Below are positions 1 to 64,000 of a stretch of DNA of 64,000 nucleotides, one piece after another. The stretch's first letter is position 1. The number at the start of each line of letters is the position of its first letter. The DNA comes from Tubulanus polymorphus. Taxonomy: Eukaryota; Animalia; Nemertea. Made by a program: the position numbers and the translations under genes. The stretch spans positions 10,324,451 through 10,388,450 of the forward strand of contig NC_134035.1 in assembly GCF_964204645.1 (NCBI RefSeq). The letters run 5' to 3'. The notes beneath the pieces are model-generated. The model saw only the letters and a program-made list of their open reading frames with translations, was not told the origin of the DNA and did not search any database.

Positions 1-60
1 AGCATCTAACTTTTGTTCATCATTATTCAATTAGGTAAAATGAAGAATTAATGAATTTAC

Positions 61-3000
61 CTTGGACTTCATCTGTCCAGAACAACACCGATGGTATAAT
101 AGGATCGATAATGTACACAGCGTTTTGCGATTGAGTCATCAAGAACTTTTTGCTGGAAGATATGAACGTTTTTCTAGAATATACAGAGAATAACTTAGTT
201 ACGGTGGTTCACTTTTCGTAGAGAGTCCAATGAACGATAAACCCACAAAAATAACAAATTCATTTCCAAAAATGAAATAATCCAACGCGATTGATTTCAC
301 TAATTCAATTCAGCCTCATCAGGTATACCGTAACTAAATAGAATAACAATGTAGAGAAGGGCACATAAGCCCACAGAAATAAAGTACTATTTAGAGAATG
401 AATACAAGATTTACACAGATCAATAGGTGTAACAGTAAAGCATCTATAATATATTGAGGGTATAAGAGGTACCAATAGCAAAAAGATGCGAGTTAAGTTT
501 AGGTTGGCATTATTCAACGAATCAGCAAAATCAATCATGTTGGATTAAATTATTTTTCAAAATGAATTTTGTTTTTGTTGTGGTTTTTTGTTGGTAGAGA
601 TGTACGTAAACATGAAAATTACCATATTTTCTGGATATGTTGAAAGTTGACGATTTTTGGCGCATGTTCTGTGCCGAGACAGGTAAAATCAACAGTACCG
701 CTTCTACAAAATATATACATCCAATAAAGCATCACTTCAGCAGCTCAGATTTGATTCGCGAATCTATAAAAAAACTCATACCTCGGTTTGAGAACCGTCA
801 TCGGTGCGATGGCGAGAAGTTCTTTGAAAGCATGAGTGCAGCGAACAGCACCGTCGAATCCAGCTTCCCACATGCGCGACTTAGGCCGAGCGCAATAGAT
901 AACCGGATCTGAAGTGGCTGACTTGTGGTAAAATACGGCCCCGAACTGTCCATCACTATAATACCGTAGATAATACATTTCATGAAAGTTACTTATTTGT
1001 ATAACGATAACCACACTCAAGCGCGGTGAACAGATAATAAGATAAAAACCCACTATCTACAGATGAAAAACGTCGTGTCTTATATATATTTTAGATTGAA
1101 TAAATAAATTCTTGTTTTTAAATTCTTTTAATCTGTAGATAGTGGGTTTTTATCTTATTACTTATTTGTAGTGCTGGTAATTGATTTCTGATTAAAAATA
1201 TCTCGAGTCCTGAACAATCAGAAATTGAAAGAATGGTGATATAATATAGAATGTGTGCGGAATGGGTACAGGCCGCAGTATTGATACCCGTATAAAGGAG
1301 TCATTGATTTACCGAAGTTGTCGACCGATTTGATGAAATACTCTCTTCTGCGTTTCACATATATAACACCGGGTCACCGTCGACACGAGTAACGATCCCT
1401 TACACGAGCTCAACTGGACGATACCACTTTCTAAAGACAAAATTACCTCAAACGGTACCTGAAAACATTTCAGTCAGTGTTGGTATCTTTTACAACGATT
1501 CGTTCATTTCTACTTTATCCTTCGAGTCAATGGTAACCCAAGGGACACAGTGTCGTGATAGGAAGGATTTAAGGATCGGGCATCTTACGAATGCAATTTT
1601 GATCATGTTTTAAGGACTAATGCATCATTGGAAACTAATTCCGAATGAACAATTATGAAGCAAAACTATGTATAGAGTGTTAGTGTTTTGACTCAATTAC
1701 ACGAGCCACTTTCAGAACTGTCATTGAAGATGGCTCAAAGAATTGAATCGAAACGTCACTTCTTAGTTTTTCTCAACAATTGTCCGATTTTACTTGAATT
1801 GAATGATAGACAATCACTTGTTCATGGAAACTGCGCTAGATAATCTTCAGGATCGATATGGTTAAACACCTACCAGTAGATAGTCCTTCTTTGATAAAGG
1901 AACGTTGATAACCGACACAAAACCAGCGTCATCACCGATGAATACCTGCGTGCCAGTGGCTAACCATTCAATCGAAGTTACGGAACGTTTCTCGTGTAGA
2001 TTACTAATTCGTACTGTTTGACATCGACCTTTTTCTACGTTCAGCTCAACAACGCATACATGACCGAGCCTGCAATACAATATCAATAGATTGAAATCTT
2101 TACTTTTGCTACAAATAATGTTGAGAGTGATAGGGTAATATGATACAACAAACCATAGGCGACAATGATTCTCGGGCTCAGGCTTGAACTATTAACCATG
2201 CGTTAGTTCCCATTGCATTTTGGATATGTTGTTTCTAGGGCCAATAGCTTAATTTTGTCAGGAAAATTTCTTTAATTTCGACCCTGTTCCTGCTGAACAG
2301 AGTTTTTAGTGCCTAGTTCTGCCACTAAATGGTGCATTGGGCACATTCTTTCTTTACGCTGTACAACTAGACCCCATACTAACCAAATTTCATCAACATC
2401 GACCCACTATCAACGAAGCTTAGTAGCTGAAAGTCAGACATGCATACAGACACACACATACAGATAGACAGACAGAGAATAAGGGAATGAAGCCCGAGAA
2501 CCAATATATTAGACCTTAACTATTCGAATGCAGATATGGGAGGAAAAATCATGGATCCACTGCTCACAACTGTTGAGCTGGATCCTGATTTTTTTGGCAA
2601 TTCAAATCTACGCACGTATATCAATTCATTATAAATATGAGTCATGAAGAGACTTACCCAGTCGCGTACGCTAAATAATTGTCATCGGGTCCAAACTGTA
2701 GGAGATGAACAGAACCTTCCTAGAAATAGAAACGAGAGTCAAAAATTATTTGATGAGAAGGAAATTAATCGAAGGGTTAGGATTCAAAAACTCCATTATA
2801 TGATGCAGTTACTTTTTTACCAGTTTTAACGTCAAAAAATGTTCAGATTGATCCGCAAATTAAAACTAAAATGTATTAAGCTAAGCATTCAAAATTTAGT
2901 TCCACTAACTTTTAATTCAATAAGATATCAAGCCATACACTAACAACTATCCCAAGATAAAACACTGAATTTGTTCAAGTCCTTCGTTATATCAATGGAA

Positions 3001-4154
3001 ATCACCTAAATGCCATAGGCCTATCTGCGCATCAAACTTCCAAATTTTTTCTTAGGGGAGGGTCTAGACCCAGGGACCCAGTTCCACAATTGTGAGTTAG
3101 AGTTAACTCTGAGTTAAAGAAGTTAGTTCATTTTCAATGAGTTAACTCAGAGTCAAATCTTAACTCAGAACTGTGGAACTGGACCCTGATTGTTGCCAAC
3201 CAGAAACAAACCCACCCCTCATTTTTCTGAACTTGGGTTTAAGCTCAATTGCGACACAACTGTTTTTCAGTACCTTCTGAGATGGAAGATGTTGTACACA
3301 TTTCAACGACTCTTTGTTAAATACATAAACTCCGCCAGTACTCGCACCGATAGCTACATAGTTCGCAGATACACCAATACCAGTATACTGAAATACATTT
3401 AATTCATTTACTATAATATATCAGTAATAACGCTGTATTAACAAAATGTTAGGCCTACTTTACATATTTGTAGAACTTTTAATTAAGTGTCTACAGTACT
3501 AGCACTGGAAGCTTGTTCAAAATGTTGGTAAAATGGTGGCTTTTCACCTTTTCATCTGCATAAAATTAAGGTTCAGGGTTAGGCAAATTTGCATTGCATT
3601 GGGTCGGGTAGCCATAAGGTAAATGGTCCAGCCCAGAGAGCAGCTGTAAACAAGTGCACAAGTCAAGTAGGCCTAACAGTTCTGGGTCCAATTCCACAGT
3701 TGTGAGTTAAGATTTAACTCTAGAGTTAACTCATTGAAAATGAACTCACAACAACTCTAACTCATAACAACTGTAGAACTGGGAACAGTTGCTCAAAAGT
3801 TGGTTAAGGATAACCAGTGGATAAATACCATACCATAGTAACAATGAAATTTAAATTGTCACGATGTCAACTATCCACTGGCACTGGTATACTCTAGCCA
3901 ACTTTTGAGCAACTGGCCCCAGGGTCCAAGCTGTTGACCTTGATGGCTCAGTGGTGCCGTAGAAATCACGAACGAAATACCGGTACCAGCACAGCTGTGG
4001 GCACGGTGAACTTTTGAAACAAGTACTCAACATAAAATTGAATTGAATTTAAGAACCTTACCTTAACTCTAGACGACAGTCGTATTGGAGAAAGAAGCTC
4101 TTCTTGAGAATGCCAGTCGATGAAGATGTGGCTGTAGATAGTTGTATCATCCAT
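61..4154 (-). CDS. HPS5: Hermansky-Pudlak syndrome 5 (BLOC-2 subunit) homolog, 5' exons; gene runs off the left edge
   Basis: GT-AG exons at ~4062-4154 (MDDTTIYSHIFIDWHSQEELLSPIRLSSRVK), 3274-3387 (YTGIGVSANYVAIGASTGGVYVF), 2658-2719, 1874-2069 (VCVVELN...VFIGDDAGFVSVI), 1313-1458 (IVQLSSCKGSLLVST), 782-955 (DGQFGAVF...IYCARPKSRMWEAGFDG), ~623-700 and 61-152. They follow the order of the HPS5 N-terminal beta-propeller motifs, recognised from memory of the family (TECPR2 is a related paralog). Confidence 0.88.
1003..1160. mobile_element. Penelope-like element fragment with internal inversion, in an HPS5 intron
   Basis: 1003-1067 matches 54643-54706 directly. 1068-1160 matches the reverse complement of ~54675-54765 and begins at AAACGTCGTGTC, part of the hammerhead motif. 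An inverted partial repeat is typical of Penelope insertions. Confidence 0.6.
3073..3188. mobile_element. palindromic MITE
   Basis: CCAGTTCCACAATTGTGAGTTA...TAACTCAGAACTGTGGAACTGG inverted ends; second copy in opposite orientation at ~3684-3783. Confidence 0.6.
3684..3921. mobile_element. two adjacent short palindromic MITEs
   Basis: 3684-3783 belongs to the same family as 3073-3188. 3786-3918 has CAGTTGCTCAAAAGTTGG...CCAACTTTTGAGCAACTG inverted ends, and the same end recurs near 57570. Confidence 0.55.
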
Positions 4155-5234
4155 GCTATCTATGACATCGCTTTTATATTTCAATGTATCTCCAAATTCA
4201 ACTTTCAGTCAACACAAAACTTTTGAAAAACTTTCATCTAGGGCAATCTTAAGACCTGCTGCATATGGCGTCACAAGCCCCGAGGCTTGTCACGCCATAT
4301 TGGGGCCTGACACGCCATGTGGTAAACATAAAATGAAAATTGATTCCTATGCAGGAGATGAAACGTCGACTATGTCTCGCGGCTTTATTTCCTAAATTGA
4401 AATATTGGAGTAGAGATGATTTTTTACGTATGCATGATAAGAACTACCGATCACATCACATATATGAAGTTGATTTTGAAATACTGTGTTTTGACCAAAC
4501 GTTTAGGATAAAAAGATTATTTTTAAAATCAATAAAATAACTTGAGTAATGTTTGAATCAAACTTTGTTTATTCGATATGAATTTCTTATTTCATTAGAA
4601 TCTGATGGGACAGGAAAATACAATTGGATAATACATGATATATTTACGGAATGACTTGTATTGATAGATTGAAAACATTACACTAAAAACAAAAGTTAAA
4701 AACTTATATAATATTTCACTGGCATATGAAAAATACAAAAACATAACATATTCACAGAACGATTTCTACAAAATTAAGATTTTAACATATTTACGGAATG
4801 ACTTGTATTGATAGATTGAAAATATCACAATTAAAACACAATTTAAAACGTATATAATATTTAACTTGCATATGAAAAATACAAAAACATTTACAGAACG
4901 ATTTCTACACAATCAAGATTTTAACAGGAAAATGCAATAGGATTACAAAACATATTTACGGAATGACTTGTATTGATAGATTGAAATTATTACACTTAAA
5001 ACACAAGTTAAAACTTTTCACTGCCATATGAAGAATAAAAAAATATAACATATTAACAGAATGAGTTTTACATAATAAAAATTGATCATTCTTCCTTAGA
5101 TGTGATGCATTGAACGATTTAAACTATCATATATTTCACTGGCATTTTAAGAATAGGAAAAATATATTTACAGATTAAGAACCACTGGTATAAGATGATA
5201 AATAATAGAGTCGACAATGAATTTTGAAGTTTGT

Positions 5235-8200
5235 TTAATTTTCGAGGTAGTATTTTTTGTATTTCATCAAACAATTTCGAAATGTCTGATCTTCTGTTCT
5301 TCGGCCAAGTTTGTCGCTTTCCGCGTATGTTATTTGCCTAAATTTCTGCACCACATATACAACGATTTCTTTTCTTAATACCTGGTCGATATACCATACT
5401 GCTCCTCTGAAAAGATATATAAATATTAACATATTATTTGTTTTTAAAAAGCAATTGTCATGAAAGACGGATCGTGGCCACAAATTAGAAGGCCTACTGG
5501 TACTTACAACATGTTTTCCTTGAAAACCTCCTCAAGGCGCTCTGAGTGCGGCAATCTTATGGTTGTGTATGCCGAAGAATATGGTGCACTGAAAGAAATA
5601 AAAGCAGTTATAATAAAGTCGGTCAATGTCAACTTGAATCATTTGATACGATGGAAATCATATGTTTTTCGCACTCACCCTTTCTTAGCGTAAGTATTCT
5701 TCGTTAAGTTTTGCAATTTATGGGCAAGACATTCATCTGCCTACGAAGTACATGTATGGTATTATGTTTTGTCAAACAAGGAAACTAGATTCATATATTC
5801 ATTTAATGTATGTATATTTATTCATACATTCGCATCTTTTCTTACCTGTGACGACAGAAGTCCGAGTCCGAATCCCTTTAGTGTACGTTCTGGTCGATTC
5901 GAAGTATTTGTGAGGAAGTCTATATGGCGTCTGTATTCGGGTTTACTAATTGGAGAATTGGAGATTATGATTAATGCCCATAAGCAGAGTTTAATTGTAA
6001 ATCGGTTTTCGCCGCTCGTTTACCTTGTCCTTTCAGCGTTTGCGACCTCACATATTCGCTTGTCGATGTCATTCATCTGAAAATCAGCAAATGAACATAT
6101 AAAAATGGTAGTTCCTTTTAACATAAAGATGTAGTAACGAAGGATATAACATTTTGTAAATATATTTTTCACGTTGATTGAACTATCTAATCATTGATCA
6201 CTTATTAAAACGACGAGGTGTCATAATGCATGTACCATTCATAGTGTACTTACTTGTTCCAAAAGAAATGTAACCGGAACCTGAAAAATATAATAGAGTA
6301 TTCAGAAACGAAATATTATTAACCAATTAATCTGGCAGATCATAACGTGAGAAAAATTCTTACCTGTTTACATCGTTCGCAACAATAATCAATTTCCTCC
6401 GCAATATCAGAATTCAGCCCAACACATTCTGGGTGAACCCAAACAGAGCACTCTTTGCACGCCATATACTTCCTATTGAATATAAATTAAAGATCGAAGA
6501 GAGTGTTATTCAAACATAGATAACATGCTGCGGAACTGCGCCCGGAATAATTGTCTCGCAGTAGTTGAGACCTACCTTCCATCATCCTTTTTTTGACAGA
6601 AACAGAAAATATCGCTCGATATTTTATTTTTCTTCCTTCGTGGGCCATACTCGAAACTAACGCTTTGACGCTATAGGTAAACAGTTTACATTCGGTCAAT
6701 GCATACAATCAATATACACGCAAACTTATATCCTACAAAACTCACTTTTGGGATTGGATTTCTGCGTAGGTTTTTGCGTTTTTCTGTGTGTTCATTTTCT
6801 AAAGCTACATAGTGCAGGTCTTGTAAATGACCTATCTTGATGGGTGTATCGTCGTATGTTTTTTCCGGATCTATGACAGTGATCGTGTTCGTTACGGAGC
6901 TTGTGTAGATCAATATTGATCGCCCACAGCTGTCGGCTGTGGCCTGGACAATAAGTGCATCTGCCCACGTAGTATCAACACTCATGGCTAGCAGGTAGCT
7001 TGTCCAATTTGAATGCGGATAGACGACGAAATCCGCTTTATCTGTACCATTCTGAAATAGATGTTTTAAAACATTCTATGAAAAATATAGTTTTGCCATT
7101 CGCATTTGGTTCGAGATGCTAGTTGGCCTTCGTGTGTATTCATTAATTTAATGACCACGTTACTTACTTTAATATATCGATGCATCCTCAAATAATCAAC
7201 GGCGTTTTTTCGCAAATGCGAAGGTGTGATGTCTAAACCCTCCATGACAAGTTGGTGACACACTGCAGCGAAAAAACAACTTCCGTCACCTGCCACGTTC
7301 TTGATCTTGAGCCCATTATCAGCTACAATACCGCGCAAACGTTCTTCCGCTGCCCGAAGTTCTTTCGACTCCTCCTTTGAAATGATGCATGCTATGCGAA
7401 TCGCGTCTCTTTCTATAAGAATAAATCTGTCTACTCAAGAATTGTTTATTCATAATAAAACTCAAGGGCTTATAGTCCATCAAATCAGAATGACCACAAA
7501 GGCTACCTTGTTTGCTTATTCTTTTCTCTTCGCTCTTCTCAATCCACTGACGGAGGTCAATAAAATCTTGACTTTCACTGTGGTCAAATGGACTATCATT
7601 TCGCGTATCCGCAGTAACTGGACTATCATTTCGCGTATCCGCAGTAACTGGACTATCATTTCGCGTATCCGCAGTAACTGGACTATCATTTCGCGTATCC
7701 GCAGTAACTGGACTATCATTTCGCGTATCCGCAGTTACTGGGCTATCATTTCGCGTATCCGCAGTAAATGGACTATCATTTCGCGTATCCGCAGTTACTG
7801 GACTATCATTTCGCGTATCCGCAGTTACTGGACTATCATTTCGCGTATCCGCAGTAAATGGACTATCATTTTGCGTATCCGCAGTTACTGGACTATCATT
7901 TCGCGTATCCGCAGTAACTGGACTATCATTTCGCGTATCCGCAGTAAATGGACTATCATTTCGCGTATCCGCAGTAACTGGACTATCATTTCGCGTATCC
8001 GCAGTAACTGGACTATCATTTCGCGTATCCGCAGTTACTGGACTATCATTTCGCGTATCCGCAGTAAATGGACTATCATTTCGCGTATCCGCAGTTACTG
8101 GACTATCATTTCGCGTATCCGCAGTTACTGGACTATCATTTCGCGTATCCGCAGTAAATGGGCTATCATTTCGCGTATTCGCAGTAACTGGACGTTGACT

Positions 8201-11200
8201 GTATGTATTCAATTCTGAAAGAAATAATATGGTCTTATTGATGTGTTATACATGGGATTCTTGAAAGTGACATAAGCAAAGAATATATTTAGGTATTGAC
8301 TTTTAACGTACCCGAGTTTATGCCTATATCGAACTTTATTCTTCCATATGGATCAATCGATGACACTTGCTCCGTTCTTTTCTCAAGTAAATGTTTCGTA
8401 TGACGATTGATTCGAACGTTCCACAAGTGAATAATGAGTCGCAGCACGAACACGTGTTTTGCAGCACCCATCACGTCGAGAAAATAATTGTCTCTTTTTA
8501 TTACAGAATTAATCTGTTCTTGCGATTGGCTATTTAGCCAACCACGTAACTGGCGCACATGGTTTATCCGTCTCAAAATATCTTCCTCGACGCTGGTGTT
8601 ACTTTCGTGAAAACGATCGAACAGTACGTAGGTATCCGTTGTACGAGTGATTGGATGACCACCTGTATCATTTACATAATCATGGTCATTTATGGCGGTG
8701 GAGACGGTTGACAACTGATCATATTTCGAGTGTCTTAAATACGGTATATCAATGTCTAGTTTTTTGTTTTTGGCCGCTGTGATATTTTCCTCGGTTGGTT
8801 CTAACAGACGGCCTTCGTTAGGATGAAACATATTCGGAGTGCGTTGATTGCCGTGTTTTGCTACTATCCCAGCCATGTCACTTATCACAACAGTCGGCTG
8901 GTGCTTCATGGAAAGTATCATGTCTACGTGATCTCTCGCCCCTTCTCCACGAAGTAACACCTTAATACCGTAGGCCACTCGATGTGGACATGTTACAGCA
9001 AGCCAACCACCTGACAATAAAAATAAACAGTCATATTATTCGAACGAACTTTATATTTAAGTGTGGAGAAACAACGAACATTGATCCTTACCTGAGGCTC
9101 CCCATAGTTTAACAAACTTTTTCATAGTACTATTGTTACCATAGACCTTGCTTTGAAGCATTTTAAGCATATCCGTTTTCGATCCGGTCTCTTTTATTCC
9201 GATGCTTCTGCATGCTTTCTGGATGTCTTTTTTCTTGTACTGTAATAATAGCATTTATTCCTTTTGGCCACTGTAGGTAAGAATTATTTAGTCATAATCT
9301 AGGTCTGTTAACTCCTTACCTCAGTGTCGTACATCAAATGTAATATCTGTTCGGCGGTTATCGTCAATTCATTGTCTTCATCATTGTTGTCGTCTTGAAC
9401 ATGCAAACAGTTGTATTTTTTGTACTCTGTATTTACAGCGGTATCACCGCGTCTACTTTTACCGATCCATGGCGCCCAGTTACTGAAGTTTGGGGCTATC
9501 TTGTTCGCCATGCAACCTAAAATATGTACAAACAAATGCTGTAGCCACTATTTGAGATGAATGTGTCTACCTTCTAATGTTGAAATGAATTGTGATGTTT
9601 TTGGTCAGAATAGCTACCTTTCCTCAGTCCTTGATTGATTATATCAGTTTCCACTTGCGAATAAAACGAATCAATATTTACATCATCCGTGCAGTCGTCT
9701 GTTGGCTCTAATTCTGAAGCTGCAATAGAAAATAACGCGATGAATGACGTCCGTTGGTAGAAACAAACAACTTTGTCGATCTGATCTACTAAAACTTGAT
9801 TTATGCCTTACCATTGAGTCTGAATGCTACTTTCCTACAAACGTCGAACATCAAAATCGGTGGATAATAACCACATTCGATACAAGTATACTCATAACTG
9901 TGAGAAGTAAGGCTTTCGAAATGAAGGTAGCCATCTAGAATTTTCTGTTGGTTGAGTTTTATGTTCGATGTTTCCTCTATGATTGACACCAAACGACCTA
10001 CTGCTGTATGATTCTGAAATGATTAGAGACATGAAATTTCATGAACAATAGAATTAACAAAGTCATATTTGAACTTTACAGTGAGGTTAATACTTACCAT
10101 CAAACCAGCTCGTAGCCACAGACATAAACGAATCGACAACAACAAACTGTCGTCGAAGTTATGAATTCCCTCATCGTGCTCCTGATATCGAAACCAATGA
10201 CCGCATTGTCTACATTGCCGAACGTATACTTCAACATCTTGAAAACAGTGTCATTGAAAATTATATGAGACAACATTTTAAATGTATTATTTTCGACTAA
10301 CTCAATTAAATAAATCCATTAAATAATTAAATCAAAATAACTTACCTGTGTGAATGGCAATAATATCGACAATTTTCCCGCGAAACGTAAATCTGTGTTC
10401 GTGCAGTTCACATCCGCATTTATGGCAACGATTTTCGCGAGGTCTAATCTGCGTGGTTTGGCTTGGGACTTGTAAATGTCCCGGGTTAACCGGGATTCGC
10501 TTGTAATCGCGTAAATAATGCAACAATTCGTCCAAAAGTTGGCCCTGTGGTGGATATGAATTTTCGATGGAATGGTCAGCGTCTTGGTGTCCGGAATTAT
10601 TGGATTTCACGTCAGTGAATGCCAGGTTTGATTGCAATAAAAACCACTTTGCAATAGACTTGTGGATACAGCCTTTTTTTCCTGATGAGCATTTACAATT
10701 TAATTGTAATGCTTTCCGATCGAACGAAATGACACATCTACCATGCCGACTCCATGATCGTACTTCTCCGCAAAATATTGACATATGGATAAAGCGGTCA
10801 CTTCTGATCCATACACTGATCAATGGAGCCTTTTTTTCCAATGCCAACTGTGAACGCGCTAGACAAGCATTTTTGCTATCTATTCCAATAATTTGTCTAT
10901 GTACAAGTGACTCTAAACTGTCGCTTTTTAACTGTGTATTTACATATGGAAGGGCGTGAGTAGCACTTTTGACGTGTGGACACTGGTATGCATTATTGCC
11001 ACCACGTGCAGACGCTTCTTGTGCCGAGATGCACGTTTCGTTTTCGCAACTGAACATTGCAAGCGGCGATGCCCTTGCAATCACATGGATAGGGTATCCC
11101 GCTCCGTGCATAGAATTCGCGATCAGAAATATTCCCCGATTGGGGTCGACACATATACCGGGGTGGTGTCTGTTGGAATCAATAATTGCAGATGAATGCT

Positions 11201-13272
11201 GTGCCATATGCTTCTTCATATTTTTTCTATACCTAATGGTAGCATTGCAATATGTACATTTCACATTGTCCCATTTAGTATTCGGTACTTCGTTGACGGA
11301 TACAACTTCTGCAGAGCGCGGATTCGATACTTCGTTGACGGATACGACTGCTGCAGAGCGCGGATTCGATACTTCGTTGACGGATACGACTGCTGCAGAG
11401 CGCGGATTCGGTACTTCGTTGACGGATACGATTGTTGCTAAGCGCGGATTCGGTACTTCGTTGACGGATACAACTTCTGCAGAGCGCAAATTCGGTACTT
11501 CGTTGACGGATACGACTGCTGCAGAGTGCGGATTCGGTACTTCGTTGACGGATACGACTGCTGCAGAGTGCGGATTCGGTACTTCGTTGACGGATACGAC
11601 TGCTGCAGAGCGCGGATTCGGTACTTCGTGGACGGATACGACTGTTTTATTACATGCGACTAGATGTGTTTCGAAATTCTCTCTCCGCGATATGATGGCC
11701 AAACACTCGGGGCAATGGTAATGGCCATGTCCACTTTGGTTTCGGCAACAAACATGATGGCATGCGAGTATAAGTATATCTAGCAAAAGCAACAAAAAAA
11801 AACAGAAAAAAAGATTAGAAGCAATAATAATACATCGCTTTCATTGTCTGGTAGCCTTATATTCAAGAAATGCATAGTTCAGTTTACCTCTGTACAAAAA
11901 CGCTGATTTTCTATGGCTTAGTAGATGGTTCTTTAATCGCGACTTTTTTGCTGGCTTAAAGACGGTAGTTGGACACGCTGGGCAGCTGTGTAGAGGTTGC
12001 TTCGGTAGCGACTCCAAATACGTATCAACAGACTTTATGATAGAGGCATGCGGCTGCATCGAAAATTACATTATTCATAATATTAGATGAATTAAACTAA
12101 TTGTCACTGATTATATCTTTAGTTTCAACTAATTATGTATTGTTCATGATATACTTATCATTTAGTCTTAGAAAACAAAACAAATACTGCTATCTTAAAC
12201 GTTGGACCCGGACGGTTTTCCGTACAAACAAATGAATAATTGTCACTAATTATCATAAATATTCAAAGGTTTATCATTCTACATGGTGTGTCAATCATTT
12301 AAACTTAGAAAAAAGGCAAATATTGTTTCAAAAAGCTCCTAAAATCACGCTGTCTGCTACATGGCGTGTCAGGCCCCAAACGGTCTGCAGAATAGCTTCA
12401 ATTGAGACATGGCGTGAGAAGACCCGATCGATTTTCCGTACAAACAAATGAATAATTGTCACTAATTATCATGAATATTCAAAGGTTTATCATTCTACAT
12501 CGTATGTCAATCATTTAAACTTAGAAAAAAGGCAAATATTGTTTCAAAAAGCTCCTAAAATCACGCTGTCTGCTACATGGCGTATCAGGCCCCAAACGGT
12601 CTGCAGAATAGCTTCAATTGAGACATGGCGTGAGAAGACCCGATCGATTTTCCGTACAAACAAATGAATAATTGTCACTAATTATCATGAATATTCAAAG
12701 TTTTATCATTCTACATCGTATGTCAATCATTTAGACTTAGAAAAAAGGCAAATATTGTTTCAAAAAGCTTCTAAAATCACGCTGTCTGCTACATGGCGTG
12801 TCAGGCCCCAAACGGTCTGCAGAATAGCTACAATTGAGACATGGCGTGAGAGGACCCGATCGATTTTCCGTACAAACAAATGAATAATCGTCACTAATTG
12901 TCTTAAATGTTCTAGGATTAATCTTTCTACATGGATTGTCAATCATTTAGACTTAGAAAAAAGGCAAATATTGTTTCAAAAAGCTCCTCAAATCACGCTG
13001 TCTTCTACATGGCGTGTCAGGCCCCAAGTGTTCTGCAGCCAATATGGCGTGAGAGGACCCGATCGGTTTTCCTTAAAATGAATGATCTTCACTAATTATC
13101 TTAAACGTTGGAAAGTTAACCTTCTTTGCTTGGTAGCCTCAGACAATATTATTAAGGAATATTCCAGAATTCAGATTCATACGACCTGATATCATCAATT
13201 AAATTATGTAAATGTAAAAAAATGCAAAAAAAAATAACTTACAGTGCTCCGTCTTTGTACAATATCCTCCAT
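5235..13272 (-). CDS. spliced multidomain transposase: C2H2 fingers, SWIM, Cys clusters, KDZ core, SAP, repeat linker, UIM-like helix, OTU, PHD, C-terminal domain
   Basis: Candidate first exon 13243-13272 (MEDIVQRRST|gtaagt); exons ~11888-12053, 10345-11779, 10098-10237, 9814-10013, 9320-9516, 9092-9240, 8312-9011, 7507-8214, 7168-7413 and further small exons down to a stop at 5235. GT-AG junctions were phase-compatible where I checked them; exact boundaries of the small exons are approximate. Confidence 0.75.
6364..6612 (-). CDS. PHD finger exons of the transposon protein
   Basis: Spliced IFCFCQKKDDG|RKYMACKECSVWVHPECVGLNSDIAEEIDYCCERCK = C4HC3 pattern. Confidence 0.8.
6746..7413 (-). CDS. 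OTU cysteine protease (deubiquitinase) exons, preceded by a UIM-like helix
   Basis: VAGDGSCFFAAVCHQL (Cys box), LRKNAVDYLR, TWAD and IGHLQDLHYVAL (His box). Upstream ERDAIRIACIISKEES fits the UIM pattern phi-x-x-A-phi-x-x-S-x-x-E. Confidence 0.85.
7586..8192. repeat. 30-bp coding minisatellite, ~20 copies (TADTRNDSPV/F on the minus strand)
   Basis: Unit GGACTATCATTTCGCGTATCCGCAGT(A/T)A(C/A)T, head to tail, inside exon 7507-8214. Confidence 0.95.
8312..10013 (-). CDS. KDZ/Zisupton transposase catalytic core plus SAP domain
   Basis: CIECGYYPPILMFD; SAP-like KKDIQKACRSIGIKETGSKTDMLKML; SGGWLAVTCPHRVAYGIKVLLRGEGARDHVD, VISDMA, LFDRFH, NSQSQEQ, as in HMGXB3/Zisupton-type transposases. Confidence 0.85.
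10345..11779 (-). CDS. zinc-finger and SWIM exon of the transposon protein
   Basis: HYHCPEC...FETHLVAC; CTYC...MKKHMAQH; SWIM CKCSSGKKGCIH; CHKC. Confidence 0.8.
11281..11645. repeat. 42-bp coding minisatellite, ~9 copies (VVSVNEVPNPRSAA)
   Basis: Unit TTCGGTACTTCGTTGACGGATACGACTGCTGCAGAGCGCGGA, in frame within the zinc-finger exon. Confidence 0.95.
12215..13080. repeat. ~217-bp tandem repeat (~4 copies) in the first intron of the transposon gene
   Basis: Recurring TTAGAAAAAAGGCAAATATTGTTTCAAAAAGCT...CATGGCGTGTCAGGCCCCA...CATGGCGTGAGA(A/G)GACCCGATCG at ~12305, 12521, 12738, 12953; related motifs at 13878-14220. Confidence 0.9.
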
Positions 13273-13385
13273 CGCTAAATCCACATGACAGCCGCTGAGA
13301 AACAATTCTAAATTGCTTTTTAGAAATGATATCGACGTCGAAAGGACACTGACACAACGTATTCTGAATCCTGACTGCGACTGGT

Positions 13386-13397
13386 TTATTTATATAC
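13386..13397 (-). promoter_or_regulatory. candidate TATA box of the transposase gene
   Basis: GTATATAAATAA on the minus strand ~115 bp upstream of the candidate ATG at 13272. Confidence 0.4.
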
Positions 13398-15961
13398 CGT
13401 AATCCAATGTGTTTTTCTCTTAGCCAAGGTGCTGGGTCGTGTTAATTATTGACGACAAACTAAGTACGCTAACAATTAGCATGGGCCTCAATTTAAGTAA
13501 TGCACGACCTGGTCATTTTTAATTTTTGATTTAACGAAGAATGAATAAAAACAATAAAAGTAGGGGTCTATACAAATTTAACAGTTATGCCACTTCGCGT
13601 TAAGATTAATTGCAAATTTACGCTTTAGTTAATTCCCCCTTGTTTGTCCATTAAAAACCATTTGATTGTTATTAATATTTGATTTTCGAGTACGTTAGAG
13701 GCTTTAGTGCTAGATTTTATTCTCAAGTTGCAGACATATTGTCTCGCGCCTGTTGAATCAGCCATCTGAATTACTGCTTATTTTGCACATTGTAAAAGAC
13801 ATTGACAAATTCAACTGTTTTTTTTTGCGCTTTCCTCGTATCTTGTGACAGCTCTTTTTGGTCCGACAATGTCTTCTACATGGCGTGTTAGGCCCCAAAT
13901 GTTCTGCAGCCAATATGGCGTGTCAGGCCCCAAATGGTCTGCAGAATAGCTTCAATTGAGACATGGCGTGAGAGGACGCGATCGGTTTTCTATGGAAGCA
14001 ACTAATTGTCACTAATTATATCTTTAGTTTCAATTAGTTATATATTGTTCATAATCATAAAGTCTTAGAAAACAAAACAAATACTGCTAGAAAATCGCGA
14101 TTTGTCTTCTATATGGCGTGTCAGGCCCCGAATGTTCTGCAGCCAATATGGCGTATCAAGCCCTAAATGGTCTGCAGAATAGCTTCAATTTACATGGCGT
14201 GAGAGGACCCGATCGGTTTTTCGTAGAAATAAATGAATAATTGTGACTGATTATCATAAATTTCAATCAGTAGTACAATAATCATTAAGTCTTAGAAATA
14301 GGTTTATAAATCGTTGTTTTTATTGTGTTCACATGTTAAAATATACAAAAATCGCTTTGGTAAATGTAGCTGATGATCTCCTGATTCACCGTCTCGATTC
14401 ACTGTCATTTTCCCTCCGGCACCATGATGGAAACCTGTAAAAAACATAGTCGCAGAATTTTACATAAAAATCTTTCGATATATATGCATAACTGAATATA
14501 GTTATGAAGTAAAAACGGGATATAATTTTCTTTCAAAGTGGTTGGACTGAACGGAATACTTCACAAAAAAAGTATTAGTACCGCTACTGTGTATATATTT
14601 AGACAGTAAGTTAAGAATAAATAGAAATTCATTACACATTGACATATCGGTACATGAAATTATCTCATTCAGGTTTTACACGTCGTATCGGACTTAAAAA
14701 CGTGGTCCGTTCGACGCGAACATATATCTTCGTTCCGTGTGAATTATATATAGTCTGCATTTTGCTCGGGGCTTGTGACGCCATGTCAGATATGGCGTGA
14801 CAAGCCCCGGGGCTTGTGACGCCATGTTCTGCTGATTCTTAAGATTGACTTCACTCAAAACTTTGAGCTTTTATCATTTACTCGTATTTTGTTTCCGGGT
14901 TCTCTACTGACTTGCATTTGGGATCAAGCTTCATAGCCAAATTCAAATTTAGTTTATAACTCATTCATATACCCTCACTTGCCAGGGTTCATCTACTCAC
15001 CAAAAAGAAAAAAACGTTCGGTCGAACGCACAATTGGACAACAAGGTGCATGTGCATGGCGGATGGTTTTCAATTCATTTCAACCACAGTGACTTGCCTG
15101 AATAATAGATTGTGAAATTGATGTCAAAAAGTTATAACGTTCACTCTTGCAGTTTTGACAAATTTCTGAAAGCGAAACTGTGGAGGCGGCAGCAATGGTC
15201 AAACGTCGGGAAAACTGATAACTGATAACGTATTACTTAAACCGTTTCATCCAGTATCATCTAAGTCATAGGCCATCCGTCTAGGTGTTGGTATAATTGA
15301 TATTCACTGTTATTGTTAATTCGGATAGTTGCGTTCAAGATCCTTCATTGGTGGCGATTTCTGTTGTGGGGAAACTAGACAGAGATGTAGAGCCAACGAA
15401 CGCAAGAGTGGAATATTCTTGATTTATAGATTTAATACGTCGTAATGTGGTGAAAGACAAGAGGGTGACCGGAGAATGACAATGAAAATCTAACATAATC
15501 AAGTTGTGGGTCGATTCGGTTAGTAATAATAAACATGGCATTGTCCGATTAGTCGTGGTAAATTATACGTGCCTCAAGAGAGTAACCACGACTAGGCAAG
15601 ACAACTTTAAAATGATAAAATATTAAAACCTAACTGCGCAAGAGTTGCTTTTCTTTGTACAAAGCACAATTCTACTGCGATCCTAGAATATTGGTGCAGT
15701 TCCTCGAAGACGAATTTTCACTCAGTCAGTATCATTAACAACTTCGGTTTCAATATCTTAATAGCGGGATTTTGAAACGGATGCGTAAAATCAGATGGTG
15801 AAGTTTTGAAATGGAAAAATCACAATCGGAAGCCGATTAATTTGCTACACCATGACGACTAGAGAGATTGTAACGACGAACAGAATATTACATCGAGAAA
15901 AAATAATCAAAAATATATTGATATCGAAATGTTTTGTTGTTTTTCGACGGTGAAATGGAAG

Positions 15962-17347
15962 TTAAGATTGTAATGTCGATTTTAAGAATGTCAGCATCTT
16001 GTTCCACGAATTTTCCTGCGCCTTCGCATGAAGCATTTTCTCACCGCCGTAATCGAATACACTCTTAAACATCTTATGATAGCAATATCGAGTTAACGGG
16101 GTATGGGGTAATTCGAGTAGATGCCCGGCCCCAGGACACATGAGTAACTCATAGTTCTGACGACCGTGATTGCGGAGACGTTCGACTAAGTTGATCGTAC
16201 TTTGGGGATGACAGGTCAAATCGTATTGACCCGCGATAAGCAGAAATTTTGCTGTATCCGATTTTTCTATTTGAAGTAAAGAACCATTGTCTTTATCTAC
16301 ATCGCATTCGGGATAAATGAAGTGTTTGTAGCGGCGAGTATTTTCTTCGGTAATGGCGAAGTCTCTTGTAAAATCCATCGGAAAAAAGGGTTTAATTTGA
16401 CCGCCTATCGCAGTCGGCCATAGTAAAGAATGACTGAACGAGTTTATAGCGACAAGTGCTGTGATATATCTGCATACCTCAGTCATCATAATCCCAATTT
16501 CCGCTCCTTTTGACACACCAACCACTCCAATTCCATTGCGTGAATCAACATCCTGTTGCTCCCGAAGCCAATCGACAGCTTCTATGAAATAGTTCATATC
16601 CAGTTGATCAACTTTCGTAGGCAAATCTTCGTAGTCGAAATAAGCTAAGGCTAAACTCGCAATACCACGTGACGCCAGTAATGCGGATCTGTACTCGACG
16701 CAGCCTCCGCTTGTGCCAAACATATCAATAACAGCAGGAAATGGACCGGTACCAACCGGACGAAAAAACGTACCTCTGATTCTACCAGTGCGAATAACTG
16801 TGCGTTCGACATCTGCGGATTTGTACCATCTCTTTATATCGGCGTTTCCTAAAGGAATTAGGGAGGGTTTCTCGTTGAAGATGTCTTCATATGCCACATG
16901 ATCGGAGAACATTTTAAAATTGATATCTAACGGGGTCGCAACGTCCTTCTTCATGAAGCGGATACCAGGTCTTTGACCGGGTAGCGGTTCCATACCCCAG
17001 AGAAGTCCATGAGGATGGACACCAACATAGCTACCGCCTACAGATGGGTCTCTTGTCAAATCTAATGTTCCATCCGGTCCAGTCACGAAATAACTATATG
17101 CTCCGAATTTAAATCCACCTTCATGCATTTCTGAATACAGCGTCACATTTTCAAGTGGTTTGATATTATCAGCTTCGATTTTAAGGGATGCATCCACCAG
17201 GTCGTTATCAGGATTAACGCGCAGACGACAGTTTACTCCCTTTTCAGCGACATTGTGGTACAACCTCGAAACCAGGAATTTGTCCCTGAAATACTTCGCA
17301 GATAATCCGTGTCTATACGATGTGCATATTCTCACGGGTATCAGCAT
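15962..17347 (-). CDS. acyl-CoA thioesterase / BAAT family alpha-beta hydrolase, copy 1
   Basis: GGSYVGVHPHGLLWGM, RIRGTFFRP...GPFPAVIDMFG, RSALLASRG, GVSKG (Ser), GQYD (Asp), GAGHLLE (His); Arg-rich N-terminus resembling a mitochondrial presequence; single ORF. Confidence 0.93.
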   Translation of the reverse strand: MLIPVRICTSYRHGLSAKYFRDKFLVSRLYHNVAEKGVNCRLRVNPDNDLVDASLKIEADNIKPLENVTLYSEMHEGGFKFGAYSYFVTGPDGTLDLTRDPSVGGSYVGVHPHGLLWGMEPLPGQRPGIRFMKKDVATPLDINFKMFSDHVAYEDIFNEKPSLIPLGNADIKRWYKSADVERTVIRTGRIRGTFFRPVGTGPFPAVIDMFGTSGGCVEYRSALLASRGIASLALAYFDYEDLPTKVDQLDMNYFIEAVDWLREQQDVDSRNGIGVVGVSKGAEIGIMMTEVCRYITALVAINSFSHSLLWPTAIGGQIKPFFPMDFTRDFAITEENTRRYKHFIYPECDVDKDNGSLLQIEKSDTAKFLLIAGQYDLTCHPQSTINLVERLRNHGRQNYELLMCPGAGHLLELPHTPLTRYCYHKMFKSVFDYGGEKMLHAKAQENSWNKMLTFLKSTLQS

Positions 17348-18315
17348 TTTCACGTTAAATTTCGTAGTTTCTTTAGTCTCTTCTTAAAATCTGAATAAGA
17401 TTGATGGAATTTGCGTCTCAATTATTTTAAGGATAAGAAAATTTTTAGACGATTAGAAATAAACAAATGACCGCTTACCCTCATGAATTAGTGTATTAGA
17501 CGGCTTACCTCTTTAAATGAATCATTTACATTAGGTCTTGATATCTTTGAATAGAGTACATAGTGAATAACGATAAGAAATGTGAACAAGTTATATCTGT
17601 TATCGGTTGTTTATCAGCCCCAATTCGTTCAAGTTTATTCAAACTTTCATTTATCAATTCTATATTCCATTCATTTTTTTCTTTGCTTAGTGCGAGTGTT
17701 ATATAGTGTTTTTTAAGCTGAAAAAGATACATGTATTTCTGAAAATGTTTACATTCTGTGTTGCTCTGTGCGGTGAATATCTTACTCACTGGGATCGTTC
17801 ACCAGATCTCGACATTAGAGCGAAATAACTTGTACACACAAAAGTCCAAACATCTAAAACCATCATATTGAAACAATGTGATTCATTTTTACGGCGAGAT
17901 TTATCTAACGGAAAGTACATTTTTAACGATTTTACTAGTGACCTTCAGTGACTTGTTCTGCAGTTCATAAAGGAAATTCGGAAAGATATTTCATATACCA
18001 CAAAAACAAAATAATTCATTTAAAGCCTAGATTGGATAGTTCATTGTAACTCAAGATTTTATTATAGGGGTCCTCTCAGTTTGTATATCTTTCATTTTAG
18101 CTGGCCATGGCCTTCACAGTAGATCATGCTGCGCATGCGATACTTAATAATCCTTCGACGGACCAGTCATGCAGACCCTTTAGATTTGCAATATCAGTCA
18201 GTTTTGGAAAACTCTGTGTTCAAGCAAATGTCCGATTTTTCCTTAATTATGAAATGTATCTATCTACGATCACCTCATAATTAGTCCAGTATTTGTTTAT
18301 CGCCTTTGATAGACG

Positions 18316-19713
18316 TCATGATTGTAATGTCGATTTTAAGAATTTCAGCGTCTTGTTCCACGCATTTTCTTGAGCCTTTGCATGAAGCATTTTCTCCCCA
18401 CCAAAATCTGCTATGCTTCTAAGAAATTTCTGATAGCAAAATCGAACCAACGGGGCATGCGGTGGTTCGATCAGATGCCCGGCCCCAGGACACATGAGTA
18501 ACTCATAATTCTCACGACCGTGATTGCGGAGACGATTCATTAAGCTGAACGCACTTCGTGGATGACTCGACAAATCATACTGACCCACGATGAACAGAAA
18601 CGTTGCTGTATCTGATTGTTCAATTTGAATCAAAGAACGGTTATCATCCTCTACGTCATAGTCTGGGTAGATAATGTAGTTTTTGTAGCTGAAAATACAT
18701 CCCTCGGTGACTTTTAAGTCTTTCGCAAATTTTAGCTGTAATTCAGGTCTAATGTGACCGCCTATCGCAGTTGGCCAAAAAAGCGTGTGGGTAAATGGAT
18801 TTATAGCGACAACCGCCGTAATGTCGCTGCATACCTCAGTTATCATAAGCGCAATTTCTGCTCCTTTTGACACACCAACCACTGCGATTCCATTACGCGA
18901 ATCAACATCCTGTTGCTCCCGAAGCCAATCGACAGCTTCGATGAAATAGTTCATATCCAGTTGATCAACTTTCGTAGGCAAATCTTCGTAGTCGAAATAA
19001 GCTAAGGCTAAACTCGCAATACCACGTGACGCCAGTAATGCGGATCTGTGCTCGACGCAGCCTCCGTTGGTACCAAACATATCAATTACGGCTGGAAATG
19101 GACCGGTACCAACCGGACGAAAAAACGTACCTCTGATTCTACCAGTGCGAATAACTGTGCGTTCGACATCTGCGGATTTGTACCATCTCTTTATATCGGC
19201 GTTTCCTAAAGGAATTAGGGAGGGTTTCTCGTTAAGGATATCTTCAAATGTTACATGATCGGAGAACATTTTCAATTTGATATCTAACGGAGTCGTAACG
19301 TCCTTCTTCATGAAACGAATACCGAGTCTTTGACCGCGTAGCGGTTCCATACCCCAGAGAAGTCCATGAGGATGGACACCAACATAGCTACCACCTACAG
19401 ATGGGTCTCTTGTCAAATCTAATGTTCCATCCGGTCCGGTCACGAAATAACTATATGCACCGAATTTAAATCCACCTTCAAGCATTTCTGAATACAGCGT
19501 CACATTCTCAAGTGGTTTGATATTATCAGCTTCGATTTTAAGGGATGCATCCACCAGGTCGTTATCAGGAGTAACGCGCAAACGGCATTTCATTCCTCTT
19601 TCAGTGACATTGTGGTATAATTTTGAAAGTAAAGTTTGAAACTTCTTTCTGAAACTCTTCTCGAATAATTTGCGTCGAAACAATGCACACGTTCTACTCA
19701 CGGATAACAACAT
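18316..19713 (-). CDS. ACOT/BAAT family, copy 2
   Basis: Same motifs (GVSKG, GQYD, GAGHLIEPP); likely start MLLSVSR. Confidence 0.93.
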   Translation of the reverse strand: MLLSVSRTCALFRRKLFEKSFRKKFQTLLSKLYHNVTERGMKCRLRVTPDNDLVDASLKIEADNIKPLENVTLYSEMLEGGFKFGAYSYFVTGPDGTLDLTRDPSVGGSYVGVHPHGLLWGMEPLRGQRLGIRFMKKDVTTPLDIKLKMFSDHVTFEDILNEKPSLIPLGNADIKRWYKSADVERTVIRTGRIRGTFFRPVGTGPFPAVIDMFGTNGGCVEHRSALLASRGIASLALAYFDYEDLPTKVDQLDMNYFIEAVDWLREQQDVDSRNGIAVVGVSKGAEIALMITEVCSDITAVVAINPFTHTLFWPTAIGGHIRPELQLKFAKDLKVTEGCIFSYKNYIIYPDYDVEDDNRSLIQIEQSDTATFLFIVGQYDLSSHPRSAFSLMNRLRNHGRENYELLMCPGAGHLIEPPHAPLVRFCYQKFLRSIADFGGEKMLHAKAQENAWNKTLKFLKSTLQS

Positions 19714-20054
19714 TTTCACGTTAATTTCGCAATTTGTAGAATCCCTCCTATTCAATTATACATCTGAATAAAATGGAAATGGTTATTCAAGCATTTTGAG
19801 AATGAGAGCTTAAAACTATTACAAATCCATTTATCAGGACTTACCTCCTGCAATTATTTACATTAGGTCCTACAGAGTTCATTATGATACGAGAACTACG
19901 AAAACGAAGGCTTTTCAGGTTAGCTCTAATCGATTCTTTATCTTTCTACTGACATTTATTCAAACTTGCATATGAACATTTTGTATTCGATGTACATGTA
20001 TACCTTTTACGGTGTGAATTTTGTTCTGTTTTTTTTCTGGCTTTCATATGAGTT

Positions 20055-21410
20055 ATAGTTATAATGTGGATTTTAAGAATGTCAGCGTCTTGTCCGACGA
20101 ATTATCCTGAGCCTTTGCATGAAGCATTTTTTCACCGCCGCAGTCGAGACTATTTCCAGTGAACTTATGATAGCATTACCGAGTTAACGGGGCATGCGGT
20201 GGTTCGATCAGATTCCCGGCCCCAGAGCACACGAGTAATTCATAGTTCTGACGACTGATTGCGAAGGCGGTTGACTAAGTTGAACGCACTTCGGGGATGA
20301 CATAACAAATCGTATTGACCCACGATGAACAGAAAGTTTGCTGTATCTTATTTCTCAACTTGAATCAAAGAACGGTTATCCTCATCTACGTCACAGTCTG
20401 GGTAGATTGCCATATTTCTGTAACAGAAAGGGGTTTCTTCGGATGTGAAACGGCCTTTGGCTAATTCAATCTGGAAATTAGGTCTTATTTGCCAATGAAT
20501 AGCAGTTGGCCAAAAAAGAGAATGGATTTATAGCGACAACCGCCGTGATGTAGCTGCATACCTCAGTCATCATAATCGCAATTTCTGCTCCTTTTGACAC
20601 ACCAACCACACCAATTCCATTGTGCGAATCAACATCCTGTTTCTCTCGAAGCCAATCGACAGCTTCGATGAAATAGTTCATATCCAGTTGATCAACTTTC
20701 GAAGGCAAATCTTCGTAGTCGAAATAAGCTAAGGCTAAACTCGCAATACCACGTGACGCCAGTAATGCGGATCTGTGCTCGACGCAGCCTCCGTTGGTAC
20801 CAAACATATCAATTACGGCAGGAAATGGACCGGTACCAACCGGACGAAAAAACGTCCCCCGATTCTACCAGTGCGAATAATGAGCGTTCAACATCGGTGG
20901 ATTTGTACCATCTCTTTATATCGGCGTTTCCTAAAGGAATTAGGGAGGGTTTCTCGTTAAAGATATCTTCAAATGTTACATGATCGGAGAACATGTTCAA
21001 TTTGATATCTAACGGGGTCGTAACATCTTTTTCATAAAGCGGATACCAGGTCTTTGACCGGGTAGCGGTTCCATACCCCAGAGAAGTCCATGAGGATGGA
21101 CACCAACATAGCTACCACCTACAGATGGGTCTCTTCACAAATCTAATGTTCCATCCGGTCCGGTCACGAAATTACTATATGCAACGTATTCAAATCCACC
21201 TTCATGCGTTTCTGAATACAGTGTCACATTTTCAAGTGGTTTGATATTATCAGCTTCGATTTTAAGGGATGCATCAATCAGGAGTAACGCGCAGACAACA
21301 TTTCAACCATTTTTAGCGACACTGTGGTACAATCTCGAAACCAGGAACTTGCCCCTGACATACTTTCCGTATCTAAACGATCCACATATTCTCATGGGTA
21401 TCAGCAGTCT
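20055..21410 (-). pseudogene. ACOT/BAAT family pseudogene
   Basis: Colinear with the neighbouring copies but broken by several small deletions/frameshifts (fragment ORFs 20478-20807 and 20809-21000; deletion near the DNDLV codons at ~21278). Confidence 0.88.
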
Positions 21411-22444
21411 TTTCCTAAGATCTGAATAAGATTGATGAAAATGATAATTCAATGATTTGAAGTTGTGAGAAACGCTTATACATGTATATGTGACTATTAT
21501 TTATGAATCACCAAAATGACCCCCTACTCCCATGAATCAATGTATCACCATACATTTGTACTTGCTTTCACTTACTTTAAATGATTCTATGTCCCACTGA
21601 GTACAGTGTGATATTGAACAAGTTCTCTTATTGATTCTTTATCAGCACCAAGTTAATTTGAACCATTCTATCAATTTCATATTCGATTATCTATTTTCTC
21701 TTTGTAAACTATGAAAATTATATATGTACTAGCTGAAAAATATGTAGGCCTTCGTGTTTCTTAAAACGTTTAAGCTGCATTTCCCTGCCCGGCACGCCTT
21801 TCTAATCGCATTTTTAAAAACCTGAACTAGATGAAGTCTAACATTACTTCTACTATCAACCGTTTTACTACTACTACGTGTAGTACCGTTTTCCCGGCTT
21901 TTGAGCGGTGGTTGAGCGAAAGAAATCACATACGAACTATAAAAGGTGTCTTTCTTAAAACAGTATGAGTGTCAACTCAGATTTTAATCTGTATACTATA
22001 TATAGGACAGTAATTCATGGCTTTACAGTAAAGAACAGTATGAATTCAACGCTGTGGATTGTTGGTGACACAAATACCCCCGTGTTTTGAATCGCTCCAA
22101 CTGTAACATCGGAAAAACACTTCATATCTTTTATGGCGAGTTCTACTTTATGGAAAGTACAATTTCTTTAGAATTTTATGAGTGACTCTCAGTGACCTAC
22201 CTTATCCAATCAAGATGTATTGAAACGAAATCTTTTATTCCACATATACGTGTATAATCATTATCGAGGAATTGGAGCATTTATCGAAGAATATCAAAAC
22301 GAATGGGAATCTAACGCAATTTGTACACTGAATTGAATTTTTTTCAAAATTGGATAAACTTTCTGTGAGAAAACAAAAAACAACCAAAGACTTTATTCGT
22401 ACGTGTAGTTCTACACTTTATAGCGCGAAACAGTACAATGTACG

Positions 22445-23848
22445 TTATCTAGTTTCTTTTTCGTTTCGTAATTTCGATTTTAAAAATTTCAGCATTCTAT
22501 TCCACGAATTTTCCTGAGCTTTAGCATGAAGCGTTTTTTCACCCCCATAGTCGACTACATTTCCTAAGAACTTAAAATAGCAATATCGAGTGACGGGGGT
22601 ATGTGGTAGTTCTAGAAGATGTCCGGCCCCAGGACACATGAGTAACTCATAGTTCTGACGACCGTGTTTGCGGAGACGTTTCACTAAGTTGAACGAACTT
22701 TTGGGATGATATATTAAATCGTATTGACCCACGATAAGCAGAAAGTTTGCTGTATCGGATTTCTCGACTTGAATCAAAGAACGGTTATCATCATCTACGT
22801 CACAGTCTGGGTAGATAGCGTTATTTTTGTAGCAGAAAGGGCTTCCCTCGGTGAAGTCTTTCGCCAATTTTATCGGGTTACCAGGTCTAATGTGACCGCC
22901 TATCAAAGTCGGCCAAAAGAGCGTGTGGGTAAATGGATTTATAGCGACAACCGCCGTAATGTCGCTGCATACCTCAGTCATCATAAGCGCAATTTCTGCT
23001 CCTTTCGACAGACCAACCACTCCGATTCCATTGCGTGAATCAACATCCTGTTGCTCCTGGAGCCAATCGACAGCTTCGATGAAATAGTTCATATCCAGTT
23101 GATCAACTTTCGAATGCAAATCTTCGTAGTCGAAATAAGCTAAGGCTAAACTCGCAATACCACGTGATGCCAGTAATGCGGATCTGTGCTCGACGCAGCC
23201 TCCGTTGGTACCATAGATATCAATTGCGGCAGGAAATGGACCGGTACCAACCGGACGAAAAAACGTACCTCTGATTCTACCAGTGCGAATAACTGTGCGT
23301 TCGACATTTGCGGATTTGTACCATCTCTTTATATCGGCGTTTCCTAAAGGAATTAGGGAGGGTTTCTCGTTGAAGATGTCTTCATATGCCACATGATCGG
23401 AGAACATTTTAAAATTGATATCTAACGGGGTCGTAACGTCCTTCTTCATGAAGCGGATACCAGGTCTTTGACCGGGTAGCGGTTCCATACCCCAGAGAAG
23501 TCCGTGAGGATGGACACCAACATAGCTACCACCTACAGATGGGTCTCTTGTCAAATCTAATGTTCCATCCGGTCCGGTCACGAAATAACTATATGCACCG
23601 AATTTAAATCCACCTTCATGCATTTCTGAATACAGCGTCACATTCTCAAGTGGTTTGATATTATCAGCTTCGATTTTAAGGGATGCATCAATCAGATCAT
23701 TATCAGGAGTAACGCGCAGACGACGTTTCACTGCTTTTTCAGCGACATTGTGATACAATCTGAAAACTGATAACATCTCTCTGATACATGTATACTTCCC
23801 AGATAATCCGAGTTGAAACGATGCACATATTCTGACGGGTATCAGCAT
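22445..23848 (-). CDS. ACOT/BAAT family, copy 3
   Basis: GLSKG, GQYD, GAGH; start MLIPVR chosen by homology to copy 1 (the longer ORF-track extension is probably 5' UTR/intron). Confidence 0.92.
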   Translation of the reverse strand: MLIPVRICASFQLGLSGKYTCIREMLSVFRLYHNVAEKAVKRRLRVTPDNDLIDASLKIEADNIKPLENVTLYSEMHEGGFKFGAYSYFVTGPDGTLDLTRDPSVGGSYVGVHPHGLLWGMEPLPGQRPGIRFMKKDVTTPLDINFKMFSDHVAYEDIFNEKPSLIPLGNADIKRWYKSANVERTVIRTGRIRGTFFRPVGTGPFPAAIDIYGTNGGCVEHRSALLASRGIASLALAYFDYEDLHSKVDQLDMNYFIEAVDWLQEQQDVDSRNGIGVVGLSKGAEIALMMTEVCSDITAVVAINPFTHTLFWPTLIGGHIRPGNPIKLAKDFTEGSPFCYKNNAIYPDCDVDDDNRSLIQVEKSDTANFLLIVGQYDLIYHPKSSFNLVKRLRKHGRQNYELLMCPGAGHLLELPHTPVTRYCYFKFLGNVVDYGGEKTLHAKAQENSWNRMLKFLKSKLRNEKETR

Positions 23849-24822
23849 TTTACACGTTGAATTTCGTAGTTTCTTCAGTCTCTTCGAAAAATCTGAATAA
23901 GATTGGTGGAAATGGCGTCTCAATATTCTGAAGACGTGAGAAACGCTTAAAACTATTTTACAAATCACCGAAATGATCTCTCGACCTCTGTATCGTTTAC
24001 CTCCTTTGAATTGATCATTGATTATTATCATGATTAAGTATCGGCGAGTATAGAGTGAAATGAACAAATTATATCTCATCGATTCAGCATTAATTTGGTC
24101 AAGTTTATTCGAATTAGTATCTATCAATTTTGAGTTCTACTATGTATATTTTTAATAAGCATGTATGAACATTATATGTTTACGAGCTAAACAAAAGATG
24201 GCAATTTCTAAGAATGTTTGTACATGATACATGATACATTTATCTGAACAGCAACCATCTGGATTTGTTTACCTGAACGAGATGGTTAAGTGACATCTAC
24301 AATCCAAAGTTTTACTAGATCTAATTCCGATGTCCTGACTACTGAGCGGTTGAGCGAGAGAAATCACGAACGACGAGAGACGCGACTTTCACCTTGGAAT
24401 AATTGTGAAATGATAACCACAAGCTTTTACTTTGAACTATAAACTGCATGAATGTCAACTCCGATTTGTTCAGTACTTTATATATGCGACACGTTTCGTG
24501 GCAGGACAGTTTATTCATGGCTTTTGAACTCAGTAAAGAACATTATTAGTGACTTTCAACGCTGCGGTTTGCCCCATGTGACATGTGAATCGCGACAACA
24601 TCGGAAACAATGCTTTCCATCTTTGCGACGAGTTCTCATCTCGTCGAAAGAAACATTTTCTTTGCGATTTGATGAGTGACATTAGTGACTTGCTTTGCCT
24701 TTCATCAAGAGAAATCAAAAGAGATTTAGCCGACATAATTATTAAGCCAGATAAGATTCGTTAGTTTTTTACTACAATATATGATACAGACAATTAATTT
24801 CTTTTCATGCAGTTTGAGTGTG

Positions 24823-25286
24823 AGTAATAGGGGTAATGGGCTTTCATACCAAAGGTCGAACGGTCGAGCTCGTAAAAAATGAAAAACATAAAAATAATAA
24901 CAATTTCTACTTGAATTACTCGCGAAACTCATAAAAATGAAAAATAAATTCTCACACGCTCGAATTTATTTTTCATTTTATGAGTTTCACTCCTAATTCA
25001 AGTAGAAATTGTAATTATTTTTATGTTTTTCATTTTTACTCACCCGCCCGTTCAACCTTTGATATGAAAGCCCATTACCCCTATTACTCTTAAAATATTC
25101 ATATATATATATGAATAACATTTAAATCATTGAACTTCTAAAATCAATTTAAATAAAAAATATAGTATTAAAATGGAAGCAAATAAGTACTACTGCCCAA
25201 CATGTAATATCGATATAGATAAATCCCAAAAAGCAAGACACAATAAAACTAGAACACATTTAGAGAATAAATTGAAACTAGAATAT
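24823..25286 (+). repeat. left terminal inverted repeat (~464 bp); first 266 bp form an imperfect hairpin
   Basis: Reverse complement of 42331-42792 apart from one AT unit; 24823-25088 is self-complementary around a loop at ~24952-24961. Confidence 0.95.
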
Positions 25287-25424
25287 TTACAGTTATATTC
25301 AGAACAGTTAACAAAGGGAAAGAAATTTATTGAATTATGGAATAATGATCCAAACAATGAACAATACGTTGAGGAATTTATTATCAAGGAATCGAAAGAA
25401 CTTATCAAAAGCAGCGAGGAATGA
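25173..25424 (+). CDS. 83-aa chimeric ORF: pPolB N-terminal zinc finger (duplicated by the TIR) fused to a short tail
   Basis: First 38 aa identical to the pPolB N-terminus; tail LQLYSEQLTKGKKFIELWN resembles the HNH ORF tail LQLYLDQLDKAKTFVELWN. Confidence 0.6.
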   Translation: MEANKYYCPTCNIDIDKSQKARHNKTRTHLENKLKLEYLQLYSEQLTKGKKFIELWNNDPNNEQYVEEFIIKESKELIKSSEE

Positions 25425-25503
25425 AAAAGGATGACGTTGGTCGAAGAAATGGAAGAGGATTCTAAAATTATTAACCAATTTAGTAAAAAAATACGTATAA
25501 TAA

Positions 25504-26172
25504 ATGGAACCAGAACAACCACAAATTATCAATATTACAAATAACACTGGCGTTATAAACATATACTACAAGAAGTGTTCTAAATGTGAATTAGATAAAT
25601 TAGCTTTAACAGAATTTAGTAAGCGTAAGATTAGCAAAGATGGTTTTCAATATTGCTGTAAAACTTGTTTTAAACTATATACCAAACAATACCGAGAAGA
25701 TAATAGAGAAGCTTACAATGATTATATGACAGAATATATGAGAGAAAGATATCAAACAGATCTTAATTTTAGATTGAAACAATGCTTAAGGACTAGATTA
25801 ACACAATTATTCAACAAAGAAACACATTCAGAAACACTATCTAATCTATTGGGTTGTTCAGATGAATTTCTCAAATCATGGATAATATATCAATTCGATG
25901 ATAAAATGAATATAGATAATTATGGTGAATACTTTCATATTGATCACGTGTTGCCGATTTCTAAATTTGACATGAATGATGAATACAATAAAAAACTTAT
26001 TTGGAACTGGAGAAATTTAAGGCCTTTAGAAAAGAAAGAAAATATAATTAAATCCAATAAACTAGATTTACAGTTATATTTAGATCAACTAGATAAAGCA
26101 AAGACATTTGTTGAATTATGGAATAGTATTTCACAGAATCAACCGCATTCTGAGGTTTTGATCAGTGGTTAG
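25504..26172 (+). CDS. HNH/endonuclease VII-like nuclease with an N-terminal Cys4 zinc ribbon (giant-virus/phage type)
   Basis: KKCSKC...DG...CCKTC; LLGCS...FHIDHVLP...NLRPLEKKENIIKSNK. Confidence 0.75.
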   Translation: MEPEQPQIINITNNTGVINIYYKKCSKCELDKLALTEFSKRKISKDGFQYCCKTCFKLYTKQYREDNREAYNDYMTEYMRERYQTDLNFRLKQCLRTRLTQLFNKETHSETLSNLLGCSDEFLKSWIIYQFDDKMNIDNYGEYFHIDHVLPISKFDMNDEYNKKLIWNWRNLRPLEKKENIIKSNKLDLQLYLDQLDKAKTFVELWNSISQNQPHSEVLISG

Positions 26173-26520
26173 AAAGCTGGCAATTCTATTTGAGCTTTGT
26201 ATGTATATAATACATAGCTTTTGCTTACTACTAAAACATATGTTGCCAAATATATCTTGTTTTCAATTCTAAAGAATTAATTAACTTCATCATAAAGAAC
26301 ATCTGTGCAGAAATAATTAGTTTGGTCGAACGTGCGCCACGTCGGCAGTTAGAAATCAACTTTCACATACATGGTACGTATTGGATATTCTCTCTCAAAA
26401 CACAGTTTACAGTTCTAAATCTAAATGTAAGTACCGTTTTTTGTAGTTATTATGAAGTAGGGAAACCTTTAAACAAATTTAAGTATAGTAATTCATTTTC
26501 ACGACATCTTTTAGATTAAA

Positions 26521-26978
26521 ATGGAATACAGAGATCAACCAGAAATTCTAAGCCAACCAACGGATGAGGAACGATTGCTACTGGATAGTGAAACTCAGGA
26601 ATCAATAGAAATGGAGGATGAAACTCTCGTAATTGACGAACAAACTTCACAAACATTACAAGAACATTTGGACTATCATCAAGAAATGGTGAAATACATA
26701 ATAGTGATGTAATACATAATAAACAATTACCGCGCGAACTACAATTACCAAAATTACCAGCAACGCGACTCAAATTGCTGTTGGGACTCAAAGAATCGAA
26801 AACTAAGAAAATGAGTGGAGATATCAGTGCCGGTTTTGAAACAAAACTGAGAAGAGTAGGAAGATTAATAAAATATGAAAAATTCAAAATATTAGGATTA
26901 GCATTTAGTGAAGTAGTGAGATATTTACCAGAAATTGAAGAAATGATTGTAAACAATCCAGTAATTAAAGAATTCTGA
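26521..26978 (+). CDS. hypothetical Polinton ORF(s), possibly one frameshifted gene
   Basis: Acidic 63-aa ORF starting at TAAAATG, overlapped by an open frame that ends at 26978. Confidence 0.35.
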
Positions 26979-27054
26979 ACAAAATTATAAATTATAACAC
27001 TGAAGGTCTTTGTAATATAGATATCAAAAAATGTTGTATATATCTGTTTTAATA

Positions 27055-27412
27055 TTGTATTGTTTACTGTTAACTAAGTATTGCGTAATAACCGGTCCGA
27101 TTGAACCGCATTTCTATTGTTCTCCATTGTGCTATTATTGATCGTTGTTAATGGCGGCGGTTGTTCTGTATTGATTGTTTACTGTTAACTAAGTATTGCG
27201 TAATAACCGGTCCGATTGAACCGCATTTCTATTGTTCTCCATTGTTCTACTATTGATCGTTGTTGACTGAAACAGCTGCTCAATATTGATTGGTTACAGT
27301 TCTATGTTTGAATGTTGTAGTTTACAGAATAAAAATATAACTGTGTATTGCGCAATAACCGGTCCGATTGGACCGCATTTCTATTGTTCTCCATTGTTCT
27401 ATTATCGATCGC
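27055..27412. repeat. three direct repeats in the Polinton non-coding region
   Basis: GTATTGCG(T/C)AATAACCGGTCCGATTG(A/G)ACCGCATTTCTATTGTTCTCCATTGT at ~27078, 27193 and 27345. Confidence 0.85.
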
Positions 27413-27840
27413 TAAAATTTACATAATAAATATATGTGTTTATGAAATAATATTTCCACCAGTCGTTTCTTTGAATTTATTTTCAGTTTTAGGATTTATT
27501 ATCGAGAATCCGAAATGACTTATCTGGACAGTTATAGTTACTGCTCCTAATAGATGGTGCCATAAACAGCACCCACACAGTGATAGACAATAGTAGTGAG
27601 ATATCAAATAGAATTTAAATAAAATATAATAAAAAAACAATAACTTCAACTAGCTAGTGAATTCTATTATATTTTTAATATTTTCTTTTCAAAAAGAGAA
27701 TACTTTATATTTTGAATAGATTCAAATATAAATTCTTTAACTTTAACTAACCTAGTCAATTTAGTATTAACCTAAAGAGATACTAGTATCATTTGAAGAA
27801 TACTTATAATATTTTTTTTTGCTTTTTTCCTCTAATATAA

Positions 27841-28443
27841 ATGTCAAAGAAATCTAATAAGAATAGTATTGATATCGAAAAAACATTAGATGATTTGGGT
27901 ATAAGTGATAATAAAGATACAGTTGTAACTAATTCTATTCAAGTTAATAACAATATAGATTATGAATACTATTTATATTGTAAGCATCATCTAGAACTAT
28001 TGATTGCCGGTGGAAAAACTAAAGAGTTTATTGGTAAAACAATAACTTTTCAAGAATTAGATAATATGAACAAAGAAAAAGTAATCAAATATTTTAAGAT
28101 TTATGAAGAGTCAAGATTAGCTAGAATAAATGATTCTATTTCTAATGGTATTGTCAAATGTTATTCTAAGTTATGTAACCAGTTAATACCAATTGATGAT
28201 GAAAATAAATTATATAATGATTTGAAAAATGACTATTTAGTTATGACTGAATTACAAAAATGGGTTGGATATGCTTCATTTCAATTAGGATCGGTTATGA
28301 CATTGATTTCTACTGGAGTTATAACATTTTCGAACATCAAGCCTATGGAATATAAATCAGGTAAGAACGAAACAGATGTACTACAACCAAACGTCGAAAC
28401 AGAAAATGAATCAGAACAAAAATTAACTAAAATAAATGAGTGA
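27841..28443 (+). CDS. hypothetical Polinton protein (200 aa)
   Basis: Intact ORF, TAAATG start, overlaps the next ORF; hydrophobic segment near the C-terminus. Confidence 0.7.
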   Translation: MSKKSNKNSIDIEKTLDDLGISDNKDTVVTNSIQVNNNIDYEYYLYCKHHLELLIAGGKTKEFIGKTITFQELDNMNKEKVIKYFKIYEESRLARINDSISNGIVKCYSKLCNQLIPIDDENKLYNDLKNDYLVMTELQKWVGYASFQLGSVMTLISTGVITFSNIKPMEYKSGKNETDVLQPNVETENESEQKLTKINE

Positions 28444-28822
28444 TGGAGTTAAGAAAAAGGCTAGATCCGAGAAACAAATTAAATGGGCAAGAGAATTAGG
28501 TAAAAGATCTTCAGAATTAAAAAAAGCTAAGAAAAAGAAATTAACTGATATAAATGAATCACCTGATGATGCCGTACGGCACCCACACGGTGGTATTGAT
28601 TCAAATAATAATCCATCTAATTCTTCTAATGCTGGAAGTAATTATAAATTATATATTACAATTGGATTAGTAACAGTTATTATATTATCCGGTGTAATAT
28701 ATAAATCAAAATTCAAATCTGACGATAAAGATGATCGGAAACTTAGTTATCCGTGTACAGACAATAAACCACCAGAAAATAAATCAAATGAAAATAAATC
28801 TAAAATATTATTAATGGATTAA
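28436..28822 (+). CDS. basic single-TM protein (128 aa)
   Basis: Lys/Arg-rich N-terminus; TM segment LYITIGLVTVIILSGVIY. Confidence 0.65.
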   Translation: MSDGVKKKARSEKQIKWARELGKRSSELKKAKKKKLTDINESPDDAVRHPHGGIDSNNNPSNSSNAGSNYKLYITIGLVTVIILSGVIYKSKFKSDDKDDRKLSYPCTDNKPPENKSNENKSKILLMD

Positions 28823-28825
28823 AAT

Positions 28826-29914
28826 ATGATGAAAAAAGAACAATATTTAAGAGATTTATATTATAACCCAGAAAGTGAAGTATCATTTTCTAACGTTTCA
28901 GAATTATGGAATAAAATTAAATCTGATAATAGCAATATAAAATATAGTGAATTAAAATCATGGTTACAAAATCAACCCACATATCAAATTCATAAAAAGA
29001 TGGATAAAAAATATTTAACAAGAAAAGTAATGGTTTCATATATTGACCAACAATGGCAAGCTGATTTAATTGACATGAAAAACTTAGAAGAATATAACAA
29101 AGGATATTTTTGGATACTGAATGTTATAGATATATTCAGTAGATACGCATGGAGTATCCCGATTAAAAATAAAACTGGTATAGAAGTTACAAATTCTTTC
29201 AAATTAATATTTAAAGAAGCTATCCCAGATAAAATACAATTTGATGAAGGTAAGGAATTTTATAACAAACATCTTAAAAAACTATTATCTGATAACGATG
29301 TAGAATATTTTTCAACACATTCAGATAAAAAAGCATCTGTTATAGAAAGATTTAATAAAACATTGAAAACTAGAATGTGGAAATATTTCACCGCTAATGA
29401 AACATATAAATATATCAATGTGTTAGATGATTTAGTTAAAGGTTATAATAATTCTAAACATAGTTCTATAAATATGAAACCTATACAAGCTAGAAAAGAA
29501 GAAAATTCAGAAATAGTTTGGAATAATTTATATGGAGCATTTGTTACACATGATTTTGGAGAACCTAAATTTAAAATAGGACAATATGTTAGAATTTCTA
29601 AATATAGAAAAACATTTTATAAAGGTTATACCCCTAATTTTACAGAAGAAATATTCAAGATTAAAAAGATAATATTAACTAAACCATTTGTTTATAAATT
29701 GTTTGATTTAAAAGATGAAGAAATATTAGGTTATTTCTATGAACAAGAATTATCATTAGTACCAAATCCAGATGAAATAGAATACAAAATAGAAAAGGTA
29801 TTGAAAACAAAAACTCTTAAAGGAAAAAAGTATTCTTTGGTGAAATATAAAGGATATGATGATAAATTTAATGAATGGATTTTATCTAGTAAAATTAAAA
29901 GAATAAATGAATAA
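28826..29914 (+). CDS. retroviral-like (rve) integrase with a C-terminal chromodomain
   Basis: DDE motifs WQADLIDM, IDIFSRYAW, QFDEGKEF, ASVIERFNKTLK; chromo-like YKIEKVLK...YSLVKYKGYDDKFNEWI. Confidence 0.95.
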   Translation: MMKKEQYLRDLYYNPESEVSFSNVSELWNKIKSDNSNIKYSELKSWLQNQPTYQIHKKMDKKYLTRKVMVSYIDQQWQADLIDMKNLEEYNKGYFWILNVIDIFSRYAWSIPIKNKTGIEVTNSFKLIFKEAIPDKIQFDEGKEFYNKHLKKLLSDNDVEYFSTHSDKKASVIERFNKTLKTRMWKYFTANETYKYINVLDDLVKGYNNSKHSSINMKPIQARKEENSEIVWNNLYGAFVTHDFGEPKFKIGQYVRISKYRKTFYKGYTPNFTEEIFKIKKIILTKPFVYKLFDLKDEEILGYFYEQELSLVPNPDEIEYKIEKVLKTKTLKGKKYSLVKYKGYDDKFNEWILSSKIKRINE

Positions 29915-30521
29915 AGATTTATTTATATTTGAACCACATAATATGTTAGTTACTGGAGTTACAAATTGTGGTAAAACACACTTCATATTATATTTATTAG
30001 AAACTATTTATAAGAATCATTTTGATAATATAATATTATTCTGCCCAACTTATGAAATGAATGAAACGTATAATAGAGATATAGTTTTTAAAGATAAAAA
30101 GTTTATTATATTAAATTCTAAAACAGTGAAAGATAATTTGGATAATTGTATAAAAATTGCATTAGATATTTATAAAGGATCAAATACATTATTTATTATT
30201 GATGATTGCGCAAATTTACATGATTCTAAAATTAGAGAAAGTGAGTTATGTTATTTAGCTTTCTCTGGTAGACATTTTGGGATAACAACATGGGTTTTAA
30301 ATCAGAAATATAATTCAATTGTGAAAGATTTTAGAGAGAATATAAGATTTCTAGTTTTATTCTACAACAAAGATAGAAAATCTATGCAACAATCATTAGA
30401 AGAAAATCAAATTATACCTACTGAATTACATGATGAATATATGAATAAATTAAAAAATAATAAAGGTTCAAAATTATTACTGAGATTACAATTTCCATAT
30501 GAATATAAATTTATAAAATAA
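29907..30521 (+). CDS. A32-like (FtsK/HerA) genome packaging ATPase
   Basis: Walker A GVTNCGKT, Walker B LFIIDD, GRH motif, LNQ. Confidence 0.9.
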   Translation: MNKDLFIFEPHNMLVTGVTNCGKTHFILYLLETIYKNHFDNIILFCPTYEMNETYNRDIVFKDKKFIILNSKTVKDNLDNCIKIALDIYKGSNTLFIIDDCANLHDSKIRESELCYLAFSGRHFGITTWVLNQKYNSIVKDFRENIRFLVLFYNKDRKSMQQSLEENQIIPTELHDEYMNKLKNNKGSKLLLRLQFPYEYKFIK

Positions 30522-30534
30522 CTATTTGTATACC

Positions 30535-30620
30535 TATGTATTAGATACCCTAATACCTAATACCCCATTAGATACCCTAATACCTGATACCCTAATACCT
30601 GATACCCTATTAGATACCTT
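30535..30620. repeat. short GATACCCTAATACCT-type tandem repeat between convergent genes
   Basis: About ten ATACC(C/T) units. Confidence 0.7.
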
Positions 30621-30675
30621 AAATAATTAAAACCCTTTTTTATTTACTATTATTTTATACAATTTTCAACCTTTA

Positions 30676-31659
30676 TTATTCGAGTGTTAGATAATTACTT
30701 TCTGAATCACTTTCACTATCAGACCCTAACAACATATTTAAATGCTCTACCGAATCTACATCAACATCTTTATAATTTTTTTTCACCTTTTTCGCCTTTT
30801 TTACCACACCACCAATAGTTGTTTCATTATAACGCTTATTCATCCTTTCTATTATATCATCAATAGTTTCTTCTTTATGTTTCATAGAATCTGTATTATC
30901 AATATGTTTATCTGTAACTATATCATCATGTGGGCGTATGGCGGCACCATTTTCATTATCATCTTTATTAGTGTTTGCTCCTAATATTTCATTTACAGTG
31001 TTTGATCCTAATATTTCATTAGCATCGGTTAAATCTAATTCATCGTTATTAGGTGTTGCTAATAATAAATCTTTATATAATTCTTTACCATTTACTTTTT
31101 TATTTGAAACAAATTTTGTAACATATCTAAATGGGTGTTCTATAAATTCTTTTTTACCAACACGTTCTATAACATTAGTAATATGTGAATTTGTATTCAT
31201 ATGTTTATTCCAATTTGATGGAGCGTTTGAAAATTCACCATTACAATAACCACAATAATTTCTATTTTCACTAACATCTAATATTATTGAATTAATATAT
31301 GTAGAAGGTATTACGTTATTAGATGTAGAAGGTATTACAGATGTAGTAGTAGGTATAACATTATTAGATGTAGTAGGTATTACAGATATAGTAGTAGGTA
31401 TTACAGATGTAGTAGGTATTACAGATGTAGTAGTAGGTATTACAGATGTAGTAGTAGGTATTACAGATGTAGTAGGTATTACATTATTATCAATTACACC
31501 ACTTTTATTATTATCGATTTCTATCAGTTTAGTTTTATAATTTTTAAAAATAGGATCAAATATCAAAGCTATATTACAAGGTATTACATAATATAAACCA
31601 TCATTATTTTCATGTGTATCGATGTATGGAATATGTTTATATACTTTACCTCCTTCCAT
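30676..31659 (-). CDS. 327-aa protein with VIPTT(T)S repeats and a C2H2 (matrin/U1-like) finger
   Basis: Repeat at ~31300-31490; CGYC...WNKHMNTNSH; acidic/basic tail. Confidence 0.7.
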   Translation of the reverse strand: MEGGKVYKHIPYIDTHENNDGLYYVIPCNIALIFDPIFKNYKTKLIEIDNNKSGVIDNNVIPTTSVIPTTTSVIPTTTSVIPTTSVIPTTISVIPTTSNNVIPTTTSVIPSTSNNVIPSTYINSIILDVSENRNYCGYCNGEFSNAPSNWNKHMNTNSHITNVIERVGKKEFIEHPFRYVTKFVSNKKVNGKELYKDLLLATPNNDELDLTDANEILGSNTVNEILGANTNKDDNENGAAIRPHDDIVTDKHIDNTDSMKHKEETIDDIIERMNKRYNETTIGGVVKKAKKVKKNYKDVDVDSVEHLNMLLGSDSESDSESNYLTLE

Positions 31660-31691
31660 TTATATAATAAATATTTATTAAAGTTAAAATT

Positions 31692-32939
31692 TTAATACAT
31701 AACACTATCTAATTGAGAATTTACAATATTTAATTGCGCATCAGATAATATATAAATGTGCATTTTAAAATTTTTGATTCCCTTTTTCTTTGTCATGAAT
31801 AATTGTATTCCATCTTTTGTATTTTGTAGTTTTTTCCCAGAACCATGTAATAAGTTATCTTCAGTTGTTCTAAAATCTAACCATAATGCATATTTATTAC
31901 CGGTATAATAATCAATTTGATTAATGTTACAATCTTCAGATGATTTTACTTTTTCATTCATAAAATGTTTTTTAATTTCTACCCATTGATCTATCATTCT
32001 CATTCCTTGACAAAATATTTTATTCGCTATACCTTCGATAGTTATTTCTACTTTTGTTATTTCAGGATTATAATAATTGTCAACATTTATTGCGCCATTA
32101 GTATACGTTCCAATGGTAAAAAATATTAATATACCTTTAATAGATCTTCTTGGGAAGTTAATATTCTCATTAATAATTTCATCATTTGCATTAATAGTTA
32201 CAGTTTTAAATTTATCAATATAATCATATAATAATGATAATCCTTGATTGTATTGAGTTTGAATTATACTTGAAATATTTTCATCAGTTACTGTATCATA
32301 TTCTAAACATATATTCAATAATTTATAACTCATATCTTTATTAACGCTAGATAATACAATTTCATTTACAGGAGCAAATGTTATCTCAAATATAATATCT
32401 TCTTGAATTGAGTATTTATATAAAGGCGCATTATTATTTATCAATTCAAAGTCTAATGGAATTTTATATTTACTTCCATATATACTTTTTATCAATTTAT
32501 CTACATCATTTGTTAATATTGCGCTATTGGCTTCTGATCTTAATTTATTTTGGTTTTCTGATTGGATGCCTTGAAATATCATATCATTTCTATTTTCTTT
32601 AGTTAACCATAAATCTTTATAATGCATAAATAAATTATAATCATCTAATGAGAAAACTGTTTCTGGACCAATCTTTATTGTTAACTTTTTAATCAAATAT
32701 CTTCCAACATTATCAACGACATAATTATTATTATTACCGATTACTTTTATATCGGCTGATAAATAAATACTATTTGGAACGTAAAAAGTATTTTGTGTTA
32801 ATCGAGGGATTCTAACGTATAAAGTTTCATCGGGATTAATATTTGAAGGGTTATGAGTAATTATATGATGTGATCTTTCTGCTTTAATAGCATTAGATAT
32901 TCTATGATTCTTAGAAGGATTGATATAACTCCCACTCAT
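31692..32939 (-). CDS. major capsid protein (double jelly-roll)
   Basis: 415 aa; NPSNINPDETLYVRIP, LLNICLEYD, FPRRSIKGILIFF, YYNPEITKVEITIEG, YALWLDFRT...LHGSG, typical of Polinton-type MCPs; gene context supports the call. Confidence 0.8.
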   Translation of the reverse strand: MSGSYINPSKNHRISNAIKAERSHHIITHNPSNINPDETLYVRIPRLTQNTFYVPNSIYLSADIKVIGNNNNYVVDNVGRYLIKKLTIKIGPETVFSLDDYNLFMHYKDLWLTKENRNDMIFQGIQSENQNKLRSEANSAILTNDVDKLIKSIYGSKYKIPLDFELINNNAPLYKYSIQEDIIFEITFAPVNEIVLSSVNKDMSYKLLNICLEYDTVTDENISSIIQTQYNQGLSLLYDYIDKFKTVTINANDEIINENINFPRRSIKGILIFFTIGTYTNGAINVDNYYNPEITKVEITIEGIANKIFCQGMRMIDQWVEIKKHFMNEKVKSSEDCNINQIDYYTGNKYALWLDFRTTEDNLLHGSGKKLQNTKDGIQLFMTKKKGIKNFKMHIYILSDAQLNIVNSQLDSVMY

Positions 32940-32980
32940 TTATTTAACAAAAAAATTAATTATTTATTTTTGATCATGGT

Positions 32981-34442
32981 TTACTTGATATTTTTTGATA
33001 TCATATTTACTAAACCAAAAATAATAGCACTTACAACTGTAATTAAAAATAAAATAATATGTTCAGCAGCAAAGTTAATAATGTTTCCTGCAGATTTCAA
33101 TATAAAACCAACAATTGAAGCAATAACTCCTGGCAATGCTGCAGCAGATTTTTTAGATAGTTCCCATAAATATTTTGCTAATTTCTTTAAACCATCTTTA
33201 ACTTTATCTTGTATAGAATTATTGCCTGGAGGTTTATCTGGTTTATTTGGAGTAGGAGTAAATTTTAAAGCATTTGATATTGCTAAACCAATTGTTGTAA
33301 ATACTATAGTTACAGCTGTTACAATTGAAAGAATTGTTATACCTTCTAATTTAAATAATAATCTTATTCTGTCTTTTAATGATATTCCAGAATTTGGTTT
33401 TATTAGATATCTTTTAAAAACATCTTTTAATCTTTTAAAATTATTACCAAATTCTTTTAATAATATATCTCTTTCACCTTTTTCGTACTTCTAAATTATC
33501 TTTTAAATTATCAATTTCTTTTTCTAAACGTAATTCTTTTTGTCTATACTCTATTTCATCAATTACTTGTCGTTCTAAATCAGACTTTAGTTGTTCTTCT
33601 TCTTCAATTGCATTAGTTAATTCTTTTTCCAAATACATAATTTTTTGATCTCTTATACTTTTATTATGTGCAATTTTATCAGCTTCATTTCTTATACTAA
33701 TAATTTCTCTAATTGCTTCATCAGAAAATATATCTAAATCTTCTAATTGTTGATCTGTTGCATCAAGTAATCCATTCGGTAAAAGTTTTTCAGTTTGAAC
33801 TTCGTTTGATTTAATTTTACTAGTTTTGGAAGTTTTATTCTGTTCAGAAGTTGTTTCTGTTTTTGAATTATTTTTGATTGTTTCAAATAATTCATTAATT
33901 CTTTGTTTAAATACTCTTTCATTTTTAATAATTTCTTCTTGTGTTACATTTTCTATTTCATTACTATTTCTTATTCTTTTAATTCTAGATAGGTCTAACT
34001 TAAGCAAAGTTGATTCTTTTAATATTTTGTTTTGTTTTTTATAAGAGATATCAATATAATAATCACCAGTCAAATGATAATAATATTCACCATCTAAAAA
34101 TTCTAAATTTTGCGCTAAAATTCTGGCGTCTCTAAAATTTATATTATATTCAGATCTTTCAAATATATGTTGTAATCTAAGCGCTTGGTTTATATTTTCT
34201 AAATCTTGTCTTATTAAATATGGATTTTCATTTTCAGGATTTATTCTCGATCTAGTTCTTCTATCAAATTCATCTGTTGATGGGACTTTAGAACCACTAT
34301 CTGCTAAATTAGAATTATATGTTGTATCATTATCATTATCAATATTAGTATCAGCAGTCATATAATCATCATTGTTAGTATTGGCATCATCATTATTTCC
34401 CATGTTTTCCATTTCATAATCTTCTCCACCTTCTACATCCAT
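32981..34442 (-). pseudogene. coiled-coil plus multi-TM membrane protein, frameshifted at ~33480
   Basis: The 322-aa ORF ends EVRKR* at CGAAAAAGGTGA. Removing one A gives KGERDILL...LFKLEGITILSIVTAV...KSAAALPGVIASIVGFIL...ILFLITVVSAIIFGLV* ending at 32981. Confidence 0.75.
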
Positions 34443-34458
34443 TTACATAATAAAAAAA

Positions 34459-35759
34459 TCAAAATTTAAAATATAATATTCCTCCGATTACAATTCCTAT
34501 ACAAGTTATAGCTAATTTAGTATTTTCATGGGATTTATTATCATCATTTAGTTTAATTATATCATGTTGAATTTTATCAGTTCTATTATTTTCTGATGTA
34601 TTGTAATCTTTTATTTTAGAATCATTATCCAATTTAACATTCTTAGTTTTAGTTTCTGTTGATTGAATATGTTTTTATTTTTTTCACCTTCCATTAATTT
34701 TGGAGCACTAATAATCTTTTTATTTATATCATTTAATCCAAATGAATTATTTATTGTTGCAGTTTTAATTAGATTATTATAACCAATTATATTTCCCATC
34801 TTTAATACTAAATCATTAGAAATAATTAATAGATTAGGGCCTATACAATAATTTAGTCTTACATGAGATTTATCTAAATAATTTTGATATCTTATAATGT
34901 TTTCTGGAATCGATCTATTTTTATCATTATGAATTGAATATTCAAATAAAACTTTAAACTGTTTCTGCGCATCGAATGAAGTGTTATCATTTCCAATTAT
35001 TGGGGATCTTGTTTCAACTTGAGCGCCCAAAATACATATCAAATAAATTCTAATAGATTGATTTATTCTTTGTATACCTGATTTTGTAAAACCTTCACCA
35101 TTTTCTAAAATGAAATTAACCCAACCATTATTATTATCAATTTTATAATTATGATAAGCTGAAATTCTATGCATATAATCAATTCTTTTTATTTCATATT
35201 CTTCACCAACACCTTGCAATTTACCATGCGCTCTAAAATCGGAATTAATATTTATATTAAATTCATTACATATTTTATAAAACTTGGATATATTAATATT
35301 ATTATCCAATTCTTTAAAATATTTAGACCCGGGTAAAGGACATTCTAATTCATTTAATATTATTCTGATTTGAAAATATGTGTGAAATCTAAATATTGTG
35401 TGAATTAATTTTAAATCAGAAAACTTCAAATTTTTATCTAAGTTATTTAAATGATCATTCCAACTAATTCCACATCCTGTTGTTGCACAATAAACAGCAA
35501 AATTTAATTGATTCTGTCAATATTTCATATTAGATTTTACTTTATATATATGATATTCATCTCGAGTAAAAGTAACTTCATATGTATTAAATATATTTTC
35601 CATTTTAGAAATAAAAAACTGTGATTCATTAACATAAATTTCTAAATTAGTTAATGAATTTAAAACTATATTTTTATATGTAATATTTTTCTTAAAATCT
35701 ATTGCCGGAATATTATATTTAATTGATTTATTATATTGGAAAGCTTTTGGAAACCCCAT
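34459..35759 (-). pseudogene. Polinton protein with C-terminal TM anchor; one in-frame TGA and one frameshift
   Basis: MGFPKAF...NMKY[TGA]QNQLNFAVYCATTGCGIS runs in frame into ORF 34611-35429. After an A-run near 34680, another frame continues to HENTKLAITCIGIVIGGILYFKF* at 34459. Confidence 0.75.
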
Positions 35760-35775
35760 TTATATAACTAAAAAA

Positions 35776-36216
35776 TTAATAATTTATTAATTCTTTTAAT
35801 AATTTATCTTGTTCTTCAACTGTTATATGACCATTTAAACTTATTATATAATCTAGTGTGTTCTTTAATTTATTTATTTCTTTTATATTAGATTTTATTT
35901 TTTCTTTATTACTTTTTATATTTAATTTTGAACTTATACCAGTTAAAACACTTGAACTTAATCCTAACACACCAATTGATATAGCTAAAGGTGTTAATGG
36001 GCTGAATATTGCTAAAAATGTTATTACAGAACTAATTGTAACCGAACCACTTATAATAAAATAATATATAATTTTACTTTTTAAATATTTTTTCTTTAAT
36101 ATATATATCTTTAAGTCACTTTCAAATTCTAATATTTGTTTTTCTAAATATGTTTTTGATTTAGTTTTATTTATATCATGAGGAATAATATCAATACTAT
36201 CAACTTTATCTTCCAT
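35776..36216 (-). CDS. two-TM protein (146 aa), SLATT-like topology
   Basis: Helix, two hydrophobic segments, then coiled coil; TAAATG start. Confidence 0.6.
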   Translation of the reverse strand: MEDKVDSIDIIPHDINKTKSKTYLEKQILEFESDLKIYILKKKYLKSKIIYYFIISGSVTISSVITFLAIFSPLTPLAISIGVLGLSSSVLTGISSKLNIKSNKEKIKSNIKEINKLKNTLDYIISLNGHITVEEQDKLLKELINY

Positions 36217-36235
36217 TTATTTAGAATAAAAATTA

Positions 36236-36658
36236 CTAATTAGTAAACTTATAAGCAACAAATATAACAATAACAGTTCCACCTAAAATCCATATTATTT
36301 CATATTTCTGTTGTTCTTTACTTGGGGTATAATAATCTGATAATTTAGGTTTGTATAGATGTAATTTTTCATTATTTGTTACTGCGTTATATAAACTCAT
36401 TGCATCATCAACTGATTGAAAATCTCTATGTGAAATCTTCTGATCATATAATTCCTTGTTAATATAATCCATATAGTTTTGTCGTTTTTCTCTATATTCT
36501 TCTGCTGCTTTATTGTATTTCTCTAACGCTAAGTTATGTCTTCTTTGTTTTCCTAATGAACTATTTTTATCAATATGTTTGAATAAATAACCACCACCAG
36601 TAAATGCTAAAGCGTTAACAATTGCCGATCCTATAATAGTTATAATTGCAGAAGCCAT
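36236..36658 (-). CDS. 140-aa protein with hydrophobic N- and C-termini
   Basis: MASAIITIIGSAIVNALAFTGGGYLF...RRHNLALEKY...IIWILGGTVIVIFVAY. Confidence 0.7.
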   Translation of the reverse strand: MASAIITIIGSAIVNALAFTGGGYLFKHIDKNSSLGKQRRHNLALEKYNKAAEEYREKRQNYMDYINKELYDQKISHRDFQSVDDAMSLYNAVTNNEKLHLYKPKLSDYYTPSKEQQKYEIIWILGGTVIVIFVAYKFTN

Positions 36659-36682
36659 TTATTTAGCAAAAAAATTATGCAT

Positions 36683-36904
36683 TTATATAGGAGGAATATA
36701 TTTTTGTTTTTCCAAATAATCAATAGTTAAATTAGATAAAGTAACTGCTAACGTTAATTTCAAAATATCATTTATATCAAATCTATCAACATTAACACTT
36801 CCCATTTTGAATACTTTTTTTAATACCATTGAATAACCAACAGTTCCAACTGATAGTAATGCGCCATTATATAATCCAGTTATTATCCACTTATTATCAC
36901 TCAT
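36683..36904 (-). CDS. 73-aa small hydrophobic protein
   Basis: Intact ORF with T7-N6-TAAATG upstream. Confidence 0.65.
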   Translation of the reverse strand: MSDNKWIITGLYNGALLSVGTVGYSMVLKKVFKMGSVNVDRFDINDILKLTLAVTLSNLTIDYLEKQKYIPPI

Positions 36905-37246
36905 TTATTTATCAAAAAAATTACTATCATCAAAATATTTAGTTATCTTATTTATGATTATTTCAACATTTATTTCATTACTAGTTTTATGATTATCATA
37001 TATTTTGGATAATATGTTTTTAATATCATCAATAATTCCATCTTCATTTAATTCATAATATTCTAAAGGTGATTTAATTAAATCAATTACTTTTTCTATA
37101 TTATACTTTTCTTTATCAATCATTGATGCATTGTTAAATGATTTACTTTTTATATCAGTAATTACATCATTTAGTTTAATTCTCATTTCTTTACCATGTT
37201 TAAAATCAAATCCAAAACATATACTCGGTCCAACTGTTATATTCAT
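36905..37246 (-). CDS. hypothetical protein (113 aa)
   Basis: Intact ORF with T7-N7-TAAATG upstream; abuts the next gene. Confidence 0.6.
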   Translation of the reverse strand: MNITVGPSICFGFDFKHGKEMRIKLNDVITDIKSKSFNNASMIDKEKYNIEKVIDLIKSPLEYYELNEDGIIDDIKNILSKIYDNHKTSNEINVEIIINKITKYFDDSNFFDK

Positions 37247-37263
37247 TTATATAGTGAAAAAAA

Positions 37264-38025
37264 TTACTCTCTACATCTTATAACTAATTCATAAATTACA
37301 GGGAAATTATTTAAATCAATTAAGTATCCATTATGATTTCTAATTTCTAATCTAAAATTATTAAAACGAGGAATGCATGGTTTGAAATCACATTCTGTTA
37401 AATTATAATTTATTTGCGTTCCAAATTCTTTAACATTCTTCAATGGTAAAATGTTTAGTAAACCAGAATTACAAGTTATATCTTTAGTTGCTTCGAATGT
37501 TTTTGTAGGATCGATTAAATTGCAATAAATATAAAAATGTGTGTAAGGTATTAAGTTTGGTGTAGTAGCGTCAATATTTGTAAAAGATCTATCTGGAAGA
37601 ATTCCTAACAGTTTAGCTATAGGTTTTTTTACCATAAATTTATGTTTTTCACTATTAGACAACCTTATCTTTATTCTATCAGAACTCTCACTTTTTAAAA
37701 ATCTAATACTAAACCCAGAACTACTACCTAATTTGTGCCAGGCTTTTCTATTAATTTCTTGTGCTAATGTATCTAAATTATATAACCCCGGTTTTAAATA
37801 TAAATAGACCCATTCATTTTTATTTTTATTAAAAATTAAAAAAGCTCTATGTTCAATAGTTTTATTCGATATATTGTAAAAAGAATTACATAAACTTATA
37901 TTTACTAATTTAAAATCAACACAATTCTTAAATTCTCTATCTAATTGTACTAATAAATTATGAGATTTATAATTTGTAAGTTTTCTAGAATCAACAAATA
38001 TTCTGTATTCTTTTAATTCCACCAT
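37264..38025 (-). CDS. minor capsid (penton, single jelly-roll) protein
   Basis: NSFYNIS, LKPGLYNLDTL, LLGI, FYIYCNLID, FRLEIRNHNGYLIDLNNFPVIYELVI pattern of Polinton minor capsid proteins. Confidence 0.75.
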   Translation of the reverse strand: MVELKEYRIFVDSRKLTNYKSHNLLVQLDREFKNCVDFKLVNISLCNSFYNISNKTIEHRAFLIFNKNKNEWVYLYLKPGLYNLDTLAQEINRKAWHKLGSSSGFSIRFLKSESSDRIKIRLSNSEKHKFMVKKPIAKLLGILPDRSFTNIDATTPNLIPYTHFYIYCNLIDPTKTFEATKDITCNSGLLNILPLKNVKEFGTQINYNLTECDFKPCIPRFNNFRLEIRNHNGYLIDLNNFPVIYELVIRCRE

Positions 38026-38042
38026 TTATTTTACATATTTTC

Positions 38043-38384
38043 TTATTCGAAATCTATTTCATGGTGCCCTTTTTCATTCTTACCTTTATATACGAAATAG
38101 AAATCTCCAGAACATAATTCTTCTAAGTCTTCACTTGATAATCTATGAAATCTATCAGGTAAATATGTTCTGAATTTATGTGTATTTCCTTTTAATCCTT
38201 CATATTCTAAATGAATTACTAATTTATCTCCATATTTATTAGTAATTGTTTCAATGTTAGTAATTAAATATTTCTTGTGAATTGTTAACTCAGTTAGTTT
38301 TTTAAATTTATAATCTACAGATTTAACGCTTGAAGTATCTTTAATTCTATCTAAGAATTCACTGTGTACTTGTTTACTCTCCAT
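38043..38384 (-). CDS. 113-aa protein, possible OB-fold ssDNA-binding protein
   Basis: FKKLTEL...KYLIT...TNKYGDKLVIHL...TYLPDRF...YFVYKG; directly downstream of pPolB; fold is my inference. Confidence 0.5.
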   Translation of the reverse strand: MESKQVHSEFLDRIKDTSSVKSVDYKFKKLTELTIHKKYLITNIETITNKYGDKLVIHLEYEGLKGNTHKFRTYLPDRFHRLSSEDLEELCSGDFYFVYKGKNEKGHHEIDFE

Positions 38385-38412
38385 TTATTATACAAATTTT
38401 TATTGAAATTGA

Positions 38413-41400
38413 TTAACACGTTAGAATCCTTTTCATAATCTCATTTTCTTTTGTTTCTTCTCTTTTGAATTTTATATATTCATCTAAATTGCAACCATAG
38501 GCGACTGTGTGGATTCCATCATCTAAAATATATCTTTTATCATCAAATGGGTTTAGACTTATCTTCTCTATCTCTTCAATATACATTTCATGATCTTCAG
38601 ATCTTAAACATTTCATTTTATGTTTTCTAACTTCTTCTTTAAATATACAATTGATGTAATCTTTAAAATGAATATTCTTTTCAACAACGCTTTTGGTTAT
38701 TCCTTTTAACTTTTTAGCTTCATGTTCTTTAGTTTTATATGAATACATTTTAGATCTAATACCGATGAACTCTATCATTTCTTCACCACCTAATTCATCC
38801 TTAAACTTCCCAGGAACTTTTTTATTATCATTGGTAAACAATTCATGATCTTTAGGATAGTTACTGAAATCAAAATGATGTTTTAATGTTTTTAAATCAT
38901 CAGTTATGTTATCAGTTTTTATCTTTAATATGTAAGAATCTGTATCAAAATATAATATTTCTATATGTTTTTCTCCAAAAAGTGGTTGTAATACATTATA
39001 ATAGAATTCATACATCAATAGCTTTGAAATTTCTAAAACTGCAGCTCCAACATAAATTGGTTTATTAAATTTCATTGATGTTCTCTTCATCTTAACTGCA
39101 GCTAAATTTTCATCAAATATTCTGTTACCTATAAACTTAGGATATGATTGTAAATGCCTTATCCTTTTACCATTACTAACTAACTCAATATCACTTCTAT
39201 TTCTTATGTTTTCACAAGTTTTTCCATAGAACGCATTGTTCATTAGTTTAAAAAAATCCTTCTTTTAAAAATCAGTTTTAGATTTAGTTCTCTGTTTGGT
39301 GTTAAAATCTATATATTTTTCTAACCACTTAGATTGACTAAATGAAATATATCTATGTACTTTTTTTAATATCATTCCTTGTCTCAAATAAAACTTCAAC
39401 ATTCTATAATGTACTACATAATTATATTAATCTTCTTGAGTTACCATTAACTTTTCAGTATGAATATGATTATCGGGTTTAATTCTTTTTTGATAATTTG
39501 ATAATTCTTCATGTTTAACAGTTTTATGTTCGGGACAATATGCTAGATTTCTAGATTTGAATTTAATATTTTCAGGGTATTCTAAATCTACAACAAAGAA
39601 GTAACCAGTATCTGAATCATCTGCAATATCTAGAATTCTTTTCTTCCAATCAAATTTATCAATTTGTAAAACTTCAGTTATTTCAAACATCCCATAAGGT
39701 TGTGGTTCCATCATTGCCCAACCATAAAGATTATTTGCATCTATGTATAATAATTTATATCCAGGATTATCATTTACATTGAAATATCTATCACCTAATA
39801 CACCTGAAACACCTCCTCTTATAGATTTTTCAAATAATAGTAATTGATCTATATTTGTTAACAAATCCATTTTTATATCTGTAAATTTTAAACCACAATC
39901 CCAAGTTAATCCTGGGCTAGAATAACAATGACAAGGATCAATATTAAAATATTTTAGGTTTACATCTCTAAACCTTTCGAATATATCGGTTAATAATAAT
40001 ACATCTGATTTTAAATATAAATCTACTAATTGTCCATGATTTTTAATTTCGAAATGATTCCAAATATTCAATGTTCTATTATAGACTTCATCTTTAACAT
40101 ATTCATTTTTTAATTCATCATAGAATTGTTCTTTCAATAATTCAGTTATTTTAAAATCATTATGATTTTTATAGAAAGAATATGGAATTGCTCCTTTATA
40201 TCTCATTAATTGAAAATCATCATAATTTGGGTAGTGTTGTTTTAATATCTTTAATTCATCATCAACTAATGATTTTGATAAGTTATCTAATGAACTACTT
40301 AAAAATCTATATGAATCTATAAATCTTAGACACCCAAATTGGAATGATATATAATTCTCAGATGTTTTAGCTAACATTCTAAATTTATAAGTTGGTATTT
40401 TATCTTTTGATCTATTTGAATTTAATATTTCTATTTCATTATTGATTTCTTCTATTTTATAACATAGCTGTTTGATAAATAAATGTGCATCATATCCTGA
40501 TAGATTATGAAATATAACTGGTACAAAGTTAATTTTCTTAGCTTGTAAGTTACAATTCTCATGTGCAGCGCCTCTAAACTTTCCATTCAAATGATCATGG
40601 TCTCTTACTTTTTTATCTTTATAATTAAATATCTTTTCACAATAATAACATTTATCTGCAAACTCAAATTCTTCTTTATCTTCTTCTGTCATAATTATTT
40701 CTATATTCTTATTTAACTTTTCATTAAATTTTATTTCATATTCAATTAATAAGTCACAAAAATGATTGATAACATTTTCATTTCTATAATTATAATATTC
40801 ACTTTCAATTAGTTCTGGATAATCAGATTTAATATATAACCCGAAAGCTGCGGCTGATTGATGAATCTTTTTAATTGTATTTGTTATTGGTGGTTCATCT
40901 GAATAATCACTTTCATTAGAATTTAATTTCTTTCTTTTATAATATATATCTTTTCTATCTTTATCTGTTAATTCTTTATTTAATGATTCAAAATCTCCAT
41001 ATATTACAAATGGTACTTTATTTTTGTAATCATATTTTTTGAATTCTAATATTTTATCTTTTTCATTTGGTAAAACTAATTTACAATAATCATGATTATC
41101 ACCTAGTTGTTTATGATTTAATAATGTACTTTCATTACTGAATCTATGTAAACATTTTCTACATAGATATATTTTATGGTGATCATTTTCTGATTTGAAA
41201 AATAAATCGATTTGTTTAATCCACATATAATGATTCTCATAATATAGTATATCTATAACATCATTTGAATCATAATCTTTTGATAGATATAAAGGTTCTA
41301 ATGTATAATGTTTTATGTTGTTACCTTTTGTATTTGGTAATTTGATTAAATCAAATACATTTATCTTTAAATTATTATCTCTTTCTATTTTTGGAATATT

Positions 41401-42444
41401 TTTAATTCTAACAGGATACTTATCTATCTTATAATTATTTTCAAATTGTTTATAATGAGTTAATCTAAAACTATGTGTAATATCTTCTGTTGGATGTAAA
41501 TAACTTATTATAGCCCATATAAAACATTTATTATCAAAATTTTGTATATTTATTACACCATTAGTTTTAAATGGTAATTTAATATAACTTGTTCCATTTA
41601 TACTATCATCTTTATAATATGATAAATTATTTTCATCAATTGGTTTTGATTTAGTTAACTTATCATATTTTGTGTTATAAACATGTAAAGTTATAAATAT
41701 TATCTCATCAAATATTAAACCAGATCCTTCAAAATATTTCTCTTCTATTTTAGTTTTTACTTCATTATAACATTTATTTAATTTATCATCTATATGTTGT
41801 TTAGATATAATATGTTGTGAATGAGAATTTATATTATATATTGGTTTATCTTCAGATTTTATAAACTTTACTTTAACTGATATACTAATTTTAGGATATT
41901 CAACATCTGTAATTATTTTTATTATTTCTTTCATATTTTCTAAATGTTTTTTATTTTCTTCTAATTTTTTTCCTTTATGAAATTTAAACTCGATAGCTGC
42001 TGGACCAATATCACTTTTAAATGCTTCGGTTATCTCTATATCTTTTTTATTATCTAATGAATTAATATAATTTCTTACATCTTCCATGTATGGTCTTTTA
42101 TTGTTTAATTTATTTTTTATTCTTTTAATTGTATTCTGTTTCTTATCGTTATCATTATCAAAATAATCTTCACCTAAAATATCATTATTCTTATTTCTAA
42201 TATGACTTATAGATTTTAAATGTTCTTTATAATATCTTTTATCACTGAATGATTGATTACATGTATCACATTTGTATGTTTCTTTTTCATTCTTTAATTC
42301 TTCTAATTTAGTTTCTAATATATCATCCTTATATTCTAGTTTCAATTTATTCTCTAAATGTGTTCTAGTTTTATTGTGTCTTGCTTTTTGGGATTTATCT
42401 ATATCGATATTACATGTTGGGCAGTAGTACTTATTTGCTTCCAT
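38413..42444 (-). pseudogene. protein-primed family B DNA polymerase (~1343 codons) with N-terminal zinc fingers and an EndoVII-like insert; two in-frame TAA stops
   Basis: ExoI YGDFES, ExoII FHNLSGYD, ExoIII YLKSDV, motif A YIDANNLYGWAM, B KLMNNAFYGK, C YFDTDS, SKMY; insert CYYC...VRDHDHLNGKFRGAAHENCN; stops at 39427-39429 and 39265-39267 with the frame conserved across both. Confidence 0.93.
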
Positions 42445-42792
42445 TTTAATACTATATTTTTTATTTAAATTGATTTTAGAAGTTCAATGATTTAAATGTT
42501 ATTCATATATATATGAATATTTTAAGAGTAATAGGGGTAATGGGCTTTCATATCAAAGGTTGAACGGGCGGGTGAGTAAAAATGAAAAACATAAAAATAA
42601 TTACAATTTCTACTTGAATTAGGAGTGAAACTCATAAAATGAAAAATAAATTCGAGCGTGTGAGAATTTATTTTTCATTTTTATGAGTTTCGCGAGTAAT
42701 TCAAGTAGAAATTGTTATTATTTTTATGTTTTTCATTTTTTACGAGCTCGACCGTTCGACCTTTGGTATGAAAGCCCATTACCCCTATTACT
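42331..42792 (-). repeat. right terminal inverted repeat; 42527-42792 forms an imperfect hairpin
   Basis: Reverse complement of 24823-25286; includes the pPolB upstream region and first 38 codons. Confidence 0.95.
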
Positions 42793-42896
42793 AGTGTGAA
42801 CTTACAGTTAGAAACAAAAAAAAAAACCAAAAACATTATTGGATGTACAATGTTGTAGTCGAGCAAACAGCACTCAATCGTATCATCATCAATACA

Positions 42897-44294
42897 TTAT
42901 TTAGTTTCATTTTTGTCTTTTTGTAATTTCGATTTTAAGAATTTCAGCATTCTGTTCCACGAATATTCCTGAGCTTTAGCATGAAGCGTTTTCTCACCGC
43001 CGTAGGCGACTATGTTTCCCAGGAATTTATGATAGCAATGTAGAGTTACGGGGGCATGCGGTAGTTCAAGTAGATGTCCAGCCCCAGGACACATGAGTAA
43101 CTCATAGTTCTGACGACCGTGTTTGCGGAGACGTTTCACTAAGTTGAACGTACTCTGAGGATGACATATCAAATCGTGCTGACCCACGATAAACAGAAAG
43201 TTAGCCGTATCTGATTTCTCGACTTGAATCAAAGAACGGTTATCATCATCTACGTCACAGTCTGGGTAGATAAAGTTGTCTTTGTAGCAGAAAGGTCTTC
43301 CCTCTGTGATCACAAGGTCTTTCACCAATTTCGTCGGGTAACCAGGTCTAATGTGACCGCCTATCAAAGTCGGCCAAAATAGAGAATGGCTAAACGAGTT
43401 TATAGCGACAACCGCCGTGATATATCTGCATACCTCAGTCATCATAATCGCAATATCTGCTCCTTTTGACACAGCAACCACACCAATTCCATTGAGCGAA
43501 TCAACATCCTGTTGCTCTCGAAGCCAATCGACAGCTTCTATAAAATAGTTCATATCCAGTTGATCAACTTTCGAAGGCAAATCTTCATAGTTGAAATAAG
43601 CTAAGGCTAAACTAGCAATACCACGTGACGCCAGTAATGCGGATCTGTACTCGACGCAGCCTCCGTTGGTACCAAACATATCAATTACGGCTGGAAATGG
43701 GCCGGTACCAACCGGACGAAAAAACGTACCTCTGATTCTACCAGTGCGAATAACTGTGCGTTCGACATCTGCGGATTTGTACCATCTCTTTATATCGGTG
43801 TTTCCTAAAGGAATTAGGGAGGGTTTCTCGTTTAGGATATCTTCAAATGTTACATGATCGGAGAACATTTTCAATTTGATATCTAACGGGGTCGTAACAT
43901 CCTTCTTCATGAAGCGGATACCAGGTCTTTGACCGGGTAGCGGTTCCATACCCCAGAAAAGTCCGTGAGGATGGACACCAACATAGCTACCGCCTACAGA
44001 TGGGTCTCTTGTCAAATCTAATGTTCCATCCGGTCCGGTCACGAAATAACTATATGCACCGAATTTAAATCCACTTTCATGCATTTCTGAATACAGCGTC
44101 ACATTTTCAAGTGGTTTGATATTATCAGCTTCGATTTTAAGGGATGCATCCACCAGGTCGTTATCAGGATAAACGCGCAAACGACAGGTCACTCCTTTTT
44201 CAGCGACATTGTGATAGAATCTGAAAACTAACTTCTCTCCGACAAACCTTTTGAATGAGTTTCGAAGCAATGCACATCTTATAAGTACCGACAT
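42897..44294 (-). CDS. ACOT/BAAT family, copy 4
   Basis: AVSKG, GQHD, GAGH; 465 aa. Confidence 0.93.
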   Translation of the reverse strand: MSVLIRCALLRNSFKRFVGEKLVFRFYHNVAEKGVTCRLRVYPDNDLVDASLKIEADNIKPLENVTLYSEMHESGFKFGAYSYFVTGPDGTLDLTRDPSVGGSYVGVHPHGLFWGMEPLPGQRPGIRFMKKDVTTPLDIKLKMFSDHVTFEDILNEKPSLIPLGNTDIKRWYKSADVERTVIRTGRIRGTFFRPVGTGPFPAVIDMFGTNGGCVEYRSALLASRGIASLALAYFNYEDLPSKVDQLDMNYFIEAVDWLREQQDVDSLNGIGVVAVSKGADIAIMMTEVCRYITAVVAINSFSHSLFWPTLIGGHIRPGYPTKLVKDLVITEGRPFCYKDNFIYPDCDVDDDNRSLIQVEKSDTANFLFIVGQHDLICHPQSTFNLVKRLRKHGRQNYELLMCPGAGHLLELPHAPVTLHCYHKFLGNIVAYGGEKTLHAKAQEYSWNRMLKFLKSKLQKDKNETK

Positions 44295-44611
44295 TGTTAT
44301 GTTCTTGGGAGATGACTACTTCATACACTGGTCAACAGATCAACGTGCTGATGATTTTATACTAGCTCACGACGTTCTTCGTTTCGGATTTGATTTGAGT
44401 TCAGTGGAAAAAACAAGTTATCCGCGGTGTATTTTTCACCACGTCCCGCGATCTGCTGTATGTGTGTACCTCGACTAGCACACGGTGTTATGTAACAATG
44501 TTGTATACCGTACGAGGTCTCAGCCGCATATTTGCCTTTTTATCCAACATGACACGTCATAGTCTGGCCATGCTATTAATAGTTTATCATTTGTGTCAGC
44601 CCCGCGCGGCG

Positions 44612-46982
44612 GCGAATTTTTTTTTCACACCAGGTCCGCCATTTTGTTGTAGCGTTTACAACATGTTCACATGCATCACGTGACTTTTTAATGCCGAAAT
44701 ATCATCTGCTGCATTTTGATGGCCTGTAGTCACACACAAACAGTAATGATATAAATTTTATGAGAGTAAAATCCACACAGATCACATCATCCAAAAAATA
44801 TCTCAGATAATAATTTGATAAAAGAAACTTAAGAAAGAACTGCAAATTGAAGGTTTATTCAATATCAAATGGCATCAGAAACGCATACAAAAATATTACA
44901 AAATTAAATTAATACAAAAATAGCCTTTTAGATGGTTACATTACATTCATTAATATATAGCATAACCCTGCCCCTGTTATCCCTAAAAAATACCCATTTT
45001 GCTAATGTTGGTGAGGATAAAATTTTTTCAACATTTTTAATTAAGTTTGTGTCATGGAAGTCTAATATTTCTTTCAAATTGCCATCAGTACTTATAAGCA
45101 GACCGGTTGGCTATTTCCCTTAAAATGAAGAAAGTTCTGATTGATTTTCAACTGTTTTCCCAAAAATAACATTTCATTTTTGTGTGCTGCAACTCACTGC
45201 TGCAGAGGTGGACGGATACTTTAAAAGATCACCAACTTCAGCAGAATGTTTCTCCACGACAGTGAACTGTCCAAAACTGGTCGGCGGAATACGCAATTGA
45301 CTGATTCTCCTGCGGGAAATATTTTCATATGCTGTGTCAATATCAGGCACCTGTAATAAAGATAATAGCCATAAGAAATATTGTACAAATTTACATATAA
45401 CATCATATACCAATCAACTGACATGACTATCTGAACAGAGTTTTTGTAATTCCCTACTTTTTCCCGGATTCTATCAAATTTTGATCAATTCCCTGACTTT
45501 TCCCAACCGGGAATTCAATTTTTAAATTCCCTACTTTTTCCCGTTTTCCCGGTAAGCTGGGAACCATGCATTAATGGCGGCCAGTCAGCAACAAGAAACT
45601 CGTCCAAGATATTTTATGCCCAGTGCGAAGACAGGAAACCACAAGAGGCCCTCGACAGGGTGTTTGTATGCTGTATTCCAAGGAATTTGGCATATGTAAT
45701 CTGGAAAATATCCCTGTATTCCGTATTCCGATGGCAAAACAAGACAGTTTTCTCTTTGTATTCCAAGAATTTCAGCAAAATCGACAATTTTCAGCTTTTT
45801 ATGCTGTATTCCACTTCAAATTAGTATTCCGTATTCCATGACCCCCTGTAGAGAACCTCACACAAAGGACTTGTGATATAAAATCAACTTACCGTTACTA
45901 TAGCTGAATCCATACTTGTTATCTAAGCATTGTTCACATTATTTAATAACTACATTTTAGTATCACGATAATATTCTTTGCCTAAAATTAAAACAGAGAA
46001 ATTTGGTTGGCATCTTATGTGAATTTGACCAAAACTGTCTGATTTATGAGGTGCCGCACGTTTTTAAATAGGACTCGTTGCGTCTTGGGAGGTTGGTGGA
46101 GCAGGCGTCTGAAGCGCTAGAGTGTAAAGCCTGCGGAGGTGTTCTCTGCAAATTTTGGGAGAAGATCTACACAACTCGGTATTGCGGCTTATCACACTCA
46201 ACACATACACTGTCATGATTTTAGGCCTATATGTTTACAATAGACATTAATTGGCTTCAAAAGTTTAAGTTGCAAATTCTTAATAGAATCTTAATAGTTC
46301 AGATTTCTACCGTCACAGTTTGAGCCTACAAATGAGGGAGCTGTGGTCTGACAGCGGGGGTCTGACACTGACAGGCCAAATTTTGGGCAATTCCGACATT
46401 TCTTATATTCCCAAATAATAGTTTCTCTGATGAAGATAAATTCCTATTAATCATTTCGTCCCCACTAATGACACGTAGCCTAGGACAGTTTACAGCTTTT
46501 GGGTTTTCCAACTTATAAATAAAAAATTGTCACTTAATGGTAATATATAAAGTAGAATGTACATGTATATATACATATTCTTGTATAACGAATAAGTCTA
46601 ATGCTTATGTTGTGTTGTGTTTTATTCTATTTTATATCATTTTATTTTTGTTACAATTGCATTGCATCTACAATCATGTATGATAATAAAGAATTGAATT
46701 GAATTAAAGTCAAAGAAGGAAAAACGTGCCTGTAAAAAGAATGAAACCATTAACTTACTTCGGTTTCCTACTGGTCTGAGACGCGAAGCTGGCAAGTAGT
46801 CAATCATGGTCAATTGGCTGGCGCTAGGCCTCCTACCACAGCTTATATTTAGTCAAGAGTCGACAGTAGATTTTGTCGTTCACATCATGGATTTCTTCAT
46901 GCATTGCGACATGCAGTCCGGAAGCGAAACTGAGTTGGGCATGCGCAGTGGCTATCTGACATGGTGTGAAAAAAAAATTCGC
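44612..46982. mobile_element. non-autonomous TIR element, probably Mutator-like (9-bp TSD)
   Basis: TIR GCGAATTTTTTTTTCACACCA / TGGTGTGAAAAAAAAATTCGC; CGCGCGGCG duplicated at 44603-44611 and 46983-46991; empty site at ~52064 in the paralogous spacer. Confidence 0.85.
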
Positions 46983-47858
46983 CGCGCGGCGCCGTCGCGT
47001 TCTTGATTTGACAATTGGGGAGGAACTCGCAGTGGAACTTACGAAACAATCAAATTCATTTTTAAGCCAAAAACTCCTTTATACCACGGTCACGAGTTCA
47101 AAGTATCACAGAATTACTGGACCGCCCCAGAGTGGATATACGGCATACAAGTTTAACACTACTGGTATTCCGTGTGTAATGACTGTGCCTATGGCACGCG
47201 AGTGATATGTTAGTTCACGTGCTTACCGCCAACCATGTACAGAGCGGCAGCACATAACAGTCACAAAATCAACTGAGCGGTTGAGCGAGAGAAATCACGA
47301 ACGACGAGAGACACGACTTTCACCTTGGAATAATTGTGAAATGATAACCGCAAGTTTTTACTTTGAACTATAAACAGCATGAATGTCAACTCCGATATGT
47401 TCAGTACATTATATATGCGACAAGTTTCGTGGCAGGACAGTATTCATGGCTTTAGAACTCAATAAAGAACATTATTAGTGACTTTCAACGCTGCGGTTTG
47501 CCCCATGTGACATGTGAATCGCGACAACATCGGAAACAATACTTTCCATCTTTGCGACGAGTTCTCATCTCGTCGAAAGAAACATTTTCTTTGCGATTTG
47601 ATGAGTGACTTTAGTGACTTGCTTTGCCTTTCATCAAGAGAAATCAAAAGAGATTTAGCTGACATAATTATTAAGCCACATAAGATTCGTTAGTTTTTTT
47701 ACTACAATATATGAATATAATATATGATACAGACAATTAATTTCTTTTCATGCAGTTTGAGTGTGAACTTTCTGTTAGAAACAAAAAAGCAAAAACATTA
47801 TTGGATGTACAATGTTGTAGTCGAGCAAACAGCACTCAATCGTATCATCATCAATACA

Positions 47859-49271
47859 TTATTTAGTTTCACTTTTGTCTTTTTGTAATTTCGATTTTAA
47901 GAATTTCAGCATTCTGTTCCACGAATATTCCTGAGCATTCGCATGAAGCGTTTTCTCACCGCCGAAGGCGACTATGTTTCCCAGGCATTTATGATAGCAA
48001 TGTAGAGTTACGGGGGCATGCGGTTGTTCAAGTAGATGTCCGGCCCCAGGACACATGAGTAACTCATAGTTCTGACGACCGTGTTTGCGGAGACGTTTCA
48101 CTAAGTTGAACGTACCCTGAGGATGACATATTAAATCGTGCTGACCCACGATAAACAGAAAGTTAGCCGTATCTGATTTCTCGACTTCAATCAAAGAACG
48201 GTTATCATCATCTACGTCACAGTCTGGGTAGATGACGTTGTTTTTATAGCAGAAAGGTCTTCCCTCTGTGATCACAAGGTCTTTCACCAATTTTGTCGGG
48301 TAACCAGGTCTAATGTGACCGCCTATCAAAGTCGGCCAAATAAGAGAATGGCTAAACGAGTTTATAGCGACAACCGCCGTGATATATCTGCATACCTCAG
48401 TCATCATAATCGCAATATCTGCTCCTTTTGACGCAGCAACCACACCAATTCCATTGAGCGAATCAACATCCTGTTGCTCTCGAAGCCAATCGACAGCTTC
48501 TATAAAATAGTTCATATCCAGTTGATCAACTTTCGAAGGCAAATCTTCATAGTCGAAATAAGCTAAGGCTAAACTCGCAATACCACGTGATGCCAGTAAT
48601 GCGGATCTGTGCTCGACGCAGCCTCCGTTGGTACCAAACATATCAATTACGGCTGGAAATGGACCGGTACCAACCGGACGAAAAAACGTACCTCTGATTC
48701 TACCAGTGCGAATAACTGTGCGTTCGACATCTGCGGATTTGTACCATCTCTTTATATCGGCGTTTCCTAAAGGAATAAGGGAGGGTTTCTCGTTGAAGAT
48801 GTCTTCATATGCCACATGATCGGAGAACATTTTAAAATTGATATCTAACGGGGTCGTAACGTCCTTCTTCATGAAGCGGATACCAGGTCTTTGATCGGGT
48901 AGCGGTTCCATACCCCAGAGAAGTCCGTGAGGATGGACACCAACATAGCTACCACCTACGGATGGGTCTTTTGTCAAATCTAATGTTCCATCCGGTCCGG
49001 TCACGAAATAACTATATGCACCGAATCTAAATCCACCTTCATGCATTTCTGAATACAGCGTCACATTCTCAAGTGGTTTGATATTATCAGCTTCGATTTT
49101 AAGGGATGCATCAATCAGATCATTATCAGGAGTAACGCGCAGACGACGTTTCACTGCTTTTTCAGCGACATTGTGATAGAATCTGAAAACTGATAACTTC
49201 TCTCTGATACATGTATACTTCCCAGATAATCCGAGTTGAAACGATGCACATATTCTGACGGGTATCAGCAT
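47859..49271 (-). CDS. ACOT/BAAT family, copy 5 (chimeric)
   Basis: AASKG, GQHD, GAGH; 5' half like copy 3, 3' half like copies 4 and 7. Confidence 0.92.
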   Translation of the reverse strand: MLIPVRICASFQLGLSGKYTCIREKLSVFRFYHNVAEKAVKRRLRVTPDNDLIDASLKIEADNIKPLENVTLYSEMHEGGFRFGAYSYFVTGPDGTLDLTKDPSVGGSYVGVHPHGLLWGMEPLPDQRPGIRFMKKDVTTPLDINFKMFSDHVAYEDIFNEKPSLIPLGNADIKRWYKSADVERTVIRTGRIRGTFFRPVGTGPFPAVIDMFGTNGGCVEHRSALLASRGIASLALAYFDYEDLPSKVDQLDMNYFIEAVDWLREQQDVDSLNGIGVVAASKGADIAIMMTEVCRYITAVVAINSFSHSLIWPTLIGGHIRPGYPTKLVKDLVITEGRPFCYKNNVIYPDCDVDDDNRSLIEVEKSDTANFLFIVGQHDLICHPQGTFNLVKRLRKHGRQNYELLMCPGAGHLLEQPHAPVTLHCYHKCLGNIVAFGGEKTLHANAQEYSWNRMLKFLKSKLQKDKSETK

Positions 49272-50357
49272 TTTACACGTTGAATTTCGTAGTTTCTTCA
49301 GTCTCTTCGAAAAATCTGAATAAGATTGGTGGAAATGGCGTCTCAATATTCTGAAGACGTGAGAAACGCTTAAAACTGTTTTACAAATCACCGAAATGAT
49401 CTCTCGACCTCTGTACGTACCGTTTACCTCCTTTGAATTGATCATTGATTATTATCATGATTAAGTATCGGCGAGTATAGAGTGAAATGAACAAATTATA
49501 TCTCATCGATTCAGCATTAATTTGGTCAAGTTTATTTGAACTAGTATCTATCAATTTTGAATTCTACTATGTATATTTTTCGTAAGCATGTATGAACATT
49601 ATATGTTTACGAGCTACACAAAAGATGGCAATTTCTAAGAATGTTTGTACATGATACATGATACATTTATCTGAACAGCAACCATCTGGATTTGTTTACC
49701 TGAACGAGATGGTTAAGTGACATCTACAATCCAAAGTTTTACTAGATCTAATTCCGATGTCCTGACTACTGAGCGGTTGAGCGAGAGAAATCACGAACGA
49801 CGAGAGACGCGGCTTTCACCTTGGAATAATTGTGAAATGATAACCACGAGCTTTTACTTTGAACTATAAACAGCATGAATGTCAACTCCGATTTGTTCAG
49901 TACTTTATATATGCGACAAGTTTCGTGGCAGGACAATATTCATGGCTTTTGAACTCAGTAAAGAACATTATTAGTGACTTTCAACGCTGCGGTTTGCCCC
50001 ATGTGACATGTGAATCGCGACAACATGGGAAACAACGCTTTCCATCTTTGCGACGAGTTCTCATCTCGTCGAAAGAAACATTTTCTTGGCGATTTGATGA
50101 GTGACATTAGTGACTTGCTTTGCCTTTCATCCAAAAGAAATCAAAAGAGATTTAGCCGACATAATTATTAAGCCACATAAGATTCGTTAGTTTTTTACTA
50201 CAATATATGAATATAATATATGATACAGACAATTAATTTCTTTTCATGCAGTTTGAGTGTGAACTTTCTGTTAGAAACCAAAAAAAACCAAAAACATTAT
50301 TGGATGTACAATGTTGTAGTCGAGCAAACAGCACTCAATCGTATCATCATCAATACA

Positions 50358-51755
50358 TTATTTAGTTTCATTTTTGTCTTTTTGTAATTTCGATTTTAAG
50401 AATTTCAGCATTCTGTTCCACGAATATTCCTGAGCTTTAGCATGAAGCGTTTTCTCACCGCCGTAGGCGACTATGTTTCCCAGGAATTTATGATAGCAAT
50501 TTAGAGTTACGGGGGCATGCGGTAGTTCAAGTAGATGTCCAGCCCCAGGACACATGAGTAACTCATAGTTCTGACGACCGTGTTTGCGGAGACGTTTCAC
50601 TAAGTTGAACGTACCCTGAGGATGACATATCAAATCGTGCTGACCCACGATAAACAGAAAGTTAGCCGTATCTGATTTCTCGACTTGAATCAAAGAACGG
50701 TTATCATCATCTACGTCACAGTCTGGGTAGATAACGTTGTCTTTGTAGCAGAAAGGTCTTCCCTCTGTGATCACAAGGTCTTTCACCAATTTTGTCGGGT
50801 AACCAGGTCTAATGTGACCGCCTATCAAAGTCGGCCAAAATAGAGAATGGCTAAACGAGTTTATAGCGATAACCGCCGTGATATATCTGCATACCTCAGT
50901 CATCATAATCGCAATATCTGCTCCTTTTGACACACCAACCACACCAATTCCATTGAGCGAATCAACATCCTGTTGCTCCCGAAGCCAATCGACAGCTTCT
51001 ATAAAATAGTTCATATCCAGTTGATCAACTTTCGAAGGCAAATCTTCATAGTCGAAATAAGCCAAGGCTAAACTAGCAATACCACGTGACGCCAGTAATG
51101 CGGATCTGTACTCGACGCAGCCTCCGTTGGTACCAAACATATCAATTACGGCTGGAAATGGGCCGGTACCAACCGGACGAAAAAACGTACCTCTGATTCT
51201 ACCAGTGCGAATAACTGTGCGTTCGACATCTGCAGATTTGTACCATCTCTTTATATCGGCGTTTCCTAAAGGAATTAGGGAGGGTTTCTCGTTAAGGATA
51301 TCCTCAAATGTTACATGATCGGAGAACATTTTCAATTTGATATCAAACGGCTTCGAAACATCTTTTTTCATTAAGCGGATACCAGGTCTTTGACCGGGTA
51401 GCGGTTCCATACCCCAGAGAAGTCTGTGAGGATGGACACCAACATAGCTACCGCCTACAGATGGGTCTCTCGTCAAATCTAATGTTCCATCCGGTCCGGT
51501 CACGAAATAACTATATGCACCGAATTTAAATCCACCTTCATGCATTTCTGAATACAGCGTCACATTTTCAAGTGGTTTGATATTATCAGCTTCGATTTTA
51601 AGGGATGCATCCACCAGGTCGTTATCAGGATAAACGCGCAAACGACAGGTCACTCCTTTTTCAGCGACATTGTGATATAATCTGAAAACTAACTTCTCTC
51701 CGACAAACCTTTTGAATGAGTTTCGAAGCAATGCGCATCTTATAAGTACCGACAT
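50358..51755 (-). CDS. ACOT/BAAT family, copy 6
   Basis: GVSKG, GQHD, GAGH; 465 aa. Confidence 0.93.
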   Translation of the reverse strand: MSVLIRCALLRNSFKRFVGEKLVFRLYHNVAEKGVTCRLRVYPDNDLVDASLKIEADNIKPLENVTLYSEMHEGGFKFGAYSYFVTGPDGTLDLTRDPSVGGSYVGVHPHRLLWGMEPLPGQRPGIRLMKKDVSKPFDIKLKMFSDHVTFEDILNEKPSLIPLGNADIKRWYKSADVERTVIRTGRIRGTFFRPVGTGPFPAVIDMFGTNGGCVEYRSALLASRGIASLALAYFDYEDLPSKVDQLDMNYFIEAVDWLREQQDVDSLNGIGVVGVSKGADIAIMMTEVCRYITAVIAINSFSHSLFWPTLIGGHIRPGYPTKLVKDLVITEGRPFCYKDNVIYPDCDVDDDNRSLIQVEKSDTANFLFIVGQHDLICHPQGTFNLVKRLRKHGRQNYELLMCPGAGHLLELPHAPVTLNCYHKFLGNIVAYGGEKTLHAKAQEYSWNRMLKFLKSKLQKDKNETK

Positions 51756-52948
51756 TGTTATGTTCTTGGGAGATGACTACTTCATACACTGGTCAACAGA
51801 TCAACGTGCTGATGATTTTATACTAGCTCACGACGTTTTTCGTTTCGGATTTGATTTGAGTTCTGTGGAAAAAACAAGTTATCCTCGATGTATTTTTCAC
51901 CACGTCCCGCGATCTGCTGTATGTGTGTACCTCGACTAGCACACGGTGTTATATAACAATGTTGTATACCGTACGAGGTCTCAGCCGCATATTTGCCTTT
52001 TTATCCAACATGACACGTGATAGTCTGGCCATGCTATTAATAGTTTATCATTTGTGTCAGCCCCGCGCGGCGCCGTCGCGTTCTTGATTTGACAATTGGG
52101 GAGGAACTCGCAGTGGAACTTACGAAACAATCAAATTCATTTTGTAAGCCAAAAACTCCTTTATACCACGGTCACGAGTTCAAAGTATCACAGAATTACT
52201 GGACCGCCCCAGAGTGGATATACGGCATACAAGTTTAACACTACTGGTATTCCGTGTTTAATGACTGTGCCTATGGCACGCAAGTGATATGTTAGTTCAC
52301 GTGCTTCCGCCAACCATGTACAGAGCGGCAGCACATAACAGTCACAAAATCAACTGAGCGGTTGAGCGAGAGAAATCACGAACGACGAGAGACGCGGCTT
52401 TCACCTTGGAATAATTGTGAAATGATAACCACAAGCTTTTACTTTGAACTATAAACTGCATGAATGTCAACTCCGATTTGTTCAGTACTTTATATATGCG
52501 ACACGTTTCGTGGCAGGACAGTTTATTCATGGCTTTTGAACTCAGTAAAGAACATTATTAGTGACTTTCAACGCTGCGGTTTGCCCCATGTGACATGTGA
52601 ATCGCGACAACATCGGAAACAATACTTTCCATCTTTGCGACGAATTCTCATCTCGTCGAAAGAAACATTTTCTTTGCGATTTGATGAGTGACTTTAGTGA
52701 CTTGCTTTGCCTTTCATCAAGAGAAATAAAAAGAGATTTAGCTGACATAATTATCAAGCCACATAAGATTCGTTAGTTGAATTTTTTACTACAATATATG
52801 AATATAATATATGATACAGACAATTAATTTCTTTTCATGCAGTTTCAGTGTGAACTTTCTGTTAGAAACAAAAAAAAAACAAAAACATTATTGGATGTAC
52901 AATGTTGTAGTCGAGCAAACAGCACTCAATCGTATCATCATCAATACA

Positions 52949-54346
52949 TTATTTAGTTTCACTTTTGTCTTTTTGTAATTTCGATTTTAAGAATTTCAGC
53001 ATTCTGTTCCACGAATATTCCTGAGCTCTAGCATGAAGCGTTTTCTCACCGCCGTAGGCGACTATGTTTCCCAGGAATTTATGATAGCAATGTAGAGTTA
53101 CGGGGGCATGCGGTAGTTCAAGTAGATGTCCGGCCCCAGGACACATGAGTAACTCATAGTTCTGACGGCCGTGTTTGCGGAGACGTTTCACTAAGTTGAA
53201 CGTACCCTGAGGATGACATATTAAATCGTGCTGACCCACGATAAACAGAAAGTTAGCCGTATCTGATTTCTCGACTTCAATCAAAGAACGGTTATCATCA
53301 TCTACGTCACAGTCTGGGTAGATGACGTTGTTTTTATAGCAAAAAGGTCTTCCCTCTGTGATCACAAGGTCTTTCACCAATTTTGTCGGGTAACCAGGTC
53401 TAATGTGACCGCCTATCAAAGTCGGCCAAATAAGAGAATGGCTAAACGAGTTTATAGCGACAACCGCCGTGATATATCTGCATACCTCAGTCATCATAAT
53501 CGCAATATCTGCTCCTTTTGACACAACAACCACACCAATTCCATTGAGCGAATCAACATCCTGTTGCTCTCGAAGCCAATCGACAGCTTCTATAAAATAG
53601 TTCATATCCAGTTGATCAACTTTCGAAGGCAAATCTTCATAGTCGAAATAAGCTAAGGCTAAACTCGCAATACCACGTGATGCCAGTAATGCGGATCTGT
53701 GCTCGACGCAGCCTCCGTTGGTACCAAACATATCAATTACGGCAGGAAATGGACCGGTACCAACCGGACGAAAAAATGTACCTCTGATTCTACCAGTGCG
53801 AATAACTGTGCGTTCGACATCTGCAGATTTGTACCGTCTCTTTATATCGGCGTTTCCTAAAGGAATTAGGGAGGGTTTCTCGTTTAGGATGTCCTCAAAT
53901 GTTACATGATCGGAGAACATTTTCAATTTGATATCTAACGGGGTCGTAACATCCTTCTTCATGAAGCGGATACCAGGCCTTTGACCGGGTAGCGGTTCCA
54001 TACCCCAGAGAAGTCCGTGAGGATGGACACCAACATAGCTACCACCTACGGATGGGTCTTTTGTCAAATCTAATGTTCCACCCGGTCCGGTCACGAAATA
54101 ACTATATGCACCGAATCTAAATCCGCTTTCATACATTTCTGAATACAGCGTCACATTCTCAAGTGGTTTGATATTATCAGCTTCGATTTTAAGGGATGCA
54201 TCCACCAGTTCGTTATCAGGATAAACGCGCAAACGACAGTTCACTCCTTTTTCAGCGACATTGTGATACAATCTGAAAACTAACTTCTCTCCGACAAACC
54301 TTTTGAATGAGTTTCGAAGCAATGCGCATCTTATAAGTACCGACAT
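52949..54346 (-). CDS. ACOT/BAAT family, copy 7
   Basis: VVSKG, GQHD, GAGH; 465 aa. Confidence 0.93.
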   Translation of the reverse strand: MSVLIRCALLRNSFKRFVGEKLVFRLYHNVAEKGVNCRLRVYPDNELVDASLKIEADNIKPLENVTLYSEMYESGFRFGAYSYFVTGPGGTLDLTKDPSVGGSYVGVHPHGLLWGMEPLPGQRPGIRFMKKDVTTPLDIKLKMFSDHVTFEDILNEKPSLIPLGNADIKRRYKSADVERTVIRTGRIRGTFFRPVGTGPFPAVIDMFGTNGGCVEHRSALLASRGIASLALAYFDYEDLPSKVDQLDMNYFIEAVDWLREQQDVDSLNGIGVVVVSKGADIAIMMTEVCRYITAVVAINSFSHSLIWPTLIGGHIRPGYPTKLVKDLVITEGRPFCYKNNVIYPDCDVDDDNRSLIEVEKSDTANFLFIVGQHDLICHPQGTFNLVKRLRKHGRQNYELLMCPGAGHLLELPHAPVTLHCYHKFLGNIVAYGGEKTLHARAQEYSWNRMLKFLKSKLQKDKSETK

Positions 54347-54641
54347 TGTTATGTTCTTGGGAGATGACTACTTCATACACTGGTCAACAAGATCAACGTG
54401 CTGATGATTTTATACTAGCTCACGACGTTTTTCGTTTCGGATTTGATTTGAGTTCTGTGGAGAAAACAAGTTATCCGCGGTGTATTTTTCACCACGTCCC
54501 GCGATCTACCAGTGTGAGTGTGTGTACCTTGGACTAGCACACAGTGTTATATAACAATGTTGTATACCGTACGAGGTCTCAGCCGCATATTTGCCTTTTT
54601 ATCCAACTAGACACGTAATAGTCTGGCCATGCTATTAATAG

Positions 54642-54960
54642 AACGATAACCACACTCAAACGTGGTGAACGGATAATAAGATAAAAACCCACTATCTACA
54701 GATGAAAAGAATTAAAAACAAGAATTTATTTATTCAATCTAAAATATAAATAAGACACGACGTTTCGATCGCACCCTAGAGATCATCGTCAGGTGTGAGA
54801 TATAGGTCAAAAACAGGGGTATATATACAGAACTTTTCTGATGTCTTCTTCACCGGACTTAGGTGTATATCGTGTGGCCTTGCCCGATCGGTTTGGCTGC
54901 CACCCGATATCCTCCCGAATCTGGGTTGAAGTAGGCCTCGTCATTTGAAATAACTGTTAT
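54642..54960 (-). mobile_element. Penelope-like retroelement pseudo-LTR fragment
   Basis: Homology with 1003-1160; hammerhead motif; TATATATA ~30 bp upstream on the minus strand; marks the point where homology with the ACOT spacer stops. Confidence 0.65.
54755..54797 (-). ncRNA. minimal type I hammerhead ribozyme
   Basis: Minus strand ACAC-CUGACGA-U-GAUC-ucuagggugc-GAUC-GAAA-C-GUC-GUGU: core, stem II GAUC/GAUC, stem I ACAC/GUGU, GUC cleavage triplet. Confidence 0.75.
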
Positions 54961-55674
54961 GTTGTCCTGCATAGATTATGTATATGCATTGTAGATTGTA
55001 TTTTCAATTCTAAAAAGTGACCGGCGGCACAGGGGCTCGTCACGATAGCTGGGGTCCAAAATCAAAGATTTGACCCAGTATTCTAGGCATCACCTATAAA
55101 AAAGAAAAGGGAGCTCACATTTTGACATACAAGAATTGACCGTCTCATTTCAATTGCTCATAACTTCGTAACCTATCGACCGATTCGTACGAAATCAGTT
55201 TCGTTTCATTCCTAAGAGGTTACTTTTTCGTTTGAGACTTTCCGCGACGTAACCGGATAAGAGACACCCGAGAAATCACGACTCAAACAAAAAAAACAAA
55301 ATAGCCAAAGCCGGAATTACTAAGACGTCTCGGAGAAGTCGATTTCCGACGAAAAACGACGAGTTGACGCGGTTTCCGGACGTTAATCATCACATATCAT
55401 ATATCGCTGGAAAGCTTATGAACTGACCTAATTGAAAAATATGCGTTTATTTGATAATCCGTTCCGATACCGGCGACCTGATAATCCAGTTAATGAATTT
55501 CATCGGAATGCGTCGGTTTTATTTATCAGTTTAGTTATTGATTTGTCGTTCGAACTACATTCTGTTTATGCGCTTTCACGCATGTTCTCGGTCGTGCTAC
55601 ACACACGTGTGCACCACAAGCCTTGCCTGTGACCAAGTTAAAGGTTTCCAGGGAACAGCAACCGATTCACCTGC

Positions 55675-55829
55675 CAGGGCCAAATTCGGTTTTTGTAGCT
55701 AGTTGACTAGTGGTCGGAACTAATAACCGAATGCGCTTAATTTTCGGAATATTGTTCCGATTAATGGACATTCAGTTTCGTTTAGTTCGACCATAGTCGA
55801 CTAACTCGAATAACCGAAGGTGGCCCTGG
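55675..55829. mobile_element. MITE
   Basis: CAGGGCCAAATTCGGTT...AACCGAAGGTGGCCCTG imperfect inverted ends. Confidence 0.5.
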
Positions 55830-55897
55830 GTTCGTGAAAATGATTCACGGGCCGGCCGTGAAAGCAATTTATTTTATAGCAGGGCAGTGAAATGGGG

Positions 55898-56104
55898 GTG
55901 TTACTAAAAACTATGCGCTACTAAAACGAAGACCTATATGCACTTTGGGGTATTAGAACTATGTTTGACTAAAAAGAAGTCGAAATAAGATACTCGAAAT
56001 CACCACTTGGGGCGCTCCGTACAACCTCTGCCGGAAACGTAATTGGTCGGTTTTCTCGGGTGCATATAGTCTTCGTTTTTAGTAGTGCTTCGTTTTAGTA
56101 ACAC
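55898..56104. mobile_element. MITE
   Basis: GTGTTACTAAAA...CTACTAAAACGAAGAC.TATATGCAC / GTGCATATAGTCTTCGTTTTTAGTAG...TTTTAGTAACAC. Confidence 0.55.
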
Positions 56105-56618
56105 TTGTTGCTTAACTAAACGAATGACAAATTTCAAAATCATATTTATTCTGATACAACAATTATACAAAATGCCAGGTTTGTGCTCGAGGAATTATAA
56201 CGCAAGTTCCTCAAACACGTGGACTTTCAAAAACTAGTCCATTCACCATGGGCGTATTAACTATAAACGATGGTTTATACATCCATGGTCCAACCATAGA
56301 CTCTAAAACAAAAAAGCCTATGGCCCAACCATGGACTCTTAAACTGTAAGAGTCCATGGCTCCCCGCACTAAAACCAGAGATAAACCTGGCCAAATACTC
56401 TGGAAAGCGTAGGATTAAGTAATCAATCTGATTTACATTCTTACATCATTTTATTTTCACATACCAAATTATTAACTTTTAGCTTATTTTCTCAAATTTT
56501 AATAGTAATTTCATTTCTATTACTATGTATGAAATTGTACTAACTTTAAAACAAAGTTAGATGTAAGGTATTTAGAAGTCTGTATCTACGATACATTTCC
56601 ACTACAGCTGATTTATAC

Positions 56619-58810
56619 AATAAGCCTTTTTACAGTTTCCAGGCGCCATTTTTTTGGGTACCCGCCGGGTCCGCATTGTTGAATTTTTTGTCCCTATTTT
56701 TCTCCGGTTTAGTTTTTTTATTTCGTTCATATCTCTGGATTTGATTAAGATAGAAACAAAGTAAAAATATTGATGAACTCGGCTGATAATAAACTTTTTT
56801 ATGATATCACTCATTTATAAAGTTAATGCAACAATGTGCGCTGGTGAAGTTATAAACATTGATATCGTCTTCCCGATAATTCAACTTGAATTAATGCTCA
56901 TCTCATTCAAAAGTTCGTAATTCTTACAAATATTAATCTACATTTTTGAAATTTTCAGGACCAATAGCCATCTATATGTGGTCTTATATACCTTTTACCG
57001 TTTTCAATTATCTTTATTAGTTTTTAAGTAATTGCGAGTCAAACTTCCAAAACACGTTTTCTAGAGTATCATGTGTGCATATTTATATCAAGAAATTTGC
57101 CAATTTAACCGGTCCTACATTGTTAAAATCAAAATTTTCAGTAACTATGGAAACAAGGGCACCTAGTTATTTGAAAAAAATGGTAAATAGAGATATATTT
57201 CTAGTAACACAGGGACAGACTACGGGTTTGGAGGGTCGGTAGTCCGGACCCCTGCAACTTCCCATTAAGATTACCATCTTTGTCAAGACAGTGATCGCAT
57301 AAAACTTACAAATCTAACACTCATCCTCTTGCAAATTAAATTGTTTTGGATGTATTTGTTTCAACACCGAGGGGCACCCTACTCACAGCCTTAAACCACG
57401 GAAAATGTCCTTATTTTTGGACCCCTCTCCCAATCATCTAAGATAGTCAAAAAAGTCGAAATAAGTCTTAGTGTCAGGCATTTAAGTTTCATTGATCTCC
57501 CGTCTATATTATATCGTTTCACAGTATATTGCATCAATGAAATATGGCCGTTGGCAGGTGATTCTGGAGCCAGTTGCTCAAAAGTTAACCATCAGAAATA
57601 CCATGGTGTAATGGCGAGCACTCGGTCTTCAGTTAAATACCGGTACCCGATTTACATTTTTGAATTTTCAGCAGCAGCTCCACACAAATGGAGGCAGCCA
57701 CGGCTGTGTCAAACTTGACGCTTGCAAACCGTTGGATCGGGTTTGCTTTTTTGAGAATGTTCGATGTTCGATCTTTATTACTGATCGTGACAAGAGCTGG
57801 AAGGTGTTTCAAATTGAATTTGAATATATTTGGCTTAGTCGATTGTGTTGGAAAGATTGGAACTTTGGAATATATTAGTAAGGAACATAACTTTCGTTTA
57901 CTTTCTGTCAAAATTGATCTCGTGTGTTTGATAGTTGTTTTGAGATTTGGCACGAATTCTAAGTCAGTTTTGATCACACAAGGTCTGTATTAGCCCACTT
58001 CACGTAAGTAGCCATGCAAATTTGCGACGGCAATGCGACGCAGCATTGAGACTTTGGTCCTCATACATGTGCCACATAATGTCTGACTTTCACATTTGCA
58101 ATCGTATACCCGTACGTGCAGTTTTGGAATCGAATGAAACACGTTGGACAAAATGATCTGTTGTGAACCTAGGTAGCTGGTTAAAGCAACATCTGGGTTA
58201 TTTTGTTTATTTTGACAAATCCTAGAGAATATATATCTTTAATAACCACTTTTCAAAAACCTAGGTGCTCTTATTTCCATGGTTACTTAATAAATTGATT
58301 TTCAACAAAGTAGGGACCGGTGAAATTGTGAAATTTCCTGATATAAAGATGCACCCAGGGGACCCGGGAAAACGAGTTTTGGAAGTTTGACTCGCAATTA
58401 CTTAAAAACTAATAAAGATAATTGAAAACGGTAAAAGGAATATAAGACCACATATAGATGGCTATTGGTTCTGAAAATTTCAAAAATGTAGATTAATATT
58501 TGTAAGAATTACGAACTTTTGAATGAGATGAGCAATAATTCAAGTTGAATTATCGGGAAGACGATATCAATGTTTATAACTTCACCAGCGCACATTGTTG
58601 CATTAACTTTATAAATGAGTGATATCATAAAAAAGTTTATTATCAGCCGAGTTCATCAATATTTTTACTTTGTTTCTATCTTAATCAAATCCAGAGATAT
58701 GAACGAAATAAAAAAATTAAACCGGAGAAAAATAGGGACAAAAAATTCAACAATGTGGACCCGGCGGGTACCCAAAAAAATGGCGCCTGGAAACTGTAAA
58801 AAGGCTTATT
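56619..58810. mobile_element. long-TIR (foldback-like) non-autonomous element
   Basis: 56619-~57180 is the reverse complement of ~58245-58810; the outer ~440 bp are nearly identical; ~1 kb spacer. Confidence 0.8.
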
Positions 58811-61800
58811 TGCATCAATAGGAAAATAACAAAAATACACAAAGAATTATAAACTTTGATCCATAAAAAACCGAAAATTGGACTAGTCTGAAAGCCTAAG
58901 ATTATGAATTTGACAATTCATGAGGTCAATATAACCGACACTTTGTTATATTTCATGAAATATGAATCTATCATGTCAACTTTTCAAATGACATCAAGAT
59001 TGAGGACATCTCATTTATCAAGAAAAAGCTCAACTTTATTCGATAGGACCTTAATAAATCAATGTTTTATGAATAATTAATCAATGTTTTATGAACAATT
59101 GACATGAACATGTCATTTTATCCCCACAACAACAATTATACCTAAATGACAGGTATTCATGTACTGGAGGAAGTGCGTCAGTCATTTACAAAAACATGAC
59201 CTGTATTTCAAAAAAGTCTCCAACATAAAACCATTATAACCGGAGATAAAACCACAAATTCAATCTGGAAAGCTTAAGATAAGTTTAACTTAACAGTCTT
59301 TGATTTAATTTTCAATAACATTATTTTACAAGATAACTAGTTTTGCCACCTTGCCTTGTCTTTAAGACATTATCAAATTGGTTATTTTCTCAAATGTTAC
59401 ATTTAATGCAAAGTATAATGGAGGTATTCTCTTCTATGCATTCAACAAGAGTATATAAAGCGAGTATATAAATATGTTCAACTGTCAATTTGAATAGAGC
59501 TAGGGCAATAACTAATAACTAATGGCTTTGCTAACAAAGTTAAAATTCAATAACTAACTTTTTGAGGTGCTTCTTGTGCAGATATTTCAGAACCCATATA
59601 GACATTGTTAAACCATGGTTTTAGAGTCCATAGCTAGCATAATCTACTGATTAATACTGTTCATATATCCTCATTTATCAAGAGACTGCTCCTCTATTTT
59701 GCTACTCTATTTTCCATAAGGGCCTTAATGAAAATAGTATTTTATGAAACATTGATGAGCACAACAGTATGAATGACGAAACATGTGTATCATTTTATTC
59801 TTACACGACAATTATATTCCCGCTAAATGAGTTATTTAAAAAACAGTTCAACATAAAACCTACAAATTCACTCACTCTGGAAAGCGTAGGGTAAACTAAT
59901 TATTCTTTAGTTATTACAAGAAAACTAAAAACATTGCCAAAATTTTCCTCGTCTTAGAGATTTCTAATTATCAACTCAACTTATTTCACAAATGTTACAT
60001 TTGAAACAAAGCAGGGTCTGATTTAAGCACTAGTCCAATTCCCCGGGACAAGTATATTGTCATTAGGGCATGTAGGTTATCACAATCACTCGTCCACCGG
60101 GCTTGTGTAATTCTATATCTCAAAGCTTTTATCCCACTCGATGCAAGGGATGATTGTGTCTCAATCGGACTACTCATGTAGGGCAAGTTGATTTTTGAGG
60201 GGGCAAGTGATATTACATATGCTTGCCCTAAGGTCAAGTGGCATTTATTCCTTAGATCAAACCCTGCAAACTATTATAAAGGTTTTTCTTCATAATGATT
60301 AAAGATAAATCGAGTATCTTCATATTAATATCGTTTGACTGACGAAGCTACGGCAACTTCTTAATTAGTATTATTCAACTTGATAGTAGATATAAATACA
60401 ACTCTATATAAAGATCAGAAATTCTTCTTGTCCAGATATTACAGGCCCCACACAGTTGTGGTTAAGCTGATAATCAAAACAAAGCTAGGACAATTGACCA
60501 ATTAGCACTGTATCCTGGAGTTAGCCTATCAAGAAACTGCTCCTTCTATTCTATGCTCCTGCTAATTAAATCAGTATTTTATGAACCACTGAAAAGCACC
60601 ACAGTGGAATTGTTGCTATAGAAATTAACAACTAAAAAGTTTCAACATGAATGATGAAAATGTACATCGTTGTATTCACACAACAATAATATCTTAATCG
60701 AGGAATCATCATGCAAGTTCCTAATTACCAAACATGCGAACTGTGTTACAATAACAGTTTCCAACATAAAGCATTAAAACTAGAGATGGAACATACAGAT
60801 TAACTCTGGAAATCAACTAATCATAACTTTCACTAGAAAACTATAATTTTGCCTACTTTGCCCTGTCTTAAAGATGTCCAAGCACCTTGGCATTAAATAC
60901 TAAGTATTCTGGTGTTTTTTTTCTGGCAGCTTCGAAAACATCAACATAATCATACAATCGGTAACTAATCAATAACATCAATTACGTAAGTTTATAGCTG
61001 TTTTACATTCTTTCTAAAAAGTAAAATGTATGTACCAGATTTTAGATAGTAAGTCTACTCCCGCATAACAATCATCGGTCACAGCAGTGATTAAGCGCGG
61101 CTAGTTGAAAGGACGGTCGATCTTTCATCACAGTTATTCAAAGCATTCTATCATATCAGTTATTTTTTTAAGTGTGTTTGCTTTAGTTAAGGTTTATGGT
61201 TATTTGTTTTGTTCATTACAATAACTGAGTCCGATAGAATGCTTTGAATAACAACAGAAAAGATCTAGGGTTTTCGCTATACTTAGGGAAGGTTGTTCCA
61301 TAAATGAATAACCTTGTTGATAAATATTTGAAAAAATGCCTTTTCATGTAAATAGAATATTAATTTGTTGTTTGTTTCTATTGTTGTTTATTATTTTTAT
61401 CTATTATTTAATATTATCTATTTATGTATGTATTTGTATTTTGTATTATTTACTACTTATTATTTATTGGTTTTTTTCTATTTATTTTTATATTAATTTA
61501 TGTACTTGTAATTTGTATTATGTATTATTTATACTCCTCTATTTACAACTGCAGGCATTTTTTCACTGTAAAGTTTCTGGGCCCATTTTAGAAACGCACT
61601 ACCGATTCACTGCCACTCCTTGATAATCATTATACACCCAATTTGAAGCTAAGTGATAATTCACGAGAGCCATCTCGTGATATGGATTTACCCATTACAA
61701 TAAAAGAAGTTCAAACAGCTATAAACATTGTTAAAACGTTAAAAATTTGTCCTAGCAATAACTTTATGCCTTGTTATTCCAAGCTTTACCTCTCAAATGT

Positions 61801-62739
61801 AAATAATGGTCTCCTTTCAAATAAAGCTTTTGATTTCAAATATGTAGCGATGATCATCAAACAGATTGATGGAGGCTCAAAGTTAAAACTCGATTTGAAA
61901 ATCAACATGTACGATTCAAATTGTGAAATCAGTTACATGGGCCTTTGAAAATATAAATCCATCAAATAAATACATCTACAATTCAGCAAATACTTAATAT
62001 TTGTACATCAACACTGGCCTAACGTTATGTTCTGTTTCCTAATTATGTGATACCTACACGGACAAATAGCCATAGTTGACTATTTCAACTATGGTAAAGT
62101 TAAAAGATTAAAGTCACAATATCATGTTGAAACTATATCTCAGTTTAGGAGTTAACTCATCAGACCTGCAGCCCAAACAAGGTGCTCGACGCAACCATTT
62201 ACCCATAGTGACTAACCTAACTTGACTTCTCTATCAACCAAGGATCGAATACCAATATCGTGAATTAATGGAGCTTAGCTTTTATTAGACTCTAACATTG
62301 CATTAAACATTATAAAATAATTTCCTTTAAAACACTATATCAGACTGGTTTGAAAAAGGGTGATAAGTAAAAAAATCAATACTTTACGACAGAAATCCGC
62401 TATCGTCTTTGCCGCTCCTGTATCTCAGTGTTTATAAGATGCGCTATTGTTAATGCTGATCCTAATAAGATACACTATTGTCTTTGCTGCTTTTAAAACA
62501 GTGCTTATCCTGAATCAGTGTTAATGAGATAATCCATTAGCTTTGTCGGTTGAATCAATGTTTATAAGATTCACTATATTCTCTACTGCTCCTGATAAAA
62601 TATTTTATAGAAATCAACCACCGTTTGTAGAAGAATCCATCGTTGAGTGATTTCCGTTGCTGGCTCCTCAACTTCTCATCTGGGCTTCTGCAGTTTTCAT
62701 CAGCAAATGGGTCAATCAGTATCTACGTGTAGATTTTCC

Positions 62740-64000
62740 GATGAGTAGTTGATCTCAAGCTGGGTTTTTTCTCGCAGTTGATATTTAGCTGCAATGATTA
62801 AAAGAAGATATCCTTTAATAACAAAATATTTCAATGAGAATTAATCGTAATAATTCCATGTATATCAAGTTACCTTTTATGATTGCTGGTTTCATTATCG
62901 GCGATTATCTTATTAGTTGATTGGTTAATGAGTTCGATCCTAGTTAGCTGTGCGCCTTTCAAGTTGGTCGATTTTTGACTAGTAGTTGTTCTCAAACTGG
63001 GTTTTTTCTCATAGTTGAAATTTAGCTGCAATGATCAAAAGAAGATATCCTTTAATGACAAAATATTTCAATAAGAATTAATCGTAATAATTCCATGTAT
63101 ATCAAGTTACCTTTTATGATGGCTGGTTTCATTATCGGCGATTATCTTATTAGTCGATTGGTTAAAGAGTTCGATCCTAGTTGGCTGTGCGCCGTTCAAG
63201 TTGGTCAATTTTTGACGAGTGGTTGTTCTCAAACTTAGTTTTTTCGCATAGTTGAAATTTAGCTGCAATGATTAAAAAGATAATCTTTAATGACAAAATA
63301 TTTCAATAAGAATTAATCATAATAATTTCATCAATATCAAGTTACCTTTTATGATTGCTTGGTTCGTTATCGGTGTGGATCATCTAAAGTTGCTGGGTTA
63401 ATGAGTTCGATTCTGTTGGCTCCATCTGTGTGCTGTTCAAGTTGGTCGATTTTGGCAGAGTAGTTGTTCTCAAGCTGGGTTCTTTCTCATAGTTGAAATT
63501 TAGCTGCAATGATCAAAAATAGATATCCTTTAATGACAAAATATTTCAATAAGAATTAATTGTAATAATTCCATGTGTATCAAGTTACCTTTTATGATTG
63601 CTGGTTTCATAATCGGCGATTATCTTATTAGTTGATTGGTTAAGGAGTTCGATTCTAGTTGCCTGTGCGCTGTTCAAGTTGGTTGATTTTGGATGAGTAG
63701 TTGTTCTCAGTTGGGTTTTTTCTCATAGTTGAAATTTAGCTGCAATGATTAAAAGAAGATATCCTGTAATGACAAAATATTTCAATAAGAATTAATCGTA
63801 AAAATTTCATGTATATCAAGTTACCTTTTATGATTGCTTGTTTCGTTTTCGGCGTGGATCATCTAAAGTTGGTTGGTTAATGACTTCGATTCTGTTGGCC
63901 TCATCTGTTCGCTGTTCCACTTGGTCGATTTTGGACGAGTAGCTGATCTCAAGTTGGGTTTCTTCTTATAGTTGAAATTTAGCTGCAATGATCAAAAGAA
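62740..64000. repeat. ~237-243 bp tandem satellite, at least 5 copies, runs off the window
   Basis: TTTAGCTGCAATGAT recurs at ~62784, 63021, 63258, 63499, 63735 and 63978; two unit subtypes. Confidence 0.92.

Follow-up and report, generated by a model that had tools for sequence, protein, structure and literature searches.

The closest described relatives of the element reported here are the Polintons (Mavericks) of the pPolB2-like group, which in the available passages measure 18 kb, carry TIRs with AG...CT ends and are flanked by a 6-bp TSD (PMC8097293; bioRxiv 10.1101/2023.08.22.554363). They encode an RVE integrase, an A32 ATPase and a protein-primed PolB (pPolB) with a terminal protein (TP), a vOTU and an inserted nuclease domain; the TP is described as a little-finger/PAD fold whose linking Ser/Tyr comes after the second helix and before the last strand, and the vOTU is the next domain (bioRxiv 10.1101/2024.03.18.585575). 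Polinton virions have not been observed (PMC8097293), and the family described here bears on the excision, replication and possible helper need of animal Polintons. Terminal palindromes with hairpin priming are already partly in print for protist virophages and PLVs. In endogenous virophages of Halocafeteria seosinensis and in PLV subtype 4, palindromes lie within the TIR beside the TSD and have been proposed to prime replication as hairpins; in these protist elements the palindromes (52 nt in subtype 5) occur preferentially with replicases other than pPolB, and the supplementary tables of that study may list pPolB-bearing cases (bioRxiv 10.64898/2026.07.28.741278). Among the papers listed in our literature searches, judged by title and abstract and with subscription papers mostly outside the scope, none describes terminal hairpins of animal Polintons. 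The accessible text of PMC8097293 has 0 occurrences of 'palindrom', and that of the nematode Polinton paper has 0 of both 'hairpin' and 'palindrom'.

Several other replicons invite comparison. Poxviruses and ASFV end in incompletely paired hairpins whose structure is kept more than their sequence, as far as described in PMC8956199, and the poxvirus late initiator is TAAATG with an upstream T-run (PMC11980589). The inverted repeats of PLVs have been linked to entomopoxvirus termini in a source whose available part does not mention promoters (PMC11296320). In parvovirus hairpins the palindrome begins at base 1, the 3' end is flush and there are bubbles; some parvovirus termini occur in one orientation only (PMC8242256). 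Streptomyces telomeres combine a terminal protein with folded 3' single-stranded palindromes that show stem compensation (bioRxiv 10.1101/2025.10.14.682034). The yeast pGKL virus-like elements are pPolB/terminal-protein replicons with a poxvirus-like TAAAN initiator (PMC6211774). Further related literature includes PMC12220804, PMC11788076, bioRxiv 10.1101/2022.07.28.501842 and 10.64898/2026.10.13.758929.

In the 64-kb window (the whole stretch of DNA analysed, 64,000 nucleotides), a Polinton spans 24823-42792 (17,970 bp) between two copies of the 6-bp TSD AGTGTG at 24817-24822 and 42793-42798. Like the elements of the pPolB2-like group it has AG...CT ends and TIRs (left, 464 bp, 24823-25286, forward strand; right, 462 bp, 42331-42792, reverse strand), which are identical except for a 2-nt microsatellite indel. 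The left TIR repeats the first 38 pPolB codons, which, together with the near-identity, indicates that the left end was copied from the right one. A small AT palindrome lies at 25093-25114 and 42503-42522, directly inside the base of the hairpin described below, and the sole difference between the TIRs falls within it. The pPolB gene itself (38413-42444, reverse strand) is broken by stop codons in this copy, leaving ORFs 39427-42444 and 38413-39243, and encodes zinc fingers, a terminal-protein-like domain, a vOTU and an endonuclease VII insertion (aa 586-634); the N-terminal TP and vOTU are predictions with a weak fold E-value and invariant residues. Also present are an RVE integrase with a chromodomain (28826-29914, forward; Pfam rve E 2.3e-8, Chromo E 8.5e-5) and an A32-type packaging ATPase (29907-30521, forward; Pfam Pox_A32 E 7.5e-12). 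A 222-aa nuclease of the HNH/endonuclease VII family is encoded at 25504-26172 (forward; phrog_1035 E 1.9e-16), and a probable major capsid protein with 767 homologs at 31692-32939 (reverse). The ATPase, nuclease and capsid genes all start at TAAATG. For the capsid candidate, 4 of 23 alignment members have a weak Pfam Capsid_N match (E 0.002) and a PDB search gave no match. A 113-aa protein (38043-38384, reverse) is a possible single-strand binding protein as a lead only, its nearest Pfam-bearing Atlas cluster being Phi29_Phage_SSB (score 0.84) and two further searches having given no confirmation of the label. An adenovirus-type maturation protease matched neither in Pfam nor in a six-frame motif scan of the element, and may be absent, diverged or decayed. 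No HUH Rep/NS1 was found among 16 element ORFs with Pfam or 14 with PHROGs, and no RNA polymerase gene was recognised in the element. The interval 26172-27841 holds 1.7 kb devoid of long ATG-started ORFs, with a 115-bp tandem duplication at 27051-27301, and a second broken element gene lies at 34611-35800, a 187-aa ORF being its downstream part.

Only the outer part of each TIR is palindromic. The left 266 nt (24823-25088, forward strand) fold back from base 1 into 128-nt arms (outer arm 24823-24950, inner arm 24961-25088) joined by a 10-nt loop (24951-24960), with a folding energy of -99.5 kcal/mol and z of -23.9; none of 200 dinucleotide shuffles was equally stable. The right hairpin (42527-42792, reverse strand) is its exact reverse complement and folds at -110.3 kcal/mol on the forward strand. 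Indeed, in a sliding scan of the 64 kb with 266-nt windows, the two element ends were the two most stable positions. In the alignment of the two arms of the left hairpin, 114 positions match, 12 mismatch and 4 columns hold gaps; the outermost 26 bp pair perfectly. The initial annotation, which had proposed a 266-bp fold-back at both ends, was therefore right about the structure, and the terminal hairpin is a genuine, conserved feature. It fared less well on two details: the hairpin, described as AT-rich, has an AT content of 68.4%, below the 75.5% of the whole element, and the presence of the same mismatches at both termini, read as a sign that they are maintained, is uninformative on selection because the whole TIR has been copied from end to end. 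Within the outer arm, at 24866-24945 on the forward strand, an internal module occurs twice, consisting of CTC followed by a run of A that TG interrupts; the CTC of the first copy sits inside a mismatch bubble. The motif AAAA[A/T]TGA occurs three times per hairpin, which accounts for 6 of its 12 occurrences in the element. The hairpin has AGT...ACT ends of its own, and aligned as direct repeats the two element ends are identical at 232 of 268 positions. From the Polintons known from the available descriptions, the window element differs in that the outer 266 bp of its TIR are palindromic and its genes start at TAAATG.

The hairpin is a family-wide feature of this genome. We sampled about 12% of a sequencing run from the same species (X7) and found depths of 30 for the host, 809 for the element interior, which corresponds to an element copy number of approximately 27, and 1524 for the TIR. 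The summed depth at mid-arm was 3053, against 3049 expected if every end carried a hairpin and there were zero solo copies; full hairpin depth is thus seen over the approximately 27 copies. The outermost 50 bp were in excess (5187 versus 3049 expected), and matching this excess there are reads whose agreement with the window sequence stops after 24879 or 24898, as would be expected from sub-families sharing the tip alone. Read variants included loss of one internal module at the partner arm positions 24874-24933 and 24976-25033, between which read mapping is ambiguous, and loss of the apex (24924-24988), and about half of the inner-arm reads differed from the window copy at 25044 and 25061-25064. 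These variants indicate that the hairpin structure is common to the family but that its length and some of its mismatches vary. In the same run, 674 reads had loose ends before 25382, marking another left-end variant or a repeat that joins there. The small shares in runs X5 and X6 were set aside as evidence on habitat.

To place the hairpin among relatives, 112 loci were fetched by pPolB alignment (80 + 9 + 23), most of which lack an element end; the end could be placed, by eye or by TIR, in six (L001, L004, L005, L023, L068 and L108). Four of these six, a non-random sample, carry an end hairpin. At 73% pPolB identity, L004 has a 257-nt end hairpin (z -13.9), while the sequence of L001 (74%) begins within the hairpin and shows the apex and inner arm only (z -2.4). 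L108 (32%) has a 129-nt end hairpin (z -10.3), a second copy of which is absent from its genome, and in L068 (33%) each end folds into a hairpin of about 110 nt (z -8.2 and -5.2); the hairpins of both loci are unrelated in sequence to the window hairpin. No hairpin is present in L005 (57%; z -0.8), which has the outer-arm motif, an open pPolB frame of 1336 codons and TAAATG starts, nor in the distant relative L023, whose TIR is plain (z +0.75). L082 has a TIR, its true end not being placed. In a FastTree phylogeny of 74 pPolB segments (78 passed the length filter and 4 identical ones were dropped), the window element clusters with L001, L003 and L004 at 0.99, with L005 and then L006 outside them; L068 and L108 lie far from this clade. 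Homologs of the 222-aa nuclease occur in L001, L002 and L004, and in L001 and L004 the gene for the 113-aa protein separates the terminal hairpin from pPolB.

Between the window hairpin and that of L004, 73 aligned positions are paired in both, of which 19 have changed on both arms; a further 13 positions pair in one hairpin only and 5 in neither, among the latter a shared C-A mismatch at position 27. With its family-wide occurrence, the compensating changes in L004 and the recurrence of end hairpins in distant Polintons, the palindrome is not a one-off inversion. In L006, a 354-nt imperfect palindrome (664-1017, z -5.2), flanked by a short direct repeat and with no host DNA, lies between a homolog of a 200-aa gene of the window and pPolB, both genes reading away from it; judged from its layout, it is possibly the end-to-end junction of a circle or concatemer, or else an internal palindrome. 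Some other candidates were set aside. Weak AGT...ACT palindromes in L009, L025, L105 and at window position 35441 are at the level of shuffled sequence, in which two passes produced 4, or about 2 each, and the hairpins of L044 and L045 are not at the pPolB-proximal end, that of L044 interrupting the pPolB gene and perhaps being an assembly fold-back. Among viral_contigs, neither the terminal motif of 19 nt nor a degenerate end motif of 23 letters had a match, queries with pPolB, capsid (single and aligned) and integrase gave no confirmed relative, and the pPolB alignment gave the 9 distant loci. The L068 element itself (7044-14451) is 7.4 kb long and has pPolB and integrase. Its two end hairpins share one orientation, its TSD is probably 6 bp, and at 15545-15647, 1.1 kb outside the element, there is a third related hairpin.

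With regard to replication, the N-terminus models of pPolB match the little-finger/PAD domain of Y-family polymerases with Foldseek probabilities of 0.99-1.0, matches that are weak by E-value (5e-3 to 1.5e-2, none at 0.001). The predicted priming residue, Ser241, occupies the place described for the linking residue of the Polinton TP, in a GSG loop that follows the second helix and precedes the last strand, and both Ser241 and the vOTU residues D304, C307 and H405 are invariant in an alignment of 20 sequences. Because the predicted TP serine and the vOTU catalytic residues are kept, protein priming is likely still the way in which replication begins, and its replacement is unlikely. We do not count the endonuclease VII insertion as evidence of a hairpin-specific resolvase, since the motif is found in 8 of 8 pPolBs checked, whether or not a hairpin is present.

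A second line of evidence comes from the gene starts. TAAATG stands at 12 of the 18 element ORFs of at least 100 aa, versus 57 of 706 element ATGs overall (p 9e-10), and at 0 of 11 host ORFs of at least 150 aa. The 12 starts lie within 25504-38384, and 11 of them have T at -9, plus a T-run. Six ORFs lack TAAATG: besides pPolB and the integrase, there are two gene fragments and two antisense frames among them. Among the close relatives L001, L002, L004 and L005, 11 of 12 ORFs start in this way, as do all three visible genes of L006, which has 44% GC. Enrichment is partial in L058 (6/11), L093 (5/17) and L023 (3/13), and distant loci that are equally AT-rich have few or none (L018 0/14, L087 1/10). 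Outside the clade, hairpin and TAAATG are not coupled (L068 0/14, L108 1/5). The context is that of the poxvirus late initiator, and at the level of sequence it suggests transcription by a cytoplasmic pox-like RNA polymerase, in which case a helper virus factory would be the site of its replication. A helper-type promoter motif at gene starts, as in virophage-like satellites, is thus present, which lends independent support to the link with a helper virus raised in the initial annotation. The occurrence of TAAATG at 12 of 18 ORFs of an animal Polinton is, as a sequence observation, new here; among the papers listed on the subject, judged by listing or passages, none dealt with Polinton promoters.

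We consider it likely that the hairpin is a working end structure of a protein-primed genome, whose genes may be transcribed by the machinery of a pox-like helper. Our preferred account in its full form is tentative: the genome would be protein-primed, and the 3' ends of its displaced strands would fold to a local duplex that is copied with a single polarity, the probable site being a pox-like helper's factory. Folding on the displaced single strand would provide a built-in duplex end, namely a local panhandle with a base-paired 3'-OH, and no pairing with the far end some 17 kb off would be needed. The hairpin would be copied in one fixed orientation, with no flip-flop; its mismatch bubbles and A-run/TG modules might be read by proteins of the element or the helper, and trimming and re-copying against the inner arm could keep the outermost 26 bp perfect. 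Replication would take place in the helper virus factory, with transcription by the pox-like RNA polymerase. Displaced-strand folding, helper dependence and any role of a nuclease are inferences. The account as a whole is favoured by the retained TP and vOTU residues, the compensated positions in L004, the shared polarity of the arms and the strand bias of G-T wobbles (see below), the approximately 27 copies at full depth and the TAAATG starts. Against this account, L005 lacks the hairpin while having an open pPolB frame and TAAATG starts, so the hairpin may be dispensable; the flush paired 3'-OH is a ready primer, pointing to self-priming; the L006 palindrome is as expected of an end-to-end junction or a flip/flop mixture; the wobble bias is reversed in L068; hairpin and TAAATG go separately outside the clade; and arm-to-arm copying can yield covariation of the arms in the absence of selection. 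A combination of this kind has a parallel in Streptomyces, where terminal protein and folded 3' palindromes act jointly, with the differences that the palindromes there are several and short, the origin is internal, and the ends are patched by Tap/Tpg, proteins unrelated to those of the element (bioRxiv 10.1101/2025.10.14.682034). The pGKL elements share the protein-primed polymerase and the pox-like initiator, but come with an RNA polymerase of their own and lack both capsid and integrase (PMC6211774). Unlike the Halocafeteria elements, with which they share a palindrome within the TIR and next to the TSD, this animal Polinton and its relative L004 have hairpins of 257-266 nt that are imperfect and covarying, with a pPolB that keeps the predicted priming residues; terminal palindromes are therefore not confined to elements lacking pPolB, contrary to the trend in the available part of bioRxiv 10.64898/2026.07.28.741278.

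A fold-back telomere of the poxvirus or parvovirus type is possible but doubtful. Here the 3' arm would self-prime, or recombination between the ends would excise a circle carrying one palindromic junction, and dimers or cruciforms would be resolved into flip and flop by a nuclease, either the endonuclease VII-like domains of the element or a helper resolvase. Much of the structure would fit: the palindrome starts at base 1 and leaves the 3'-OH flush, as in parvoviruses, the agreement of the ends as direct repeats would allow excision, the element has two endonuclease VII/HNH domains, L006 resembles a junction, pox-type late initiators are present, and such a model has already been proposed for protist elements in the study cited above. 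The kept TP and vOTU residues stand against it, as do the endonuclease VII motif in pPolBs with and without hairpins, the lack of an HUH Rep among the 16 ORFs scanned and the flanking short direct repeat of the L006 palindrome, which may be internal. T6-N7-9-YA3W is the poxvirus concatemer resolution pattern; it has 0 matches in the hairpin, and none was seen by eye in the adjoining TIR, so a strict concatemer resolution sequence in the hairpin is not supported. The incompletely paired ends and the late initiator are shared with poxviruses, yet the element shows neither a strict concatemer resolution sequence nor an A22-type resolvase, its hairpin is not AT-rich relative to its genome (compare PMC8956199), and it integrates open and fully duplex. 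From parvoviruses it differs in having an HNH nuclease in place of HUH Rep/NS1, and a pPolB and integrase of its own.

Free flip-flop should also leave its mark on arm orientation. The same arm type is outermost at both ends of the window element and in L004, and also in L001 and L005, where polarity is read from one arm each (the inner arm and the outer motif, respectively); both ends of L068 agree with each other. Under free flip-flop such agreement would arise by chance with a probability of about 0.03-0.125, from few ends, and the cross-species polarity leans against flip/flop as far as the aligned ends allow. Fixed polarity is compatible with rolling-hairpin replication, since some bocavirus termini occur in one form only (PMC8242256). 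Mismatches that could form G-T wobbles are likewise uneven, with 10 on the strand bearing the 3' end and 0 on the other (window, L004 and L108), a bias that is reversed in L068 (2 versus 0). Asymmetric resolution is known from the left end of MVM. In the X7 reads, 2108 had host-type loose ends before 24823 (agreement 0.34), and none of the six X7 loose-end positions listed, the smallest with 444 reads and with 468 further rows over four runs beyond the listing, was at 25088, where a 50:50 mixture would by a rough estimate give about 400; at this level the reads are compatible with either state.

It is also conceivable, if unlikely, that the hairpin is a functionless palindrome, produced by one copy-back event of the strand-displacing pPolB and kept up by arm-to-arm and end-to-end copying. 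The lack of a hairpin in L005 and L023, the scatter of unrelated hairpins over the pPolB tree (L068, L108) and the many length variants in the reads, including module or apex loss, would all agree with a by-product. Long palindromes are unstable DNA, yet depth shows that this one is retained over the approximately 27 copies, and its structure, its polarity and one mismatch position have outlasted about 27% protein divergence. Rather unlikely, too, is the more far-reaching proposal that the clade is a satellite of a pox-like virus of marine invertebrates, transcribed by its helper from TAAATG late promoters, excised by recombination between the palindromic ends and with mismatched telomeres resolved by an endonuclease VII-type nuclease; if true, it would be an animal virophage that combines protein priming with hairpin telomeres. 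Finally, a separately mobile mini-element captured at Polinton termini, as the initial annotation had suggested from the hairpin's own AG...CT ends, is highly improbable: the AGT...ACT termini, the excess of the outermost 50 bp and the third hairpin outside the L068 element would suit it, but the window holds the two terminal copies only and no solo copy, mid-arm depth as expected makes full-length solo copies rare at most, and the tip excess is matched by the reads diverging after 24879 or 24898.

That this family joins hairpin ends with pox-type gene starts and kept priming residues makes its replication mode and helper dependence directly testable, and approximately 27 copies in one animal species make such tests cheap. 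Lastly, we note the surroundings of the element. Eight BAAT/acyl-CoA thioesterase genes without introns, arranged in tandem (15800-24100 and 42800-54300), surround the Polinton, and one of them gives a 100% match to a protein of the ribbon worm Tubulanus polymorphus. The host DNA of the window also contains fold-back or MITE-like elements of its own at 1035-1160 / 54674-54765, 3080-3180, 3779-3922 and 56619-58810, a set that includes one 497-bp inverted repeat pair, and tandem arrays with periods of 30, 42, 216 and 237 bp at 7439-8338, 11280-11644, 12205-13038 and 62732-64000.

What the first reader, a model, noticed from the sequence alone, without database searches (positions are those of the whole stretch)
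25145..42470. Poxvirus-type late/intermediate promoter grammar on almost every gene: candidate satellite (virophage-like) virus of an unknown pox-like virus
Seen: TAAATG forms the start of 13 ORFs (25504, 27841, 28436, 29907, 31659, 32939, 34442, 35759, 36216, 36658, 36904, 37246, 38025) plus 38384; TAAAATG starts 25173, 26521 and 42444. Only once (36904) is the TAA an upstream stop codon. Two classes appear. T5-7 + 6-9 nt + TAAATG precedes the MCP (TTTTTTTGTTAAATAAATG) and the membrane-protein block (TTTTTTTATTATGTAAATG, TTTTTTTGCTAAATAAATG, TTTTTTTGATAAATAAATG, TTTTTTTCACTATATAAATG). A-run + TAAA(A)TG precedes pPolB (AAATAAAAAATATAGTATTAAAATG), HNH (AAAAAAATACGTATAATAAATG) and the 113-aa gene next to pPolB (AATAAAAATTTGTATAATAAATG); the penton gene is also in this class. 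Established: vaccinia late promoters are a T-rich run, ~6-bp spacer and TAAAT(G); intermediate promoters are an A-rich core with a TAAA initiator; virophages share promoter motifs with their helper viruses. Inference: this integrated virus has no RNA polymerase or introns and is wired to be switched on by a pox-like cytoplasmic transcription machinery, replication genes first and most structural genes later. That would make it an inducible endogenous hyperparasite and possibly an antiviral defence of an invertebrate. Caveat: AT richness and an AAAATG Kozak context raise the background.
Basis: partly seen in the sequence, partly recalled or inferred. Interest (0 to 1): 0.92.

Follow-up and report, generated by a model that had tools for sequence, protein, structure and literature searches.

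The report
Worm Polinton with poxvirus-style promoters
A virus-like mobile element (a Polinton) in a ribbon-worm genome starts 14 of its 16 genes with the TAAATG signal that poxviruses use for their later genes, as do its closest relatives, so it likely depends on an unseen pox-like virus to switch it on, and would be an animal counterpart of the virus-parasitising virophages of protists.

Summary
The stretch is an 18-kb Polinton/Maverick (24823-42792; 6-bp target duplication, ~463-bp terminal repeats, capsid, ATPase, integrase, pPolB; no protease found) in the nemertean Tubulanus polymorphus; this copy has three broken genes. 14 of 16 genes start TAAATG, against 43 of 685 other ATGs. The capsid gene starts TAAATG in 13 of 14 relatives at >=50% identity but in 1 of 41 more distant ones (1 of 17 AT-rich ones). 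A second element, T nine bases upstream, is present at 88% of 81 starts (controls 33%). T at -3 is an unfavourable translation context, and head-to-head genes 24-30 nt apart both carry the motif: this fits a transcription start inside TAAAT. No RNA polymerase or TBP was found. TAAATG is not pox-exclusive: invertebrate iridovirus-like records use it at ~40% of starts, but with strict AATAAATG and 3' hairpins, which the element lacks, like entomopoxvirus loci. Best reading: helper-dependent transcription by a pox-type virus (0.6). The two timing classes are only weakly supported; no helper, RNA or antiviral effect is shown.

The parts
24823..42792 (.). Polinton/Maverick element, 17,970 bp, 24.5% GC, inserted between host BAAT-like genes
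   Evidence: host gene 100% identical to a protein named for Tubulanus polymorphus
24817..24822 (+). left target-site duplication AGTGTG (right copy 42793-42798)
24823..25286 (+). left terminal inverted repeat; starts AGT; outer 266 nt form an imperfect palindrome; holds a copy of the pPolB start (25173)
42331..42792 (-). right terminal inverted repeat; holds the pPolB promoter and start
25504..26172 (+). 222-aa zinc-ribbon/HNH-like protein (label from recalled motif); TAAATG, A-type upstream
   Evidence: no Pfam hit
27841..28443 (+). 200-aa conserved Polinton protein; TAAATG, T-type
   Evidence: homologues in 41 loci
28436..28822 (+). 128-aa basic protein with a hydrophobic segment; TAAATG lying inside the upstream gene
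28826..29914 (+). rve integrase with chromodomain; the one gene without TAAATG/TAAAATG at its first ATG
   Evidence: PF00665 E 2e-8, PF00385
29907..30521 (+). A32-like packaging ATPase; TAAATG inside the integrase gene, A-type
   Evidence: PF04665 E 7.5e-12
30676..31659 (-). 327-aa protein with Thr-rich repeats and a zinc finger; TAAATG, A-type
   Evidence: (weak zf-C2H2_2)
31692..32939 (-). double-jelly-roll major capsid protein; T7 + 6 nt + TAAATG
   Evidence: model pLDDT 85; Foldseek to iridovirus, PBCV-1, mavirus capsids
32981..34442 (-). coiled-coil/membrane protein (485 aa in L003); broken here by a frameshift near 33480; TAAATG, T-type
34459..35759 (-). conserved Polinton protein (442 aa in L003); broken here by a stop at 35517 and a frameshift near 34674; TAAATG, T-type
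35776..36216 (-). 146-aa SLATT-like two-membrane-helix protein; TAAATG, T-type
   Evidence: NF033632 E 5.6e-5, below cut-off
36236..36658 (-). 140-aa conserved membrane protein; TAAATG, T-type
36683..36904 (-). 73-aa conserved membrane protein; TAAATG whose TAA is the upstream stop; T-type
36905..37246 (-). 113-aa helical protein seen only in close relatives; TAAATG, T-type
37264..38025 (-). 253-aa putative minor capsid protein (unconfirmed); TAAATG, A-type
   Evidence: homologues in 27 loci; no library hit
38043..38384 (-). 113-aa protein, lead only: phi29 SSB-like; TAAATG, A-type
   Evidence: Atlas 0.84 to PF17427 cluster
38413..42444 (-). protein-primed family B polymerase with zinc fingers and endonuclease VII domain; one frame, interrupted by two in-frame stops (39427 and one before 39243); TAAAATG, A-type
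   Evidence: 31% to PF03175-bearing L017 protein, E 1e-123

Best explanation
This is an integrated, multi-copy Polinton whose genes start at a TAAATG motif with a T-rich element nine bases upstream, and it is likely transcribed not by host RNA polymerase II but by the post-replicative machinery of a pox-type helper virus. Shown: motif, spacing, conservation in a clade, one motif per gene in 16-41-nt spacers, no polymerase gene found. Inferred from vaccinia: transcription starts at the first A of TAAAT, slippage adds a 5' poly(A) leader, so the T at -3 never enters the mRNA and the leader supplies the A-rich context; transcripts read through without fixed 3' ends. Inferred from mavirus/CroV: copies stay silent until a matching helper infects the cell, then the element's pPolB copies the genome and its capsid and ATPase package it, while the integrase returns copies to the chromosome. 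How a cytoplasmic polymerase would first reach a nuclear copy is unexplained. This copy has broken pPolB and two other broken genes, so it could act only if complemented.
For: 14 of 16 starts. Capsid start TAAATG in 13 of 14 relatives at >=50% identity, including loci of 36-44% GC, vs 1 of 41 below 50% and 1 of 17 AT-rich ones, P 9e-7; these rows form one clade, SH-aLRT 98, quick tree. T at the 9th base before TAAAT in 88% of 81 starts vs 33% of 135 non-start TAAATG; T-run 5-10 nt upstream in 43 of 81 vs 12 of 135; vaccinia late promoters are described as TAAATG with a conserved T ten bases upstream (PMC11980589, passage). Base -3 is A in 46 of 55, 29 of 48 and 93 of 192 starts of three other Polinton groups but T here. 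Head-to-head genes 24-30 nt apart with TAAATG on both sides in L009, L010, L012, L013, L036. AATAAA is not avoided in coding strands (241 vs 248 expected; 6 in the capsid gene, 0 in three host genes) and not enriched after stops (28 of 87 vs 24%). Entomopoxvirus loci: 15 of 23 and 9 of 21 starts. Element resembles them, not iridovirus-like loci, in AATAAATG share (25 of 68; pox 4 of 24; irido 45 of 49, P 8e-10), 3' hairpins (4 of 87; 5 of 43; 85 of 130) and tandem gap (26; 22; 82-84 nt); 57 of 76 starts score higher under the pox matrix. A second Polinton lineage, L211, has 7 of 7. Two clade members carry a deoxynucleoside kinase. No polymerase, TBP or TFIIB hit in window or clade proteins scanned.
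Against: No helper virus or helper-derived transcription gene was found, and the host genome could not be searched. TAAATG is also common at starts of iridovirus-like records (59 of 138, 30 of 71, 34 of 100) and four other giant-virus loci (18 of 49, one site each selected by the pattern). The sharp T at the 9th base is not seen in the small entomopoxvirus sample (13 of 23; 63% at its other starts), sits one base from the position given for vaccinia, and the T/(A+T) profile correlates better with iridovirus-like (0.50) than pox (0.37) starts. Matrix cross-scores also separate starts in other giant viruses (P 0.005), and their controls are mostly coding DNA. No poxvirus of nemerteans turned up in my searches. 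GC-rich relatives without the motif also lack AATAAA after stops (2 of 118), so that absence is not specific. The loci are fragments, some near-duplicates, and one clade is one evolutionary event; L036 and L211 add at most two more.
Confidence: 0.6

Rival explanations
1. Helper-dependent, but the helper is an invertebrate iridovirus or another nucleocytovirus whose late machinery also starts near TAAATG.
For: Iridovirus-like records start 34-43% of genes with TAAATG; iridovirus-like particles are reported from a marine worm (PMC5923455, passage); 9 of 14 window starts read AATAAATG; profile correlation 0.50.
Against: Iridovirus-like starts are AATAAATG in 45 of 49 cases, element starts in 25 of 68; their genes end in hairpins (63-68%) and the element's do not (5%).
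Confidence: 0.15
2. The element, or a sister element in the same genome, encodes its own promoter-recognition factor or polymerase part, and TAAATG is a private promoter read in the nucleus.
For: Earlier unchecked notes describe Polintons with own TBP/TFIIB; relative L027 has a weak VLTF3-like ORF (E 3.6e-5, just under cut-off); several window proteins have no assigned function.
Against: No TBP, TFIIB, VLTF or polymerase match among 20 window proteins or clade proteins scanned; the clade-specific 113-aa protein folds as a small helical bundle; L027 lacks TAAATG (0 of 13 starts); many internal AATAAA sites would be expected to cut Pol II transcripts (inference).
Confidence: 0.12
3. The promoters are a relic of a helper-dependent ancestor; present copies only transpose or are dead.
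For: This copy has three broken genes.
Against: The motif is kept across capsids 50-76% identical and across gene rearrangements; terminal repeats are identical over 288 and 184 nt; the site is empty in one contig of run X1 and ends join many different flanks, so the family moved recently.
Confidence: 0.1
4. AT-richness, a Kozak-like context, or stop-start translational coupling.
For: Element is 24% GC; spacers are short.
Against: Shuffle maximum 8 vs 14 observed; AT-rich outgroups lack it (1 of 17); -3 is T, not a purine; TAA is the upstream stop in 1 of 14; head-to-head pairs have no upstream stop.
Confidence: 0.03

Closest known systems
Polintons/Mavericks (adintoviruses; PMC8097293, PMC8502044, passages)
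   Same: Terminal repeats starting AGT, 6-bp duplication, pPolB, rve integrase, A32-like ATPase, double-jelly-roll capsid, no introns.
   Different: No adenain protease found here or in 78 proteins of ten relatives; a uniform pox-type start motif is not mentioned in the passages I saw (no 'promoter' in PMC8502044).
Mavirus and type-4 EMALEs of Cafeteria burkhardae (PMC10945749, passages)
   Same: Integrated, no polymerase, one helper-type late promoter across genes; clades differ in promoter motif.
   Different: Protist host, virophage capsid lineage, CroV motif; reactivation and protection were shown there, not here.
Entomopoxvirus-associated PLVs AHEV_PLV1/2, CBEV_PLV1 (PMC11296320; passages and part 2 of 8)
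   Same: Polinton-like elements of invertebrates proposed as hyperparasites of poxviruses.
Poxvirus intermediate/late promoters (PMC11980589, PMC5294985, PMC4542343, passages) and yeast pGKL elements (PMC6211774, passages)
   Same: TAAAT fused to the start codon, T-rich element upstream, compact and head-to-head layout.
   Different: T peak at the 9th rather than the 10th base; A-run at 10-15 rather than 15-19; pGKL2 brings its own polymerase.

Membership tests
Polinton/Maverick | terminal inverted repeats starting AG and 6-bp target duplication | tested here: met
Polinton/Maverick | protein-primed PolB | tested here: met
   E 1e-123 to a PF03175-bearing relative; broken in this copy
Polinton/Maverick | rve integrase and A32-like ATPase | tested here: met
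Polinton/Maverick | double-jelly-roll major capsid protein | tested here: met
Polinton/Maverick | single-jelly-roll minor capsid protein | tested here: inconclusive
   conserved 253-aa ORF, no library hit, not folded
Adintovirus (canonical Maverick gene set) | adenain cysteine protease | tested here: not met
   no protease match in 20 window proteins or 78 proteins of ten relatives; sequence search only
Poxvirus late/intermediate promoter | TAAAT overlapping the start codon | tested here: met
   14 of 16
Poxvirus late/intermediate promoter | T-rich element about ten bases upstream (late); A/T-rich core 15-19 bases upstream (intermediate) | tested here: inconclusive
   T 88% at 9, 74% at 10, 70% at 11; A peak at 13-15; offset from the review's positions
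Poxvirus late/intermediate promoter | transcription start in TAAAT with non-templated 5' poly(A) | not testable with these tools
   needs 5'-end RNA data
Iridovirus-type gene signals | strict AATAAATG start and 3' hairpins, as seen in the iridovirus-like records | tested here: not met
   25 of 68 and 4 of 87 vs 45 of 49 and 85 of 130
Virophage lifestyle (mavirus-like) | no own RNA polymerase; shares the helper's late promoter | tested here: inconclusive
   no polymerase found; helper unknown
Virophage lifestyle (mavirus-like) | replicates only with the helper and lowers its yield | not testable with these tools
   no infection data

The most novel reading that the evidence does not exclude
Several lineages of animal Polintons are endogenous virophages of undiscovered pox-like viruses of marine invertebrates; their promoter type names the helper, and their copies in the worm genome act as an infection-triggered antiviral reserve, the animal equivalent of mavirus.
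Probability: 0.3. Interest if true: 0.92.

Novelty: new variant of a known kind. Interest (0 to 1): 0.72.

Why it matters
No Maverick particle had been observed when PMC8097293 was written (abstract listing), and how animal Polintons are transcribed is open. A helper-type promoter would explain their silence and give a cheap test: short promoters in a reporter, in cells infected with laboratory poxviruses. It would also predict pox-like viruses in nemerteans and make the start motif a sequence marker for sorting Polinton clades by likely helper (TAAATG, T-A(n)-ATG, none). Promoter sharing is known for protist virophages and poxvirus-associated PLVs are known from insects; the link between the two was not found in my ten literature searches, which cover only open-licence PMC papers and bioRxiv.

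Tried and rejected
No whole genome is held for the window, so host-wide start contexts, other copies and integrated helper genes were not searched. Capsid searches of viral contigs found nothing. Sequencing runs: no RNA holder listed; X8, X7, X9, X10 gave next to no cover of element or host gene, which says nothing on expression. The entomopoxvirus-associated PLV record was not in the annotated collections and the ATPase had no match in 'phages'. The primary vaccinia promoter paper PMC3196450 is not held; supplements of PMC11296320 were not opened and could bear on the novelty claim. Early terminator TTTTTNT is depleted in coding strands (27 vs 62), but plain T5 runs are depleted in GC-rich relatives too, and it is barely enriched after stops (15 of 87 vs 12%): inconclusive. 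The 113-aa protein at 37246 gave no significant fold match; the 442-aa core protein no Atlas hit; pPolB, capsid and putative penton no useful PDB sequence hit; HNH-like homologues carry no informative names. Of 180 ORFs from clade loci only the kinase matched proteins in 20 fetched large-virus loci; that set is too small to name a donor. The idea that the T-run is the upstream gene's terminator was rejected because it also stands in head-to-head pairs. The terminal palindrome as a pox-specific trait was rejected because GC-rich L072 has one too. The group labels used were set after seeing the motif; the unbiased test is the identity split. L002, L011 (near-duplicates) and L014 were left out; L002 and L014; L070 and L079 were too short for the tree.


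Full report
What it is. The finding lies in a 17,970-bp, 24.5%-GC element at 24823-42792, flanked by AGTGTG on both sides and bounded by ~463-bp inverted repeats that start AGT and are identical over 288 and 184 nt. It sits in a tandem array of BAAT-like genes; the neighbour is 100% identical to a protein named for the nemertean Tubulanus polymorphus. It encodes an rve integrase with chromodomain and an A32-like ATPase, a double-jelly-roll capsid protein (pLDDT 85; best matches iridovirus and PBCV-1 capsids, also mavirus) and a pPolB. It is a Polinton of a lineage in which I found no adenain. Three genes are broken in this copy: pPolB (two in-frame stops), the gene from 35759 (stop and frameshift) and the gene from 34442 (frameshift). 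In raw reads X6 depth per direction is 37-474 over the element against 9 on the left flank, its ends run into many flanks, and one contig of X1 skips the whole element: a multi-copy family with a polymorphic insertion.

The observation. 14 of 16 inferred gene starts are TAAATG; pPolB has TAAAATG, the integrase neither. Other ATGs of the element have it in 43 of 685 cases; shuffled upstream regions give at most 8. Spacers in the tandem block are 16-41 nt (one is 0) and hold little but the motif; three starts keep it although it lies in or on the end of the upstream gene.

It is a clade trait. Among 82 related loci, 55 had a full-length capsid start: TAAATG in 13 of 14 at >=50% identity, 1 of 41 below, 1 of 17 among the latter with GC under 44%. 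L006-L008 keep it at 36-44% GC. In these loci nearly every gene has it (L001 7 of 7, L003 15 of 17), whatever the gene order. In a quick ML tree 16 such rows and five unlabelled proteins form one clade (SH-aLRT 98); L036 (12 of 14 starts) is a separate long branch. A pattern scan of viral contigs found another Polinton, L211, with a different gene layout and 7 of 7 starts, two of them selected by the pattern. Other AT-rich relatives start T-A(n)-ATG instead, GC-rich ones show no fixed motif.

It looks like a promoter, not a translation signal. Base -3 is T, whereas it is mostly A in the three other groups and in 6 of 7 host ORFs. Over 81 starts there is a second element: T at the 9th base before TAAAT in 88% (135 non-start controls 33%), T at 10-12, A at 13-15. 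Divergent genes 24-30 nt apart carry both halves on both strands, which leaves no room for templated leaders. In vaccinia, transcription starts in TAAAT and slippage on three template Ts makes a 5' poly(A) leader (PMC6211774, passage; PMC4542343, passage); late promoters have TAAATG and a conserved T at the 10th base upstream, intermediate ones lack it (PMC11980589, passage); T residues, a 5-7-bp spacer and TAAAT are given in PMC5294985 (passage). Coding strands do not avoid AATAAA (241 vs 248 expected; ratios 0.76-0.85 in other groups, a modest contrast).

Which helper. A scan with the element's pattern returned 120 stretches (80 with flanks; 50 of 64 parts scanned); the locus most enriched for TAAATG starts was L139, 9 of 13, with NPH-II, D5, G9/A16 and E10 genes. 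A wider piece of the same record has spheroidin and 15 of 23; a second poxvirus record found by protein homology has 9 of 21. But the motif is not exclusive: records with MSV199/DUF3627 genes, which I read as invertebrate iridoviruses (recalled family signature), have 59 of 138, 30 of 71 and 34 of 100, and four other giant-virus loci 18 of 49. Three features separate them: AATAAATG share (element 25 of 68, pox 4 of 24, irido 45 of 49), perfect 3' stems of 9 bp or more (4 of 87, 5 of 43, 85 of 130), median tandem gap (26, 22, 82-84 nt) (seven of the iridovirus-like loci). 57 of 76 element starts prefer the pox matrix. Against: the pox sample is small (23-24 starts, insects only), shows T at the 9th base in only 13 of 23, and the A/T profile correlates better with the iridovirus-like set (0.50 vs 0.37). 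So 'nucleocytovirus-type post-replicative promoter' is firmer (about 0.75) than 'pox-type' (0.6). Relatives of poxviruses are reported from marine sediments (10.1101/2024.03.23.586382, passages), so the helper need not be a poxvirus proper.

The two classes. In the window the 10th base is T in nine genes (capsid, membrane and core genes) and A in six (HNH-like, ATPase, zinc-finger protein, putative penton, SSB-like protein, pPolB). Across the clade it is T in 40 of 48 structural and 10 of 20 DNA-handling genes (P 0.007; 0.019 with the putative penton as structural; my grouping, orthologues not independent), and orthologues of three genes change class. A timing difference is possible, not shown.

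Own factor? Earlier unchecked notes of this scan describe Polintons with their own TBP. No such match was found among 20 window proteins, 12 further proteins of the window and clade, or 78 of ten relatives. The clade-specific protein at 37246 folds as a helical bundle; that at 38384 leans to phi29 SSB (lead only). Several proteins stay unassigned.

Comparison and novelty. The arrangement parallels mavirus, where only EMALEs with the CroV late motif respond to CroV (PMC10945749, passages; also 10.1101/2025.10.09.676808, passages). Poxvirus-associated PLVs are published without promoter analysis in the main text (PMC11296320). Also seen as passages only: PMC8097293, PMC8502044, PMC5923455, PMC11788076, PMC7427789, 10.64898/2026.10.13.758929, 10.64898/2026.07.28.741278. 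In ten searches I saw no report of pox-type promoters on an animal Polinton. Verdict: real, conserved, best explained by dependence on a pox-type helper; helper, transcripts, induction and defence are unshown. New variant of a known kind; interest 0.72.

Noticed in passing
window 24823-25088 and 42527-42792: The outer 266 nt of each terminal repeat are one imperfect palindrome (DNA fold -99.7 kcal/mol, z -22.8). L211 has a 185-nt hairpin upstream of pPolB, GC-rich L072 one at its end. pPolB carries an endonuclease VII domain, which might resolve such structures.
   Followed up: partly
window 24875-25037 and 42578-42740: AAAAATGAAAAA occurs six times in the window, all in the terminal repeats (0.19 expected); it resembles the 'A-rich interrupted by TG' poxvirus early core but lies 140-300 nt from the pPolB start.
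   Followed up: partly
L003:10343-10981, L007:2898-3377: Deoxynucleoside kinase genes in two clade members; the L003 gene has T-run plus TAAATG.
   Followed up: partly
L027:5082-5576: Weak Pox_VLTF3-like ORF in a GC-rich Polinton without TAAATG.
   Followed up: no
L018, L020, L031, L037, L056, L057, L075, L080-L082: AT-rich relatives start genes with T-A(3-6)-ATG, and L054/L053 with TATATA-ATG: perhaps other helper types.
   Followed up: no
GC-rich relatives (L016, L017, L024, L027, L028, L030, L039, L040, L044, L049, L072): TTTTTNT follows 12 of 118 stops (2% expected) and AATAAA 2 of 118; DTAAG is depleted on both strands in a larger set of 19 such loci.
   Followed up: no
L279-L307 (iridovirus-like records): About 40% of starts are AATAAATG with near-invariant AA; I saw no mention of this motif in the review passages read.
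   Followed up: partly
window 35776-36216: SLATT-like membrane protein; such proteins are reported in polisuviruses (10.64898/2026.10.13.758929, passage).
   Followed up: no
window 15962-24079 and 42897-54346: Tandem array of at least eight intronless BAAT/acyl-CoA thioesterase-like gene copies.
   Followed up: no
window 26172-27840: Mostly non-coding stretch with short ORFs (26521, 26811) and three copies of a ~105-120-nt repeat at 27050-27410.
   Followed up: no
window 7439-8338 and 56619-58810: 30-nt tandem repeat array; a 497-nt inverted repeat pair (96%), probably another transposon.
   Followed up: no
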